DNA of 64,000 bases from Candidatus Latescibacterota bacterium (GTDB lineage Bacteria; Latescibacterota; UBA2968). The notes beneath the pieces are model-generated. The model was not told the DNA's origin, did no database searches, and saw nothing but the letters and a program-made list of their open reading frames with translations. The translations under genes and the position numbers were made by a program. The stretch lies in NCBI GenBank assembly GCA_022821275.1, contig JAJEDY010000021.1:6016-70015 (forward strand), given 5' to 3'. This document shows, one piece after another, positions 1 through 64,000 of this stretch. Every line of letters begins with the position of its first letter. Position 1 is the stretch's first letter.

Positions 1-340
1 TCGTTTTGCCGCCGATGAGATTGTACACGGGCTGGTTGGTCAATTTCCCAATGCAATCCCAGCACGCCATCTCTACAAGTGCCAGTCCCGTCATCACGAC
101 TTCGCCTGGCACACCGAAATCGTGGAGTGTGAATCGGCAGTACAGGTCCTCTATATCGTACACACTGTGCCCGATGAAATGACGCCTGGTGTCTTTCAGA
201 AATTCCAGCACAGTATGTGTTTTGCCCAGGACGCGCGCTTCGCCAACTCCGCGCGTGCCGTCTTCCAATTCGATAAACAAATACGTCAAATTGCGCCAGG
301 GCGTTCCCAGCACATAAGTTTCGTAATTTTTGATTTTCAA
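1..340 (-). CDS. Mandelate racemase/muconate lactonizing (galactonate dehydratase-like) enzyme, 5' part; runs off window start
   Basis: Manual translation from TTG at 340 (GGAG RBS upstream): MKIKNYETYVLGTPWRNLTYLFIELEDGTRGVGEAR...VEMACWDCIGKLTNQPVYNLIGGK, a typical enolase-superfamily N-terminal domain. Not in the ORF track. Confidence 0.85.
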   Translation of the reverse strand, partial: MKIKNYETYVLGTPWRNLTYLFIELEDGTRGVGEARVLGKTHTVLEFLKDTRRHFIGHSVYDIEDLYCRFTLHDFGVPGEVVMTGLALVEMACWDCIGKLTNQPVYNLIGGKT

Positions 341-357
341 GGGATGCTCCTTTTTCG

Positions 358-1395
358 CTATAATATTATCATGGCATCGCCATAACTATAGAACCGATAG
401 GCTTCGCGCACGGCTTCCCGGTATGATCTCAGTGCAAAATTGCGCCCCATGAATGCCGAGACGAGCATGAGTAGAGTGGATTCTGGCAGGTGGAAATTGG
501 TGATCAGACCATCTACTAATCGAAAATTATAGGGTGGATAGATAAAGATATGTGTCCAGTCCGAGCCGGATTTTAGTTGCCAATGCGATCCGATTTTTAC
601 TGCTGCGGATTCAAGTGTTCGCACCGATGTCGTTCCCACTGCGATGATGCGCCCGCCATTTGCCCGGCATCGGTTGACGGTTTCTGCCGTGCTTTCATCG
701 ATTTTCCAAAACTCCGCACCCATTTTGTGATCGCGTATATCGTCTGCTTTCACTGGTTTGAATGTGCCGGGTCCTACATGTAGCAGGATTCGCGCTAAAC
801 CTATGCCCAATGCTTCAATTTTTGCCAACAGGTCGGGTGTAAAATGAAGCCCTGCGGTGGGAGCGGCGACCGATCCGCGCACGCGCGCATAGACCGTCTG
901 ATACCGATCTTTGTCAGAGGCGAGATCTTCTCGCCGAATATAGGGCGGCAATGGCACATGGCCATGCGTTTTCAGGAGATCATCCAGCGATCCTTTGCCT
1001 TCGAACCGCACGCGGCGGTTGCCCGAATCCAGTACATCCTCGACAATGGCAATGAGGTCTGATCCTTCAAAAGCAATTTCAGCCCCAATTCGCAATCGCC
1101 GTCCGGGCCGTGCCATTACTTCCCAGCTATCGCCTTTGGGATGCAGGAGCAAAAGTTCTACCGCACCTCTGGTGATTGGCCGGTATCCTTTTAATCGCGC
1201 GGGAAATACCCGCGTTTCGTTCAATACCAGACAATCGCCTGCGCGCAAGAAGTTGGGCAATTCTCGAAATATTCGATGTTCAATCTCGCGGTGTGTGCGA
1301 TTTGCCACCATCAAACGCGATTCATCGCGCTCCGTCGTTGGGTATTGCGCGATCAGGTGATTGGGCAATTCGTAATAAAAATCAGAACGCTTCAC
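358..1395 (-). CDS. queA: S-adenosylmethionine:tRNA ribosyltransferase-isomerase
   Basis: SDFYYELP..LIAQYP, PLPPYI, RYQTVYA, GSVAAPTAGLHFT, LITNFHLPESTL, YRFYSYGDAM; likely GTG start at 1395. Confidence 0.97.
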   Translation of the reverse strand: MKRSDFYYELPNHLIAQYPTTERDESRLMVANRTHREIEHRIFRELPNFLRAGDCLVLNETRVFPARLKGYRPITRGAVELLLLHPKGDSWEVMARPGRRLRIGAEIAFEGSDLIAIVEDVLDSGNRRVRFEGKGSLDDLLKTHGHVPLPPYIRREDLASDKDRYQTVYARVRGSVAAPTAGLHFTPDLLAKIEALGIGLARILLHVGPGTFKPVKADDIRDHKMGAEFWKIDESTAETVNRCRANGGRIIAVGTTSVRTLESAAVKIGSHWQLKSGSDWTHIFIYPPYNFRLVDGLITNFHLPESTLLMLVSAFMGRNFALRSYREAVREAYRFYSYGDAMIIL

Positions 1396-1441
1396 TGGAC
1401 GATTTTTTGAAAAAGTGAGAATGTGGCAGTATTGTATCGTA

Positions 1442-2221
1442 TCATTCAAAGAGCGATGGGAAGTGACGATGGGGTTCTGCTGGCTCTCTGAAGAGAATCT
1501 CCTGGCGCGATGTCAGTTCTGTGTTGGTTGGCGGTTGTACGCGATTGGGTCTCCAGGCTGTGTGCGCTACGCAGTATTTATAGAGCAAGGAACGGCGTTC
1601 GTGTTTGCCGTACCAGGCCGATGTCCCATGCGTTAGCGCTTCGGAAAATAAAATAGCGGAGCCAGCAGGTGCCTGTGGAATGATTATAAGGGGCGATTTT
1701 TCGGGGGCATCGAATATCTTTTTGGGCAATCGGTAGTTGCTTTTGTGACTGCCGGGAATACAGCAGAATCCCCCGTGGTCTGGTCCTGCATCTGTGAGAC
1801 TCCACGCTACAACCATAAAGCCGTCGGTGATCTCGTGTTTTGGAAAATTGAAGTATTTGCCTGGCACCGATCCAGAAATGGGCGACATGGCGCCGTAGTC
1901 TGCGTGCAGACGCCCTCTACCCATGCCCGCTTTCATGTACATGCCGTAGAGGCGGTCAAGGCGAAAGCAATCGCCCAATCGGAAGCGCAGTACGGGCATA
2001 ATTTGAGGGTGATCGAGGAGGTCGCAAAAGGGCTTGCCCCATTGCAGAAAGCCCGGTCCGTCTGGCGCGCTGCCAAATCGCTGCGTTTTGCCGGGTGAGG
2101 GCAGTTTTTGTTGATCAAATAGCTCATTGAGTGTTGCTACTTCGTCCGGGTTTAAGACATTTTCAACGACGAGATAGCCCTGCAAGTCGAGCAGGTACTG
2201 TTGTATTTCAAGGTCTTCCAT
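1442..2221 (-). CDS. Phytanoyl-CoA dioxygenase (PhyH) family 2OG-Fe(II) oxygenase
   Basis: LHAD (HxD), GGFCCIPGSHK, AGSAILFSEALTHG, RRSL motifs. Confidence 0.85.
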   Translation of the reverse strand: MEDLEIQQYLLDLQGYLVVENVLNPDEVATLNELFDQQKLPSPGKTQRFGSAPDGPGFLQWGKPFCDLLDHPQIMPVLRFRLGDCFRLDRLYGMYMKAGMGRGRLHADYGAMSPISGSVPGKYFNFPKHEITDGFMVVAWSLTDAGPDHGGFCCIPGSHKSNYRLPKKIFDAPEKSPLIIIPQAPAGSAILFSEALTHGTSAWYGKHERRSLLYKYCVAHTAWRPNRVQPPTNTELTSRQEILFREPAEPHRHFPSLFE

Positions 2222-2442
2222 AATGTCCTCCTGTTTTTTTTAGATGATGTGGTGTAGTATCCTGGAGTATTATATTAATTGGACTATATTAGATTTCGAC
2301 TTTGGACGCAAGGAGAAAGACCAGCAAATGGTCAGTTGCAAAATCGGTTGGACGATATTATATTTGCCGTGCCTTATTATTTTTCGCAAAGAAACGGTGT
2401 GTATCACGCCGTTTCTTTTTTTCCAAATAACAGGAGTGCGCT

Positions 2443-3483
2443 ATGGCAGTTAAAACGTGTCTTATGGTGGGCGGTGGTGGTATGGCAGGGGGCTGGATCA
2501 ATCGCATGACGCAAAAATTCGGCGATCGCATCAAAATTATCGGTCTCGTCGATGTCAATCGGGACGTGCTGGACCGTCAGGCGCAGGCACTTGGCCTGTC
2601 TAATGATCAACTTTTTACCTCGTATGAAGATGCTGTGTCCGCTGTCAAAGCCGATTTTTGTGGTGTGGCAACGCCGCCGCCGTTTCACTCGCTGGCAACG
2701 GTTGCCGCGCTTGAGGCGGGCATGCCTGTGATATCCGAGAAGCCGATCGCAGATACGCTCGATGCGGCTAAAGATATGGTTCGCGCTGCTCAAAAGACGG
2801 ATTTGCCCTGCGCCATTATCCAGAATTATCGCTATGCGCGGAACAAACAGGAACTCGTTCGCATTCGCAATGAGGGTCGCCTCGGTCGGTTGCAGCATAT
2901 TGTTGGGCGCTATGCCTGCGATTATCGGGAATTTGAGTCGTGGGGCAAAGCCTGGCGGCATACGATGGAATTTGGTCTTCTCTTTGAAGGCTCGGTGCAT
3001 CATTTTGACATGTTGCGCTTTCTTTCGGGTGGCGATCCCGATACGCTTATGGGATTTGGCTGGAATCCCGAATGGTCGAGTTTTGATCACCATTCGAGCG
3101 GGATGTATCTCGTGAATATGGAAAATGGCACGCATGCGTTTTACGAGGGGAACAGTTCGGCGGCGGGTATTACCAACTGCTGGCATCGGGAACACTATCG
3201 CGCTGAATTTGAAGAGGGGACGGTTGAGATTGCCGAAGGTGCTACCGTGACGATTCACCGCGTTGGGCAAGAGTCAGAAGTTTATGAAGCGCCTGAAATT
3301 GAATGGGAAGGTCACGATCATCTTTTCGATGAGTTTCTCAATTGGCTCGATGGGGGGCCGTCTTCAGAGACGCGCATTGAAAAGAATATTATCTCGTATG
3401 CGATGGTTATCGCCGCTATGGAGACGACGCTGGATGGACAGCCGAAGAAAATCGCAGATTATGTTTCGGACCTTGGATTGTAG
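2443..3483 (+). CDS. Gfo/Idh/MocA family oxidoreductase
   Basis: VGGGGM Rossmann motif, EKP motif, EGSVHHFD; AGGAG RBS. Confidence 0.9.
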   Translation: MAVKTCLMVGGGGMAGGWINRMTQKFGDRIKIIGLVDVNRDVLDRQAQALGLSNDQLFTSYEDAVSAVKADFCGVATPPPFHSLATVAALEAGMPVISEKPIADTLDAAKDMVRAAQKTDLPCAIIQNYRYARNKQELVRIRNEGRLGRLQHIVGRYACDYREFESWGKAWRHTMEFGLLFEGSVHHFDMLRFLSGGDPDTLMGFGWNPEWSSFDHHSSGMYLVNMENGTHAFYEGNSSAAGITNCWHREHYRAEFEEGTVEIAEGATVTIHRVGQESEVYEAPEIEWEGHDHLFDEFLNWLDGGPSSETRIEKNIISYAMVIAAMETTLDGQPKKIADYVSDLGL

Positions 3484-3508
3484 TCATAGAACAAAAGGAG
3501 ATGGACAG

Positions 3509-4060
3509 ATGGATGCCAAAACTGAGGCTCTGATTGGCGCACTTTACCGCGTCCCGGAAGATGGCAAAGCCGAGATTATCGATGGCGCATTGGCTGTGAT
3601 GGAACCGACAGGTGCTATCCCAAGCCGAACCGGGGGTGATATTTACAGTAGCTTACGGGATTATGAACGGAGAACGGGACTTGGCTACGCCTTTCCCGAC
3701 AATGCGGGTTTTATCGTCAACTTGCCAAACCGCAAATCGTTTAGTCCAGATGCTGCGTTTTTTATAGGTGAGTTGCAAGGGGGAAAGTTTCTCGATGGTG
3801 CGCCCATTTTTGCAGCGGAAGTGCGAAGTGAAAACGATTATGGCCTTGCGGCAGAGCGGAAAATAGCAGCTAAACGCGCTGATTATTTTGCGGCGGGTAC
3901 ACAGGTTGTGTGGGATGTGGATGTGTTAAAAGAAAAAATCGTCCGCGTTTACAGGGCCAGTGCGCCCGACGATCCCACTATTTATCACGTAGGCGAGATT
4001 GCCGAAGCCGAACCCGCCCTGCCCGGATGGTCCATGCCCGTCGTCGATATTTTTTCCTGA
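3509..4060 (+). CDS. Uma2 family (DUF820) putative endonuclease
   Basis: AEIIDG, FSPDAAF, APIFAAEVRSEND, KRADYFAAGTQVVWDVD, EPALPGW; AAGGAG RBS before ATG 3509. Confidence 0.88.
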   Translation: MDAKTEALIGALYRVPEDGKAEIIDGALAVMEPTGAIPSRTGGDIYSSLRDYERRTGLGYAFPDNAGFIVNLPNRKSFSPDAAFFIGELQGGKFLDGAPIFAAEVRSENDYGLAAERKIAAKRADYFAAGTQVVWDVDVLKEKIVRVYRASAPDDPTIYHVGEIAEAEPALPGWSMPVVDIFS

Positions 4061-4092
4061 GAGTCTATAGACAGATCCGTGAGAAACCAAAC

Positions 4093-4122
4093 AGCCCCCT
4101 GTAGTTACTATTTCAGGGGGCT
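4093..4122. terminator. Putative bidirectional intrinsic terminator
   Basis: AGCCCCCTG...CAGGGGGCT inverted repeat between convergent genes. Confidence 0.65.
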
Positions 4123-4146
4123 TTAAATCGCAAAATGATGAATTGG

Positions 4147-4950
4147 TTATATGCCCGACAATATTCCCTTGATATATCCCAGCGTGAATGCGAGGTCGCG
4201 GTCGATACCTTCAGGCATTTTAGAGCCGACGCATTCTACGTAGAGAGGACCTGTGAATCCCCCGCCGGTTAGTCCGGATAAGATGCGGTGAAAATCGACT
4301 TCGCCATCTCCTGCTGTGGTCTGCACATTGGGGTTGTTCTCAGAATCCAATGCACAATCTTTTATAATCGCTGTTGAGGTGTATTTTGCAATATCATCCA
4401 CTTCCTGCTCTGGGCGCACTTCGCCGCGCGTGTAGTGAATGATGTTGCCCGGGTCGTAGCTTACTGCAAATGCGGGGTGATTGACCTGGTGATACAGGTC
4501 AATCAATTCTTTTGCTGTGAGGCTGATGCCCCCGTGTGGCTTGAGAGAAATGCCCAGGTCTAAGGTTGCCGCGTGTTCAGAGGCACGACGCATGACTTCG
4601 GGATATATGCCGTAATATTCTTTTTTTCCCGTTCCCAATTCCAATATCCACTTTGCGCCGAGTTCGGCGGCGTTATCCAATAATTGTTTATACGCATCTA
4701 CTGCGCCATCCGCGCCGAGGTCCAATAGTGCTCTGCCGAGCAACATGGATGGACTGACGCCTGCTTGCGCCGCGGCCTTTTTCGCGGCTGCGATTTGCGC
4801 GGCACTGCTTTCTGTATTTACGGGTATAACGCCATCGTGTGCAAATACAGCTACGTCTGTGTATCCCGCACTTGCGATGTGTTCACATGCCTCTGCAAAT
4901 GACAGGGCATTAAGAGGTCGTGTTGTGCTGCCAATGACCAGTTCCATCAC
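4147..4950 (-). CDS. Sugar phosphate isomerase/epimerase (xylose isomerase-like TIM barrel)
   Basis: KPHGG, YDPGN, IKD, GDGEVDF, GFTGPLYVE motifs. Confidence 0.82.
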   Translation of the reverse strand: MMELVIGSTTRPLNALSFAEACEHIASAGYTDVAVFAHDGVIPVNTESSAAQIAAAKKAAAQAGVSPSMLLGRALLDLGADGAVDAYKQLLDNAAELGAKWILELGTGKKEYYGIYPEVMRRASEHAATLDLGISLKPHGGISLTAKELIDLYHQVNHPAFAVSYDPGNIIHYTRGEVRPEQEVDDIAKYTSTAIIKDCALDSENNPNVQTTAGDGEVDFHRILSGLTGGGFTGPLYVECVGSKMPEGIDRDLAFTLGYIKGILSGI

Positions 4951-4981
4951 TTACTCCTTCCTCAATATTTGTTTTTTGACA

Positions 4982-5065
4982 GGCGAGCACAGGAGCCTGC
5001 CCCGTAGTGCTTTGATACGGGGGCACCGCCCCTACTGCCTTTTCATCTGCGTCCATCTGCGGATT
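4982..5065. repeat. Nested REP-like palindromic elements
   Basis: GGCGAGCACAGGAG...GCACCGCCCCTAC interrupted by the hairpin CCCCGTAGTGCTTTGATACGGGG, followed by ATCTGCGTCCATCTGCGG; a related copy of the last part lies at 34419-34444. Confidence 0.55.
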
Positions 5066-5069
5066 GTGT

Positions 5070-5870
5070 TCAACCGTGGGTACTAATGTCTTTTCCACAA
5101 TGTGGGCATTTATCGCCGCGATGAGATTCCTGCATGGCTTCGACAAATCCAGAACTCAAGATGCCTGCGGGCAAGGCAAACATGCCAACGCCGAGTACGG
5201 CAATTAATGCCCCCAGGACTTTGCCCAATGGCGTTATGGGAAAGACATCGCCATAGCCCACGGTTGTCAGCGTTACTATTCCCCACCACATGGTTGTTGG
5301 AATGCTCGAGAATGCCTCGGGTTGTGCATGGTGTTCGACAAAATACATCAGACTGGATACAATGATTAATAATATCGCCAATGCAAATACCGCGATATAA
5401 AGCTCATGGCGTTTTTCCCATATTACCCGGCCAAACATTTGCATCGAACGCGAATAGCGACCCACTTTGAGCAGGCGAAATAAACGCAACAAGCGCAGGG
5501 GTAGCGTGTAATCGGGCGGTATTGTGACCAGCACAAAGACGTAATAGGGAAATATGGCCATGAGATCAATCAGTGCCAGAGGCGTCAGCATAAATGCCAA
5601 TCGCCCAATCAGGGGGCGCGCGAATTTTGTATCTGCGGTGCAACACCAGATACGCAGCAGGTATTCAACGGTGAAGATCACCACACATATAGTTTCAAAA
5701 ATTTCGATAGATTCGCCATAAGTTTCTTTAACTCCCCCGACGGTTTCGAGTATGACCATTGTCACATTCAAGATAATGAGGGTGAGAATAAAAAGATCAA
5801 CTATGCGGCTCAGTAGATCTCCTTTCTCGGCTTTTTCCATAATTTCGTACAAGCGTTTTTTTGTTGTCAT
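5070..5870 (-). CDS. Voltage-gated potassium channel (6TM ion transporter)
   Basis: S4 LRLLRLFRLLKVGRY, pore WWGIVTLTTVGYGD, C-terminal CPHCG. Confidence 0.93.
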   Translation of the reverse strand: MTTKKRLYEIMEKAEKGDLLSRIVDLFILTLIILNVTMVILETVGGVKETYGESIEIFETICVVIFTVEYLLRIWCCTADTKFARPLIGRLAFMLTPLALIDLMAIFPYYVFVLVTIPPDYTLPLRLLRLFRLLKVGRYSRSMQMFGRVIWEKRHELYIAVFALAILLIIVSSLMYFVEHHAQPEAFSSIPTTMWWGIVTLTTVGYGDVFPITPLGKVLGALIAVLGVGMFALPAGILSSGFVEAMQESHRGDKCPHCGKDISTHG

Positions 5871-5991
5871 CGCGTTTACCTCCCGCTTCAAAATAGAATT
5901 GTTTTGGGATCTTTACAAGTGAATATTAAGCGGTGAGAGGGAAAAGAAGACAGCGAATAATCTAAGCTGTCTCACAACACAGGAGGTTTAT

Positions 5992-7935
5992 TTGTCCGAT
6001 TTTTTAAAGAATCCAATTGTCAGGGTGATTTTTGCGATTATTCTTGCGGTGGTTCTGGCGGGCGTTTTGCCGGGGAACAGGGAGCGCGTTTTACACGAGC
6101 AACTGTTGACTGCGATTCCCAAATTGGCGGAGCAGTTCGGCGATTATCCGTGGGGGCTGTCGCCAGATGCGGATCACATGTTACAAAAGGCTTTTGCCGA
6201 AGCGCAAGGTCGTCGGCCTGCTGTGTCTGTTGAGGGTGCGGAGATTGTATTTCGCGGCGCGGCAACCTCCGAGGGTTATCACCTCGTTGCTGTGCGTGGT
6301 TCTGATGAACGCGGGGAAGTTTTGTCGCCCGTTACGGCGTGGAGTCTTTTTCCACCCGTTGCTGCGATTCTGGTGGCTATTATCAGCGGGCGTCTTATTC
6401 TGGGGCTCTCGCTCTCTATTCTCGCGGGGGGATTTCTCGCGTCGCTGGGAGAACCGCTTTATTATTTGCCGGTTATTGCGCTGCAAAAATCCCTGATTGA
6501 CTATGTTTGGACGCCTTTGGAAAGTTCGTTTCAGCTCTATATTCTCGCGTTTACTGCAGGGCTTATTGGTATGGTGCGCGTTACTACGCTTTCTGGTGGC
6601 AATCGCGGCATTGCCAATGTGCTCGCCCGACGTGCCGAGGGCGCGCGATCGACGCGGTTGGCGGCATTTTTTATGGGTCTTGCCATTTTTTTTGACGACT
6701 ATGCCAATTCTATTGTGGTTGGCTCTACGTTGCGCCCGATAGCGGACCGATTCAGAGTGTCGCGGGAAAAACTCGCGTATATTGTCGATTCAACTGCCGC
6801 CCCTATTGCCGGTATTGCGATTATCAGTACGTGGATTGGATACGAAGTCAGCCTTTTTCAGGATTTGATGATGGATCTCAAGACCGGGCTGTCGGGATAC
6901 CAGCTTTTTTTTAATGCTCTGCCTTTGCGTTTTTATTGTTTACTCACGCTCACTTTTGTGTTGCTTTCGGCGTATCTCCGCCGCGATTACGGTCCCATGC
7001 TCGCCGCAGAACGCCGCGCACAAACAACGGGTCAGGTGATGCGCCCCGGCGCGGCGCCAATGACGGGACGCGCACAGGATGAAATTGGCCCTGTTGAGGG
7101 TGTGCATCCCGTTTGGTGGGCGGCTGTTTTTCCCGTGATTCTCGTTATTGTGTGCGTTATTGGGGGGATGGCTTTTGATACGTGGAATCACGAGAGCGTT
7201 CTCGCTGCGCGGCGGGATTATGGTTTGATGAGTAGCGCGTTTTGGAGTGCGTGTTTTTCAAATGCCAATACCGCCCAGGTTCTTTTTGTGGCGGCGATGC
7301 TCGGTTCTGCGCTCGCGATTGTGATCGCTATTACGCGCAGGCATGTTGAAACGGGTGCGCGGGTTATTTCTGCGGGGGATGCTGTCTCGACATGGGCGCG
7401 CGGTATTGTCGGCGTGTGGTATGCGATTGTTATTTTGATTCTCGCATGGGCGATTAAAGAGGTCTGCGCGGATGCGGGTACGTCAATTTATCTCACCGCG
7501 GCACTTTCTCCGCTTATTTCCCCAGGGCTGCTGCCTTTGCTGATTTTTCTTCTCGCTGCTCTTGTTGCTTTTTCAATTGGCACGTCCTGGACGACTATGG
7601 CGATTCTCATCCCTACGGTTGTTCCGCTCGCACATGCGTTGGGGGGGCTGCCGCTGACTATTCTGGCAGCCGCGGCTGTGCTCGATGGAGCGATTTTTGG
7701 CGATCATTGCTCGCCTATTAGCGATACCACCGTGATGGCGAGTATCGCATCGTCTTGTGACCATCTGGATCACGTTAAAACACAGCTACCCTACGCGCTT
7801 ACGACAATGAGTGTCGCGGGTATTTTTGGCTATTTGGGGACGGCGCTGGTTTATCCGGGTTGGGTTGGTCTTATTTTTGGACTAATTGCCATACCAATAA
7901 TTCTTCTCGCCATAGGTAAAAATCCGGATGAATAG
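5992..7935 (+). CDS. Na+/H+ antiporter NhaC family protein
   Basis: FFDDYAN, SREKLAYIVDSTAAP, GTSWTT, GAIFGDHCSPISDTT, HVKTQLPYA. Confidence 0.9.
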   Translation: MSDFLKNPIVRVIFAIILAVVLAGVLPGNRERVLHEQLLTAIPKLAEQFGDYPWGLSPDADHMLQKAFAEAQGRRPAVSVEGAEIVFRGAATSEGYHLVAVRGSDERGEVLSPVTAWSLFPPVAAILVAIISGRLILGLSLSILAGGFLASLGEPLYYLPVIALQKSLIDYVWTPLESSFQLYILAFTAGLIGMVRVTTLSGGNRGIANVLARRAEGARSTRLAAFFMGLAIFFDDYANSIVVGSTLRPIADRFRVSREKLAYIVDSTAAPIAGIAIISTWIGYEVSLFQDLMMDLKTGLSGYQLFFNALPLRFYCLLTLTFVLLSAYLRRDYGPMLAAERRAQTTGQVMRPGAAPMTGRAQDEIGPVEGVHPVWWAAVFPVILVIVCVIGGMAFDTWNHESVLAARRDYGLMSSAFWSACFSNANTAQVLFVAAMLGSALAIVIAITRRHVETGARVISAGDAVSTWARGIVGVWYAIVILILAWAIKEVCADAGTSIYLTAALSPLISPGLLPLLIFLLAALVAFSIGTSWTTMAILIPTVVPLAHALGGLPLTILAAAAVLDGAIFGDHCSPISDTTVMASIASSCDHLDHVKTQLPYALTTMSVAGIFGYLGTALVYPGWVGLIFGLIAIPIILLAIGKNPDE

Positions 7936-8112
7936 CGGTTAGTAGTAAAAGGCGATAAGCACCAAGGTACGGGTAAAAAAGAAAAAAGATATCCGATTGG
8001 TCACACGACAGAGCGACGGTTTGAAAATATCCGATTGATTTTTCACAATAAATTCGTTTTTTTGTTCAAGAATTTAGTTTTTACGTAAGGACACGCTGAC
8101 CAAGGAACAGAT

Positions 8113-9324
8113 ATGTTATTTCATAGCTTGAAGTTTTCGGGACTTTTATCCTTTGGACCGCAGGGGATCGATTTGCCAATGGAGCCGCTGAACGTCCTTA
8201 TCGGCCCGAATGGTTCGGGCAAGTCCAACTTTTTGGAGGCGATTTCGTTGTTCCAGGCCGCGCCACGCGGTATCGGGGAACCTATCTCACGCATGGGTGG
8301 CATCCGTGAGTGGCTGTGGAAGGGACCAGATGCACCGCATTCGATTACTTTGGAGGCTCTGGTTGACTTTTCGATGTACGAAAGCCTACTGCGACATTCG
8401 TTGAGTCTCATTGAATATGTTAGATCCCCCGTAGTGACTGACGAACGAGTGGAACCCACCAAAGCACCATTGATAGAACCTGCAAACTTGTCCTACTACC
8501 GCCCCCCTCAAAACGCGCAAGAGCCATTAGAGATGGCATATATTAAAGCACAGGCAGTATTGAAACCGGAGAAGCTTGTGGTCACGCGCCGATCAGGTGT
8601 TGTCGAATTTCCGAGCGAGTTTCAACCAGAGGAGTCCTTGCTCTCTCATTCTGCCACTATAGAAAATTTAGCACTTTGGTATCTAAAGGAGCAATACTCG
8701 CGCATTCGTCTCTACCGTAACTGGTCGTTCGGACCTGACGCGCATTTACGCCAACCCTGCAACGCACACGCCCGTAGCGATTTTCTGGATGAGGGTGCTG
8801 AGAACCTGCCACTTGTGCTGTCCCAACTGCAAGGAACGGATAAGAGAAAGTTTCTGGATGCGTTGGACAAGCTATTTGATGGTATTGTCGATATGAATTG
8901 CCCTGTAACGAGCGGTACGGTGGCGTTATTTCTGGAAGAAGAGGACGGACGCTATATTCCTGCCACTCGCCTCTCGGATGGGACGCTACGTTACTTGAGT
9001 TTGTTGGCTGTCTTATTGCATCCCGAACCGCCGCCTCTGATTTGTATTGAGGAACCGGAATTGGGGTTGCACCCTGATCTGTTGCCCACGTTGAGCGACT
9101 TGATGTGCGAAGCGTCAAAGCGCAGTCAAGTGATCGTTACGACTCATTCCGATGTGCTTGTGGATGCGCTGACAGATAAGCCGGAGAGCGTAGTAGTCTG
9201 CGAGAAACACGATGGACAGACGGAGATGCGCCGTCTCGATAAGGAAGATTTGGCAAAGTGGTTGAAGAAATACAGACTTGGCGATCTTTGGACTTCGGGT
9301 GAATTAGGCGGCAATCGATGGTAA
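8113..9324 (+). CDS. AAA_21/AAA_15-type ABC-fold ATPase
   Basis: Walker A GPNGSGKSN, signature LSDGT, Walker B ICIEEPE, H-loop TTHS, C-terminal LGDLWTSGELGGNRW. Confidence 0.9.
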   Translation: MLFHSLKFSGLLSFGPQGIDLPMEPLNVLIGPNGSGKSNFLEAISLFQAAPRGIGEPISRMGGIREWLWKGPDAPHSITLEALVDFSMYESLLRHSLSLIEYVRSPVVTDERVEPTKAPLIEPANLSYYRPPQNAQEPLEMAYIKAQAVLKPEKLVVTRRSGVVEFPSEFQPEESLLSHSATIENLALWYLKEQYSRIRLYRNWSFGPDAHLRQPCNAHARSDFLDEGAENLPLVLSQLQGTDKRKFLDALDKLFDGIVDMNCPVTSGTVALFLEEEDGRYIPATRLSDGTLRYLSLLAVLLHPEPPPLICIEEPELGLHPDLLPTLSDLMCEASKRSQVIVTTHSDVLVDALTDKPESVVVCEKHDGQTEMRRLDKEDLAKWLKKYRLGDLWTSGELGGNRW

Positions 9325-9914
9325 CGGCAACATTATATATTGAAGGTGGCGGAGAAGGTAAAGATCTTCGCGCGCGTTTCCGCGAGGGCTGGAACGAATT
9401 TTTCAAATCTGCTGGTGTTGGCAGTAAGACAAAGATTGTACGGGGCGGAGGACGTGACCAGACCTTTGACCGATTTACCACAGCCATTAAGGATGATAGT
9501 CCTGATATGATTTCTCTCTTGCTTGTAGATAGTGAGGGTCCGGTTGCTGTGGGCAACTCGGTCTGGCAGCACTTGTACGCCCGCGATGGTTGGTCTCAGC
9601 CCCCTGATGCAGACGACGACCAGGCGTTTCTAATGGTTCAGATTATGGAGACCTGGTTCTTAGCTGATCGTGTGGCGTTGCAAAAGTACTTTGGCGCGAG
9701 GTTTAAGCAGAACGCGCTCAAAAAATGGCCCAAATTAGAGGATGTGCCCAAACTAACAGTTCTCAATGCGCTCGCCAGTGCTACCGCCTCATGCTCTAAA
9801 CGCTATTCCAAAGGCAAGATCTCATTTGAGTTGTTAGCGCGAATTAGCCCCTCTCTCGTCGAAGCAGCATGCCCGCATGCCAAGGCACTTCTAAATCGAT
9901 TGAAGGATATGTGA
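9318..9914 (+). CDS. DUF4276-like (TOPRIM-fold) protein coupled to the ATPase
   Basis: YIEGGG, LLVDSEGPV, MVQIMETWFLAD, YSKG motifs; 7-bp overlap with the ATPase gene. Confidence 0.8.
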   Translation: MVTATLYIEGGGEGKDLRARFREGWNEFFKSAGVGSKTKIVRGGGRDQTFDRFTTAIKDDSPDMISLLLVDSEGPVAVGNSVWQHLYARDGWSQPPDADDDQAFLMVQIMETWFLADRVALQKYFGARFKQNALKKWPKLEDVPKLTVLNALASATASCSKRYSKGKISFELLARISPSLVEAACPHAKALLNRLKDM

Positions 9915-10088
9915 TGCACTAGCGATGAGATGGAATAAAAAGGTAGCGAAAAATATAGACACGTTTCAGGGGGAAAATTTGACACATTGTAGATGATACA
10001 ACTTGTAATCCCATCCTTATAATCCTACCTTGAATGATTCAATTTTATTCCATTCGACTCAGAAAACGTGTAGCTGAGGCTTAACTCC

Positions 10089-10200
10089 GAAGGCAAGTTT
10101 GACAGGCTGAAGGCACTGCTGCGCGAGATTTTTCAATTCGACCACGGATATCTGGATTTGTCTTACACCGATTATGCATCTGAAAACCATTGCGGAGCCT
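10089..10200 (+). pseudogene. Frameshifted remnant resembling the N-terminus of a type III R-M Mod (DNA methyltransferase) subunit
   Basis: Reads KFDRLKALLREIFQFDHGYLDL then, in another frame, IMHLK; resembles the recalled Mod N-terminal pattern FxxLKxLLxELFQLDxxDLDFGIYRIM. No intact start or continuation. Confidence 0.55.
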
Positions 10201-10248
10201 ACTGGATCGAATCACCGTCAACCTATATTCTGAGGGTTAATATCAAGA

Positions 10249-13200
10249 ATGAGTGTAAATTGTTCAAAATCGAGAAAAGCTGGTAATAAGCGCATTGTGG
10301 CCCAAGCCCAGAGTCAAGTTCGGTCGTTCTTTGATGAACTCAAGAATGGCACTCAAAACTACCAGACCATCGCGAGCCTCGACGGACAAATTGCACAAGA
10401 ATACCGAGGGCGATGCATATTGGAACTGTTGCAGAATGCCCACGATGCGCTGGTGGATGTTGAGCACGATGACACAAAGCAGATATCATTCGTTCTGAGT
10501 ACTTCCCCTGAACCTGTGCTCTTGATTGGGAATAGTGGTCATCCTTTCCGTATCGAGGACTTCAAGGGTATATGCCAACTCGGGCAGAGTCCGAAAGATC
10601 CCGACAAGAGCGTTGGCAACAAAGGTCTGGGTTTCAGGAGTGTCCTGGAGGTGTCCACCTGTCCGGAAATCTGGTCCACAACTCCTACAGGAAGCGATAC
10701 TTCTTTTGTCTTTCGTTTCGATCCTTCTGTTTCCGATCAGGTGGCAACAGCAGCGCAAACCCTCGAAAAGCAGGGGCTTGATGTAAACTCGCCTTTTGAT
10801 CCGAAGATTTCGCTTGTCGACTGGTCGTCCCAACAACTAAATCAATATCGAGAACGCTTATCTGATACCAATCTCAATATAGAGTACGAAACCAAGAAGT
10901 TTTTGTCGCCATACCTGTTCCCGCTTACAATCGGAGGCGTCCTGTCCGAGGTGGAGCATCTACTGAACGCAGGATGCTCGACCGTCGTTAGGCTTCGCTT
11001 GGATGGTGGGAGGGTTGGCACGAGTGAGGAAGCAGTACAGTCTGTGAAGGATCAACTTCAAGAACTGGATGCCCGGTCAATGCTTTTCCTGTCTCACCTT
11101 GAAAAGCTTGTCATCGACATTGATGGCGAGCGACGCATATTGGAACGAGTAGTCGATTCGGAGGACGAGTTATCTGGTTGCCAACAGACATGCGAGCAGC
11201 GGTTGCTGGTTGGGAGTTCGGGGCCGACGCTCGAAGACGACACAACTCGCCAATTCCAGGTATGGACGCGCATCATCGGGGGAGATGAGAATCCGGATCA
11301 GGCAGAGCATATTAGTACCGTCGTGAAGCACTTGCCGAATCGATGGCCGGAAGTCCGCAAGGTTACTGTAGGCATCGCTGTTGAGGAAGCACCCACACCC
11401 GAGGAGGGAGTTTTCGTGATTTTTTTGCCGACGGAGATGACTACAGGGACAGGAGCGCACATCAACGCACCCTTCTATGGATCTCTTGACCGCCGCCAAA
11501 TCGACTTCAAAGATTCTTACAACAAAATGCTCCTCGAAAGCGTGCTGGATCTATGCCTCGACGCGGCCACTGGATTGATCTCCGAGGAACCCAGAGACTG
11601 GCGGGCACGGGCAGTGATTGATCTCCTCTCATCTACTGGGAACGTGGGTGGCAAGGATTGGCGGTTTATGGATCAACTACATGACCGTGCGTTGGAAAGA
11701 GACAACTCGCTCGAAAATCAGACACTGGTCCTTTGCGATGACGGCTGGCATATTCCGGGCGAGACGAGAATGATGCCGGATATTGACGGTAATCTGATCG
11801 GCACAGAGATATGGCGCGAACACGCCGAATTTGCTGTTATTTCGACTGTGCTCGATGAGCGGCAGGACGCTATTGAGGAATTACTCACGAAGCTTGATGG
11901 TTCGTCGATCCCCACACATTACGAGTGGCAGCGAACAATTGAGCGGGTAGCAAGAAATGTCCAGGCTCGTGAGATTGATGTCACATGGGATGATTTTTTA
12001 AACAGCTTGATCGTAGTCCTGCCTGATGACCTGCGATCCGAACCGTGGGGTGGTCGCCCGGATCCACTCGTTGAGACAAAATTCCTTCCCACTCAGGACG
12101 GGCGCCTAATCAGTGCCTCTGATTCCGCGAAGCTGTTCTTCCAACCTGTTCGGGGTGTTGACTCAGCCGCAGATCTCGTGGGAGATGTTCCTGACTCTGT
12201 CAAGCATCTTGTCGCTTTTCTCCACCAGAATATCCGAATACGCGAGGAGGGACCACAGGGGCGTTACACAGAAGTACAAGAGTTCCTCAGCGGTCGGTTT
12301 GTACGGACATTTGAACGAGAGGAACTCCTTCGAGTTGTTATTAGCGCACTGCCTCCACTACCGGTTTCGCACGGAGGATCCGAAACTGACCTCTGTGCAG
12401 AACTTTTTACTTGGACGATAAGTTTTTTGGTTAATGAAGAATTAGAAACTTTGCTGCCTTTGATCAAGCGCTTGCCGGTGGCCTGCCATGGCGGCTGGTT
12501 TTCGATGACCGATGCTACGTTCGGGCCTGGCTGGTCAAACCGGCTCGGCGATCTTATCTGGTCACTCGCTGACGAGTTGCCAGAGGACGCGGCAATTCAG
12601 CTACGCAAGACAGCCCTTCTCCCGCCGGATGATCCCCGCTGGAGAGTTGCTGTGAAGGACCGTGTTGAGTTATTTGCTCGCGCTGGCGTAGTTGATGGGC
12701 TTCGGCTACAGGATGCCGATGAGGTTTGCTTTTGGATGCAGGGAGACGGTAGCCATGAACTCCCGCCTACGCCGCCGCACGATACTCTGCAGGTAGTGTG
12801 GGACGATTGGCGCAACGCCGTGCACGAGCAGGCGGAGCCCTCGTACACGGGTTGGCATGAGTACACTCTGTCGGGGATCCAACTGCTACCCGAAATCCAT
12901 TATATAGAAACACTGAGTCAGTCGGGGCGACAGGCCCTCTCGTGTCTGCTACTCGCCTCGTTGGAATCTTGGCCGGATGACTGGGAGTCAGCCACAATCA
13001 GGAAGCCTAAGGGCTATTATTGGTCGCGCTCTATCAGATCACCGCTGAGTTACTGGCTGGAGACAGCGGCGTGGCTCAATGATGGCACTGCCGTCAAGCA
13101 GCCGCTTTCGCGCCGCTGGCTGGTTCCGGTGTCCCTTCTTCAAGGACAATTCGCCCGCTTCCAGCACCTTGACCCGCTATCTCTGGATCTTGCACGCAAG

Positions 13201-15723
13201 CTGGAGGCTAAACCTGAGTTGAAAGCAGCACTCATACGGCTTGGTCTGAATGCCTACCCGATGGAGGATGATCAGACAGGGCCGGAGTTGCTTGAAGCTT
13301 TGGCTGCTGCTTGGAACTCTAAGAGAGTGGACGATGGAGGACGATTCGATATGTTCCTTGGGCAAGTGCGCGACGCATGGCAGTGTCTCGATCCGGACAA
13401 GGGACTTCCTAAAAGTTTTCTAGTCATGACAGCACAGCGAACGTTCTCTACATATCAACAAAGCAAACTTGCAGACGTTTACCTTCCCGATCACGGAGAC
13501 AGGACTCGATCACTGCGGGAACATGGAAAATACATTTTGGAGATGCGCACGGCTGACGCTATCCGCTTGACCACGACACTTCTTGCCGCAACGTCTATCA
13601 GACGGGCATCTACACTTGAAGAACGATTCCTCATCAATGATACTGGCTGGGCAGGTATGATTGATGGAATTCCCCCCCTTGAAGAGACTATATATACATG
13701 GCTACCAACAACCCTTCTCACCATCGCTGCACATGGGGGGGCTCGCACTGGTGCTGCGACAGAGACTTGGCGCGAGGCAGCTAACAGACTCCGGCGCACC
13801 CATGTTTTGGAGTGCGAGACTATTGCCATTGAGTTGGTTGACGACGATCAGGTTGTCGCCTCAAGCGAGCCAAAGGCACAGTGGCTACCCGGTGATGTGC
13901 TGGCTATAAGGCGCGATGTAGAGTTTGCTTACGAAAGCCTGGCACCGGCAGCTCAGGCGATGCTTGACCGACAAGATCTTCTCAAAGACCTTCGACTCGT
14001 ACTGGGAGCACTTGATGGTGACAAGAAGCCGACTTGCGAGCAGATTAAGGCGGCGATGGAGCGAGCAGAGATCGACGCCCAAGATATTGCGGACATCCGA
14101 CACCAATGGGCCGGTACCACCAGCCTGCTACTGGACCGCATCCGGCCAGTATTGGAACTGCTCGAGATACCTACCAGTGGATTCGATACGGCTGCGATAA
14201 ACATCGAAAGCCTGACTAAATGGCTATCATCCAACCTCCAGCAATGGCCGGCTTCGGAGATACTGGCGGCAGCGCAGCGAAGTCATGACAACCATGCAAT
14301 GGGTATGACAGCGTGGCGTGTGCTTGGCGATGATGTTGCTCAGCTTCCCGCGTGGAACAAAGCTCTCACTAAGCTTGGAGACCGGTATGTTGCTGTCGAG
14401 AATAGCGATGCAGACAAACAAATAGAGGCTCATCTAGAAGAAGCGAAGTTGCTATTACGTGGTTTTGCTCGCTACGTCGCTATTGAGGTGGATAACCCAG
14501 ACCTATTCCACAAGATTGAGGCCATCCACCAGAACTTCAAAGGTGGCGAGGATTGGCCAACGCGATGGTGGGAAGTGCCGTTCGGAGCCATCATTGAGGA
14601 GTTGTGTACCAGCTACGCCGAAATCCTTAGTGTCGAGCACGACCTGGAGATGCTTGAAGGAGTAACGACTGTTGACGACTTGCGCGCCGCATTTCAAGCG
14701 AAAGGTATAGCGACTGAACCCGATCCGTACGAGAATGCCGATGCAAACAAGAGGAAGCTCGAAGAGGTGGTCCGTCAAGTTCACGATCTTCACCGGGCAT
14801 GGGTAGAACTCCGGAGTTCATCAGGTCCGATAGCATCAGATCCCGAACTACAGGAACTCGACACAGTAGCTTACTTGCGTTCCTTGACCGACGACGAACT
14901 GCTTGAGCGAGCTCTCAGTATCATCGGCGACGCCGATTTTGTCCAAGCCTGCGACGACTGTGTGAGTGTCGATGATATTCGTAAACGCCTCAGGCTTGAT
15001 CAGAAAGTTATTGATGCCCAACGTGAGAAGAGATTACAGCGCAAAATAGAGGCAGAACGCCAACGAAGGACATTCGAGGTTGCCGGTAGATGCTTTGAGG
15101 TTGGAGCGATGAGTTACCGCGAACTTTTTGATCGTCTCAGCAGCCTCGGTGATCCGGAAGGACCACAGGTGAATAAGGATAAGTTCACACCACTGACACA
15201 AGCAGGCCCAAGCGGCGGTGGTTCTGGTGGAGGGGGCAGAAAGGCAGTTAAAACCTCACATCTGCGTCCCTCAGCCGAACTTAGCGAGTTGGTGGGTATC
15301 GTTGGAGAGATGCACGCCTATCGCTTCTTACGTGCGAAATTCGGTAACAACGTCGTGACTTGGGATACGTGGGTTTCGGAGATCCGGCTGAAAGTCCGGT
15401 CACTGGTGAAGGGGGAACCAGATAATACGAGCGACAGCTACGGCTACGACTTTCAGTTCAGTCACCACGGCAAAAAGTGGCACGTTGAGGTCAAGGCAAC
15501 TACAGGAGAAGATCCGCAATTCGATCTCGGGATTAGTGAGATCGATGCGGCGACCGATCTTGCTCTGCGAGGTGAACGATGGCGAATTCTACGAATTCGA
15601 AATGCGCTGTCAGATCAGCCAGAGTTCGACTGGCTTCCCAATCCATTTGAGGAGAAATACAAGGAGCTTTTCCGCCGGCACAGAGGCGGGATGATGGTGT
15701 CCTACAGACGTAAGAAGACATAG
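10249..15723 (+). CDS. Sacsin-like GHKL/HSP90-type ATPase with C-terminal DUF3883 (NOV_C)-like PD-(D/E)xK nuclease, 1824 aa
   Basis: N-terminal ELLQNAHDA and GNKGLGFRSV Bergerat-fold boxes, HINAPF; C-terminal GE.HAY..L, GYDF, WHVEVKAT. Confidence 0.85.
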   Translation: MSVNCSKSRKAGNKRIVAQAQSQVRSFFDELKNGTQNYQTIASLDGQIAQEYRGRCILELLQNAHDALVDVEHDDTKQISFVLSTSPEPVLLIGNSGHPFRIEDFKGICQLGQSPKDPDKSVGNKGLGFRSVLEVSTCPEIWSTTPTGSDTSFVFRFDPSVSDQVATAAQTLEKQGLDVNSPFDPKISLVDWSSQQLNQYRERLSDTNLNIEYETKKFLSPYLFPLTIGGVLSEVEHLLNAGCSTVVRLRLDGGRVGTSEEAVQSVKDQLQELDARSMLFLSHLEKLVIDIDGERRILERVVDSEDELSGCQQTCEQRLLVGSSGPTLEDDTTRQFQVWTRIIGGDENPDQAEHISTVVKHLPNRWPEVRKVTVGIAVEEAPTPEEGVFVIFLPTEMTTGTGAHINAPFYGSLDRRQIDFKDSYNKMLLESVLDLCLDAATGLISEEPRDWRARAVIDLLSSTGNVGGKDWRFMDQLHDRALERDNSLENQTLVLCDDGWHIPGETRMMPDIDGNLIGTEIWREHAEFAVISTVLDERQDAIEELLTKLDGSSIPTHYEWQRTIERVARNVQAREIDVTWDDFLNSLIVVLPDDLRSEPWGGRPDPLVETKFLPTQDGRLISASDSAKLFFQPVRGVDSAADLVGDVPDSVKHLVAFLHQNIRIREEGPQGRYTEVQEFLSGRFVRTFEREELLRVVISALPPLPVSHGGSETDLCAELFTWTISFLVNEELETLLPLIKRLPVACHGGWFSMTDATFGPGWSNRLGDLIWSLADELPEDAAIQLRKTALLPPDDPRWRVAVKDRVELFARAGVVDGLRLQDADEVCFWMQGDGSHELPPTPPHDTLQVVWDDWRNAVHEQAEPSYTGWHEYTLSGIQLLPEIHYIETLSQSGRQALSCLLLASLESWPDDWESATIRKPKGYYWSRSIRSPLSYWLETAAWLNDGTAVKQPLSRRWLVPVSLLQGQFARFQHLDPLSLDLARKLEAKPELKAALIRLGLNAYPMEDDQTGPELLEALAAAWNSKRVDDGGRFDMFLGQVRDAWQCLDPDKGLPKSFLVMTAQRTFSTYQQSKLADVYLPDHGDRTRSLREHGKYILEMRTADAIRLTTTLLAATSIRRASTLEERFLINDTGWAGMIDGIPPLEETIYTWLPTTLLTIAAHGGARTGAATETWREAANRLRRTHVLECETIAIELVDDDQVVASSEPKAQWLPGDVLAIRRDVEFAYESLAPAAQAMLDRQDLLKDLRLVLGALDGDKKPTCEQIKAAMERAEIDAQDIADIRHQWAGTTSLLLDRIRPVLELLEIPTSGFDTAAINIESLTKWLSSNLQQWPASEILAAAQRSHDNHAMGMTAWRVLGDDVAQLPAWNKALTKLGDRYVAVENSDADKQIEAHLEEAKLLLRGFARYVAIEVDNPDLFHKIEAIHQNFKGGEDWPTRWWEVPFGAIIEELCTSYAEILSVEHDLEMLEGVTTVDDLRAAFQAKGIATEPDPYENADANKRKLEEVVRQVHDLHRAWVELRSSSGPIASDPELQELDTVAYLRSLTDDELLERALSIIGDADFVQACDDCVSVDDIRKRLRLDQKVIDAQREKRLQRKIEAERQRRTFEVAGRCFEVGAMSYRELFDRLSSLGDPEGPQVNKDKFTPLTQAGPSGGGSGGGGRKAVKTSHLRPSAELSELVGIVGEMHAYRFLRAKFGNNVVTWDTWVSEIRLKVRSLVKGEPDNTSDSYGYDFQFSHHGKKWHVEVKATTGEDPQFDLGISEIDAATDLALRGERWRILRIRNALSDQPEFDWLPNPFEEKYKELFRRHRGGMMVSYRRKKT

Positions 15724-15891
15724 ATGGCACAGCAAAACGATGGTGGGTAAAGATGGTCAACAAATGGATCGAGATATAAACGGAGCATGTGGAATCTTTC
15801 TACGTGCGTTCAGAGATAACTCCATGCTGCAACAAGCATGCATTGGCTAACACTTCTTAATGTAATATTTGTTAGAAAGGATCGGTTTATC

Positions 15892-16842
15892 ATGACCATT
15901 CAGGAGCAGTTGCACTACGAGCAGGTGAATGATGAGTCGCTGAGTTTTCTCAAAGCGATTGGCGTTGACTATCTGACGATCAATCCGTCGATGGATATGC
16001 GCGATGGCAAAGATCGCCGCGCATATTGGGAAGAGGTGCGAGATAGAGCCGCGGATCACGGCCTGATTTTGAGAAATGCCGCCAGCTATGGTTGGGATGA
16101 ATTTACTCTGGGTTTGGGAGATCGAGATGAAAAAATAGATGCATGGTGTATGTTTATCCGCAATTTGGGAGAAGCGGGCATACCCACTTTGGGATACAAT
16201 TTTAAGCCGATTGGCAATTTTCGCACGGAATCGGCGACGGGGCGCGGCGGCGTCAAATACAGCACGTTTGATTACGACGAATGGGCGCGCGAGCGCGTGT
16301 ATGTGCCCGACAAAGCTATCTCAGAAGCTGGCATGTGGGAAAATATCGAATATTTTTTGAAGCGCGTGATACCCGTGGCCGAGGAATACGGCGTGAGGAT
16401 GGCATTGCATCCGGATGATCCGCCCATTCCCGAACCGATGGGTGGGGCCGCTCGCATTGTATCGACATTGGAGCAATATCACCGCATCTTTGACCTTGCT
16501 CCCAGTTCGTGTAATGCCATGCTATTTTGCCAGGGTTGCGTGGCTGAAATGGGCGAAGATGTTTGCGAAGCGATCCGCGATATTGGTGGTCGGGACAAAA
16601 TTGTGTACGTGCATTTTCGAGATATTCAGGGTACGCCGAGAAGTTTTCGAGAGGTGTTTATCGATGAGGGGCAAAACGATATGCACAAGGCGATGCAAAC
16701 CTACAAGGAAGTGGGGTTTAATGGCCCGTTTATGATGGACCACACCCCCAGGTTCTGGCAATCGGGTACTGAGTGGGCAGGTCGGGCGTTTGCCGTGGGG
16801 TACATGCGCGCGTTGATTCAGGTGGTTTATCAGGAAAGGTGA
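15892..16842 (+). CDS. uxuA: Mannonate dehydratase family protein
   Basis: FLKRVIPVAEEYGVRMALHPDDPP, FCQG, IVYVHFRD, MMDHTP, RAFAVGYMRAL. Confidence 0.85.
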   Translation: MTIQEQLHYEQVNDESLSFLKAIGVDYLTINPSMDMRDGKDRRAYWEEVRDRAADHGLILRNAASYGWDEFTLGLGDRDEKIDAWCMFIRNLGEAGIPTLGYNFKPIGNFRTESATGRGGVKYSTFDYDEWARERVYVPDKAISEAGMWENIEYFLKRVIPVAEEYGVRMALHPDDPPIPEPMGGAARIVSTLEQYHRIFDLAPSSCNAMLFCQGCVAEMGEDVCEAIRDIGGRDKIVYVHFRDIQGTPRSFREVFIDEGQNDMHKAMQTYKEVGFNGPFMMDHTPRFWQSGTEWAGRAFAVGYMRALIQVVYQER

Positions 16843-16854
16843 AAGGAGGGCAAT

Positions 16855-17847
16855 ATGAAAAAGAAGACGGTAAGTTCTCAGAAGGTCGTCAAGGTTGCCA
16901 TGATCGGTGCAGGGGGGCGGTCGCGCAGTGTACACTATCCCTCGCTGAACGATATGGACGATGTCAAAATGGTGGCTGTATGTGAGTTGAATGAAGTGCG
17001 TATGATCGAGGTGGCAGGGGAATACGATATTCCCGCGCGATACACCAATTATGTGACGATGATCGAACGGGAGAAACCCGATGTGGTTTATGCCATTATG
17101 CCACCGCATCACATATACGATCTGGCGGCAAATATTATGGAGATGGGCGTTAATATCATCATTGAAAAACCGCCTTCAGTAACGACCGAACAGGCCAAAC
17201 AGATGGCGTTGTTGGCAAAAAAGAACAATGTGATTACGGGTGTGACATTCCAGAGGCGGTTTGCGCCGGTGATCCGCACGGGAAAAGAAATATGCGAGAA
17301 AAATGGACCGGTGCACAGCGCAGCGTCGTATTTTTATAAAAACGAAGTGGGCGGGCAACCCATTTACAAGGGGGCGCTGGAAAAACTGACCTGCGATGGT
17401 ATTCACGCGGTGGATACGCTGCGGTATTTATGCGGTGGAGAAGTAGAAGCCGTGGCGAGCGATGTGCGGCGATTGGATGCCACGTTTAGAAATATGCACA
17501 CTGCGCTGGTGAAGTTTTCGTCTGGCGCGACAGGTGTGCTACAAAATTGTTATATGATGGGCAGGCGGATGTTCACGGTGGAGGTGCATTCGACGGGTAT
17601 TTCGATGTTTGGCGATCCCGAAGAGGGCGGGCAGGTATTTGCCGATGGCAAAGTCGAACCGGTGCGCTCGCTCGATCCCTGGACACTGAGCGAAAGCGAG
17701 AAGCCACATGTCGCTTTTGGAGCTTATGCCATCAACCGCCATTTTATCGATTGCGTAAAAACGGATCAACAACCCGAAACAAATTTTGAAGATGCGGCAA
17801 AATCTATGGAATTGGTCGATGCGATTTACGATTCGCAAATTGGATGA
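16855..17847 (+). CDS. Gfo/Idh/MocA family oxidoreductase
   Basis: IGAGGR, IEKPP, FQRRF, DGIHAVD. Confidence 0.9.
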   Translation: MKKKTVSSQKVVKVAMIGAGGRSRSVHYPSLNDMDDVKMVAVCELNEVRMIEVAGEYDIPARYTNYVTMIEREKPDVVYAIMPPHHIYDLAANIMEMGVNIIIEKPPSVTTEQAKQMALLAKKNNVITGVTFQRRFAPVIRTGKEICEKNGPVHSAASYFYKNEVGGQPIYKGALEKLTCDGIHAVDTLRYLCGGEVEAVASDVRRLDATFRNMHTALVKFSSGATGVLQNCYMMGRRMFTVEVHSTGISMFGDPEEGGQVFADGKVEPVRSLDPWTLSESEKPHVAFGAYAINRHFIDCVKTDQQPETNFEDAAKSMELVDAIYDSQIG

Positions 17848-17863
17848 GATGTAATTATTAAGG

Positions 17864-17896
17864 AAAGGGCGGGATGCGATATATCCCGCCCTTTTT
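17864..17896. terminator. Bidirectional intrinsic terminator
   Basis: AAAGGGCGGGAT-7nt-ATCCCGCCCTTTTT between convergent genes. Confidence 0.85.
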
Positions 17897-17907
17897 GTTA
17901 TTGATTT

Positions 17908-18507
17908 TTACAACAGGTGTCCATTTCCTCGCGTTCGGCGTTTTACTTCCCGCAGGGTGGCGAGTGATTTTTCGAGCGCATTGGACACGGTTTTGAGGCG
18001 TTCATTGGGCGAGGTGCTTTCCAGAAGTGCTTGCTGTTCCTCAAGAGATAAGGTGAGATTTGATGCGAGGATGTATGAGAGTGTACCCAGTTCCATGGTG
18101 GGTATTTGGGGCGATATCCAGCCCGATGAGAGCTTCATGGCTTCGGAATAGAGTTTTTTAGCGCGGTTCCCCAAAGAGATGTCAAAGGCTTCGTCGTCGT
18201 CATCTATGTCTTCTACAAAGCCCGATATGTACGGATGGATATCGTATCGCTGGATAACGCGAAAGCGTCTCGTTCCTTCAATTAAGATGTTCATTCGGCC
18301 ATCGGGAAAACGATTGAGTAGGCCGACCACACGCGCCGCGCATCCGATGTCATTAAAATCGTCGTCTGTACCCCATACAAGACCAAACTCGGTGTCGTTG
18401 TCAAGGCATTCACCGATCATTTGCTTGTATCGCTCTTCAAAGATGTGCAGGGGAACACGCCGGTGTGGTAACAGCACCATGTCGAGGGGGAAGAGGGGAA
18501 GTTCCAT
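17908..18507 (-). CDS. LON peptidase substrate-binding (N-terminal) domain protein
   Basis: LPLFPL..VLLP..PLHIFEERY, DGRMNILIEGTRRFR, QQALLE. Confidence 0.88.
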   Translation of the reverse strand: MELPLFPLDMVLLPHRRVPLHIFEERYKQMIGECLDNDTEFGLVWGTDDDFNDIGCAARVVGLLNRFPDGRMNILIEGTRRFRVIQRYDIHPYISGFVEDIDDDDEAFDISLGNRAKKLYSEAMKLSSGWISPQIPTMELGTLSYILASNLTLSLEEQQALLESTSPNERLKTVSNALEKSLATLREVKRRTRGNGHLL

Positions 18508-18511
18508 TGGA

Positions 18512-19411
18512 TCAGGAGGCGGGTTTTTGATCGCTGTTTAAGAGAATATCGAGCAATTTTTGGGTGGCGATTGACAAACTGCGTCCTTTGCGAAAGAGGA
18601 TGCCCAATGGCCGCTCAAAATCTCGATCTACAAAGTGAAGATGTGCAAGGGTTTTGCGAGCGAGTTCTTGTTCAATGGCATTGAGTGGTAAAATAGAGAT
18701 GCCAATATCGACTTCTACGGCGTGTTTTATAGGGGCTATGTGATCGAGTTCCATGACGATATTGGGGCGTATTTTGTGTTTTTTTAAGAATTGATCTATG
18801 GCGCGCCGAGTTGGGGTTTCAGGGGTAAAGAGAACCAGCGGAAATTTGTTGAGTTCTTGTGGTAAGAATGCGTTGCGAGAGGCCAATTCATGTTCGGGAT
18901 GCATGGTCACGACCATCTTGTCCTGCGTAAAGGGCAGTACATCTACATTGCGTTGGGTGCGTGGATATGGCACAATGCCCAAATCCACTTCGCCATTGGC
19001 AACATCGTCATAAATTTTATTTACCTGATCGTATTGGAGACGGAAATTAACCCGGGGATAGGCTTTGAGGTAGGTTTTGAGAAAGGGTGTGAGTTCGAGC
19101 ATTCCCACGCTGTAAATAGATGACAGACGAACAGTTCCGGAAACCACTCCTCCCAGAGCCTGGATGCGGTGTTCCATTTCTTCGTAGCGTCGGACAATGT
19201 CTCGGGCGTAAGAATAAAAAATTTCGCCTTCTGCAGTGAGTGTTAAGCGTCTTTTTTCCACTCGTTCGATGAGTTGTTTTCCCTGGCGTTTTTCAATGCT
19301 TTTGAGTTGCTGGCTTACCGCGGATTGGGTGACGGAATTAAGGACAGCGGTTTTGGAAAAACTCTGAGTTTCAATCAGGTCACAGAAGACTTTTAGGCTT
19401 GTAATCAGCAA
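18512..19411 (-). CDS. LysR family transcriptional regulator
   Basis: SFSKTA...TQSAVSQQLKSIE HTH, LTAEGEIF, LysR substrate-binding domain. Confidence 0.93.
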   Translation of the reverse strand: MLITSLKVFCDLIETQSFSKTAVLNSVTQSAVSQQLKSIEKRQGKQLIERVEKRRLTLTAEGEIFYSYARDIVRRYEEMEHRIQALGGVVSGTVRLSSIYSVGMLELTPFLKTYLKAYPRVNFRLQYDQVNKIYDDVANGEVDLGIVPYPRTQRNVDVLPFTQDKMVVTMHPEHELASRNAFLPQELNKFPLVLFTPETPTRRAIDQFLKKHKIRPNIVMELDHIAPIKHAVEVDIGISILPLNAIEQELARKTLAHLHFVDRDFERPLGILFRKGRSLSIATQKLLDILLNSDQKPAS

Positions 19412-19664
19412 GGGCTTTCTCCATTATTTAAATTATAAGAGGATGTAAAATTGTGAGGGGGTGTAAATTAGGGCGGCAAATCTATAAGAAAATTGAAACT
19501 ATGTCAATAGAAAAACTGGTTGTAAAAAATATTTCCCGTTCTGAACGATGTATAGAAACAATGAATAGGGAACATTTTCTAAAATGCCAATTTTGGATTT
19601 GCCCTTGTAAAAAATGCCAGAACATCTTATACTTCAATTTGTTATCGCCATGTGGAGATCGCTT

Positions 19665-20534
19665 ATGAACTGGTTTAACAAGCTCAAATCTGGCATTCAG
19701 ACGCTCGTGCGCAAGCGTATGCCCGAAAATATCTGGCTCAAGTGCGAGCGGTGTGAACAAATAGTTTACCGAAAGAAACTCGAGCAAAATACGGGTATCT
19801 GCCCGCATTGCAAACATCACTTTCGCATATCCAGTGCCGAATATATCTCCGCTGTGCTCGATGAAGATTCCTTTGAAGAAATAGGTCAAGAGGTCAAATC
19901 GACCGATCCGCTCACATTTGTCGATCTACAACCCTATCCCGATCGGCTCAAAGAGTATCGCAAACGCACCGATATGGATGCCGCTGTTTTGGCTGGTGTG
20001 GGTAAGATTAATGGTGCGTCTGTGGGCATTGCCGTGCATGAATTTGGTTTTATGGGTGGGTCACTCGGTTCGGCTGAAGGAGAGCGAATTTGTCGGGTGA
20101 TTGACCGATGTATGCGCGATCAATTGCCTCTAATTATTGTGTGCCGATCCGGTGGTGCGCGCATGCAAGAGAGTATTTTTTCGCTGATGCAAATGGCGAA
20201 AGTCAATGCCAAGTTATCGCAATTTTCAGATGCGGGACTGCTGTTTATTTCCGTTCTGATAGATCCCACAACAGCCGGTGTAAATGCCAGTTATGCGTCA
20301 ATTGGCGATATCAATATCGCCGAGCCAAATGCGTTGATCGGATTTACGGGATCGCGTATTACAGGGTCTTCTGTGAGTGCTTCCGAGATGGAAGCTCTGC
20401 GGCAAGCACAGCGCGCGGAGCAAGTGCTCGAACACGGTTTTGTCGATATGATTGTTTCTCGAGATAAAATGAGAGCAACCCTGTCTCAGTTGATTGAGAT
20501 GCTGAGTAAAGAGCCACCCGAGGTTACTTCATGA
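19665..20534 (+). CDS. accD: Acetyl-CoA carboxylase carboxyltransferase beta subunit
   Basis: WLKCERC..CPHC zinc finger, FMGGSLG, SGGARMQES, DPTTAGV; GGAG RBS before ATG 19665. Confidence 0.93.
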   Translation: MNWFNKLKSGIQTLVRKRMPENIWLKCERCEQIVYRKKLEQNTGICPHCKHHFRISSAEYISAVLDEDSFEEIGQEVKSTDPLTFVDLQPYPDRLKEYRKRTDMDAAVLAGVGKINGASVGIAVHEFGFMGGSLGSAEGERICRVIDRCMRDQLPLIIVCRSGGARMQESIFSLMQMAKVNAKLSQFSDAGLLFISVLIDPTTAGVNASYASIGDINIAEPNALIGFTGSRITGSSVSASEMEALRQAQRAEQVLEHGFVDMIVSRDKMRATLSQLIEMLSKEPPEVTS

Positions 20535-20983
20535 AAATTCTCGTTTTACAAGGTCCCAATATCAACATGCTGGGGCGGCGCAAAGCAGAGCACTACGGTA
20601 CTGTGACAATGGACGAGGTTCACGCACGTCTCGAACAAAAGGCGGATGGTCTGGATTGCGAGATTGCGTGTTTTCAGTCGAATTACGAGGGAGCACTCGT
20701 TGAAAAAGTGCAGGAGATGCGCGATTCTGTAGATGGTATTCTCATAAATCCCGCAGGGTTGACCACAACGAGCGTATCGCTGCGAGACGCGCTTGAAGAC
20801 GCGGGTTTACCACTGGTCGAAATTCATCTGTCCAATATCCACGCGCGGGAAGCATGGCGGCGGCATTCTCTGTTTTCTGAAATTGCAGTGGGTATTCTTG
20901 CCGGATTCAGGTGGCGAGGCTATGTGTCGGCGCTTGAGATGCTGGTCGGTATGTTGCGAGATGAAGTAAAAAGTGAGAGATGA
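20531..20983 (+). CDS. aroQ: Type II 3-dehydroquinate dehydratase
   Basis: GPNINMLGRR...YG, FQSNYEG, INPAG, EIHLSNIHARE. Confidence 0.96.
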   Translation: MKILVLQGPNINMLGRRKAEHYGTVTMDEVHARLEQKADGLDCEIACFQSNYEGALVEKVQEMRDSVDGILINPAGLTTTSVSLRDALEDAGLPLVEIHLSNIHAREAWRRHSLFSEIAVGILAGFRWRGYVSALEMLVGMLRDEVKSER

Positions 20984-21089
20984 GAAGTGTGAATCGGTGT
21001 ACAACTCTCACCTCTGTCCATCCTGTTATCCCGATCTATATCGGGGTTTTATCCTTCCTCCATCCTTCCTATTTACTCTCTTAACTTTT

Positions 21090-21818
21090 TCACTCCCGGT
21101 AAAGGTCAAATGTCTCTATAAATTGGGCGATAGATTCTGGCACGAGGTCGGTGATGGAATCTCCTGCTCGGATGCGTTTGCGTACCTCAGTAGAGGAAAT
21201 ATTGCCAAAGGATGGGGGTAGTTGAAGAGGGTGTACGCGGTTTGTAAAAGGCGCGCATTCGGGGCGTGACATAAATCTGTGAAAGACTGCCCGCGAAGGA
21301 TTTTCGCGGTTGGCAGATATAATGTGACACAGTGAAAATAGCACCGTGAGTTCAGCGATCATGTCGGTGTAATAGCGCGGATCAAAGATGCGTATCAGGG
21401 TGTCGTATCCGACGAGAAAGTAGATTTGGGTGTCGGGTGAATAATGTGCTCTGAGTGCGCGTGCTTTGTCGATAAAGCGGGCATGGCTACACCCAGCAAT
21501 TGACAGGCAGGTGCCCAATTGGGTATCAGAATCCGCGTAATTGACCATCATGGCGAGGCGTTGGCCCAGGTCTGCACCAAAGAGGGCTTTATCGACATTG
21601 GCTTTGGCGAGGAGGAGGACGATTTCGTCAAAGTTAAAAGCATTTTGTGCATGGTGTACAAGTGCTTCGTGGGCAAGGGTGAGCGGATTAAAGGATGCGT
21701 CGAGTACCCCGATATGTTTGGGTTGTGGAGGTGCGGCTCGATGTACAAATCGCACCGCAGGGGTATTGTGGGGATTGAGGCTATCTATGAGGGTGCGGTA
21801 GTTTTCAAGGGTGTCCAT
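21090..21818 (-). CDS. Nicotinate/nicotinamide-nucleotide adenylyltransferase family protein (NadD/Pof1-like)
   Basis: SFNPLTLAH (T/HxxH), FLVGYDT, ISSTEVR, LVPESIAQFIETFDLY. Confidence 0.8.
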   Translation of the reverse strand: MDTLENYRTLIDSLNPHNTPAVRFVHRAAPPQPKHIGVLDASFNPLTLAHEALVHHAQNAFNFDEIVLLLAKANVDKALFGADLGQRLAMMVNYADSDTQLGTCLSIAGCSHARFIDKARALRAHYSPDTQIYFLVGYDTLIRIFDPRYYTDMIAELTVLFSLCHIISANRENPSRAVFHRFMSRPECAPFTNRVHPLQLPPSFGNISSTEVRKRIRAGDSITDLVPESIAQFIETFDLYRE

Positions 21819-21866
21819 GATGAGAGAAATTTATGTTAGAGGCTGGTGTGGGGCAAGGAGAAATAC

Positions 21867-22634
21867 ATGAGGATATTACAGATGGTTTACCGATTGTTTT
21901 TAATGGCATTTGTCATTCTGTTTGCCAATCCCGTTGCGCCGTTGGCATCTGAGCGGGATGTGGAATCTATTGTGAGGAAAATCGACGAACTTTACCGCAG
22001 CAAAACCAGCGTGGCGGATATGGAGATGCAGATTGTTACGCCGCACTGGGAACGCACGCTGTCGCTGAGGGTGTGGACAAAGGGGATGGATAAGACGTTC
22101 ATCCGCATCGATGCGCCCAAAAAGGAAAAGGGCGTTACGACGCTGCGTATCGGCAACGAGATGTGGAACTATCTTCCAAAGACCAATAAGGTGATAAAAG
22201 TGCCGCCCTCGATGATGATGGGGTCGTGGATGGGGTCGGATTTTACAAATGACGACCTCGTCAAAGAGTCGTCAATGCTCAATGATTATACCTACGATCT
22301 GATTGTGCCGGATGACGCACAACCGGGTTTTCTGTACATCCGGTTCATTCCAAAGGAAGATTCTCCGATTGTTTGGGGCAAGCTCATCACGGCTGTGCGG
22401 GCAGATGATCTGATTCCGGTGTGGCAACATTTCTACGACGAGAAGGGCAATTTGATGCGGGTCTTGAATTTCAAGGAGATTGTGTCATTTGGCGGCAAGA
22501 CGATTCCATCTTTGATGGAGATGGTGCCGCAGAACAAGGACAGGCACAAAACCGTTATGCGTTATCTCAAGGCCGAGTTTGATGTGCAGATAGATGACGA
22601 TGTATTCACGCGGCGCAATCTTCAGAGGAAATGA
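21867..22634 (+). CDS. Outer-membrane lipoprotein-sorting (LolA-like) protein
   Basis: Signal peptide; P.KEKG...LR, WNYLP, SWMGSDFTNDDL, FTRRNL. Confidence 0.85.
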   Translation: MRILQMVYRLFLMAFVILFANPVAPLASERDVESIVRKIDELYRSKTSVADMEMQIVTPHWERTLSLRVWTKGMDKTFIRIDAPKKEKGVTTLRIGNEMWNYLPKTNKVIKVPPSMMMGSWMGSDFTNDDLVKESSMLNDYTYDLIVPDDAQPGFLYIRFIPKEDSPIVWGKLITAVRADDLIPVWQHFYDEKGNLMRVLNFKEIVSFGGKTIPSLMEMVPQNKDRHKTVMRYLKAEFDVQIDDDVFTRRNLQRK

Positions 22635-23845
22635 CGATGCTCAAAATAGCATTTCGCAATATCTTCCGCCAGAGGCGGCGTACTGTGCTGACTGCGCTTG
22701 CAATGATCGTGGGGTTCACGCTTTCGTCGGTCTTTATTGGCTGGTCAGATGGCGCGTATTCAGATATTATTTCAATGTTCACGAGGAATCGCATCGGGCA
22801 TATTCAGGTGCATCGCGCGGGCTATCTCGACAAGCCGTCGCTTTACGATGTGATCGAGGGTTATGAATCTATTGGCGAAAAAATTGCCGGGGTTGATGGG
22901 GTAGAGGCATGGACGCCGCGTATCTATTCGGCGGGGCTCGGTTCGGTGGGCGATAAGACAATGGGAGTGCAAATTATCGGCGTGGATGTGGGGCGCGAGG
23001 TGAAGGCCACGCAGTTTGATCGAAAGATCACCAGAGGGGCGATATTTTCAGACGCCGCGCGCGAAGCGATTCTCGGCGTTGGATTGGCGCGTATTTTGAA
23101 GGCGGATGTAGGTCGCGAAATTGTGCTCGTCACACAGGGAACAGATGGTGCTATCGCCAATGATTTGTACACGATTATCGGCATTGCGAAAAGCGGCGAT
23201 AAAGCGACTGATCGGATGGCGTGCTATCTCCATATCAATGACGCGCAGGACTTGCTCGTGCTCAATGGGCGCGTTCACGAAATTGCCGTGATCGCTGAAG
23301 CGTTGGATCGCGTTCCCAAAATCACCGCTGCGATTGAGGCACAGATCAACGATGCAAAGCTCGAGGTATCGCCGTGGCAGGTCGTCGCCAAATCATTTTA
23401 TCGCGCAATGCAGGCCGATAGACAGGGCGATCTTATCGGGCGCATGATTATTATGCTGATTGTCGCTATTGGCGTGCTGAATACGGTGTTGATGTCGGTT
23501 TTAGAACGCACGCGAGAGTACGGCGTGTTGAAAGCGATGGGGACAAAGCCGAGTCAGATCTTTGGCGTGGTGGTGGCTGAGGTGACGTTCATCGCGCTTG
23601 GTAGCATTATCATTGGCGCAATGTGTGGCGCGAGTCTCAATTATTTGCTGTCTATCTACGGCATTTCACTGCCGCAAGAGTTCTCCTATGGGGGTATTGT
23701 GTTTCAGACGATGTACGCCGCGGTCACTGTGCGAAGCCTTGCAATTCCCGCAGTTACGGTTCTTGTCTCTGCAATTTTTGTCAGCCTGTTTCCCGCGCTG
23801 AGAGCTGCGCGAATTGCCCCGGCCAGCGCGATGAGAACGCATTAG
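22631..23845 (+). CDS. ABC transporter permease, MacB/FtsX/LolE-like
   Basis: KIAFRNIFRQRRRT, GHIQVH, VLNTVLMSVLERTREYGVLKAMG, PALRAARI. Confidence 0.92.
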   Translation: MTMLKIAFRNIFRQRRRTVLTALAMIVGFTLSSVFIGWSDGAYSDIISMFTRNRIGHIQVHRAGYLDKPSLYDVIEGYESIGEKIAGVDGVEAWTPRIYSAGLGSVGDKTMGVQIIGVDVGREVKATQFDRKITRGAIFSDAAREAILGVGLARILKADVGREIVLVTQGTDGAIANDLYTIIGIAKSGDKATDRMACYLHINDAQDLLVLNGRVHEIAVIAEALDRVPKITAAIEAQINDAKLEVSPWQVVAKSFYRAMQADRQGDLIGRMIIMLIVAIGVLNTVLMSVLERTREYGVLKAMGTKPSQIFGVVVAEVTFIALGSIIIGAMCGASLNYLLSIYGISLPQEFSYGGIVFQTMYAAVTVRSLAIPAVTVLVSAIFVSLFPALRAARIAPASAMRTH

Positions 23846-23850
23846 GAACT

Positions 23851-25080
23851 ATGTCCTGGATACTGATAAAGCTCGCGTGGAAGAATCTCTTTCGGCATAA
23901 ACGCCGCTCCATCATTGCTGCGACAGCGATGGGAATTGGTCTTGCTGCTCTTATCTTTGCCGATGCACTCTGGTTGGGGATGGAGCAGAACATGGTCAAA
24001 ACGGCGACGGCGTCATTTCTGGGAGATGGACAGATTCATCGAGAGGGGTTTTCCGACGAGCAGGTAGTCGAGTTGACGATTAACCAGCTCAATGCGGTGG
24101 TCGCCGATCTTCGGCGGGATGGTATCGTGGCGCACTTCACCTTACGGACATTCGCCTTTGGTATGATAACTTCACCCGCAACTGTCGCGGCGGTCAATCT
24201 CGTGGGTGTGGATCCATCTACCGAACAGTATCTGTCTCTAATTGACGATGCGATTATTGAGGGCGCGTATTTTGAGGGATCAAATCCGCGGGATATTGTC
24301 ATCGGTGAGGAACTCGTGGAACGCCTTGAGGTGGGGTTAAACGACAGGGTTGTCGTGACGGTGGCGCAAGCCGGGAGCGGCGATCTCTCGCAAGAGATGT
24401 TTCGCGTTTCTGGTATTTATCGTTTTGCCGACGAGGAAATGAACAGCGGCATGGCGTTTATCCGATTGGGGAAGGCGCAGCAGATGCTCGCACTCGGCGC
24501 AGGGACGCACGAGATCGCGCTGAAGTTCATTGATTCGACATTAGCCGAGGATCAGAATCTGCCGTTTTGGAGAACTTATTCGCAAGGGGGAAACAAAGCG
24601 CGCAGTTGGACAGAGGTTTTGCCAGAGGTGCAAGCGATGTTCGAGATGTCGAAGTTCAGCAAGTACATTATGGGTGTTGTGCTGTTTGGCGTGGTTGTTT
24701 TTGGCATTGTCAATACGCTGTTTATGTCGCTTTACGAACGGATGTTTGAATTTGGCGTGTTGCGAGCAATTGGCACGCGGTCGTTTGGCATGGCGCGACT
24801 GATTCTGTTTGAGGCAGGGGCGTTGGCAGTTCTGGGTATTGTTTTGGGTACGATTTTTGGGTTCTGTGTCACTTTAATTTTTGCGACGATTGGCATTGAC
24901 TATACGGGGATCGAGATGATGGGAATCACCATGCAGGAGTTGATCTATCCTGAGATGCGTATCCAGCCGTTCATTTTTTATTCGATCTGGATCTTTGTCT
25001 TCACGCTTATCGCGGGGCTGTATCCGGCGCGGTATGCGGCGAAGATGTCTGTGGCAACGGCGATGCGAAAGAGTTTCTGA
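23851..25080 (+). CDS. ABC transporter permease, MacB/FtsX/LolE-like
   Basis: KLAWKNLFRHKRRS, IVNTLFMSLYERMFEFGVLRAIG, YPARYAAK. Confidence 0.92.
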   Translation: MSWILIKLAWKNLFRHKRRSIIAATAMGIGLAALIFADALWLGMEQNMVKTATASFLGDGQIHREGFSDEQVVELTINQLNAVVADLRRDGIVAHFTLRTFAFGMITSPATVAAVNLVGVDPSTEQYLSLIDDAIIEGAYFEGSNPRDIVIGEELVERLEVGLNDRVVVTVAQAGSGDLSQEMFRVSGIYRFADEEMNSGMAFIRLGKAQQMLALGAGTHEIALKFIDSTLAEDQNLPFWRTYSQGGNKARSWTEVLPEVQAMFEMSKFSKYIMGVVLFGVVVFGIVNTLFMSLYERMFEFGVLRAIGTRSFGMARLILFEAGALAVLGIVLGTIFGFCVTLIFATIGIDYTGIEMMGITMQELIYPEMRIQPFIFYSIWIFVFTLIAGLYPARYAAKMSVATAMRKSF

Positions 25081-25091
25081 AGGAGATATCC

Positions 25092-25784
25092 GTGGCACCT
25101 GTCATTGTGACAGAAGGAGTGACCAGGGTTTATTCGGACGATGGCGTGCCCGTTCACGCCTTGCGCGGGATTGATTTGACCATTGAGCGAGGTGAATTTG
25201 CGGCGTTGGTTGGGCCATCTGGGTCTGGAAAAACGACTTTTCTCAATGTCATCTCTGGGCTGGATACACCAACAGATGGAAAGGTATGGCTCAATGGCAA
25301 ACTTTTGTCGCGTATGAGCGGTAACGCGCTTTCGGATTTTCGACGGGACAATATCGGATTTGTTTTTCAAGCGTACAATTTGATTCCTGTGCTGACCGTC
25401 GAGGAGAATATCGAATACATCATGCTCCTGCAAAAGATACCCAAAGCTGAACGGCACGAGCGCGTGCTGGCGATACTGGATGAGGTGGGATTGGGTGGGA
25501 TGGAGAGTCGCAAGCCGACGCAACTTTCGGGTGGACAGCAGCAGCGGGTCGCTATTGCGCGGGCTATGGTGTCTCAGCCCGCGACTATTATGGCGGATGA
25601 ACCGACAGCGAATCTCGATTCAAAGATTGGCGCAGAGTTGCTCGATATGATGTATCGGCTCAATATGCAGACTGAAATGACATTTATTTTTTCTACGCAC
25701 GACCCGATGGTGATGGCGCGCGCGCGGCGGCTGATTACGCTGAAAGATGGACAGATTGAGCGCGATGAGGTGAGGTCGCCATGA
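25092..25784 (+). CDS. ABC transporter ATP-binding protein (LolD/MacB-like)
   Basis: GPSGSGKTT, LSGGQQQRVAIARA, ADEPTANLD, STHD. Confidence 0.96.
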   Translation: MAPVIVTEGVTRVYSDDGVPVHALRGIDLTIERGEFAALVGPSGSGKTTFLNVISGLDTPTDGKVWLNGKLLSRMSGNALSDFRRDNIGFVFQAYNLIPVLTVEENIEYIMLLQKIPKAERHERVLAILDEVGLGGMESRKPTQLSGGQQQRVAIARAMVSQPATIMADEPTANLDSKIGAELLDMMYRLNMQTEMTFIFSTHDPMVMARARRLITLKDGQIERDEVRSP

Positions 25785-26950
25785 GATGGCTCGTTGGGCC
25801 AATGATTGTGCTTTTGCCACATGTCGGCATGACTGCACAACTGAGCGGTTTTTACAAGAGTTTTTCCGTCGCCTTTGATTCGCCACACGCGGGTGTTCCT
25901 GTGAGGGGTATGGTGAGTAATCGGCTGCGGATTAATCTCGCCAATTCGTTCAGTGAGTACATGTCGTTTGATCTCGCCTACGACTTTATCCTGCGTATTC
26001 AGAATGAGAACCGGGCGGAGGTCCTTACCATTGATCCGCACGATTACCGCGTTGCCGATCTGAGATCGCCTATTTATCCCGGCGACAATGAATTCAGTAG
26101 CGTCGGTGTGTTTCAAAACTTCGACCGCGCCAGTGTGACAACTCGGTTGCCATTTGCAGATGTGATTGTCGGGCGCCAGGCAATTGCGTGGGGAAGTGCG
26201 CGGGTCGTCAATCCGACGGATGTGATTGCGCCGTTTATCTATAGTGAATTAGATACGGAAGATCGACCCGGTGTCGATGCCGTGCGCGTGCGCCTTCCGA
26301 TTGGAGCATTGAGCGAAGTCGATGTGGGGTATGTGTTTGGGCGGGACTTCGCGGTTGATCAGAGCGCGTTTTTTGCCCGCAGTCAATTCAATGTGGCGGA
26401 AACCGATGTGTCGCCGCTGTTCGTCCATTTTCGCGAGCAGTTGCTCGTTGGTATTGATGTTGCGCGTGGTATTGGGAGTGTTGGTGCGTGGATAGAAGGT
26501 ACTCGCGTTTTTACGATGGGACGAGATGCTGCGATTAGCGACTATTTTCGCATATCTACGGGCGCGGATTACAGTTTCGGTGAGACTTATGGATTCATCG
26601 AATATCATTTCAATGGAGCGGGGGTGCGCGATCCAGAAGATTATCTCGTCAACTTAAATCGCTCGATATATCGCGATGCCGCTGTCTATCTTATGGGCGC
26701 TCACTACTTCGCGCTCGGTGCCACCCATCAATTCACGCCGCTGGTCGCGTTGAGCGGACAGTTTCTCGCAAATGTCACAGATCCTTCATTCTTTTTTGCA
26801 CCTGCTATCGAATACAATATCGAGCAAGATTTCTACCTTTCTGCGGGTGCGTTTATAGGTATTGGCGATCGTCCACAGGGTGAGTATTTCCAATCTGAGT
26901 TCGGCGGGTATTCCAATATCCTGTTTCTTTCGTTCCGGATTTACTACTGA
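25781..26950 (+). CDS. Probable outer-membrane beta-barrel protein of the LolA-like/ABC cassette
   Basis: Signal peptide, GRQAIAWG..NPTD, GVDA, alternating aromatic strands, C-terminal FRIYY. Confidence 0.7.
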   Translation: MRWLVGPMIVLLPHVGMTAQLSGFYKSFSVAFDSPHAGVPVRGMVSNRLRINLANSFSEYMSFDLAYDFILRIQNENRAEVLTIDPHDYRVADLRSPIYPGDNEFSSVGVFQNFDRASVTTRLPFADVIVGRQAIAWGSARVVNPTDVIAPFIYSELDTEDRPGVDAVRVRLPIGALSEVDVGYVFGRDFAVDQSAFFARSQFNVAETDVSPLFVHFREQLLVGIDVARGIGSVGAWIEGTRVFTMGRDAAISDYFRISTGADYSFGETYGFIEYHFNGAGVRDPEDYLVNLNRSIYRDAAVYLMGAHYFALGATHQFTPLVALSGQFLANVTDPSFFFAPAIEYNIEQDFYLSAGAFIGIGDRPQGEYFQSEFGGYSNILFLSFRIYY

Positions 26951-27055
26951 CGCAAGCCAGACTTTGATCATTTTTCTTGACTTCACCTTTACTACGCGTT
27001 TTCATATCAGCGCAACGGAGATAACTGATAACAGTTTTTTTTAGGAGGTAACGCG

Positions 27056-27919
27056 ATGCATGTGGGTATGCGAATCCCGCCGATGGGGCGGGAAATGGGT
27101 CTGGATGGCATTATTCAGTGGGCAGCAGAAAATGGTTTGGGGTCGATTGATTTGCCAGAAGTAGATGCTGAAATTCGCAAGTTGTGTGACAGTGCTGGGA
27201 TTGGAATTGGTACTGTGGATTGGGGAGCAGGCGGTGGGTTATTGAGTAAAGATGAAGGTGCGCGAGAAGAAGCTGTAGCCGCGATGAAAGCGCGCATTCA
27301 GGCAGTTGGTGAATACGGTTCAGGGGTGATTTTTTTATGTTTGGCTCCCGATGACCGATTGCAGGCACGGGCTGAGACATTTGAGGTGTTCAAGCAGGTT
27401 TATCCAGAGGTTGTGAAAGAGGCAGAAGCACACGGGGTTTTTCTCGCTATAGAACCCTGGCCCGGTCCGGCGCCTGCGTATCCGAATTTGGGTTGTACAC
27501 CCGAGACCTTGCGAGCGGTTTTTGAGGTTGTTCCGTCACCCAATCTGGGTATTTGTTACGATCCGTCGCATTTTGCGCGCATCGGGGTCGATTACAAGCG
27601 GGTACTGATGGAGTTTGGCAGCCGGGTGCGGCATGTGCATGCAAAGGATACCGAATTGTTGGCGGATGGATTGTACGAGTTTGGCTGTTTGGGCCAATCG
27701 TTTGGGCAGCGCTACGGTTATGGCGAGGGGTGGTGGCGTTACTGCATTCCCGGTTGGGGCGTGGTGGATTGGAAATGGGTGATTGCGCGTCTGGAAGAAT
27801 TGGGCTATGACGGGCCGCTGGCCATTGAATTGGAAGATCACCGCTACAGCGGTAGTGCCGAAAAGAATGCAGCGGGTATTTTGGCTGCGAAAAGCTATCT
27901 CGAAGATATTTTGGGATGA
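27056..27919 (+). CDS. Sugar phosphate isomerase/epimerase (TIM barrel)
   Basis: AIEP, YDPSH, HVHAKD, PGWGVVDW, GYDGPLAIELED. Confidence 0.88.
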   Translation: MHVGMRIPPMGREMGLDGIIQWAAENGLGSIDLPEVDAEIRKLCDSAGIGIGTVDWGAGGGLLSKDEGAREEAVAAMKARIQAVGEYGSGVIFLCLAPDDRLQARAETFEVFKQVYPEVVKEAEAHGVFLAIEPWPGPAPAYPNLGCTPETLRAVFEVVPSPNLGICYDPSHFARIGVDYKRVLMEFGSRVRHVHAKDTELLADGLYEFGCLGQSFGQRYGYGEGWWRYCIPGWGVVDWKWVIARLEELGYDGPLAIELEDHRYSGSAEKNAAGILAAKSYLEDILG

Positions 27920-27941
27920 ATCATTCGGTACCGAGCAAGGC

Positions 27942-27978
27942 AAAGCCTCCACAAGCGATGTACTGTGGAGGCTTTTTG
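27942..27978. terminator. Bidirectional intrinsic terminator
   Basis: AAAGCCTCCACA...TGTGGAGGCTTTTT between convergent genes. Confidence 0.8.
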
Positions 27979-27996
27979 TCTTTTAAGTAGTAATGC

Positions 27997-28878
27997 TTAT
28001 AGGGCGCGTTTCATTGTTGCGCCCATTTCGGCGGGGCTTTCGCACACGTGAATGCCGGCTTCTCGAAGCGCGGTCATTTTGTCGGCGGCGGTGCCCTGGC
28101 CGCCAGAGATAATTGCGCCTGCGTGCCCCATGCGTCGCCCCGGAGGCGCTGTTTGGCCCGCAATAAAACTGACTACGGGTTTGCCAAAGTGCGCTTTGAT
28201 ATAAGCGGCTGCTTCTTCTTCTGCGGTGCCGCCAATTTCCCCGATCATGATGACGGCATCTGTGTCGGGGTCGTCCTTGAAGAGCGCGAGGCAGTCTGTG
28301 AAGGTTGTGCCAATGATTGGGTCGCCGCCAATGCCCACACACGAGGATTGACCAAAGCCACTGTCGGTGAGTTGAGAGACAGCTTCATAGGTGAGTGTGC
28401 CGCTGCGCGAAATAACACCAATGTGACCTTCGCGGTGAATGGCGCCGGGCATAATGCCGATTTTGCACTTGCCCGGAGAAATCAGGCCCGGACAATTGGG
28501 GCCGATCAAGCGCGTGTTTTTATCGGTCAGATAGTGTTTGGCTTTTAGCATGTCGAGCACGGGAATGTTCTCGGAGATGCAAACGACCAGAGGTAAGTCT
28601 GCATCGGCTGCTTCCATGATGGTGTCGGCAGCAAAGGGCGCGGGAACAAAATTGGCCGATGCCGTGGCACCTGTTTGTTCTACGGCATCGGATACAGTGT
28701 CAAAAACGGGTATGCCATCCACGCTCTCGCCGCCTTTGCCCGCGTTGACCACGCCGACGATTTGAGTGCCGTATTCGACCATTTGTTGCAGATGAAATCG
28801 CGCTTCGCCACCCATTGCCCTGCTGCTGGAAAAGCTCTGGACGATTACGCGGGTGTTGCTGTCAATGAGGATGCTCAT
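27997..28878 (-). CDS. sucD: Succinyl-CoA synthetase alpha subunit
   Basis: [36 protein letters not shown]. Confidence 0.97.
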
Positions 28879-28899
28879 AAAATCTCCAGTTTTCGTTTA

Positions 28900-29577
28900 C
28901 TAAAGAGTTCGTTCTTCAATTGTGCCATCTGTTTTGCCGATGATGATGCGATCTGTCAGGTCAATAAAAAGGCCGCATTCGACCACGCCGCACAAGGCGT
29001 TGATTTTTGCTTCGAGCGCGGGCGGGTCGTCGATGTGCCCAAAATCGCAATCGATGATGTAATTGCCGTTGTCTGTGACAAAAGGGGCGTTGTCCTGCGC
29101 ATTGCGAAGTGCGGGGTGACAGCCCAGGTCTGCGAGCAGGCGTTGTATGGCTTGCCAGCCAAATGGGATGACCTCAACGGGCAGGGGAAAAGCTCCCAGA
29201 TGTGCCACTGGTTTAGATTCGTCGGCGACGATGATTTCCCTATCGGATAGAGAGGCAACGATTTTTTCTCGCAAAAGCGCACCGCCGCCACCTTTTATGA
29301 GATTAAAGTCCGGGTCAAATTCATCCGCGCCGTCAATGGTTAAGTCAATGCGGGTAACTTTGCCGAAGTTGATGAGTGGAATATTTTCCGATTCTGCCTG
29401 AATGCGCGATTGTTCTGAGGTGGGTATGCCGCATATATCGAGTCCTTCAGCGATGCGCTGGCCGAGCTTCTGAATTGCAAAAAAAGCCGTTGATCCCGTG
29501 CCCAGACCGACGACCATGCCATCTTCGACATATTCGGCAGCCCGTTCTCCTGATAGTTGCTTGGGGTTAATTGTCAT
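28900..29577 (-). CDS. rpiA: Ribose-5-phosphate isomerase A
   Basis: GLGTGST, IDGADE, IKGGGGALLREKIV, TDNGN. Confidence 0.97.
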   Translation of the reverse strand: MTINPKQLSGERAAEYVEDGMVVGLGTGSTAFFAIQKLGQRIAEGLDICGIPTSEQSRIQAESENIPLINFGKVTRIDLTIDGADEFDPDFNLIKGGGGALLREKIVASLSDREIIVADESKPVAHLGAFPLPVEVIPFGWQAIQRLLADLGCHPALRNAQDNAPFVTDNGNYIIDCDFGHIDDPPALEAKINALCGVVECGLFIDLTDRIIIGKTDGTIEERTL

Positions 29578-29749
29578 ATCTGTTCCATCCCTCGTGATAA
29601 AAACAAGCCAAAGATAAACGGAAGATAGTGTTTTGGCAATAATTTTGACCCAACGGGCACGGTATTTTTTTATTTATTTTTTTTCGAAATTGTCATACTC
29701 TATCAAACAGGTAGGGCAAAGTTGAATGTGATTAAATTCGGAGAAAACG

Positions 29750-30586
29750 ATGGCTTATCGCACATTGGAAGATTTTTTTGGTGATATTGTGGGGAAAGCG
29801 CGTCGGGGACAGGGGATTTCGGAAGCGGAACTGGCGCAGCAGGTGGGGCTTAGTGTTCGACAAATCGGACAAATAGAATCGTACGAACTGACGCCCGATG
29901 ATCAGGCCATTTGCCGACTTGCAGATGCACTTCATCTCGATGGCGAAAAATTGGTAGCGGTGGCGCGTGGATGGGTGCCAACGAAGGGCAATGCGGCATT
30001 TGAAGACGAGAATATGCGGGTTGATCGATTGATTCTCGATGCGGGTATGACGGTGAATTGTTATGTGCTAACGTGTAAGACGTCGGGCAAAGGCGCTGTG
30101 ATTGATCCCGGCGGGCAGACGCAGTTGATTTTGGACGCGATTGCCGATATACAGGTGACGCATATTTTGCTCACACACGGGCACGGCGATCACGTTGGGG
30201 CACTCGAGGCCGTTGCCAATGCGACACAGGCGCAGGTATGTGGTTGCGAGCGCGATTTTGCGTTGATGGGCGGGCGCAGCAGGCGGGTGACTGAACAGGT
30301 AGATGAAGGGTGGCAAACAGCGGTTGGCGAGCTCGGTATCGATACGGTGAGTTTGCCCGGGCACACGGGGGGGGGCATTGGGTATTATACGGCACCCGTG
30401 TTTTTTTCGGGCGACGCGCTATTTGCGGGTTCTCTGGGAGGGGCGAGAGGAGATGCCTACCGGGGGCAAATTCAGGCCGTGCGTACAAAGGTGCTCTCTC
30501 TACCGGGAGAAACGACCGTTTTTCCCGGTCATGGTCCGATTACATCTGTGGCGCAAGAGCTGGCGCACAATCCCTATTTTGTTTGA
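29750..30586 (+). CDS. XRE-type HTH fused to MBL-fold metallo-hydrolase
   Basis: N-terminal GISEAELAQQVGLSVRQIGQIES HTH; THGHGDH, PGHT, SGDALF, PGHGP. Confidence 0.88.
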   Translation: MAYRTLEDFFGDIVGKARRGQGISEAELAQQVGLSVRQIGQIESYELTPDDQAICRLADALHLDGEKLVAVARGWVPTKGNAAFEDENMRVDRLILDAGMTVNCYVLTCKTSGKGAVIDPGGQTQLILDAIADIQVTHILLTHGHGDHVGALEAVANATQAQVCGCERDFALMGGRSRRVTEQVDEGWQTAVGELGIDTVSLPGHTGGGIGYYTAPVFFSGDALFAGSLGGARGDAYRGQIQAVRTKVLSLPGETTVFPGHGPITSVAQELAHNPYFV

Positions 30587-30605
30587 GATGGATTTGGGAA
30601 CTTTT

Positions 30606-30803
30606 TTATTCTTTTTCGGATGTCTGGGTTTCAACCCATTGCCCAATGGCCTGCCGAATGGATTCGACTGCGGCTTTTTTGCGCTCGAGGCGGTCAATAT
30701 GCACGCGTAGCTGATCGATTTGTGCGTCGAGTTCTTGAAGTTCACCATTTGCTGCTTCAAGTGCTTGTTGATACAGAGGTTCGCTTTGGGTCGGTTCTGC
30801 CAT
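30606..30803 (-). CDS. Small coiled-coil hypothetical protein
   Basis: 65 aa heptad-rich ORF with AAGGAG RBS. Confidence 0.65.
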   Translation of the reverse strand: MAEPTQSEPLYQQALEAANGELQELDAQIDQLRVHIDRLERKKAAVESIRQAIGQWVETQTSEKE

Positions 30804-31153
30804 GAATTGTGCTCCTTGTAGTGTAGTAAAGAAATGGAATACGCGATCCAGCTAAACATAACCTGTGTGGCCTTGTGTCGTCAAGCGCGAAAAAGTCCGC
30901 TCGCTGTGGGTTTGTGAAATCGGTGTATTTTTTTGTCTTTACAACCCGTTACAATTTATTACAATTTTCATGGGAACGAAGTGGATATGCCAGTTGTTTA
31001 ATGCTGTAAATACTGATTCACAAGAAACATGCAACTTTCTTTTCATTCACGCATTTAAAAAAGGTAGTCAATTCCAATATATAGTAGGCAGTATGTCAAT
31101 GCTGGCTCACAAGGATATTTCTCACTGTTGATATCGTTGCAAAGGAGCTAAAC

Positions 31154-34100
31154 ATGGCTCGGTGGTGTCTTTTCATGCGAAGCGCAATATTCGTCCTCAT
31201 TTTGGGTGTTTCAAGCTCTGCTTTCGGACAAGAATATTTTGGCAAAAACAAGGTCAATTACAGCCAGTACACCTGGCATTATATCGACAGTGAACACTTC
31301 ACGGTTTATTTTGACAAGGGTTCACTGGAGTTGGCCGAGTTTGTTGCCAAAGAAGCCGAAAGATCACTGGTACACATTGAGAAAACGCTGAAATATACAC
31401 TGAAGGATCGCTATCCCATTGTTATTTACAATTCTCACAATGGATTTTCGGTGTCGAATATTACCAGTGGGGAACAGTCTGAGTTTACGGGTGGATATAC
31501 CGAGTTCGCACAGGGACGCGTAGTGATTCCCTTTACGGGGTCTTATGGGGATTTGCAACATGTTATCCACCACGAGTTGGTTCACGCGGTTACGATTGAG
31601 TTGTGGACAGGTGGTGGCTGGTTGGGGTCTCTGGTTTCGCAGACATCGACATTGCCTCCGCTGTGGATTGCCGAGGGCATTGCCGAGTATGTGTCTCGAT
31701 ATGGCTGGCATAAAGAGCACGATAATTTTATGCGCGATGCAACCATTACCGGATATGTACCGACTATCGAAATGATGTCTCTGAGTTATTTTGCCTATCC
31801 CGGTGGGAATTCGGTTTTTTACATGATAGAACAGGAATACGGAAAGGACAAGGTGGCGTCTTTTATTTCTTCTTTCCGCACGGCTAAGAATCCCGATAAA
31901 GCACTCAAAGCATCTCTGGGATTTGGGATGAAGGAGTTGGAAGAAAAATATCAATTGTGGCTCAAGCGGCAATACTGGAATGAGATCAATTTGCGCCACA
32001 CGCCTAAAGAGATGGCAACAAATTTGACAGAGAGCGAAGATAGGCGTTCGTCGTATAATTTAGCTGCTGCGTTATCCCCACAAGGCGACAAGGTCGCGTA
32101 TTTGACCGATCGGAATGGCACGTTTGATATTTATTTGATGTCGGCGATTGACGGTAAAGACCTGGGGCGTTTGGTCGAGGGACAAAAGTCGTCTGCTTTT
32201 GAGTCGATGTTTGTTTTGCGGCCCGGATTTACCTGGTCTCCGGATGGCCGGCATATTGCATTCGCCGCTAAATCGAATAACAAAAATACCCTGTATATCC
32301 TCGAAGTTAAAAATAAACAGATTCGCAAGCGATTTAAGTTTGACCTCGATGGCTTGTTTGAACCCACCTGGTCACCCGATGGGAAAAAAATAGCCGTCGC
32401 GGGTATTAAAGACGGTTGGTCCGATGTCTATGTGGTCGATTTGAACGACGAGTCACTTACTCGGCTTACAAATGATCCCTATGACGAACGGCATCTGGAT
32501 TGGTCGCCCGATGGCACCTGGATCGCCATGAGTTCCGATCGTCCCGATACCCATTTGGAGTTCAGTGGGGGGAAGGATTTTGCTTTTGGTCAGTACGATA
32601 TTTTCTTATTGCGTACAGATGGCTCCGATATGCGCCGCATTGTCGCGTCTGAAGATGCTGAAGATTCGCATCCCGTGTGGGGTGCCGACAGCAAACACGT
32701 CGCCTTTGTTTCTGACCGCACGGGTGTGGGCAATATCTATATTGCAAATATCGACAGTACGCAGGAGATATATCCCATTACCAATTTGCTGTCAGGGGCG
32801 CAATATCTCGATTGGTCAGCCGATGGCAAAAAGATCGTGTTCAATGCGTTTCACAAGGGTGCTCTGGATATATTTGTGATGCGAGACCCCATCTCGCAGC
32901 GAAAAGAAATGGTGGATTTGCCGCGCACCCGGTTTGTCAAGCGCCTTGCTGGCGAAGATGAAAAGATGTTTGTCGAGTTGCAAAAGGAAAAATATGCGAG
33001 CCGTAAGATTGACAAAGTAGAAGCCGACAGTACTGTGGTTGATTCGATAGCAGAAAAAACAGAGAAGAAAGTGGCGCAGTGGATTTCCGATCAAGAAGCA
33101 CTTGCAGCGGCAGAGAGTGCGCCAGCCGATAGTACGGCTGAGATCGATACCACGCATCCGGTTGCAGGCAGTCCAGAAATGGTCGATACCGGCAAACAAG
33201 GGGTGAAAAATTGGGGCGAAAAGGAATTTCAGGTTAAGAAGTACAAGCTGAAATTCAAGCCCGAACTATTTGGTGCTCAGGCGGGGTTTGATACGTTCTA
33301 CGGTGTGAGTAGCTCCATTGTATTGTCCATGAGTGATGTGATGGGCGATCACCGCGCCACATTGGTGACGAGTCTGAATTTTTCGCTCAAAGACAGCGAT
33401 TTTCTGCTCGCTTATGCTTATTTGAAGAATCGCACAAATTACGGGGCGCAACTTTTTCACACGCGGTTCTTTTTCTTTGATAGTACAGGTCGCCTGACTG
33501 CGGATCGATATTACGGGCTTTCGGGGGGGCTTGAGCGACCATTTAACCGGTTCGCCCGTTTGGAACTCAGTACGCGTTTTGTTTCTATTGATCGCGAAGA
33601 GGTGTTTACCGATATCAACAATCCGTATTCGTACCAGCCGGGCTTTCGCGGCGTTGGGCGGTTTACAAGCCAATTGATCAACCGCCGCCGGGCGGCTATC
33701 GGCGAAGTGGCTCTGGTGGGCGATAGCGCGCTGTACAGTTTGTTTGGCGCGGTAGATGGGCATCGCTATCGGTTGAATTTTGAAGGTTCTGGCGCGGGCA
33801 TGAAATTTGCCACATTTACGCTGGATTATCGCAAATATATGCGGTTGTTAAACGAATATACTTTTGCCATCCGAATGTCGGGCGGAACGAGTTATGGTCC
33901 CAACAGCACCGTGTTTTTCATGGGCGGTGTGAACAATCCAGTCAATCCGACATTTTCGACCATTGCCAGTGTTGATCAGAGTCGCGTGTTTTTCTCTTCT
34001 TATGTCTGGCCTCTTCGCGGCGCGAGATTGCTCGAAATGGCGGGTGATTCTTATGCGCTGGCCAATGTCGCATTCCGATTTCCGCTCATCCGGCAATTGG

Positions 34101-34420
34101 CCATGGGCTGGCCCCTGCCGTTTTTCTTCCAGAATGTACAGGGCGAATTGTTCTTCGATATTGGAGGCGCTTTTGATCGCGCCAATTGGAGAGATGGGTG
34201 GGTTTCCCGAGATGGGGGTTTTGAACTCAATACGCCGCAAAACTATACGACGCCAGAAATCAGAAAAACAAAACCGCAGATAGCTGCCGGGTATGGGTTT
34301 GGGGTGCGGGTAAATTTGGGCTATTTCCTGTTCCGCTACGATCTGGCATGGCCCACAGATCTCGCAGAAACATATCATCCACACCAGTATTTCTCAATAG
34401 ATTTCACGGGCTTGTTCTAA
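31154..34420 (+). CDS. Gluzincin peptidase + TolB-like beta-propeller + Omp85/BamA-type barrel fusion
   Basis: Signal peptide, FGKNKV; HELVH and WIAEGIAEY; repeated WSPDG; C-terminal LRG, LFFDIG, GFGVR, FRYDLAWP. Confidence 0.85.
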   Translation: MARWCLFMRSAIFVLILGVSSSAFGQEYFGKNKVNYSQYTWHYIDSEHFTVYFDKGSLELAEFVAKEAERSLVHIEKTLKYTLKDRYPIVIYNSHNGFSVSNITSGEQSEFTGGYTEFAQGRVVIPFTGSYGDLQHVIHHELVHAVTIELWTGGGWLGSLVSQTSTLPPLWIAEGIAEYVSRYGWHKEHDNFMRDATITGYVPTIEMMSLSYFAYPGGNSVFYMIEQEYGKDKVASFISSFRTAKNPDKALKASLGFGMKELEEKYQLWLKRQYWNEINLRHTPKEMATNLTESEDRRSSYNLAAALSPQGDKVAYLTDRNGTFDIYLMSAIDGKDLGRLVEGQKSSAFESMFVLRPGFTWSPDGRHIAFAAKSNNKNTLYILEVKNKQIRKRFKFDLDGLFEPTWSPDGKKIAVAGIKDGWSDVYVVDLNDESLTRLTNDPYDERHLDWSPDGTWIAMSSDRPDTHLEFSGGKDFAFGQYDIFLLRTDGSDMRRIVASEDAEDSHPVWGADSKHVAFVSDRTGVGNIYIANIDSTQEIYPITNLLSGAQYLDWSADGKKIVFNAFHKGALDIFVMRDPISQRKEMVDLPRTRFVKRLAGEDEKMFVELQKEKYASRKIDKVEADSTVVDSIAEKTEKKVAQWISDQEALAAAESAPADSTAEIDTTHPVAGSPEMVDTGKQGVKNWGEKEFQVKKYKLKFKPELFGAQAGFDTFYGVSSSIVLSMSDVMGDHRATLVTSLNFSLKDSDFLLAYAYLKNRTNYGAQLFHTRFFFFDSTGRLTADRYYGLSGGLERPFNRFARLELSTRFVSIDREEVFTDINNPYSYQPGFRGVGRFTSQLINRRRAAIGEVALVGDSALYSLFGAVDGHRYRLNFEGSGAGMKFATFTLDYRKYMRLLNEYTFAIRMSGGTSYGPNSTVFFMGGVNNPVNPTFSTIASVDQSRVFFSSYVWPLRGARLLEMAGDSYALANVAFRFPLIRQLAMGWPLPFFFQNVQGELFFDIGGAFDRANWRDGWVSRDGGFELNTPQNYTTPEIRKTKPQIAAGYGFGVRVNLGYFLFRYDLAWPTDLAETYHPHQYFSIDFTGLF

Positions 34421-34445
34421 TCCGCAGCTGGACGCAGAGAAAAGA

Positions 34446-34477
34446 GGAGAGGCGTGCTGTACGTCTCTCCTTTTTTT
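34446..34477 (+). terminator. Intrinsic terminator
   Basis: GGAGAGGCGT-5nt-ACGTCTCTCC followed by T7. Confidence 0.8.
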
Positions 34478-34563
34478 GTTGGGTTGATGGATGGTGATTT
34501 TTTTTGTATTATTTGAAGTGGTCAAAACGCGAGGTGAGAAAGATTTTTTATGAGGGATTTGTT

Positions 34564-34878
34564 ATGACAGCCAAAGAGTATTACATGGCGGGGTTGAGTA
34601 AGTTAGGGGCTGGGGATTTGGAGGGCGCGATTACCGAATTTGAGAAGGCTGTATCTGACGATGCTTCATTTTACATGGCGCATCTGGGATGGGCACAGGC
34701 ATTGGATCGGCAGGGGAAGGTTGACGAGGCGATTGAACAGGTCAATTGCGCTTTGCAAATTGTGCCCGATGAGGCACTCGCGCATACGAGTCTATCGCGA
34801 TTATATCAGCAGAAAGGGATGATTGAAGAGGCCGAAAAGGAAATGGCTATTTCTCACCGACTTTCTCAAAATATTTAA
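34564..34878 (+). CDS. Tetratricopeptide repeat protein
   Basis: TPR-like helices (A..EFEKA, AHLGWAQAL..QGKVDEAI, AHTSLSRLYQQKG). Confidence 0.85.
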   Translation: MTAKEYYMAGLSKLGAGDLEGAITEFEKAVSDDASFYMAHLGWAQALDRQGKVDEAIEQVNCALQIVPDEALAHTSLSRLYQQKGMIEEAEKEMAISHRLSQNI

Positions 34879-34881
34879 AAA

Positions 34882-36906
34882 ATGACGCTTGTACTGAAAA
34901 TGAGGACGTCCTGTTTGGGCGTCCTTTCTGTTTTTATCTTGATGGCGTGTGTGACAGCAAATGCAAATTCGGTTGATTCGCTGCTGGCTCGCGCGCAAAG
35001 CGATACATTGAGATCGCTTGACTACCGCATTGGTTTGCTCAAGAAAGCACTCAGGGTGGACGGCGATCGCGCAGATGTCTGTGCGGCATTGGGCGCGTTA
35101 TTTATGCAAAAGAACACGCCTGCGAGCAGGTTGCGCGCAGATCGCTATATTTATCGCGCGATTGTACTGGATCCCGAGAATATAGCGTATCGTCTGTCTT
35201 ACGCGACTTTACAGCGCAAGAAGGGCTTTCGGTACAATGCCAGGCGATATTTTGAAAAGGTGCTCAGCATAGATTCAACGCAGGTCGATGCAGCCTGTGA
35301 AGTGGGCGATTATTATTTACAGGATATGTTGAAATACGTTGATGCACGGCGTTTTGATGGAGGTGGGAGTATGCGGTCTTTTGCAATGGAAAGTGTGCAA
35401 ACGGCCGCGGATTATTACCATTACGCACTTGCATATGATCCCTATTGCAGGCGCGCGTATTACGGGTTGGGTATGCTGAGTATAGAGGGCGGATATAAAG
35501 AGGATTTGATTGTTATTGCGCAGGCACTTTTAGACCGGTGGCCGCAGGATCGGGATGGACTTTTGTTTTTGGGATTGGGGTATTATGCAGCCGAAAAGTA
35601 CGAGGCGGCGGGCAAAGCATTTGATCGCGCGTACGCACAGATGGATTCGGTTGGGCAGGCTGCGATGACTTCAATAGAATTGTTGGGCGGTGGAGATGAG
35701 GTACCTGCGTTTTTTTGGCAAAAGCGCGACCCTTTGTTTCTCTCGCCTGTGAACGAAAGAAATCTGGCACATCGCGGGCGGGTTGCTTATGCAAATTTGA
35801 GATTTGGTCTGCCCGATGAGGGGGTTGCGGGTTGGGAAACGGATATGGGCAAGGTCTGGATTCGCTATGGTCGCTATGTCAATCGCGTGAGAACACTTAT
35901 TCCGCATCGAGAGATCTGGACATACGAAGATTTTTCAATAGATTTTTTTTCCTATGATTCCGTGCATTGGAAATTGGAATTGATGAAGGATGAGCGATGG
36001 GCACTCGTTCCGGGCGGATGGGGCAGAAGTCAGATTCTGTCGCCCAATTTTTATTTACCCGAGCGCTATGTCGATCCATATCGAGACCAGAAATACGGAT
36101 TGCCCGTGCAGGTGGGATTTTTCAAAGCTGAAGAAGGACAGGTCAAGGTGGCTCTTTCGTGGGGCATTCTCAAGCGCCAGTTGCAATATCTCAAACTCTA
36201 TGAGACCTATCAGGTCGAATTAGATGCCGGTATTTTTGTTCATCGAGGCAATGGAGAAGAGATAACGAGTGTCAGGTGGCAGCCAGAGGCATTTCGAGAT
36301 GTCTGGACCGATTCATTGAAGGAGCGGTATTTGTTGGGGCAACGCGACCTGATTTTAGCGCCAGATCAACAAGGCGCCGATTCACTCGCGCTGTCTTTAG
36401 AAATTAGAGATGTGGGAAAGAAAACAGTGGGCGTGTTCCGCGATACCGTTTTTGTACAGGCATTTCCCGATGATGTGATTTCTATGAGTTCTGTGTTGTT
36501 GGCTTCACATGCGGGGGAAGGGAAAGAGGGGATAGAGGTCATCCCCAATCCGTTGAGGACTTTTGACGCAGACGAGTTGTTGTATCTCTATTTTGAGGTC
36601 TATAATCTGGTACGCGATGCGTTTGGACAGACGGATTTTTCTGTGACGTACAGAGTAGGACCGCCAGATTTGAGACGCTTTTCCGACAAACAGGACCGGA
36701 AGGCGATTGCGCAATTGGGTATAAGTGATGACAGGTGGCGTATTTCCGTGAGTACAGATTATCGAGGTGGGGATATGCAGGAGCCGATTTATTTATCCGT
36801 TGATTTAAGTGAGTTGGGACCTGGCGTGCATCTGCTCTCCATAGTCGTCACGGACCGTCAAACGGGCTTACAGGCCTGGCGAGAAACCCTGTTTCGCATT
36901 TTGTGA
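34882..36906 (+). CDS. GWxTD domain-containing protein with N-terminal TPRs
   Basis: FWQKRDP...NER..H..RVAYAN..F, GWETDMGKVWIRYG; signal peptide. Confidence 0.85.
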   Translation: MTLVLKMRTSCLGVLSVFILMACVTANANSVDSLLARAQSDTLRSLDYRIGLLKKALRVDGDRADVCAALGALFMQKNTPASRLRADRYIYRAIVLDPENIAYRLSYATLQRKKGFRYNARRYFEKVLSIDSTQVDAACEVGDYYLQDMLKYVDARRFDGGGSMRSFAMESVQTAADYYHYALAYDPYCRRAYYGLGMLSIEGGYKEDLIVIAQALLDRWPQDRDGLLFLGLGYYAAEKYEAAGKAFDRAYAQMDSVGQAAMTSIELLGGGDEVPAFFWQKRDPLFLSPVNERNLAHRGRVAYANLRFGLPDEGVAGWETDMGKVWIRYGRYVNRVRTLIPHREIWTYEDFSIDFFSYDSVHWKLELMKDERWALVPGGWGRSQILSPNFYLPERYVDPYRDQKYGLPVQVGFFKAEEGQVKVALSWGILKRQLQYLKLYETYQVELDAGIFVHRGNGEEITSVRWQPEAFRDVWTDSLKERYLLGQRDLILAPDQQGADSLALSLEIRDVGKKTVGVFRDTVFVQAFPDDVISMSSVLLASHAGEGKEGIEVIPNPLRTFDADELLYLYFEVYNLVRDAFGQTDFSVTYRVGPPDLRRFSDKQDRKAIAQLGISDDRWRISVSTDYRGGDMQEPIYLSVDLSELGPGVHLLSIVVTDRQTGLQAWRETLFRIL

Positions 36907-36916
36907 CGGCAGAGAC

Positions 36917-37909
36917 TTATTTTTTCGCTTTTTTGTACCAAAGGAGCTTGATCAGTGGAGGGCCGCCAAATAAAATAAAGCCGAAAATTGCGACTGCGTG
37001 TACCGATGTGGCAAATGCCAATGCGGTTTCTTGTGGCACATGGTAGAAATGTATGAGGGTTTGGGCGCAAAAGAAATGGTAAGCACCTATACCTCCCGGA
37101 GCGGGAAGGACAAATCCGATCGTGGCGAAGGTCATTACAACCATAGCTTCAAACAAGCCGAGGTTGTAATCGTGTGATAGGTCAAAACTGTAGAAGGGCA
37201 AGTACATGGCGAACAAATAAAGGCTGTTGAGAATCAGGGTGGATACCAAAATCCCCGCGTAGCCTTCCACAGTGTGAATGGCTCTCATGCCCTGCAAAAA
37301 AGAACGCAAAATATGGGTTGCACCATCGGCCAGCCTCGGAGAGAGGCGCGCCAGCAAGCGATGGAAAAAAGACAGACCGCGTTCTCCACGGGCGGAGAGC
37401 AGTCCCAAAAATACGAAAGCAAACAGGATGATGGGCAATGCCAGCAAGGCGACTTGTTCAAGGCCGGGGAATGCCTCGCCGATCTGCTCTCTGGCAAAGA
37501 ATAAAACGATGCCAAAGATGATCAAGAGGGTGAGTATATCGAGCAAGCGTTCTACAATCACTGTCGCCAGGATTGCACTGATGCCGGTTGGGTGATCCCT
37601 TTCGAGGGCAAGGGCACGCGCAACTTCGCCAGCGCGTGGGAATACGACATTGCCCGCGTAGGCGACCATGACAGCCCAGAATGCCGAGCGAATGGAAATA
37701 TTGGGGTCAACGGGCAATAGCAAAATGCGCCAACGCCATGCTCGGGGCAAGCCCGAAGCGATGATGATGATGGCCGATATGAGCAACCACAAAGGATTGG
37801 CTGTTTGCAGGGCCTCCTCAAGGAGCGTTCCATTGACATCTCTAAACGCTGCCCAGAGAAAGCCTCCCATTAATACGAGACTGGCTGCGAGTTTGAGAAA
37901 GTTTTTCAT
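36917..37909 (-). CDS. Lysylphosphatidylglycerol synthase TM (flippase-like) family protein
   Basis: RAWRWRILL, N.VFPRAGEVAR, ERLLD, PAPGGIGAYH. Confidence 0.87.
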   Translation of the reverse strand: MKNFLKLAASLVLMGGFLWAAFRDVNGTLLEEALQTANPLWLLISAIIIIASGLPRAWRWRILLLPVDPNISIRSAFWAVMVAYAGNVVFPRAGEVARALALERDHPTGISAILATVIVERLLDILTLLIIFGIVLFFAREQIGEAFPGLEQVALLALPIILFAFVFLGLLSARGERGLSFFHRLLARLSPRLADGATHILRSFLQGMRAIHTVEGYAGILVSTLILNSLYLFAMYLPFYSFDLSHDYNLGLFEAMVVMTFATIGFVLPAPGGIGAYHFFCAQTLIHFYHVPQETALAFATSVHAVAIFGFILFGGPPLIKLLWYKKAKK

Positions 37910-38793
37910 GATAGGCCATATCCCAGGCTGCGAAGGGCGGTGTCTTTTTTTCGCCAGTTCTCATAGACTTTGACGTGCAGGTCGAGATAAATTGGGTGTT
38001 CCAAGAATGCCTCGATTTTTTTTCTTGCCTGATGTCCAATGGTTTTGAGGGTTTTTCCCCCTCGTCCTATAACAATGCCTTTTTGCGAATTGCGTTCGAC
38101 AATGATATTGGCCTGAATATAGACTTTGGGGCGGTTTTCTTCAAAAGCCTCAATGTCGATTGCCGTTGCATAAGGCAATTCCTGGCGCAGGTGGTGGAAC
38201 ACTTCCTCTCGAATGAGTTCTGCAACGAAAAATCTTTCGGGCTGTTCGGTGAGCATATCTTCTGGATAGTATTGTGGGCCTTCTGGCAGTGCATGGCGCA
38301 AAGCGGTGTGAAGGGCTGGTACGCCCTTCCCGGTAGTGGCCGCGACAGATAAAACGACCTGCGTAGCGAGTGAGGCGCGAATCTGTTGTTCGCAGCGTTT
38401 TGCTCGTTCGCGCGAGATGAGGTCGGTCTTGTTTACGGCGATGATTTTGGGAATATCCCATTGTCCGAAGATTTGTCGTACTTCGGCGTCATAGGAGGTA
38501 TCAAATTTTGAACCATCGACAATGCCCAAAAGCACATCGGCACTTTGATATGCACGTCCAATTTGTCGGTTCATAAAATCGTGAAGGCGATAGCGCGCCG
38601 ACAAGATACCGGGGGTATCGAGAAATATCATTTGAGCCTGTTTATCTGTCACAATCCCCAGGATATTATTACGGGTAGTTTGGGGTTTGGGCGAAATAAT
38701 GGATAGACGCTCCCCCACGAGTGCATTAAAAAGTGTGGATTTGCCGACATTGGTGCGTCCCGCGATTATGACATATCCAGATTTGAAAGCCAT
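37906..38793 (-). CDS. era: GTPase Era
   Basis: GRTNVGKSTL, KPQTTR, DTPG, NKTD, ELPY, KH domain QKGIVIGRGG. Confidence 0.97.
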   Translation of the reverse strand: MAFKSGYVIIAGRTNVGKSTLFNALVGERLSIISPKPQTTRNNILGIVTDKQAQMIFLDTPGILSARYRLHDFMNRQIGRAYQSADVLLGIVDGSKFDTSYDAEVRQIFGQWDIPKIIAVNKTDLISRERAKRCEQQIRASLATQVVLSVAATTGKGVPALHTALRHALPEGPQYYPEDMLTEQPERFFVAELIREEVFHHLRQELPYATAIDIEAFEENRPKVYIQANIIVERNSQKGIVIGRGGKTLKTIGHQARKKIEAFLEHPIYLDLHVKVYENWRKKDTALRSLGYGLS

Positions 38794-38803
38794 CACTGTC
38801 CAA

Positions 38804-39778
38804 TCAAAAAAATAAAGAGGCCGAAATGCGGTACGTATTGTCGAGTTGGTCGTGTTCCATAAAGGCGAGATCTACGCCAAATCGACTGAGTTGCAGGCCA
38901 GTGCCCGCCGTAAAGTGCCCGTCCTTATATCCGAGGCGAAATGCGAGGCGGTGTTGCAGGCGGTATTCTGTCCCCAGTTGTATGCTGCGCGTTTTTTCTC
39001 GTGTCGATTTTTTGTCATTCAGGTGCGTGCTAAAACCGACTGTCATATCGCCGCCGGGCACCCTGCGTTGGAGGGCAGAGCCAATGAGAAGAGACGGCGA
39101 AATGCGATCTGCAATGCCGTCGGGAAATGCAATGCGCGTCTTTGTAAGATCGCGTATTGCCGCGCCAATGCGAAACGTCGAGGTGGGTATATAGAGTAGG
39201 CCGATGTCCAGGCCAAAGCCGCTTCCGATGCCCACGCTGAGATCGCGTCTGATCATTTTTATTCCTGCTCCAAGACGCAATTTATCTGTGATATGTCGCC
39301 CATAAGCGATTCGAAAGACATAATCAGCAGTGCCAATTTTATCGATTATTACGGGGCGATTGTCTGGGCCAATTGGACGGTCTGGATCTTCCAGACCCGT
39401 CAGGGCAATTCCATCAACGCCAGCGCGAACAATGCCCAGGCCAATGCCGCCTTTTCTCAGGGGCAAGCGCAATGCAAAAATATCGTGATTCACACTGCCG
39501 CCAAATTGCTCGGCATGTTGTATGTGAATCTCTCGTTTGGGTGGTGATGAACTTTTGCCGAAGCCCGTCCTGGAATACACCTCTGGGACAAGTCCTGCGG
39601 GATTCCAATAGATTGCTGTTGCATCAAAACTAAGCGCGACATAAGCACTGCCCATGCCCAGAGCGCGGGCACCGGCACCCAATAAGAGTGGATCACCTGT
39701 ATAATGGGATGTCTGTGCAAGAGTTGGACTTGTAAGCGTGCATATGCTATACAGCGCCAGGGTCGCAAAGCGTTTCAA
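38804..39778 (-). CDS. PorV/PorQ (FadL-like) outer-membrane barrel protein
   Basis: GAGARALGMGSAYVA...DATAIYWNPAGL; C-terminal YRISASLFF. Confidence 0.82.
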   Translation of the reverse strand: MKRFATLALYSICTLTSPTLAQTSHYTGDPLLLGAGARALGMGSAYVALSFDATAIYWNPAGLVPEVYSRTGFGKSSSPPKREIHIQHAEQFGGSVNHDIFALRLPLRKGGIGLGIVRAGVDGIALTGLEDPDRPIGPDNRPVIIDKIGTADYVFRIAYGRHITDKLRLGAGIKMIRRDLSVGIGSGFGLDIGLLYIPTSTFRIGAAIRDLTKTRIAFPDGIADRISPSLLIGSALQRRVPGGDMTVGFSTHLNDKKSTREKTRSIQLGTEYRLQHRLAFRLGYKDGHFTAGTGLQLSRFGVDLAFMEHDQLDNTYRISASLFF

Positions 39779-40371
39779 TGATTGGCCTCTACATGGGGGA
39801 TGAAAATGGCGATATTGCCGGGACGCAATGCCGATCCCAGGGCTTTGATATCGACAGGAGATAAAGTGATGTGCGGGGTGGCACCTGTTGAAACTCCGTC
39901 CGCTCGAATGACGAGGTTTGGCGCAAAATAGAGACGGGAACGATGGCGAGGCCCTTCTATCAGACGTCTGGAGAAGTCGAGGGGGAAAAGCCGCCCGCGA
40001 AGTCGCAGATTGGCATTGCCGGGTTCAACCGAGATGGGATCAATTCTGTTCACAAAGCGGTAGTTATAGGTGTGGCGTTCTTCTATCGGTGACAAGCTGA
40101 GAATAGCGCATGTTCTCAGCACATTGCCCTGTGCTTTGAGGTGAATTTGCTTTGACGGAATGTCGATGATAAGGTAGAAGTCGTCCGGTGATGTTTTAAC
40201 CTGGTCGAGTTCGCGAACGAGGGCTTCGCGGTAGTTTTGGAGAACGATTTTGTCCTGACCAGATACATGGGTTTCTACAAGAAGCAAAAAACTTAGTAGA
40301 TATAGACCCGGTCGCCAACTTGTAGTGAGCGATACACAAAGGCCAGGTCTTCGTCGTTGAGGCGAATACAT
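39775..40371 (-). CDS. Hypothetical protein, degenerate L,D-transpeptidase-like (start uncertain, 40287-40371)
   Basis: YLIIDIPSKQIHLK..NVLRTC and ITLSPVDIKAL...PGNIAIF parallel the neighbouring LDT but lack HGC; the upstream part of the track ORF overlaps the LDT gene. Confidence 0.5.
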   Translation of the reverse strand: MYSPQRRRPGLCVSLTTSWRPGLYLLSFLLLVETHVSGQDKIVLQNYREALVRELDQVKTSPDDFYLIIDIPSKQIHLKAQGNVLRTCAILSLSPIEERHTYNYRFVNRIDPISVEPGNANLRLRGRLFPLDFSRRLIEGPRHRSRLYFAPNLVIRADGVSTGATPHITLSPVDIKALGSALRPGNIAIFIPHVEANH

Positions 40372-40880
40372 CCGTGCGTGATATGCCGTCCGAGCAATGT
40401 GGGATAAAGAGTGCCGTGAATTTCGTACCCGTCGCCCAATTTGAGGGCGTAGGCACCGAGGGTTGTTCGGTCGAGACGCCGAAACTCCCAGGGTAATACA
40501 GTGGGTTCTTCTCCATTTTCGACAAAGGCCCACAGGGGCTTGGCCCAGATGGGGTCTGTCACTTTGTGCAAAATAGTTCTGATACCCAATGGGGTGTAAA
40601 ACTGCCAGCGTGCCGAAGCACCCGGATGAAGCAGTACTTTGCCGCTGCCTGTCGCACACGTCGCTTCTCGTATCATCTGGTTGTTGTGCCAAACTTGAAG
40701 ACGGTTGTGTGCGGTATCAATAACGATGTAGGTCTCGGTTGCGTGCCGTTTCAATGCTTCCTGGAGCGATGCGATATCAGCTTTGAGTTGTTCGATATCC
40801 GTTTCTCGCGCGGGTAGATGCGAGCAAAAACTGAAGAACAAATAGAGCGCGAGGAATAATATGGTGTGAAAGCTGTGCAT
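40293..40880 (-). CDS. L,D-transpeptidase (YkuD family)
   Basis: YIVIDT..NRL, TPLG, YEIHGT...THGCIRL, GDRVYIY. Confidence 0.92.
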   Translation of the reverse strand: MHSFHTILFLALYLFFSFCSHLPARETDIEQLKADIASLQEALKRHATETYIVIDTAHNRLQVWHNNQMIREATCATGSGKVLLHPGASARWQFYTPLGIRTILHKVTDPIWAKPLWAFVENGEEPTVLPWEFRRLDRTTLGAYALKLGDGYEIHGTLYPTLLGRHITHGCIRLNDEDLAFVYRSLQVGDRVYIY

Positions 40881-40898
40881 GTATGGCTTAGAAATTGC

Positions 40899-40931
40899 AA
40901 AACCGAGGTGCTCTTTGCGCGCCTCGGTTTT
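40899..40931. terminator. Putative intrinsic terminator/attenuator
   Basis: AAAACCGAGG...CCTCGGTTTT hairpin downstream of the lipoprotein gene. Confidence 0.7.
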
Positions 40932-40959
40932 GTCTTTATAAAAAGATATTTGGGTGGTG

Positions 40960-41586
40960 TTACAGGCGGAAATACCAGGGTTTATGTCGTTCTTTCCAGT
41001 CTTCGATTTTCTGGAGCGCGACCGTAACTGCACCCTGAACCTCAGTGAGTTTGGTTTCTGCATCCTGCGCTTGAGCGAGCGCATCTCTGTATTGCCCGTT
41101 GTCGAGGCTGCCGCGTGCGTCGCTTATGTTGCTCTCGGCCTGATTCAGGTCGGCGTTGAGTTGATCGAGATCATCGTCCGCGCCTTTTCCACGAGGTGCT
41201 TCACCCAAACTGACTCTGGTTTCTGAAATGCCAGGCGTTACGCGTTCGATAATCGCCTGGGTATCGGCCTCCAGTTGTCTATTGGTGTCAGCCTCAGATT
41301 TGGCGCTATTGGCTAACTCTTGAGCTTCTACATAAAGAGGCTCGGCCTCGTCAAATTTATTGAAGAAAAAGAACTTTTTTTCTTCAAACTTCTTAGCGGC
41401 ACTATCTATGGCAGCAGATGCCACCCGATAGGCCTCTGGCGCATAAGTCTCGGCCTGAGATGCCTGTGCTGCGGCATAAGCGGCCTCAGTATCAGCTTTC
41501 AATTTGACCAATTCTTCGGAAGGCCCACAACCCGTTATGGCAAGTGCCATAACCAGAATCGTGCAAAGGCTTAAAATGGATCGCAT
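40960..41586 (-). CDS. Helical lipoprotein (DUF4398-like)
   Basis: Lipobox ITGC; Ala-rich helices, AETYAPEAY; GGAG RBS. Confidence 0.72.
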   Translation of the reverse strand: MRSILSLCTILVMALAITGCGPSEELVKLKADTEAAYAAAQASQAETYAPEAYRVASAAIDSAAKKFEEKKFFFFNKFDEAEPLYVEAQELANSAKSEADTNRQLEADTQAIIERVTPGISETRVSLGEAPRGKGADDDLDQLNADLNQAESNISDARGSLDNGQYRDALAQAQDAETKLTEVQGAVTVALQKIEDWKERHKPWYFRL

Positions 41587-41716
41587 CCTTAGACTCCTTA
41601 GTTTGTCGTCATGAAGGGGCTTTACGCATTGTTTTCTTTGCGGAAGATAAAACACAAATTTCAGCTTGTCAACACCAATTTTGGGATATGGGAAATGGCG
41701 TTGAACGATCCTTTAT

Positions 41717-42568
41717 TTATCGTCGTTCACTTTTTTTGTAGAAAAGTTTGTTCAGTGGGCTTTTGGGAGCCGTAAGATATTTGGCTTCATCGGGTGTCAA
41801 AGCCTTGTCAAATACAGCGATTTCGTCGATTTGCCCGGGATATTTGTAGTGATTAAATCGCATCACGAGGTTTTCTATATCCCAGGTTACATTTTGCTGA
41901 AGCGGACCTTTGCGCCCTGCTTCCTCGCCATCTATATACAGCGCCCATTCTGCATCGGCCTTGCCGCTGTTAAAGTTGGACCAGGTAATCGCGACGTGGT
42001 GCCAGTCGCTTGCACGCCAGTTGGCGGGAACCGAAATCACGTATTTATCGACCTCCTGGTCGCTAATTTCATGTTGTTTGTCGGGATAGCATCCAAACCG
42101 GAGTGTGCCATCGGATTTTTTGAAATCGACGAATACAACTGCATCATCCCACGGATATTTTTCGCCGTCTTTTTTCCCAACATGAAAAGGTTCGGGATAG
42201 TTGGATTCGAAGCTGGCGATGTCGGTTTGGAGCCAGAATGCAATGCTGCCAGACCACGCGCTGTTGGCACTGTAGGCGAGGTTGTTTTTTCCGTTGTAAT
42301 TGAGTGCGCCAGCATCTGGATTAAAAGCCAAATACCCGTCGGGATTGCCGCCTTGCTTGATGTGGTTGGTGTTGGCGGTATCAAAGGTCGCCAATGGGTC
42401 GCCAAGGCTGTCGAGGGCATCCACGCCTTTTTCAAAGTTGGCAAAAAAAAGTATGTGTGCTCGCAGGCTCTCTTCAATGGCCTTTTCGGGACCACCACAA
42501 GCTGTTGTGATCGCTAAAAATATGAAGGTTAAAGTGCCACGAGATAGTTGGGGAAGATGGCGCAACAT
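41717..42568 (-). CDS. LamG/concanavalin A-like jelly-roll lipoprotein
   Basis: Lipobox TTAC; SIAFW, WHHVAITW, LYIDG, GQIDEIAVFDKALT. Confidence 0.85.
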   Translation of the reverse strand: MLRHLPQLSRGTLTFIFLAITTACGGPEKAIEESLRAHILFFANFEKGVDALDSLGDPLATFDTANTNHIKQGGNPDGYLAFNPDAGALNYNGKNNLAYSANSAWSGSIAFWLQTDIASFESNYPEPFHVGKKDGEKYPWDDAVVFVDFKKSDGTLRFGCYPDKQHEISDQEVDKYVISVPANWRASDWHHVAITWSNFNSGKADAEWALYIDGEEAGRKGPLQQNVTWDIENLVMRFNHYKYPGQIDEIAVFDKALTPDEAKYLTAPKSPLNKLFYKKSERR

Positions 42569-42740
42569 GTGTAAAGTCTCCTGAAAAAGAGTTCAGCATA
42601 TTGTGAAGTTAAACGCACAAGTTGATATACTCTCAAAATGCGGGTATGTCAATACCAAAATCAATGAAACTACAAAGATAGCTTAAATACTCGAAAAAAC
42701 AATAGCTGAGATACGCGAAAATTCTGTCTCGGAAATTGTC

Positions 42741-42769
42741 TTGACATCTCAAAAGTTATTTGTTAGCAT
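42741..42769 (+). promoter_or_regulatory. Putative sigma70-type promoter
   Basis: TTGACA (42741) - 17 bp - TAGCAT (42764) with extended TGn, about 50 bp upstream of ATG 42819. Confidence 0.6.
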
Positions 42770-42818
42770 AAATTCAATTTTCCCAAAATGTTCGGCATTC
42801 TTAACAGGAGCCTCCTCG

Positions 42819-45800
42819 ATGCGTAAAATCGGCACAGGTATTCTCTGGGTCATCACGATTTTAATGTTGTCTTCGGTGACCATTTTTAATCCGGGACAGG
42901 TGACGGATTTTTTTGTCACGCTTTTTAATATTAAACCGAGTATTCCCGAACTCAAACCCATTGAAATTTCAGAACGCGATCGAGAAATTCGATCCATTGC
43001 CGAGTCCGTTACACAAGAAGATGTAAGCCAAATTATTACCGACCTGTCGGGAATGGGATCTCGGGTGCCGGGCTATGTGGGGCATCGGCAGGCTTTTGAA
43101 TATGTCAAACGGCATTTTGAACAATTTGGTCTCGAAGATATCGTGGTCGAAGAGCACACGGTAACGGTTCCCGTTGACAAAGGTGCTTCACTTACTTTGA
43201 TGGATACCGGCGAAGAAATTGCGATCTACGGTTTTTGGCCCAACCATGTACAAACGCCCTCTGTGCCCAGCGCTGGGATTTCGGGGGCGCTCATTTATGG
43301 GGGCAAAGGGTCGTTTTCAGAACTCAATGGCAAAAAGGTCGAAGGCAGCGTTGTTCTGATGGACTTCGATTGTGGCCAGGGTTATTTAAGCCCGCGTATG
43401 CTGGGGGCACAGGCCATTTTATTTTACGACAATGGGCGGGTTACACAGGGTCAGGCTTTGGATAAGTTTTTGCCCGTGCCCGTTGATGTGCCCCGGTTCT
43501 GGGTGAAAAAAGACGATGCTTTGCGTTTGCTCGCATTGGCCCAAACGCAATCTCCCGAAGTGCGTTTAACGTCGAAGATGGATTGGGAAGAGGTGCCGAC
43601 CTGGAATATTTTTGCAACCGTTCCCGGATCCGAAGACTATATCACTGAGCGCGAAGAGCGCAAGTGGAAAGATCAGCAGATTGTGCTGAGTGCTTTTTAC
43701 GACGCCATTTCCGTTGTACCCGCTCTCGCGCCGGGCGCTGAAAATGCGTCCGGGTTGGCTGCGCTTTTACACACTGCCCGCGTTTTGAAACAGAATCCGC
43801 CCAAATATTCGGTGACCTTTTTGGCAACTGGCGCACATTTCCAGGGGCTGGCTGGCATCAATGATTTTGTGTATCGCCACTCGCGCGAGAGCGATCATTT
43901 CCGCGATAAAATTCCCGATAGTTTATCGGTTGCCGGTGCTTATCTCGATGGCGAACTTATTCCGCGCGATAGCGAAGACTTTGAAGAGCTCATTCCCGGC
44001 AGCTATAAAATTGATTTTCGATTATTTATCGGATTGGACTTGTCGAGTGAATCCGATCAGTTGGCGAGCTTTTCGCATGGCACCTTTAACAACCCGAATT
44101 GGCAGACAGATAATTATCTGAATAATCTGCTGGCACCTTATGCAGACAAATTCGATAAATATATGGCCAAAGTTTTTCCGGGCGAAGAAGCGCGCCATGT
44201 CGATGCGATTGCACCGCCAAAACGCACCTGGAAGAATTTTATGCCCATTCGTCTGGGATTCGACAGTGAGGCCGTTACTTTTGTTGGCAAAGAAGGCATT
44301 ACTCTGGCGACGCCATCAACAGTGCGGCGTTTTGTGGATACGCCCATTGATCGCGTTGAACATGTCAATATGGACAATTTGACGCGCCAGATCCAAACGA
44401 CGGTCGCTGCCATGATGAAAGCGGGCGAAGATCCCGAGTTTTTCAGGGTGTCCAAACTCAAGTTGCAAGATCGCGGACACAGTTTGAGAGGACAAGTATT
44501 GTGGTTTGATCGCAATGTCGATTTCGCGTTGCCCCGCGTGCCCGTGCCCGGGGGCGTTGCGACGTATCGGCAACCGGGCAATGTCCACAGTTGTGCGGGG
44601 GTGCGCACACTGATTATTGACAAGACAACAGAAGGTCCCATTTACGATATCGAAAAGTTGGCAGACGATCATGAAGGAGAGGTAGATCCAAATGTGTTTG
44701 GCGAGAAAAGTAAGGTAAAGGAAACCGGATGGTTTACCTTTGATATTATGCGGAATCGATTTACCAATCGCATTTTGGCTTATGATATCGATGAAGAGGG
44801 TAATATTACGTCGGCACCCGACATGGGGACTGAGGGCGACAAAAAATTCCCACTGACGCAGCGATATGGCTGGTGGGAAAATGAAATGCTGACGGTTCTG
44901 TTCAAGAGCCGCTCCATCAGTGTTTTTGAAATTATCGATTCGAGCTATTTGTCCGCACTCGATTTTATGACGGTGCTCAATGACAACGATACGCAACCCA
45001 TAGAATTTGGCTATACGTATTTGCCGGGGCAAAGCACCAAAGAGGGAGACGTGACGCGCGCTGCAGTGACGTTTGCGCGCGTGGATGAATACACGGGAGA
45101 AGCCGAGCGGTTGAAGGTTTTGATGAGTACGGGATTGTTTGGTGTTAAGTATTTGTTGATCAATGCGCCCCAGAAATTTTTGGACAATCCGATTGATAAA
45201 CGCGAAGTGAATCCCGATATTCTGGAAGAGGCGCGAGGTGAAGGGTATGAACCCGGCGTCATTTTCATGCCTTCGTATCAGGCCGCCAGAGATATGTGGG
45301 TGATCGATGATGTGCGGATGAAACAGTTGGCGCAATTCGGTATTGAGAACAATCGTCTTACCCTGTTGCACAACAGCGCGCGCGAGGCATTGATGGAAGC
45401 GCGTCAGCACCTTGAAAATTTGGATTACGAAGGGTTTATGGCCGCATCTCGGCGGGCATGGGGACTGGAGGCGCGGGGGTATCCCGAAGTGATGGCGACG
45501 GCCAATGATACTGTTCGGGGCATTATTTTTTACTTTATTTTGTTGCTGCCGTTTTCATTTTTCTGCGAGCGATTGTTGATTGGTGCGTCGAGTATTACCG
45601 CGCGGTTGAGCTGGTTTGCCGGATTTTTTATATTTTTCTTTATTGTTCTGCGCTTTGTCCATCCGGCTTTTCAGTTGAGCAATTCCCCCTATATTATTTT
45701 TCTCGCTTTTGTGATTATGGCTCTCGGCGGTGTGGCGATGGTCATTGTCGTGTCTAAATTTGGGGATGAAGTTCGCAAAATGAAGCAGGCTTCTGCGGGG

Positions 45801-47672
45801 ACTTATGAAGCCGATGTCGGGCGCATTAGCGCGACATCGGCCGCGGTTGTGCTGGGTATTTCAAATTTGCGAAAGCGCCCCATGCGCACGGGGTTGACGG
45901 CGATTACGCTGACTTTGCTGACTTTTACGACATTGTCTTTTACCTCGGTGCAGACTTCGTTGAAGTTTTACAAATTGCCCCGCGATAACGAGCCGTCGTA
46001 TCAGGGGGCACTCGTGCGCGACCGATCCTGGCGCGGGATGCAAGAATCCGTGCTCAATTATCTCAATAGTGCTTTTGAAGGCCGCGCCGATATTGTGCCG
46101 CGGTCGTGGTATTTATCACAGGTGCGTGGTGAGCGCGCTTATGTGAATTTTTCTCGCGTGACAGAGGCCACTGCCGATATGGGTCCCAAGGAGATTTACG
46201 TCGATTTCGATGTGGGCATTACCACGGGGAAAGACAGTTTTGTCAATGCGCTGTTGGGCCTTACGCCAGACGAACCCAAAATTACCGGGGCGGATCGCTA
46301 TTTGATGAGCGGACGTTGGTTTGAGCCAGGAGAAGAGTTCGTTTGTCTAATACCCAATGATCTGGCCGAGCTTGTCGGTATTTTCCCCGAAGACGCTGGC
46401 ACAGCTAAAATTGAAATGCAGGGACAGGTTTTTACGGTGATTGGTATTCTGGATTCTGAAATGTTTAACAAGTTCAAAGATCTGGACGATGAAAAGCTGA
46501 CCCCTGTTGATACGGTAAAAGAAAAAGACGATTTGGCAGATGCACAGGATCAGGATCCGCGGGTTGTCGCGGCTGCGCCGATAGAGACCTTTACCCACCT
46601 GGAATCGACCAATGTGCTCGTCGTGCCCTATGAGTATATTCGAGATATCGGTGGCGTATTGGCTTCGGTGGCGATTGCGAATTTCAAGGATGAGAGCGGG
46701 CAGCCCAAGTTGGATTTTGTGCCCGACATCGAAGAGTTTATGGCGCGCGTGTCTTTGACGATGTTTGTGGGCAAGGATGATGGTGTAACCGTCTATAGTT
46801 CGATTGGTTCAACGTCGCTTTCTGGATTGGGCAATTTGTTTATTCCGATCTTGATTGCGGCGCTTATTGTGCTCAATACTATGATGGGTGCCGTGTATGA
46901 GCGTTTCCGAGAGATCAGTATTTATTCTTCGGTGGGATTGGCTCCCAATCATATTGCCGCACTTTTCCTCGCGGAGGCCGGCGTATTTGCCACACTCGGT
47001 GCGGTTATGGGATATTTAATTGGACAGGTTCTGGTGCTCATACTTTACAATCAGGGGCTGTTGGGAGGCCTGGAATTGAATTATTCGTCGCTGTCTGCAA
47101 TTTCCGCTACGTTGATAGTGATGGCAACGGTATTTCTCTCGGCGCTTTATCCAGCTAAAAAAGCTGCTGATATGGCCGTGCCCGATGTGACCCGCAAATG
47201 GGAATTCCCCGATCCGGATGGCGATCGGTGGGTATTTGATTTTCCCTTTACAGTGGGCGGTGCTGAGGTATTGGGCATGTACTCTTATTTGACCAGGGTT
47301 TTTGAATCTTATGGCGAGGGATCGGTGGGTGATTTTGTTGCCGATCACGTGAAGTTCTGGTCTGAGGATCACGAGGGAGAACCACAATACAATATTGATC
47401 TGACGGCATGGTTGGCGCCTTATGATCTGGGGATTAGCCAGGAAGTGCAGTTAAAAGCTATTCCAACGGGTGAGCACAATATTTATAAAATTGAAGTGGT
47501 GATCAATCGTTTGAGTGGCGATGTGGCGTCCTGGAAACGGATCAATCGCGGATTTTTAAATGTGTTGAGAAAGCGATTCCTGGTCTGGCGTACAATTCCG
47601 GGTGACCTGAAGTTCAATTATGCAGAAGACGGACGCCGGGTTTTGTCTGGCGAAGTCGCGGCAATAGCATAA
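42819..47672 (+). CDS. Large membrane protein: PA domain + M28 peptidase-like domain + two FtsX-like permease regions
   Basis: SRVPGY.G, LIYGGKG, SAFYD/GAENASG M28-like core; GISNLRKRPMRT; LNTMMGAVYERFREISIYSSVGL, YPAKKAA; AGGAG RBS. Confidence 0.8.
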   Translation: MRKIGTGILWVITILMLSSVTIFNPGQVTDFFVTLFNIKPSIPELKPIEISERDREIRSIAESVTQEDVSQIITDLSGMGSRVPGYVGHRQAFEYVKRHFEQFGLEDIVVEEHTVTVPVDKGASLTLMDTGEEIAIYGFWPNHVQTPSVPSAGISGALIYGGKGSFSELNGKKVEGSVVLMDFDCGQGYLSPRMLGAQAILFYDNGRVTQGQALDKFLPVPVDVPRFWVKKDDALRLLALAQTQSPEVRLTSKMDWEEVPTWNIFATVPGSEDYITEREERKWKDQQIVLSAFYDAISVVPALAPGAENASGLAALLHTARVLKQNPPKYSVTFLATGAHFQGLAGINDFVYRHSRESDHFRDKIPDSLSVAGAYLDGELIPRDSEDFEELIPGSYKIDFRLFIGLDLSSESDQLASFSHGTFNNPNWQTDNYLNNLLAPYADKFDKYMAKVFPGEEARHVDAIAPPKRTWKNFMPIRLGFDSEAVTFVGKEGITLATPSTVRRFVDTPIDRVEHVNMDNLTRQIQTTVAAMMKAGEDPEFFRVSKLKLQDRGHSLRGQVLWFDRNVDFALPRVPVPGGVATYRQPGNVHSCAGVRTLIIDKTTEGPIYDIEKLADDHEGEVDPNVFGEKSKVKETGWFTFDIMRNRFTNRILAYDIDEEGNITSAPDMGTEGDKKFPLTQRYGWWENEMLTVLFKSRSISVFEIIDSSYLSALDFMTVLNDNDTQPIEFGYTYLPGQSTKEGDVTRAAVTFARVDEYTGEAERLKVLMSTGLFGVKYLLINAPQKFLDNPIDKREVNPDILEEARGEGYEPGVIFMPSYQAARDMWVIDDVRMKQLAQFGIENNRLTLLHNSAREALMEARQHLENLDYEGFMAASRRAWGLEARGYPEVMATANDTVRGIIFYFILLLPFSFFCERLLIGASSITARLSWFAGFFIFFFIVLRFVHPAFQLSNSPYIIFLAFVIMALGGVAMVIVVSKFGDEVRKMKQASAGTYEADVGRISATSAAVVLGISNLRKRPMRTGLTAITLTLLTFTTLSFTSVQTSLKFYKLPRDNEPSYQGALVRDRSWRGMQESVLNYLNSAFEGRADIVPRSWYLSQVRGERAYVNFSRVTEATADMGPKEIYVDFDVGITTGKDSFVNALLGLTPDEPKITGADRYLMSGRWFEPGEEFVCLIPNDLAELVGIFPEDAGTAKIEMQGQVFTVIGILDSEMFNKFKDLDDEKLTPVDTVKEKDDLADAQDQDPRVVAAAPIETFTHLESTNVLVVPYEYIRDIGGVLASVAIANFKDESGQPKLDFVPDIEEFMARVSLTMFVGKDDGVTVYSSIGSTSLSGLGNLFIPILIAALIVLNTMMGAVYERFREISIYSSVGLAPNHIAALFLAEAGVFATLGAVMGYLIGQVLVLILYNQGLLGGLELNYSSLSAISATLIVMATVFLSALYPAKKAADMAVPDVTRKWEFPDPDGDRWVFDFPFTVGGAEVLGMYSYLTRVFESYGEGSVGDFVADHVKFWSEDHEGEPQYNIDLTAWLAPYDLGISQEVQLKAIPTGEHNIYKIEVVINRLSGDVASWKRINRGFLNVLRKRFLVWRTIPGDLKFNYAEDGRRVLSGEVAAIA

Positions 47673-47709
47673 CGTGCAGATTTTGTGAATTTCCTTCTGG
47701 GAGGCAATT

Positions 47710-49764
47710 TTGGCAACGGACGAACCAAGAGATACTGAAGAAACAAAAGAGGATCTGACAGAATACGAACAGATTATGCCAGAGGACGCGCCTTTTGAGG
47801 ATGGCTTTGGCTGGAAGACGATATGGGCGACGGCGTTCGTTGGGATTGTCATGTTGCCAGGTGCGATTTATCTGGGTCTGGTAACCGGGCAGAGCATGGC
47901 TGGCGCGTCTGAGTGGGTGACGATTATTCTCTTTTTAGAGATTGCCAAGCGCTCTTTTGTTCGGCTCAAGACACAGGAAATTTTGATCATTTATTGGGTC
48001 GCTGCAGGGCTATTGGGCATTGGGGTAAAACTCGGTTCCGGCGCGCATCTGTACGGCGGACCTTTTGGAGGGTTGATCTGGGATCAGTATTTGATTCAGT
48101 CGCCCGCGGCCAAAGGTCTGGATAGTTATATCCCAAATTGGGTGACACCGCCTCTGGATTCGCCGGTTTATGCCGAGCGTACATTTGTGCATCCCGACTG
48201 GATTTTGCCGGTGTTGATTCTGTTTCTGGTCATGATTATCAATCAGGCTGCGCGGCTATCCTTTGGGTATGTGATGTTCCGCATTACCAGCGATATCGAG
48301 CAATTGCCTTTTCCCCTCGAGCCCGTTCAAGCACGAGGTGTCACCGCACTGGCTGAAACATCGGCCAAAGCCGAGGGGTGGCGATGGCGTGTGTTCAGCA
48401 CGGGAACGTGTATTGGTCTGGTGTGGGGATTGCTCTATGTGGTTGTGCCCACGTTGTCGGGCATTTTTCTGACTGAGACCGTTCAGGTTTTGCCTATTCC
48501 ATTTATCGATTTCACAGCCGAGGTAAAGACCATATTGCCCGCTGCGGTGTTTGGCATAGGAACGGATTTGGGGCATTTATTGTATGGTTTTGTCCTGCCG
48601 TTTTACGTGGTGGTGGGATCGTTTATCGGTGCTGTGCTCGCCAATCTGGTAATTAATCCAGCCCTTTATCACTATGAAATTTTGACCCGATGGGCACCGG
48701 GGATGACGGCGATTCCCGCAAGTATTTCCAATCGTTTCGATTTCTGGCTGAGCTTTGGAATCGGTACTTCAATCGTGATTGCGCTCACCGGTTTTTATAT
48801 GGTAGGCAAAACCCTGCTGGAACAGCGCAAGCTGAAACAGGAAACAGGACATCATTCGATAAATATTAGTATGGAGGATTTGCCCGAAGGCCGGGGTGAT
48901 ATGCCGATGAAGTGGCCCCTTGTTTTGTGGGTCATGGCTTCTTTTGCCGCCATTGGGCTGTGCCAGTGGCTCGTGCCAGAGTTTCACTGGGGATGGCTGG
49001 TGTTCTTCGCGTTTATTTATACGCCTATTTCGTCTTATATCGGTGCCCGGATGATCGGTCTCACGGGCAGTCCCTATGGGGCGAGCATTCCCTATATTCG
49101 AGAAGCGGCCATTTTGTTGTCTGGTTATAAAGGTATGGCGGTGTGGTTTGCGCCCATTCCTCTGCACGACCACGGGCTGGCTGTGCGGCAGTTTAAGCAA
49201 CTGGAATTGACCAAGACAAAGATCGGTAGTTATCTCAAAATGGTCGTGATTACGATGTTTGTGATTTTCATTTGCAGCTTTATGTTCTATGAGTTTATCT
49301 GGCGGTTGGGTCCCATTCCATCTTCCACATATCCCTATGTCCAGCTATTTTGGCCCTATGAAGCTACGATGCAAACCGTGTGGCTCAAATCGACTTTGCC
49401 GCCCGAAGAAGTACAGGGTGCTGTAGGTATGGATCTTTTAAGAGAAATTATCATCCCCAAATACATTCTCACAGGGCTGGTTTCTGGTGGACTTCTCTAT
49501 CTGGTACTGGTTGCCGCCAAGGTCCCCGTGCTGGCATTTTTCGGTTTTGTGAATGGCCTGGCGCAATGGCCGCATTTTGTCATTTTGAATTTTGCCGGGG
49601 CCATGCTGGGGCGATATCATTTTGCCAAGCGATTTGGCGAGTCCAAATGGAAGGCTTACGCGCCTATTTTAGTAGCGGGGTATTCCTGTGGCATGGGGCT
49701 TATTGGTATGACTTCGATTGCTGTGGCGTTGATATCCAAGGCCGTGTCTCAGGTGGTTTTCTAA
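47710..49764 (+). CDS. Polytopic membrane protein, OPT (oligopeptide transporter)-like
   Basis: More than 14 hydrophobic segments; GFGWKT, YLGLVTG, EQLPFP, C-terminal APILVAGYSCG. Confidence 0.6.
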   Translation: MATDEPRDTEETKEDLTEYEQIMPEDAPFEDGFGWKTIWATAFVGIVMLPGAIYLGLVTGQSMAGASEWVTIILFLEIAKRSFVRLKTQEILIIYWVAAGLLGIGVKLGSGAHLYGGPFGGLIWDQYLIQSPAAKGLDSYIPNWVTPPLDSPVYAERTFVHPDWILPVLILFLVMIINQAARLSFGYVMFRITSDIEQLPFPLEPVQARGVTALAETSAKAEGWRWRVFSTGTCIGLVWGLLYVVVPTLSGIFLTETVQVLPIPFIDFTAEVKTILPAAVFGIGTDLGHLLYGFVLPFYVVVGSFIGAVLANLVINPALYHYEILTRWAPGMTAIPASISNRFDFWLSFGIGTSIVIALTGFYMVGKTLLEQRKLKQETGHHSINISMEDLPEGRGDMPMKWPLVLWVMASFAAIGLCQWLVPEFHWGWLVFFAFIYTPISSYIGARMIGLTGSPYGASIPYIREAAILLSGYKGMAVWFAPIPLHDHGLAVRQFKQLELTKTKIGSYLKMVVITMFVIFICSFMFYEFIWRLGPIPSSTYPYVQLFWPYEATMQTVWLKSTLPPEEVQGAVGMDLLREIIIPKYILTGLVSGGLLYLVLVAAKVPVLAFFGFVNGLAQWPHFVILNFAGAMLGRYHFAKRFGESKWKAYAPILVAGYSCGMGLIGMTSIAVALISKAVSQVVF

Positions 49765-49872
49765 GATGAAATGATGGGTGGAACTTTTATCCGGGCATGT
49801 GTCGTCTAATTTGTTGCGATATGTGCCCGGATTTTTATGGGTATTTTTACAATTTTTTCAAAGGAGCAGATT

Positions 49873-50373
49873 ATGCAGAGGTTTCGATTCTTCGGTTTTT
49901 TGGCAGTGGCAATGCTTCTGGCCGCGTCCTGCGATGTGTGGGCACAGCCTCAAAGAGGCGGTCAAGGTCAAGGGGGGCAAGGACAGCGTGGGCAACGCGG
50001 AGGCGTTCAGGTACAGCGATTTTTACCAGTTGAACAGGTAATGACTTATCTGGCATTTAACGAGAATGTGGCTCTGAGCGATGCGCAACTCGTCAAGGTG
50101 CGCGCGTCGCTTAAGGGGATTTATGCAAAACGGCAGGAGTTGCAAAGAAGCCTGCGCGGAAGTAATGATCAGCAGGCGGCCATGCAGAAAGTGCGCGCAC
50201 TGAGAATGGAAATGACACAGGGCTTGGCAGCCATTCTCAATGAGGATCAGACAAAGGGATTGCAAGAAATGATGCAGCGGATGGGTCAGCGCGGGCAGCG
50301 CGGGCAACGTGGCGGGCAAGGTGGTCGTGGTGGTGGTCGCGGAGGCGGTGGTGGCGGCGGTGGTGGTGAGTAG
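49873..50373 (+). CDS. Secreted Spy/CpxP-like helical protein with Gly/Arg/Gln-rich tails
   Basis: Signal peptide; LSDAQ and LNEDQ (LTxxQ-like) motifs; GQR repeats and poly-Gly end. Confidence 0.65.
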   Translation: MQRFRFFGFLAVAMLLAASCDVWAQPQRGGQGQGGQGQRGQRGGVQVQRFLPVEQVMTYLAFNENVALSDAQLVKVRASLKGIYAKRQELQRSLRGSNDQQAAMQKVRALRMEMTQGLAAILNEDQTKGLQEMMQRMGQRGQRGQRGGQGGRGGGRGGGGGGGGGE

Positions 50374-50411
50374 AGCAGAGGTCCTCTGCCTGTTCAAGGT
50401 TGAAGATGTTA

Positions 50412-50450
50412 AAACGCGGGTTTCTTTGCAGAAGCCCGCGTTTATTTTTT
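50412..50450 (+). terminator. Intrinsic terminator
   Basis: AAACGCGGGTTTCT-TTGC-AGAAGCCCGCGTTT followed by T-rich run. Confidence 0.78.
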
Positions 50451-50513
50451 GGGCGCGCTTGTTTATCGCAAAAAAATGGGTTACATTATCTCTCATTGCA
50501 ATGGGAGGGTTTT

Positions 50514-51869
50514 GTGATACCTGAGTCTATTAAACATCTCAAGCGGCCTTTTTCTTTTGCTGTGGTTAGTGATACGCATTTTGTGACGCGAGATTTTATC
50601 GGGCAGGCGTTTGACGCGACAAGACCGCTCAGTACTGAGGGGTATGTGGAAAATGTGACCTATTCGCTCGCGCCAATGATGGATGCATTGCGCGATCTCA
50701 AACCGGATTTTATAGTTTTGACCGGTGATGTGGCCGAACCTCCGCTGGATCCAGAACGCCATCGCGAGAATCTCAAGGCTGCACTGGATTTTTTTTCCAC
50801 CTGTGATATTCCCCTGATCGTCGCTCGCGGAAATCACGATGGTAATTCGGCTTTTGATGAGGTTGTGGGACCGCGTATAGCACAGTTTTTAGGTGAGACG
50901 CCCAAAGCGCATTATTTTTCGTTTGAGGTGGATGGTTGTCAGTTTATTGTTCTGGATACGCCGTTTTGGAACGTTGAGCAATGTCAGTGGCTCGATGCTG
51001 TGTTGTCAGAAAATACTTATGCGCCGTCCTTTTTGCTGGGGCATCATCCTATATGGCCGGTAGCACGCGCTTTTTTTTACAATCGCGATTTTCAGACGGA
51101 TATGGTCAATCTTCTGTCTCGGCACGCGATTGATGCCTATTTTTGTGGACATTCGCACAATCAAAGTATTGTGTTGCACCGCACGCCCCATTTGCCGGTG
51201 TTGCAGTGTATGGGTGCTCTGATTGGATTGTCTGACGCGCCGCCTCTTCCGCTCAACCACGTTCAAGCCCTTTTGCCCACGCCCGATGATCTCATGGCGG
51301 TTTGGTCCGGATATATTGAAAATACGGCTCCGGGATGGTTTATGGGATATGTTACACAGGGTCAGGCGCGTGTGGAATGGCATCATATTAACCGCGGGGC
51401 CGAAGCTCTGGTGCGCTGGTTTCGGCCTGGTGACATTCAGACTTTTTGGGCGATGGCTCCAGCGCCTCCCGCCCAACTCATTGAAGCAAATTTGCAGCGT
51501 ATTCGCCAGGGGATTCTCCGTTTTTGTGCCTGGGATAGTATGGGAGATACGCGCGTATTTCTCAATGGGAACGAGATAGGCCTTCTGCCGCGTGCAGATA
51601 ATTTTACGGCCAGTCGTCTGTCTTTACCTCCCAACGCGCTCGCTTGTTTACAGATGGAGAATAAGGTGCGTATTGAACCTGCTGAGGAAAGCGAGATGAC
51701 GCTTGGCAATCTGGTTCTCGAAGTGGTTTTGCCCGGTGGTCGTAATGTGCGGTCGCAAGTTTTTGAAGATATTTATACGTGGTCTAACCGGTGGGAAGGG
51801 TATGAATATGAGACGTTGCAAAAGATGAAACCGGGGCGACCGTTATCTACAGTGTTGTCTTTCAGGTGA
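50514..51869 (+). CDS. Calcineurin-like metallophosphoesterase with C-terminal beta domain
   Basis: SDTH, TGD, GNHD, GHHP, GHSH; likely GTG start after GGAGG. Confidence 0.88.
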
Positions 51870-51876
51870 GGATGTG

Positions 51877-53901
51877 ATGGACGATAGAAGAGATACCAAT
51901 CGATTGATCCGCGAGACCAGTCCGTATTTATTGCAGCATGCACACAATCCCGTTGCGTGGTTTCCATGGGGAGAAGAGGCATTTGAAAAGGCTCAGGCTG
52001 AAAACAAGCCCATTTTTTTGAGCGTGGGATATGCGGCCTGTCACTGGTGCCATGTGATGGCACACGAGAGTTTTGAAGACGAGGATATTGCGCAGATTAT
52101 GAACGCGCATTTTGTCAATGTGAAGGTCGATCGGGAAGAACGTCCCGATGTCGATGAAATTTATATGAATGCAGTACAAGTTATGACGGGTTCCGGTGGG
52201 TGGCCTATGAGTGTGTTTTTGACACCGCAGGGTGTTCCGTTTTACGGAGGTACGTATTTTCCACCTGAGAGCAGGCACAACATACCGGGCTTTCCCCAGG
52301 TTTTGGATTCCGTTGCCAGGCATTATCGAGAAAAAGGTGATAATGTCGCAGATGTGGCGAGTCGATTGCACGAGCACTTGCGGGCGATGGCGCGTATTGA
52401 CGCGTTGGCAGATGGCCTGACTGAGGCGGATTTTGAAGGTGCATTTCAAAAGATCAGATCGAATTTTGATTTTCAACATGGCGGGTTTGGCACACAGCCC
52501 AAGTTTCCAAATTCGATGAATCTCGACGTGTTTTTGCGAACCCATTTGCGTACGGGGAACGAAGAGGCACTTGCGATGGTGACGTTGACGCTTGAAAAAA
52601 TGGCGCGCGGGGGCATTTACGATCAGCTCGGCGGCGGATTTCATCGCTATTCTGTGGATCGCTACTGGCTCGTGCCCCATTTTGAAAAGATGCTGTATGA
52701 TAACGCACTGCTCGCACAGCTTTATACGCAGACTTATCAGGTGACGAGACAACCACTTTTTGCGCGTATTGCCAGGTCAATTCTGGATTATACGCGCCGA
52801 GAGATGACTGCGCCAGAAGGTGGTTTTTATTCTACGCAAGATGCCGATAGCGAAGGGGAAGAGGGTAAGTTTTTTGTGTGGACTCCGCAGGAGGTGGTGG
52901 ATTTATTGGGCGAAGAAGACGGTGCGGCGTTTTGTCGGTATTTTGATGTGACGGAGCGGGGCAATTTTGAAGGTAAAAATATTTTGAATATCCCACATGT
53001 ATATGAGGTCGATGAAGATGTGATAGCACGCGGGGGTGCGATTTTGTTTGATGCGCGAGAAGAGCGCGTGAAACCCGAGTGCGATGAAAAAATTCAGGTG
53101 AGTTGGAATGGGATGATGATTTCGGCTTTTGCGCGGGCATATCGGGCGTTTGGAGATCCCATTTACCTGAAGAGTGCGTCAGATGCGGCTCAATTTATCC
53201 TGGAGAATATGTGTACGGATCGCGGGCTTTTGTTGCATACTTTTACAGACGGGCATGCGCGTTTCAATGCCTATCAGGATGATTATGCCTGTTTGATTGT
53301 TGGGTTAGTCGATCTGTACGAAGCGAGTTTTGAGGCTTCTTGTATCGTTGCTGCCCGCGATTTTATGGAGGTGATGATCGATCAGTTCTGGGATGATGAA
53401 GACGGCGGATTTTTTTATACGGGAAGAGACCACGAGGAGTTGATCGTGCGTTCAAAAAATCCCTTTGATAATGCTATGCCGTCTGGTAATTCGATGGGGG
53501 CGATGGCTCTGCTGCGATTAGGGACGCTGCTGGAGCGCGAAGATTGGCGGGATATGGGTGCTCGCATTTTGCATCTTTTTGGCAGGCATATTCGAGAGGT
53601 GCCTTCGGGCTTTGGCAATATGATTTGTGCCCTGGACCTCCATTTGCAAGGGGCTGTGGAGGTTGCTATTTTGGGTGATCGAGATAGAGAGGATACGGTT
53701 GCACTGCTCAATGTGGTGAATAAGACCTGGCGACCCAATGTCGTTTTGTGTGGGGGTAATGATCCCGTATCTGACGCTATTCCACTTTTGAAAAATCGCG
53801 GCATGATCGACGGACGCGCCACGGCTTATGTCTGTCGCAATTTTGTCTGCTCAGAACCCGTTACAGATGCCGAGGCACTGGAAAAATTACTGGATGAATA
53901 G
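51877..53901 (+). CDS. Thioredoxin domain-containing protein (YyaL/DUF255)
   Basis: [51 protein letters not shown]. Confidence 0.94.
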
Positions 53902-53969
53902 AGTTCGGGATACTAATTTGACAGAGAAGTCAACAATCTAACAACTAAATCCAAATGAAAGGATATGTC

Positions 53970-54515
53970 ATGGCAGATGTTTTGATTATAGGCGATGGGC
54001 CTGCGGGGTTGAGTGCCGCGCTGTTTTTGGCGAAGAATGGTCAGAATGTGACGGTGTTTGGGCAAGATGGGACGCCGATGCACAAGGCGATGCTTTACAA
54101 TTATCTGGGTATTCCCGAGATGACGGGGAGTGAATTTCAGCGGGTAGGTCGGGCACAGGTCCAGAATTTGGGCGGCACAATTGAGGATGTAGAAGTGACC
54201 GATGCCGAAAAGACGGATGGTGGGTTTGCCGTTACAACGGGGGATGGAGACCGAAGAGAGGGGAAGTATCTCATTTTAGCCACTGGTACAAATACCAAAT
54301 TGGCCGAGGGTCTGAGTTTGGCTAAGGAGAACAAGGGTATTGTTGCCGATGGCGATGGCCGCACTTCGGTTGAGGGGCTTTTTGCAGTGGGTTGGAATAC
54401 GCGTCTCATCCGCACGCAGGCGATTATTTCCGCCGGGCAAGGCGCCGCGACCGCGCTGGAAATTTTATCGCTCGAAGCTGGTGAAGATTTTCATGATTTT
54501 GATGTTGTGGAATAA
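53970..54515 (+). CDS. FAD-dependent oxidoreductase (short TrxB-like)
   Basis: IIGDGPAGLSAA, LILATG, TSVEGLFAVG. Confidence 0.85.
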   Translation: MADVLIIGDGPAGLSAALFLAKNGQNVTVFGQDGTPMHKAMLYNYLGIPEMTGSEFQRVGRAQVQNLGGTIEDVEVTDAEKTDGGFAVTTGDGDRREGKYLILATGTNTKLAEGLSLAKENKGIVADGDGRTSVEGLFAVGWNTRLIRTQAIISAGQGAATALEILSLEAGEDFHDFDVVE

Positions 54516-54534
54516 GGCGAGACGAGGAAGAATT

Positions 54535-54777
54535 ATGAAAATTACCGAGACAAATACCACCATTGGCGCACTGATTGAACGCCTCGAAGCTACGGGAAAA
54601 CCCAGGACGACGAAGGCCCGAGCCTTCATTATTATCGAGGATGGGGGAGCGCAGACACGCGAAGATATCCGAGAGACCGTAGCGCAATTTCGGGCGAGCT
54701 TTAAGGATATACCCTCTGAGGAGATCGAACAAATTATTGGTGAGTCCAGACGGGCAGTAAGAGCGCAAAAATCATGA
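54535..54777 (+). CDS. Putative antitoxin
   Basis: 80 aa, ATGA overlap with the PIN gene, C-terminal EEIEQIIGESRRAVR helix. Confidence 0.7.
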   Translation: MKITETNTTIGALIERLEATGKPRTTKARAFIIIEDGGAQTREDIRETVAQFRASFKDIPSEEIEQIIGESRRAVRAQKS

Positions 54778-55208
54778 CGCGAGTTGTGCTGGATACCAAT
54801 GTATTAATCAGTGCTATCCTGAATCCGCACGGGAGTCCAGGCATTATACTTGATCTGGTCTTTGACCAGAAAGCGTCTCTTTGTCTCTCTGCACCTCTTA
54901 TAGACGAAATTCAGCGCGTCATTCATTATGACAAGATGGTTGATTTGATAAAAAAAGGGGGAAAGACTGTTGAGCAAGCAGGAGAGATCGTAGATAAGAT
55001 TGTTGCAATAGCGGAAGTAGCCGCTGGTCGCAGGGAAGTAAGCCTGATAGATGCCGATCCGGATGATAATATGGTGCTGGGCTGTGCTCTTGAATCCGAG
55101 GCCGATTACATCATCTCTGGAGATCGACATCTCACCGCATTAGGTAATTTTCAAGATATCCCCATTCTCACGCCCAGGGCTTTCCTGGATACGCAGGTTA
55201 ATTCTTGA
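54774..55208 (+). CDS. PIN-domain (VapC-like, PIN_3) toxin
   Basis: VVLDTNVLISA, E, DPDDNMVL.CA, ADYIISGDRHL, ILTP. Confidence 0.92.
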   Translation: MTRVVLDTNVLISAILNPHGSPGIILDLVFDQKASLCLSAPLIDEIQRVIHYDKMVDLIKKGGKTVEQAGEIVDKIVAIAEVAAGRREVSLIDADPDDNMVLGCALESEADYIISGDRHLTALGNFQDIPILTPRAFLDTQVNS

Positions 55209-55325
55209 ATGCCTGACCTTGCTCTGGCTTTCAACGACGAGTTGGCTCAGTCTATATCTGATAGTTTCTTGTCTCATGTATGGAAATTTTGATGTTGTGG
55301 AATAAGGTAAGATAAATTTCTCCGG

Positions 55326-55379
55326 GAGGTTCCATGCATGCCCTGTTCAGACAGCCGGGTATTTGGAACCTCTTTTTTT
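55326..55379 (+). terminator. Intrinsic terminator-like hairpin
   Basis: GAGGTTCCA...TGGAACCTC with internal pairing, followed by T7. Confidence 0.65.
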
Positions 55380-55431
55380 ATGATCGAACCCCTGCATTCG
55401 TCCATTTTCTCCGTTTATAGAGGAGATCGTC

Positions 55432-57015
55432 ATGCGTGTTTTTCTATTTGTGCATTTCGTGGTGTTCCTATTCCTCAGTCCTGTATTTGCTGAAATAGAT
55501 GTTGCTGTCGTATCTGAAAGCATTGTGCAGGTGCGTGTGTACAAGAATCATAAGATTCTGGCTGAGGGAAGCGGTTTTGTTGTGAATGAAGAGGGGTATG
55601 TACTGACGAACGCTCATCTCTTGGCGGATGCAGAGGGATTGACCGTCCGGTCCCGAAAGACCGGTGCCGAAATCGTGTCACAGCAGATCTTTACCAATCG
55701 GGAATTGAATCTCGCTTTGTTGCGCGTACAGGGTCTGGATTTACCGCCTCTCAACTTGTCCGAACAAGGGGCCGCTGTAGGCCGGGTCGTGGAAACCCTG
55801 AAGATAACTCCTCAGGATAGTATCCAGATTGCTCGTGGGACTATTGGCGCATACCAGGATGTGCCGGGAAAAAAAGTGAGTGATCCCGTGGTACATCTGC
55901 TACAGCACAATGCCATGGTGACTTCCAGAGCATTTGGTATGCCCCTGTTTAATGAGTGCGGGGATGTTGTCGCTATTAACCTGCCAGACCTGGAGAGCGG
56001 ATCCTGGCCGTTTCGAAAGGTTGAACCCAGAGAAGCAATTTTTGCCTTACGCAGCGGCGATATCATTACCGTGCTTAAAGACCGGAAGATTGCACATACA
56101 GTAGTTGAAGAAGAATGCTTGAGTGCTGTTGAACGCGCTCAACGAGATAAAAAAATCGCAGAAGATAGTATCAAAGCAGTAGCACAAGCGGCAAGAGATA
56201 GTGTTAGTGCAGAAAGAGTTGCTCGGTTGGCGGCTGAAAAAGCTGTCAGGGAAAAGCAACAGGAGGCCGAAAACGCAAAAGCTGCTCGGCTGGCTGCCGA
56301 ACGGGCGAAGGCACAGGCGGATTCAGCGAGTAAGGCGGCGGCAGATAGTGTCAAAGTAGCACAAGACAGTATCAACACGGCGCGGCTGGCATTAGAACGA
56401 GAAAAGGCAAGGACCGATTCGTTAAAGAAGGTGGCAGAGGAGCGTATTGCCGCTCAAAACGCAGCAGATAGTCTCGCTGCAGTACATCAGCAGGATCGCG
56501 AAAAGACATCTCAAAGATTGCAATGGGCTATCGTCTCCGGGAGTGCGGTGGTCATTCTGGTACTCCTCGGCTGGTTCATGTTTGCACGCAGGAAGAGGGC
56601 GCGATTGCAAGCGACCGCTTCTCGTTTGAGCGAGGCAGAACAAGAGGCCGAAGCCGCGAGACAAGCCGCAGCACAAGCACCACAGCCCGCGCCTTTCAGA
56701 TGTCTATTAGAAGGCCAGGATAACACAGGCCAACCATTTGCGTTGAGTATTCCAGCATTGGCTCTGTCTTCAGGTGCCACGCTTGGAAGAAGCCCTGCCA
56801 ACGCAGAATTTATTATTGATCACGAATCCGTATCCCGCGAACATATCAAGCTTTTGTATGCCGACGGAAATCTCTATGCAGAGGACCTGGGTAGCACGAA
56901 TGGCACCAGAATCAATGGACGTTTGCTCAATCCGCGTGAACCAGTAGTGTTGCATAACAATGATCAACTCGAGTTGGGGCCTGTTGTTTTTCAGGTGCGT
57001 TTGATGCAGGAGTGA
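55432..57015 (+). CDS. Signal peptide - catalytically degenerate trypsin-like domain - coiled coil - TM - FHA
   Basis: GSGFVV..TNAH, but NLALL (no Asp) and SRAFGMPL (no GNSGG); Ala/Lys/Glu-rich stalk; TM WAIVSGSAVVILVLLGWFMF; FHA LGRS..VSREH..STNGT. Confidence 0.85.
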   Translation: MRVFLFVHFVVFLFLSPVFAEIDVAVVSESIVQVRVYKNHKILAEGSGFVVNEEGYVLTNAHLLADAEGLTVRSRKTGAEIVSQQIFTNRELNLALLRVQGLDLPPLNLSEQGAAVGRVVETLKITPQDSIQIARGTIGAYQDVPGKKVSDPVVHLLQHNAMVTSRAFGMPLFNECGDVVAINLPDLESGSWPFRKVEPREAIFALRSGDIITVLKDRKIAHTVVEEECLSAVERAQRDKKIAEDSIKAVAQAARDSVSAERVARLAAEKAVREKQQEAENAKAARLAAERAKAQADSASKAAADSVKVAQDSINTARLALEREKARTDSLKKVAEERIAAQNAADSLAAVHQQDREKTSQRLQWAIVSGSAVVILVLLGWFMFARRKRARLQATASRLSEAEQEAEAARQAAAQAPQPAPFRCLLEGQDNTGQPFALSIPALALSSGATLGRSPANAEFIIDHESVSREHIKLLYADGNLYAEDLGSTNGTRINGRLLNPREPVVLHNNDQLELGPVVFQVRLMQE

Positions 57016-57018
57016 AAA

Positions 57019-58320
57019 TTGCAACCGATATGCAACTATTGGCGTGTTGTCGGTTTTATTCTCGCGTTTCTGTTTTTTTTGCGTGATGCTGTCGCTGCGC
57101 CAGATTTTGACGCGCTTGAGAAGAGTATTGTGCGTATTGTAACGCAGACAAATCAGGGGATTGGGACGGGTACTGGATTTGTGATCAATGATCGGGGTTA
57201 TATCGCTACGAACGTACACGTTATTGCCGGTGGTAATTTGATCAAAGCAATACCGACAAATTCCAATACCATGTACGATGTTGATGTGATTGCTATGTCC
57301 TATGAACTCGATCTGGCAATCGTACGCGTGCCGGGGATCAATCTACCACCGATTACGCTTTCGCTCGCGCCGTCGAGAAAGGGGCAGAAGGTGTGGGCTA
57401 TTGGTTATCCGGGGGGAGCCGATAGGAACAGACCTGCCCATGATCCAACTGTACAGGATGGTGTTATTGGTAGAATTTTTTCAGGTGCTTGGAAGACCCA
57501 AAAATTCAGGATTATTCAACACAACGCGCCTACGAATCCCGGTAACAGCGGCGGACCTTTACTGGACGACTGCGGAAGGGTGATCGGTGTTAATACGCAA
57601 GCGTCTCTTGTGGTCATTGCCAGCCCATCCGATGGGGTAACGCGGGTGCCGCACGCGGCGGGTATTTACTGGTCTTCTCATATTGAGGAATTGGCAAAGC
57701 TGTTGCGTGAAAATGCAATTTCTTTTCAGTCGGACGGCGATGAGTGTTTAGCGGCTGATTCTACTGGGCATTCTGCGGAGGCGGACCAGGCAAAGAGTCA
57801 AGCAGATGAGGTGAATCAGAAATTTCTTATTTGGGTGATATTATTGGGTGCTGTGGCTGTGGTCGCTCTGATACTTGCTTTGAAGAAACCCCGGCAGCAG
57901 ATCATTCACGCTGCAGACCATATCAGCCTACGCTTCAAAACAAAAGCACCTGCTGTGGCTGTCCAAAAACGAGCACCCGAAAAACTTCCAGGACACGGTC
58001 TGATGCTGACCGGGTTTGACGGTAATGGCAATCCCATTCGCATTGCTTTACCACCAAACAGATTCCCGGGGCAGTATTTGGGGGTTTCATTGGGCAGGCA
58101 TCCCGAGTTGGTGGATGAAATTATCCAGGACCAAAATGTATCCAGACGACATGTGCGAATTGCGGCGCAAGCGGGTCAATTTTATATTGAAGATTTGAAT
58201 TCGCGCAATGGCACGTTTTTGAATCACCACAAATTGTCACCATTTAAGCCAACGCTTTTAGACTATGGGGCTTTGGTGAGATTGGGCGGTTTGGAGTTCA
58301 TGGTTTCAAAACTGGAATAG
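57019..58320 (+). CDS. Signal peptide - trypsin-like serine protease - TM - FHA
   Basis: TNVHV, DLAIV, PGNSGGPL intact triad; TM FLIWVILLGAVAVVALILAL; FHA LGRH..VSRRH..SRNGT. Confidence 0.9.
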   Translation: MQPICNYWRVVGFILAFLFFLRDAVAAPDFDALEKSIVRIVTQTNQGIGTGTGFVINDRGYIATNVHVIAGGNLIKAIPTNSNTMYDVDVIAMSYELDLAIVRVPGINLPPITLSLAPSRKGQKVWAIGYPGGADRNRPAHDPTVQDGVIGRIFSGAWKTQKFRIIQHNAPTNPGNSGGPLLDDCGRVIGVNTQASLVVIASPSDGVTRVPHAAGIYWSSHIEELAKLLRENAISFQSDGDECLAADSTGHSAEADQAKSQADEVNQKFLIWVILLGAVAVVALILALKKPRQQIIHAADHISLRFKTKAPAVAVQKRAPEKLPGHGLMLTGFDGNGNPIRIALPPNRFPGQYLGVSLGRHPELVDEIIQDQNVSRRHVRIAAQAGQFYIEDLNSRNGTFLNHHKLSPFKPTLLDYGALVRLGGLEFMVSKLE

Positions 58321-58333
58321 GGGCATCTTGCAA

Positions 58334-59149
58334 ATGAAAAAACACAGCCGAGAAATTAATATTTTCAGCATGTCTGCGCTCGATCTATTCGCTTCGGCAA
58401 TGGGTGCTTTCATTTTGATTACCATTGTGTTGTTTCCATTTTTTTTAAACAGAGACGAGTCGTTGGAACGCATTGCGGAAGAAAGGGCTAAGTTGGAACA
58501 GGAGAGGATCAGACTGGAACAAGAGAAATCCCAGGTCCCACCCCAAAGTAGCCCGCTTGCAGAGCGGGTTAAAGCACTGGAACAGGAGATTGATGATACA
58601 TCTGTTTTATTGGGTATTAAGACCACAGCAAAGAAGTTTGTAATCGTAGTGGATATGTCAGGTAGTATTTATCGACCTGGTAGTCAGGACTATCGCCAAT
58701 TTATCACATTGTCAGTAAGGGATATGCTTTCTTCTTTTCAATCGGAAATAGAATTGGTTCTGGTTGGTTTTCACGCTCCAAATCGCGGGACGCAATTGCA
58801 CTATTGGCCTGAGAATAGGCATTATTTTCAAGTTAGGAAGAATACGCGAAATCGCGTTATAGCCACCATAAATAACTGGATGAGTCTCGTGGATGGTGGC
58901 ACGCCGACCCGCGAAGCTCTGACGGCAGCACTTGCTCTCAATCCCGAAGAGATTATCCTCTTGAGCGATGGTGCACCCTCGGAAAATTGGCGGTATGTCG
59001 TCAATACCATCACAGTTCAAAATATGAAAAAAATACCGATACACGCTGTCGCTGTTGGCGATTATGTCACAAAACGGGATTTTATCGATTTTCTGGTGCA
59101 GTTGACAGAGCGGAACGGTGGGTATCTCGTAGGTGCCAAACCTGGTTAA
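58334..59149 (+). CDS. ExbD/TolR/MotB-like TM anchor fused to a vWA domain
   Basis: N-terminal REINIFSMSALDLFASAMGAFILITIVLF with intramembrane Asp; short coiled coil; MIDAS DMSGS, GGTPT, LLSDG. Confidence 0.8.
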   Translation: MKKHSREINIFSMSALDLFASAMGAFILITIVLFPFFLNRDESLERIAEERAKLEQERIRLEQEKSQVPPQSSPLAERVKALEQEIDDTSVLLGIKTTAKKFVIVVDMSGSIYRPGSQDYRQFITLSVRDMLSSFQSEIELVLVGFHAPNRGTQLHYWPENRHYFQVRKNTRNRVIATINNWMSLVDGGTPTREALTAALALNPEEIILLSDGAPSENWRYVVNTITVQNMKKIPIHAVAVGDYVTKRDFIDFLVQLTERNGGYLVGAKPG

Positions 59150-59187
59150 GGAGAAGTGTGAAGTGTGAAGGTTGAGAGGATTGCGAA

Positions 59188-59553
59188 ATGTCTAACTTTT
59201 CTACCTATCGAATTGGTCGCGGTTCGGATGTGGATATTCGCATTGACGATAGCACGGTCTCCCGCATTCACGCAGAGTTGGTTGTGACTGCGAAGGGAGC
59301 ATACTATCTGACTGATTGCGGTAGTAGCGGCGGGAGTTATGTTGCGCGAAATGGCGAGTGGGAGGCTATTACACAGGATTTTATCTCTCCAATGGATGCA
59401 ATTCTACTCGGTCGGTATCAGACGACCGCACGGCAACTTATGACGATGGTTAATCAAGGTGGACGGGATATTGTAAGACGCAAGGATGATTTGCCCGAGG
59501 GACCGGTGCGTCGCAATGTAGATACAGGTGAAATTATAGGAGACGAGGATTGA
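59188..59553 (+). CDS. Small FHA domain protein
   Basis: IGRGSDVDI..DSTVSRIHA..TDCGSSGGSY. Confidence 0.88.
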   Translation: MSNFSTYRIGRGSDVDIRIDDSTVSRIHAELVVTAKGAYYLTDCGSSGGSYVARNGEWEAITQDFISPMDAILLGRYQTTARQLMTMVNQGGRDIVRRKDDLPEGPVRRNVDTGEIIGDED

Positions 59554-59554
59554 C

Positions 59555-60340
59555 ATGGCAGCAGGTCAAACAGCAGAGACGAATCAACGCCTCATCGCAT
59601 CTGGCTTCAGTTTGGTAATAGGTGTTGTCCTTATTGCGCTACTGAGTATTGTCTTTGATAATCCCGATTCACAAGTGGGTGCTTTCTTGCTTGACCGCCA
59701 CACGGAAAATTTTCTCTACCCGTTTACGATCCAGAATGTCATGTGGCTGATGTTTTGTCTGGGCTGTGGCGAGTTGTGGGGGCGATTTAATCAGTCCAAT
59801 TTAGAATTGGCACAAATCTCAAAGCGATATCTTCCAGAAGACGATTCGATTATGTTGCGGGCGCAGGACCTGGGTTCTCTCTATCAAAAGATGCGTCCAA
59901 AGGATGGGGAACGGACTTTCTTTTTGCAACGCTTAATCACGCGCTGTATTTTGCAATTTCAGGGGAGCAGATCGGTCAATCAGACCAATTCCCTATTAAA
60001 CTCTTCTCTGGAATTATTTCAGCACGAGCTTGAACTCAAATATACCATGTTGCGGTATCTCGTCTGGCTGATTCCCACAATGGGGTTTATTGGCACGGTT
60101 GTCGGAATCGCCTTTGCGCTGGATTATGCGGCGAGTATTGAAAATCCCCAGGACCCGACACTGCTGGCGGAGATCACCGGGCGATTGGGTGTTGCGTTTT
60201 ATACGACTTTACTCGCTCTGATTCAATCGGCACTGTTGGTTTTTGCACTGCATATCGCGCAGGGAAGAGAGGAGATGGCCTTGAATCAATCAGGCCAGTA
60301 CTGTTTGGATAATTTAATTAACCGACTTTATGAAAAATAG
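59555..60340 (+). CDS. MotA/TolQ/ExbB proton channel family protein
   Basis: IPTMGFIGTVVGI and LGVAFYTTLLAL channel helices; two N-terminal TMs. Confidence 0.9.
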   Translation: MAAGQTAETNQRLIASGFSLVIGVVLIALLSIVFDNPDSQVGAFLLDRHTENFLYPFTIQNVMWLMFCLGCGELWGRFNQSNLELAQISKRYLPEDDSIMLRAQDLGSLYQKMRPKDGERTFFLQRLITRCILQFQGSRSVNQTNSLLNSSLELFQHELELKYTMLRYLVWLIPTMGFIGTVVGIAFALDYAASIENPQDPTLLAEITGRLGVAFYTTLLALIQSALLVFALHIAQGREEMALNQSGQYCLDNLINRLYEK

Positions 60341-60352
60341 GAGGGTAGTGTT

Positions 60353-61003
60353 ATGCCTGTTTATCGTGGACCCGATGGCAAGATTATTGAAGAGAAAACA
60401 AATAAAGGAGGAGATGTGACCCAGCCGACTGATAGGGCACAAAGGCCGATGCCACCGGCACCACCGGGCGGCGATCAAGCCGCCGGTTCAGGGCGTTTGG
60501 ATGCACCTACTCAGAAGATGGATGCGAGTGGTTCTCAATCCCAGGCAATCTCTGAAGAAAAGACCCGGGTTGTAGGAGGCCGTCGCAGGCAGGAAGATCA
60601 GCAGCGTCTGGAAGAACGCGCTGAGAAAGCCGATGGTATGGATGATCCGGTTGTGGGATGGTTGGTTATTGTCGAAGGACCAGGAAAAGGGCGGGCCAGG
60701 CAATTGGGTTATGGTTCTAATTCGATTGGGCGCGGAGAAACTGACCGCGTCAATCTCGATTGCGGTGATGATCAAATTTCGCGTGGCGGACATGCTACTG
60801 TGACCTACGATCCGCGTGGCAGGAAGTTTTATGTGCAGCACGGCGGCGGCACAAATCTAACCTACCTCAACGACCAGCCCGTGCTCATTCCGATTGAACT
60901 GCCCGCACTGAGTCATATTAGCATCGGTAATACGATTCTGCGATTTGTGCCCTTGTGTGGCGATGCATTTGACTGGCAAGATATAGAAGAGAGCGAGGAA
61001 TAG
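60353..61003 (+). CDS. FHA domain protein with disordered N-terminus
   Basis: PVVGWLVIVEGPGKG, SIGRG, DDQISR..HA, TNLTYLN, FVPLCG..FDW; GGAGG RBS. Confidence 0.88.
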   Translation: MPVYRGPDGKIIEEKTNKGGDVTQPTDRAQRPMPPAPPGGDQAAGSGRLDAPTQKMDASGSQSQAISEEKTRVVGGRRRQEDQQRLEERAEKADGMDDPVVGWLVIVEGPGKGRARQLGYGSNSIGRGETDRVNLDCGDDQISRGGHATVTYDPRGRKFYVQHGGGTNLTYLNDQPVLIPIELPALSHISIGNTILRFVPLCGDAFDWQDIEESEE

Positions 61004-61008
61004 CGATT

Positions 61009-61102
61009 GTCATTGCGGCATGATTTTAGCCGCAATCCAGAAGGCTTTGATCGTCATTGTAGCATAGTGATGAATTGCAATCCAAGGATTTTGGTTGTCA
61101 TT
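61009..61102. repeat. Degenerate 44-bp tandem REP-like repeat
   Basis: GTCATT at 61009, 61053 and 61097; unit 1 holds the hairpin ATTGCGGC..GCCGCAAT, and both full units contain GCAATCCA. Confidence 0.6.
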
Positions 61103-61149
61103 TTTTTGACAGCTCCCAAAGATAAAAATACATCTTCAAGGGCAATGGT

Positions 61150-63237
61150 ATGAACGACGCACAACAACCTCTCAATGCTCTACCTCAAGGCCACCGTCTT
61201 CAGGAATACGAACTGGTGCGAGTGCTCGGATTTGGCGGATTTGGCATGACCTATCTCGGCTTTGACCACAATCTGGACAAAGCCGTTGCGATTAAAGAAT
61301 ACTTGCCATCCGATATTGCTGTTCGTACAGGCGATAACAGCGTTGCTCCACAAGCGAGCCAGTTTCGAGGTGATTTTGAGTGGGGATTAGATCGTTTCTT
61401 GGATGAAGCGCGTGCCTTAGCCCGCTTTGACCATCGCCACATTATTAAAATATATCGTTTCTTTGAGGCACACGGCACAGCGTATATCGTGATGGAATAT
61501 GCTGAAGGTGAGACCTTGACAGCGTTTCTGGAACGCAAAGGGACGTTGGAAGAATCTGAACTCAAAGCCATTCTGTATCCGATTCTCGATGGCTTGGAGG
61601 TAGTGCATGGAGCTGATTTTTTGCATCGAGATATAAAGCCGGGCAATATCATCATTCGAGATGAGGACAATTCGCCAGTGTTGTTGGACTTTGGTTCAGC
61701 GCGTCAGGCAATCGGTGCAAGGAGCCGTTCGGTTACGTCGATTATCACGCCGGGTTATGCGCCAATAGAGCAGTATTCAAGTCGGGGTGATCAGGGACCA
61801 TGGACGGATATTTATGCTTTGGGAGGCGTATGTTATCGTGCATTGACTGGTGAAGTGCCTGAAGATGCAACAGATCGTATGCGGGATGATCCACTCATTC
61901 CAGTGTCTGAACGATGTGCTGGTCAAGTGAGTGCTGAGTTTCTTTCTGCAATAGATTGGGCGTTGGCAGTGGATGAAGGGGATCGCCCGCAGGGTATTGC
62001 TGAATGGCGTTCAAGGTTGGAGGGGGAGCAGGTCGTTGATTCCCCACCAATTGAAGAGAGACAGATTTCGGTTACTCCTATTGAAAGGACGAGTACGCTG
62101 TCTGGAGTACCTCAAGGTGTTATACCCGAGTTGGAGCGAAAGAGCAAGAGACGAGGCAAGGTTCTATTGGGTGTTTTAGGCGTGTGTCTGCTCCTTACGG
62201 GTTTGGGCGGATATTTGTGGTGGGCAAAGAAAAATCATGAGGCTGAAATCGTGCGTTATGTGGCGCAGTTTGAAGAAGCATTGGGACGTAAGGATTTCAG
62301 TATGGCGGGTATCTATGTGGATTCGCTACGAGTTGTTGATTCAGATGCGCCTATGTTGTCCGAGTTGGAAGATCGTCTATCAAAGGCACGCCAGGTATCT
62401 GACTTGTTGTCTGGTGCGGCTGAGGACATGGCTGCGGATCGTTTGATGAGTCCTACGGGTCAAAATGCGTGGGAGAAGTACCAATCAGTATTGGAATTGG
62501 AGCCGGAGCATGGGGTTGCGACTGCTGGTCTGGATAGCATCATTGCGCGTTATGTAGTGAAGTTTGAGTCTGCTTTAGAGGATAAGGATTTCACTATGGT
62601 GGATGAGTGTATGACTCAGATTCGAGTAGTTGATTCCAATGCACCTATGTTATCAGAACTGGAAGGTCGTTTATCGGCGTCACGTCAGACGGAGAAGCGA
62701 CGTCAAGAACAGGCGGCTTTAGAAAAGGAAAGACTGCGTCAAGAACAAGAACGGACAGCCTCGGAGAGGCAACGTCCAGAACAGGTAGAGAAACAACGTT
62801 TTATTTCAGATATGGGCCGCGAGCCGTCCCCATTGAGAGTGAATGGCATGGGTGAGACTGATCTACACATCGCAGCGCGTTTGAATCTACCTTTGCTGAC
62901 TCTATCCCTGTTGAAGCAGGACGCTGATGTCAACGCGAAGAACAAAGATGGCTTTACGCCACTACATTTGGCGGCGGTAACAAATGCTCGTGAGGTAGCC
63001 GAGGTATTACTCAGACACGGCGCTGATGTCAACGCGAAGAGCAAAAATGGCTTTACGCCACTACATTTGGCGGCGGTAACAAATGCTCGTGAAGTAGCCG
63101 AGGTATTACTCAGACACGGTGCTGATGTCAACACGAAAACCCAAGATGGTCTATACCTAACCCCACTGCACCTCGCAGTATTGAATGGTGCTTATCAAAC
63201 AGAAGCAGTGTTGCGCCGCTACGGTGGAAAAAGATAA
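61150..63237 (+). CDS. Transmembrane Hanks-type Ser/Thr protein kinase with C-terminal helical repeats and ankyrin repeats
   Basis: LGFGGFG, VAIKEY, HRDIKPGN, DFG, GYAPIE; TM VLLGVLGVCLLLTGLGGYLWW; about 4 ankyrin repeats (GFTPLHLAA..LLRHGADVNAK). Confidence 0.93.
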   Translation: MNDAQQPLNALPQGHRLQEYELVRVLGFGGFGMTYLGFDHNLDKAVAIKEYLPSDIAVRTGDNSVAPQASQFRGDFEWGLDRFLDEARALARFDHRHIIKIYRFFEAHGTAYIVMEYAEGETLTAFLERKGTLEESELKAILYPILDGLEVVHGADFLHRDIKPGNIIIRDEDNSPVLLDFGSARQAIGARSRSVTSIITPGYAPIEQYSSRGDQGPWTDIYALGGVCYRALTGEVPEDATDRMRDDPLIPVSERCAGQVSAEFLSAIDWALAVDEGDRPQGIAEWRSRLEGEQVVDSPPIEERQISVTPIERTSTLSGVPQGVIPELERKSKRRGKVLLGVLGVCLLLTGLGGYLWWAKKNHEAEIVRYVAQFEEALGRKDFSMAGIYVDSLRVVDSDAPMLSELEDRLSKARQVSDLLSGAAEDMAADRLMSPTGQNAWEKYQSVLELEPEHGVATAGLDSIIARYVVKFESALEDKDFTMVDECMTQIRVVDSNAPMLSELEGRLSASRQTEKRRQEQAALEKERLRQEQERTASERQRPEQVEKQRFISDMGREPSPLRVNGMGETDLHIAARLNLPLLTLSLLKQDADVNAKNKDGFTPLHLAAVTNAREVAEVLLRHGADVNAKSKNGFTPLHLAAVTNAREVAEVLLRHGADVNTKTQDGLYLTPLHLAVLNGAYQTEAVLRRYGGKR
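62922..63140 (+). repeat. 99-bp near-identical tandem duplication (ankyrin repeat units)
   Basis: Units start at 62922 and 63021 (CGCTGATGTCAACGCGAAG...), with few differences; partial third copy from about 63120. Confidence 0.9.
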
Positions 63238-63322
63238 AATAAGCTGATTCTTAAAATAATCGGAGATACTATAAACGCAGAATACTACCGAAGAATGAAA
63301 ACAGACAATAACGGGAGAGGTT

Positions 63323-64000
63323 ATGAGCGGAAGACACGAATGCATTGGAATCAATGTGCAGACCAAAGATGGCGATACGCAGTTACACCTTGCGGTGCGA
63401 GAAAATGCTCATAAGAGAGCAGAGGTATTGCTTAGACAAGGTGCCGATCCTAACGCGAAGGATAAATATGGCTCTACGCCACTACATTGGGCAGTGAGGA
63501 ACAAGGCTTCTGAGACAGCCGAGGTATTGTTCAAACATGGTGCTAATCTCAACGCACAGAACAAAGATGGGGTGACGCCACTGCACTGGGCGGTGAGGAT
63601 ACCACCATATTCTTCTGCATTCGCAGAAATTTTGCTTAAACATGGTGCCGATCCTAACGCGAGGGACATATATGGCTCTACGCCGTTGCACAACGCAGCG
63701 TGGAAAAATAATTATGAAGCGGCAGAAGTGTTGCTCAAACATGGAGCAGACCTTAATGCGAAAGACAATCAGGGCCTGATGCCGTTGCACAACGCAATGA
63801 AAAAAAATAATCGTGAAGTAGCAGAAATTTTGCGACGTTACAGCGACCAGATGACAGATTCTGTGAATATCTATCAGCCAGTCACTACGTCTGCAACTAC
63901 AAAAGCAAGGCTGAACAAAGAGTTGTACACTGCGGCAGCGAATAATGCTCATGATATAGTAGAGGTATTGCTGAATCAAGGTGCTGATGTCGATGCCAAG
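63323..64000 (+). CDS. Ankyrin repeat protein, runs off window end
   Basis: Manual translation after GAGAGG RBS: MSGRHECIGINVQTKDGDTQLHLAV..GADPNAKDKYGSTPLHWAV..; at least 5 ankyrin repeats, no stop before 64000. Not in the ORF track. Confidence 0.9.
   Translation, partial: MSGRHECIGINVQTKDGDTQLHLAVRENAHKRAEVLLRQGADPNAKDKYGSTPLHWAVRNKASETAEVLFKHGANLNAQNKDGVTPLHWAVRIPPYSSAFAEILLKHGADPNARDIYGSTPLHNAAWKNNYEAAEVLLKHGADLNAKDNQGLMPLHNAMKKNNREVAEILRRYSDQMTDSVNIYQPVTTSATTKARLNKELYTAAANNAHDIVEVLLNQGADVDAK

What the first reader, a model, noticed from the sequence alone, without database searches (positions are those of the whole stretch)
55432..64000. Candidate new system: MotA/ExbB-type motor + TM-vWA partner + twin trypsin-FHA membrane proteins + FHA adaptors + ankyrin receptor kinase
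Seen: eight co-directional genes; the first six are spaced 1-38 bp apart. In order they are pseudo-trypsin-TM-FHA, trypsin-TM-FHA, TM(Asp)-vWA, FHA, MotA/TolQ/ExbB, FHA, kinase-TM-ankyrin and ankyrin. Established: MotA/TolQ/ExbB subunits pair with a single-TM Asp-bearing subunit to form ion-driven motors (MotAB, TolQR, ExbBD, Zorya ZorAB), and FHA domains bind phosphothreonine written by Hanks kinases. Inference: an envelope-spanning sensor/effector in which the kinase phosphorylates scaffolds, four FHA domains assemble the complex, and the motor controls an extracytoplasmic protease. It could serve anti-phage defence, cell-contact conflict or host interaction. I know of no named system with this composition; there is no TonB/TolA, flagellar, T6SS or ZorCDE gene in the cluster.
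Basis: partly seen in the sequence, partly recalled or inferred. Interest (0 to 1): 0.9.

Follow-up and report, generated by a model that had tools for sequence, protein, structure and literature searches.

The report
Phospho-regulated TolQ-like motor with vWA rotor
A sponge-associated bacterium carries a self-contained gene set, shared by several bacterial phyla, that appears to join an ion-driven membrane motor to periplasmic protease-like proteins and to its own kinase/phosphatase control; no described system has this make-up and its biological role is unknown.

Summary
Eight co-directional genes lie at 55432-64000 with the stated domains.

It is a real, conserved system. Of 64 related loci with full flanks, from at least six phyla, 54 hold the TolQ-like gene, a TM-vWA gene, a trypsin/FHA membrane protein, the g6-type FHA, PP2C and a Hanks kinase. 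Gene order differs between lineages.

In the window's own genome, all four FHA domains and the only PP2C lie in this cluster.

The vWA protein carries an invariant Asp in a very conserved N-terminal helix, and no ExbD/TolR gene is present.

A 2025 paper proposed TM-Asp-vWA partners for TolQ-like pentamers, but its text I read does not mention kinases, FHA domains or trypsin.

No PADLOC system and none of five literature searches matched.

Seventeen of 60 loci hold only catalytically dead trypsin domains, so motor control of a protease is not universal.

The role is unknown. Distribution is patchy and partly horizontal.

The parts
55432..57015 (+). g1 (527 aa). Order: signal peptide, catalytically dead trypsin-fold ectodomain (His-Asn-Phe), long Ala/Lys/Glu-rich helical stalk, TM 366-384, cytoplasmic FHA.
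   Evidence: Pfam Trypsin_2 and FHA. Hydropathy. Among 48 g1-type rows the triad position Ser is Phe in 34 and Ser in 0, and Asp is Asn in 31.
57019..58320 (+). g2 (433 aa). Order: signal peptide, trypsin-fold ectodomain with intact His-Asp-Ser, TM 270-288, cytoplasmic FHA.
   Evidence: Pfam Trypsin_2 1.3e-29 and FHA 1.9e-16. His, Asp and Ser are each present in 44 of 46 g2-type rows. TM.
58328..59149 (+). g3 (273 aa from the TTG; the likely true start is the ATG at 58334). N-terminal MotB/ExbD-like transpore helix with invariant Asp19, two stalk helices (43-69 and 76-90), and a vWA head (92-269) whose MIDAS residues are intact here.
   Evidence: VWA_3. Weak ZorB hits on residues 19-66, E 8.9e-4 and 4.8e-3. 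F13, D19, L20, A22, S23, A24, G26 and F28 are invariant in 47 sequences. AF2 pLDDT 83. vWA fold matches. MIDAS counts.
59188..59553 (+). g4 (121 aa). Soluble FHA protein with a conserved C-terminal PV-x-R...G-x-I-I motif. Its stop lies 1 bp before the g5 start.
   Evidence: FHA 1.3e-13. Motif. Found in 47 of 64 full-flank loci.
59555..60340 (+). g5 (261 aa). TolQ/ExbB-like subunit of a 5:2-type ion-driven motor.
   Evidence: PF01618 3.6e-10. In the AF2 model (pLDDT 82) all of the top 50 PDB fold matches are motor A-subunits, best TolQ at TM 0.56/0.65. P174, G177, G180, T181, G184, T217 and T218 are invariant in 49 sequences.
60353..61003 (+). g6 (216 aa). Order: N-terminal PV-Y-R...G-K-I-I motif, disordered linker with two near-invariant Thr (T53, T71), FHA domain. 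It is the candidate phospho-hub.
   Evidence: FHA 4.2e-7. Conservation and motif. Found in 63 of 64 full-flank loci.
61007..61049 (.). Dispersed palindromic element of about 33 nt (REP-like) in the g6-g7 spacer. It separates the tightly packed core from the kinase genes.
   Evidence: Depth spike and many loose ends at 61007-61042 in all four runs. Sequence. 34 further blastn-short hits in the own genome.
61150..63237 (+). g7 (695 aa). Receptor Hanks kinase: cytoplasmic kinase, TM 338-356, two copies of an unnamed repeat, extracytoplasmic ankyrin repeats.
   Evidence: Pkinase 1.3e-38 and Ank. TM. The VAIK, HRD and DFG motifs are readable in the translation.
63323..64000 (+). g8. Ankyrin-repeat protein, cut by the window end (358 aa in full on L001). 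Lineage-specific accessory.
   Evidence: Ank. Full ORF.

Best explanation
The cluster encodes one self-contained, horizontally mobile, envelope-spanning machine.

Motor:
- The core is a TolQ/ExbB-like pentamer (g5).
- Its central, ion-binding partner is not an ExbD/TolR/MotB protein. It is a dimer of g3: a transpore helix with invariant Asp19, a helical stalk and a periplasmic vWA head.
- Ion flow would turn g3 relative to g5.

Partners:
- Around the motor sit one or two type-I membrane proteins (g1, g2). Their trypsin-fold heads are periplasmic and their FHA tails cytoplasmic. g1 is always catalytically dead. g2 is active where it is present.
- Two soluble FHA proteins (g4, g6) are encoded directly on either side of the motor gene.
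- g4 and g6 share a terminal PV-x-R...G-x-I-I motif that I infer docks them on a common partner, most likely g5.

Control:
- Receptor Hanks kinases with interchangeable ectodomains (ankyrin, FGE-sulfatase, others) would write phosphothreonine marks. The best candidates are T53 and T71 in the g6 linker.
- The four FHA domains would read these marks, and a membrane PP2C would erase them. This would gate assembly or activity.

Output: because the genome holds no FHA or PP2C outside the cluster, and the cluster has no transcription factor, the output is most likely made by the machine itself in the periplasm. It would be binding or pulling by the vWA head on or with the trypsin-fold heads, with cleavage by g2 as an add-on where g2 is present.

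Shown versus inferred:
- Shown: domain content, conserved co-occurrence, residue conservation, folds.
- Inferred: the g3-g5 pairing, the periplasmic location of the vWA head, the phosphosites, docking of the motif, and the output.
For: Co-occurrence:
- A pattern scan matched 488 stretches of genome contigs; 450 encode a g5 relative and the best 80 were kept.
- Among the 64 loci with at least 8 kb on both sides: g6-type FHA 63, kinase 63, TM-vWA 61, PP2C 60, g1/g2-like TM-FHA 58, g4-type FHA 47. All six of g5, g6-type FHA, PP2C, TM-vWA, TM-FHA and kinase are present in 54.
- Gene order differs between lineages while content is kept.
- No further gene family recurs in more than 15 of 80 loci.

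Self-containment:
- In the own genome (97.5% complete), 4 of 4 FHA matches, 1 of 1 PP2C_2 matches and 3 of 7 Pkinase matches lie in the cluster.
- Across the 21 genomes of the genus, all 43 FHA matches lie at g5 loci or at one decayed locus.

Motor:
- PF01618 hit.
- All of the top 50 PDB fold matches are ExbB, TolQ, MotA, PomA or ZorA chains.
- P174, T181, T217 and T218 are invariant.

Partner:
- No ExbD-family match on contig C90, although the genome's canonical exbB/tolQ genes have ExbD neighbours.
- The g3 helix is the best-conserved part of the protein (mean 0.7-0.8 against 0.33-0.52 elsewhere), with invariant Asp19.
- A published proposal covers analogous TM-Asp-vWA/TolQ-like pairs (PMC12204202, section 8).

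FHA proteins:
- The shared motif hit 75 times in 6236 ORFs: 44 at the N-terminus of g6-type proteins, 30 at the C-terminus of g4-type proteins, 1 in a PP2C and 0 in unlabelled ORFs.
- T53 and T71 are at least 90% conserved inside an otherwise variable linker.

A natural trypsin-kinase-ankyrin fusion lies at one related locus (L008).
Against: - There is no experimental evidence of any kind.
- Sequence similarity of the g3 helix to MotB/ZorB models is marginal (E 8.9e-4 and 4.8e-3). g5 matches solved motors only at E about 0.1 by sequence, and no fold match reaches E 1e-3.
- The positive-inside rule does not settle the orientation of g3: K/R counts are 3 before and 3 after the helix.
- MIDAS residues are kept in fewer than half of the orthologues: S111 in 32, S113 in 36 and T192 in 33 of 76 rows. 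Metal-dependent ligand binding is therefore not universal.
- 17 of 60 loci have no catalytically intact trypsin domain.
- The g4-type FHA was not found in 17 of 64 loci, and 10 of 64 loci lack one or more core parts within 10 kb.
- The TM helices of g1 and g2 are not specially conserved, and their linkers hold no invariant Thr.
- No phosphosite, docking contact or stoichiometry has been shown.
Confidence: 0.55

Rival explanations
1. Zorya-like anti-phage or conflict sensor. The motor and its periplasmic heads detect a breach or foreign structure in the envelope. The signal then passes inward through FHA, kinase and PP2C, and the protease (or an effector encoded elsewhere) halts infection or kills the cell.
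For: - Patchy, accessory distribution: 35 of 168 genomes of the phylum and 9 of 20 other genomes of the genus, many of which are complete single contigs lacking it.
- Some cross-phylum transfer: phylum labels need at least 10 changes on the g5 tree where 6 is the minimum.
- Two or three copies occur in some genomes.
- The kinase ectodomains are swappable.
- Toxin-antitoxin-type neighbours are present: PIN upstream and HipA_C downstream.
- Weak ZorA and ZorB hits.
Against: - No PADLOC v2 system matches. The kinase and trypsin hits there are generic domain matches.
- There is no nuclease, NADase, pore-former or ZorC/D-like effector.
- g5 is very conserved, at 54-96% identity across phyla, which is unusual for defence proteins.
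- g5 is 261 aa and lacks a ZorA-type long tail.
- The protease is dead or absent in 17 of 60 loci.
Confidence: 0.2
2. A membrane-anchored FHA-vWA phospho-switch of the ArnA/ArnB or Deinococcus DRA0331-0334 type. The g3 helix is only an anchor and the vWA head is cytoplasmic. The FHA proteins bind the head in a phosphorylation-dependent way. The TolQ-like protein is a separate channel and not a rotary partner of g3.
For: - vWA + kinase + FHA + PP2C operons exist without any motor. The abstract start in the listing (bioRxiv 10.64898/2026.01.23.701218) names DRA0331-0334.
- The ArnA-ArnB complex is phosphorylation-driven (PMC12852372, abstract start).
- The orientation of g3 is not fixed by charge counts.
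Against: - The helix, not the vWA domain, is the most conserved part of g3 and carries an invariant Asp. A plain anchor would not need that.
- g5 has no other candidate central subunit in 80 loci.
- A published model gives analogous proteins a periplasmic vWA head.
- The trypsin heads are periplasmic behind signal peptides, so the system has a periplasmic side.
Confidence: 0.08
3. Sponge- or coral-host interaction device. The ankyrin-bearing kinase and ankyrin protein engage host factors, and the rest of the cluster serves that symbiosis.
For: - Runs labelled sponge metagenome hold the stretch: X2 0.57 and X3 0.44 of the sampled words, and X1 1.00, which may be the source.
- Ankyrin repeats sit on g7 and g8.
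- 24 of 80 loci have a kinase-Ank.
Against: - Many loci lack ankyrin and carry FGE-sulfatase kinases instead (21 of 80).
- Their record titles name free-living or other lineages, such as SAR86, Pseudohongiella, Binatia, Vicinamibacterales and Parabeggiatoa.
- Ankyrin is therefore a lineage add-on and not the core.
Confidence: 0.1
4. Chance neighbourhood of unrelated genes.
For: None beyond the 146-bp and 85-bp gaps and a dispersed repeat between g6 and the kinase genes.
Against: - 54 of 64 loci keep all six parts although their order is shuffled.
- All FHA and PP2C genes of the genome are in the cluster.
Confidence: 0.01

Closest known systems
TolQ-TolR and ExbB-ExbD 5:2 motors
   Same: g5 has the TolQ/ExbB fold (8vlw_A TM 0.56/0.65, rmsd 3.7 A; 9ddn_C 0.57/0.67), a PF01618 match and invariant Thr/Pro/Gly in the last two TM helices. 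Its partner has a TM Asp near the N-terminal end of its helix.
   Different: - There is no ExbD/TolR-family partner and no TolA, TonB, TolB or Pal in the cluster.
- The partner ends in a stalk and a vWA head.
- Sequence similarity to solved motors is only E about 0.1.
- NCBIfam has no model for g5.
TolQ-like pentamers with TM-Asp ('TPH') vWA partners, proposed in Mol Biol Evol 2025 (PMC12204202; section 8 and passages read)
   Same: A TolQ-like gene lies next to a TM-vWA gene with no tolR/exbD. There is a conserved Asp in the helix, and the vWA dimer is proposed to be the central rotating subunit.
   Different: - The paper describes mostly heterologous pairs of vWA genes in Proteobacteria and Verrucomicrobia, seeded from Idiomarina. 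Here one vWA gene is the rule.
- Its text does not mention kinase or trypsin, and mentions FHA only as FhaC.
- I could not tell whether the two families are orthologous. No Idiomarina protein was named among the best 120 of 681 hits to the g3 helix.
- Its figure 4c and supplements were not visible to me and may show neighbouring genes.
Zorya ZorAB
   Same: A MotAB-type motor used for something other than motility or import. Weak PADLOC hits: ZorA2 E 2.9e-4 to g5, and ZorB3 8.9e-4 and ZorB1 4.8e-3 to g3.
   Different: No ZorC/D/E. g5 has no long cytoplasmic tail. g3 has a vWA head instead of a peptidoglycan-binding domain. ZorA ranks below TolQ and ExbB in fold (8vvn_C, rank 37).
Threonine-phosphorylation control of type VI secretion (PpkA kinase, PppA PP2C, Fha1; names recalled)
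   Same: A Hanks kinase, PP2C and FHA trio gates assembly of an envelope machine. The FHA domains give sub-threshold TagH hits (TIGR03354, 33.6 bits against a cut-off of 120).
   Different: There are no T6SS structural genes. Here there are four FHA domains, two of them on proteins with periplasmic heads.
Agl-Glt gliding machinery of Myxococcus (TolQR-like motor with FHA-bearing GltG; recalled; only the listing and abstract start of PMC11761067 were seen)
   Same: A TolQ-like motor is combined with a membrane protein that carries a cytoplasmic FHA domain and a periplasmic domain. There are weak NF033760 GltG hits on the FHA domains.
   Different: - The hits are far below cut-off (14.9 and 30.9 bits against 650).
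- g1 and g2 have the opposite membrane orientation: head first, FHA last.
- There is no TonB-like domain, no other Glt genes, and no kinase or PP2C in that system as far as I recall.
MamE/MamO active/dead trypsin-like pair of magnetosomes (functional details recalled)
   Same: An active HtrA-like protease is paired with a degenerate paralogue. g2 hits MamE (1e-13) and g1 hits MamO (5.1e-9), both far below cut-off.
   Different: There are no PDZ, cytochrome or transporter domains. The FHA tails are unique to this system. The resemblance is of design and does not indicate family membership.

Membership tests
MotA/TolQ/ExbB motor A-subunit (g5) | Match to PF01618 above the gathering score | tested here: met
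   40.1 bits against a cut-off of 22.9; 41.7 bits in the genome scan.
MotA/TolQ/ExbB motor A-subunit (g5) | Fold of solved A-subunits | tested here: met
   All of the top 50 Foldseek PDB hits are ExbB, TolQ, MotA, PomA or ZorA; probability 0.98-1.00; best TM 0.57/0.67. The E-values are only 2.8e-3 or weaker.
MotA/TolQ/ExbB motor A-subunit (g5) | Conserved Thr/Pro/Gly lining the last two TM helices | tested here: met
   P174, G177, G180, T181, G184, T217 and T218 are invariant in 49 sequences. Their equivalence to the ExbB/TolQ Thr ring is by position and recall, not by structural superposition.
5:2 motor (g5 with g3) | Central dimeric subunit with a TM Asp | tested here: met
   Asp19 is present in 73 of 76 rows, with the other 3 rows gapped. 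It is invariant in 47 sequences.
5:2 motor (g5 with g3) | Physical 5:2 complex | not testable with these tools
   The full stoichiometry exceeds the size limit of the complex tool; see Tried and rejected.
Ton/Tol systems | ExbD/TolR-family partner and a TonB/TolA transducer in the operon | tested here: not met
   The three PF02472 matches of the genome are on C73 and C77, none on C90. There is no TonB or TolA domain.
Zorya | ZorA with a long tail, ZorB with a PG-binding domain, and ZorC/D or ZorE/F/G | tested here: not met
   Only marginal ZorA and ZorB hits and no other Zor protein. g5 is 261 aa against a ZorA2 model of 505 positions.
TPH-vWA/TolQ-like motors of PMC12204202 | TolQ-like gene next to a TM-vWA gene, no tolR/exbD, conserved TM Asp | tested here: met
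TPH-vWA/TolQ-like motors of PMC12204202 | Heterologous pair of vWA genes; orthology to the Idiomarina seed | tested here: inconclusive
   Most loci have one TM-vWA gene, and two are seen in L032, L034 and L074, for example. Orthology to the seed could not be checked (the supplements are closed).
HtrA/DegP/DegS proteases (g1, g2) | Full-length equivalog score; PDZ domain | tested here: not met
   Best scores are 86.8 bits against cut-offs of 416-470. There is no PDZ domain.
T6SS threonine-phosphorylation pathway | TagH/Fha with T6SS core genes | tested here: not met
   TIGR03354 scores 33.6 and 22.1 bits against a cut-off of 120. No T6SS genes are present.
Known anti-phage systems (PADLOC v2.0.0) | Specific model matches that make up a system | tested here: not met
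   Only generic kinase, trypsin and ankyrin domain hits. The database dates from 2023.

The most novel reading that the evidence does not exclude
This would be a new class of bacterial envelope machine: an ion-driven 5:2 rotary motor switched on and off by its own eukaryote-like Ser/Thr phospho-signalling. Its rotor carries a vWA head that does mechanical work in the ATP-free periplasm. It would pull on or present ligands to a dead/active trypsin-fold pair, which amounts to a proton-powered periplasmic 'unfoldase-protease' or mechanosensor. The machine moves between phyla as a cassette and is re-aimed by swapping the kinase ectodomain (ankyrin in sponge symbionts, FGE-sulfatase elsewhere).
Probability: 0.3. 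Interest if true: 0.9.

Novelty: new variant of a known kind. Interest (0 to 1): 0.74.

Why it matters
Only a handful of uses of 5:2 ion-driven motors are understood: flagella, Ton, Tol, gliding/T9SS and Zorya. This cluster would add one whose accessory set has no counterpart. It has four phosphothreonine readers, receptor kinases, a phosphatase, a vWA-headed central subunit and trypsin-fold membrane proteins.

The system is tractable. The phospho-signalling parts occur nowhere else in the genome, so writer, reader, eraser and target are probably all encoded in 8-11 adjacent genes. That could make it a clean model for how Ser/Thr phosphorylation gates a membrane machine and how proton-motive force is used for work in the periplasm.

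Its patchy, cross-phylum spread and its swappable sensor domains suggest an adaptive accessory role that is worth testing. Candidates are defence, competition, and host or surface interaction.

Tried and rejected
Complex prediction. I asked for g5 x3 with g3 residues 1-65 x2, a non-native stoichiometry forced by the size limit. The answer was 'no answer': ipSAE 0.11 and 0.12 against a mark of 0.32, and the controls were not run. I count this neither for nor against binding.

Expression. Contigs assembled from three metatranscriptomic libraries (X4, X8, X20; two studies) lie on much of g1-g7 at 90-99% likeness. For example, X4 pieces lie on 55468-58504, 59565-61581 and 63251-63925. Only contigs were available, and the tool warns that DNA can be present in RNA libraries. 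I therefore do not claim transcription, make nothing of parts without cover, and name no habitat from shares under 0.2.

Sequence search of solved structures:
- The g5 profile gave only E about 0.1 to PomA, TolQ and MotA.
- The g3 profile gave coiled-coil noise and a TROVE vWA at E 0.02.

Other checks:
- The g3 helix search could not tell whether the Idiomarina family of PMC12204202 is the same family.
- An apparent FHA-MotA fusion protein (P0029, 384 aa) has a linker that aligns to nothing and looks like out-of-frame translation. I rejected it as evidence of a fusion.
- I looked for conserved Thr in the g1 and g2 linkers and for special conservation of their TM helices, and found neither.
- I looked for further conserved genes in the 80 loci and found none in more than 15.
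- I checked the own genome's two other atypical MotA_ExbB loci (C57, C25). They have no vWA neighbour by reading the ORF starts, and I did not follow this further.
- Literature searches found no paper describing this gene set. The library does not hold most subscription journals, and supplements were closed, so Figure 4c and the supplement of PMC12204202 could bear on the novelty claim.

Caveats on counts:
- Labels come from single-sequence phmmer with the window's own domains at E 1e-4 on raw ORFs of at least 70 aa. Divergent parts can therefore be missed, and 'not found' does not mean absent.
- 16 of 80 loci with less than 8 kb on one side were left out of the 64-locus counts. The all-80 counts were FHA6 77, PP2C 73, kinase 73, TM-vWA 68, Tryp-FHA 59 and FHA4 58.
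- g1-type and g2-type rows were split by which window trypsin domain scored higher. That scoring includes the three triad positions among about 180.

Full report
**What is there**

The window's last 8.6 kb holds eight co-directional ORFs, with the domains below from Pfam and a hydropathy scan.

| Gene | Coordinates | Content |
|---|---|---|
| g1 | 55432-57015 | signal peptide, trypsin fold, long helical stalk, TM, FHA |
| g2 | 57019-58320 | signal peptide, trypsin fold, TM, FHA |
| g3 | 58328/58334-59149 | N-terminal TM helix, helical stalk, vWA |
| g4 | 59188-59553 | FHA |
| g5 | 59555-60340 | MotA_ExbB |
| g6 | 60353-61003 | disordered N-terminal part, FHA |
| g7 | 61150-63237 | Hanks kinase, TM, two unnamed repeats, ankyrin |
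| g8 | 63323 onward | ankyrin |

- The window is G000:C90:6016-70015. On the rest of the contig (L001) the cluster continues. g8 ends at 358 aa. It is followed by a second kinase with a C-terminal TM segment (484 aa), a membrane-anchored PP2C (396 aa) and a kinase-TM-FGE-sulfatase protein (734 aa).
- After those comes a HipA_C gene on the other strand, then an AAA ATPase and an enolase-family gene.
- Upstream are a PIN gene, an oxidoreductase fragment and a DUF255 thioredoxin-like gene. Contigs of related strains join across the PIN gene, so it is an insertion here.
- The system therefore has about eleven genes.

**Is it one system?**

- g5 has many close relatives. A search returned 2188 proteins at E<=1e-3, and the best 120 are 55-95% identical.
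- An exhaustive search of 1.84 billion cluster representatives gave 2439 hits at E<=1e-3, 803 at 1e-10 and 145 at 1e-30.
- A pattern scan of one genome per species matched 488 stretches; 450 encode a relative. The 80 best were fetched with up to 10 kb on each side.
- Their record titles name Latescibacterota (the nearest at 96%), Gammaproteobacteria (SAR86, Pseudohongiella, Thiotrichaceae, Azotimanducaceae and others), Alphaproteobacteria, Acidobacteriota, Binatia, Rhodothermales, Gemmatimonadota and one Acidimicrobiaceae bin.
- I labelled all ORFs of these loci with the window's own domains.

In the 64 loci with at least 8 kb on both sides, the parts were found as follows.

| Part | Loci (of 64) |
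|---|---|
| g6-type FHA | 63 |
| Hanks kinase | 63 |
| TM-vWA | 61 |
| PP2C | 60 |
| g1/g2-like TM-FHA protein | 58 |
| g4-type FHA | 47 |
| All of g5, g6-type FHA, PP2C, TM-vWA, TM-FHA and kinase | 54 |

- Gene order is not fixed. Latescibacterota have trypsin, trypsin, vWA, FHA, motor, FHA, PP2C, kinase. Many Gammaproteobacteria and Binatia have FHA, motor, FHA, PP2C, trypsin, trypsin, vWA, kinase. Kept content with shuffled order is the classical sign of functional linkage.
- The run FHA(g4)-motor-FHA(g6)-PP2C is the most stable part.
- No other gene family recurs in more than 15 of 80 loci.

**Self-containment**

- In the window's genome (97.5% complete) all four Pfam FHA matches and the only PP2C_2 match lie in this cluster, as do 3 of 7 Pkinase matches.
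- Its four other MotA_ExbB loci have no FHA, PP2C or kinase within 10 kb.
- Across the 21 genomes of the genus, g5 is present in 10 and FHA domains in 11. All 43 FHA matches lie at g5 loci, apart from those in G081.
- The G081 locus is a decayed copy. g5 is reduced to its last ~107 residues, there is no TM-vWA, and several kinase-FGE genes are each preceded by a scrap of the g5 3' end.
- Writers, readers and eraser of phosphothreonine therefore come and go with the motor, which argues that their targets are inside the system.

**The motor pair**

- The g5 AF2 model (pLDDT 82) matches only A-subunits of 5:2 motors in the PDB. TolQ and ExbB are best (TM 0.56-0.57 by query and 0.65-0.67 by target), followed by MotA, ZorA and PomA. 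Foldseek E-values are modest, at 2.8e-3 at best. Sequence similarity to solved chains is marginal.
- In 49 orthologues P174, G177, G180, T181, G184, T217 and T218 and the whole C-terminal tail are invariant.
- The genome's canonical exbB/tolQ genes have ExbD-family neighbours. This cluster has none.
- g3 begins with a helix that is the best-conserved part of the protein. Asp19 is present in 73 of 76 rows, and the other 3 are gapped fragments. F13, D19, L20, A22, S23, A24, G26 and F28 are invariant in 47 sequences.
- PADLOC's ZorB/MotB models touch this helix weakly (E 8.9e-4 and 4.8e-3).
- The g3 model (pLDDT 83) shows the helix at 16-39, two stalk helices and a vWA domain. The fold search confirms the vWA fold with matches to ITIH1, the CLCA1 VWA domain, Rpn10, integrin I-domains and BatB.
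- MIDAS residues are intact in the window's g3 but are kept in only about 32-36 of 76 orthologues.
- A 2025 paper (PMC12204202, section 8) independently proposed that TM-Asp-vWA proteins replace TolR/ExbD inside TolQ-like pentamers. This is a precedent for the pairing. The paper's text says nothing about kinases or trypsin.

**The periplasmic heads**

- g2-type proteins keep His, Asp and Ser, each in 44 of 46 rows.
- g1-type proteins are conserved pseudo-proteases. At the Ser position they have Phe in 34 of 48 rows and Ser in none. At the Asp position they have Asn in 31 of 48 rows.
- Of 60 loci with any such protein, 43 have an intact triad, 32 have both kinds and 17 have only dead ones.
- The dead head is thus the constant part and the active protease an option.
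- One related locus encodes a trypsin-kinase-ankyrin fusion of 1029 aa. This ties the trypsin head directly to the kinase module.

**The cytoplasmic side**

- The extreme N-terminus of g6 and the extreme C-terminus of g4 carry the same short motif (PV-x-R, a few residues, G-x-I-I).
- A regular expression for the motif hit 75 times in 6236 ORFs: 44 in g6-type proteins, 30 in g4-type proteins, 1 in a PP2C and none elsewhere.
- g6 also has two Thr residues (T53, T71) that are at least 90% conserved in an otherwise variable linker. They are my candidate phospho-acceptors.
- The cytoplasmic loops of g5 hold no invariant Thr, and neither do the g1 and g2 linkers.
- The window's kinases show the usual VAIK, HRD and DFG motifs in their translations.

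**Distribution**

- The system is accessory. It is present in 35 of 168 genomes of the phylum and 9 of 20 other genomes of the genus. Several complete single-contig genomes lack it.
- Some genomes have two or three copies.
- On a g5 tree the phylum labels cluster but need at least 10 changes where 6 is the minimum. One example is a well-supported clade of seven Gammaproteobacteria inside a mainly Latescibacterota group. Bins can be mislabelled, so this shows some transfer and does not show its direction.
- Runs labelled sponge metagenome hold the stretch.

**How it most likely works**

See Best explanation for the model. The architecture rests on the evidence above: one machine, a TolQ-like motor with g3 as its central subunit, periplasmic trypsin-fold and vWA heads, and cytoplasmic FHA/kinase/PP2C control. 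The direction of information flow, the phosphosites, the docking role of the shared motif and the output are inference.

I prefer an output in the periplasm for three reasons:
- The phospho-signalling is private to the cluster.
- No DNA-binding or cytoplasmic effector gene is conserved with it.
- The only catalytic or adhesive parts besides the kinase and phosphatase face the periplasm.

**Comparison and novelty**

- It works like a Ton/Tol/Mot/Zor-type motor, but it fails the membership tests for each of those systems (see Membership tests).
- It shares its motor logic with the TPH-vWA proposal of 2025.
- It shares its control logic with the T6SS threonine-phosphorylation pathway and with motor-less vWA/FHA/kinase/PP2C operons (listing).
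- Its active/dead protease pairing resembles MamE/MamO.
- I found no description of the combination in PADLOC v2 or in five full-text searches. The limits of those searches are stated in Tried and rejected.
- I therefore rate it a new variant of a known kind, the 5:2 motor systems, of high but not top interest. The conservation evidence is strong and the parts list is striking. The motor pairing has a published precedent, and the biological role is still open.

Noticed in passing
window 61007-61049 (g6-g7 spacer): A palindromic element of about 33 nt, followed by a second degenerate copy. It has 34 further short-blastn hits across the own genome. In all four laid runs it shows a depth spike and many different flanks, so it is a dispersed REP-like repeat common in these metagenomes.
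   Followed up: partly
window 54516-55339 (PIN gene 54774-55208): Contigs of related strains in runs X8 and X20 join 54516 to 55291 or 55339 and skip the PIN-domain gene. It is therefore a strain-specific insertion just upstream of the cluster.
   Followed up: partly
L082 (G081:C1:4212000-4231000): A decayed copy of the system in a genome of the same genus. g5 is cut to its last ~107 residues and the TM-vWA gene is missing. Five or six kinase-FGE-sulfatase genes are present, several preceded by a ~30-residue scrap of the g5 C-terminus, as if they had been duplicated by recombination at the g5 3' end.
   Followed up: partly
L008:15671-18760: A single 1029-aa ORF joins Trypsin_2 (53-199), Pkinase (317-543) and ankyrin repeats (from about 700). 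It is a natural fusion of the trypsin head with the receptor kinase at a related locus.
   Followed up: partly
window 42741-47672: A 1643-aa ORF with a Peptidase_M28 domain and an FtsX-like permease C-terminal domain, followed by a 684-aa ORF with no Pfam match. Unusual architecture, not examined further.
   Followed up: no
L001:7854-8891 (-) and 9462-11102 (+), just beyond the cluster: A HipA_C kinase-like gene and an AAA_22 ATPase flank the downstream end. Together with the upstream PIN gene, the cluster sits among toxin-antitoxin-type or mobile genes.
   Followed up: no
G000:C57:88218-90042: Another atypical MotA_ExbB protein (430 aa) is followed by a 176-aa protein whose N-terminal hydrophobic helix holds an Asp. 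It may be a further non-canonical motor pair in the same genome.
   Followed up: no
g7 residues about 360-560 (window 62230-62830) and homologous parts of the kinase-FGE proteins: A repeat of about 100 residues with no Pfam match lies between the TM helix and the ankyrin or FGE-sulfatase ectodomain of the cluster's kinases. It recurs in kinases of many related loci (label 'g7mid').
   Followed up: no
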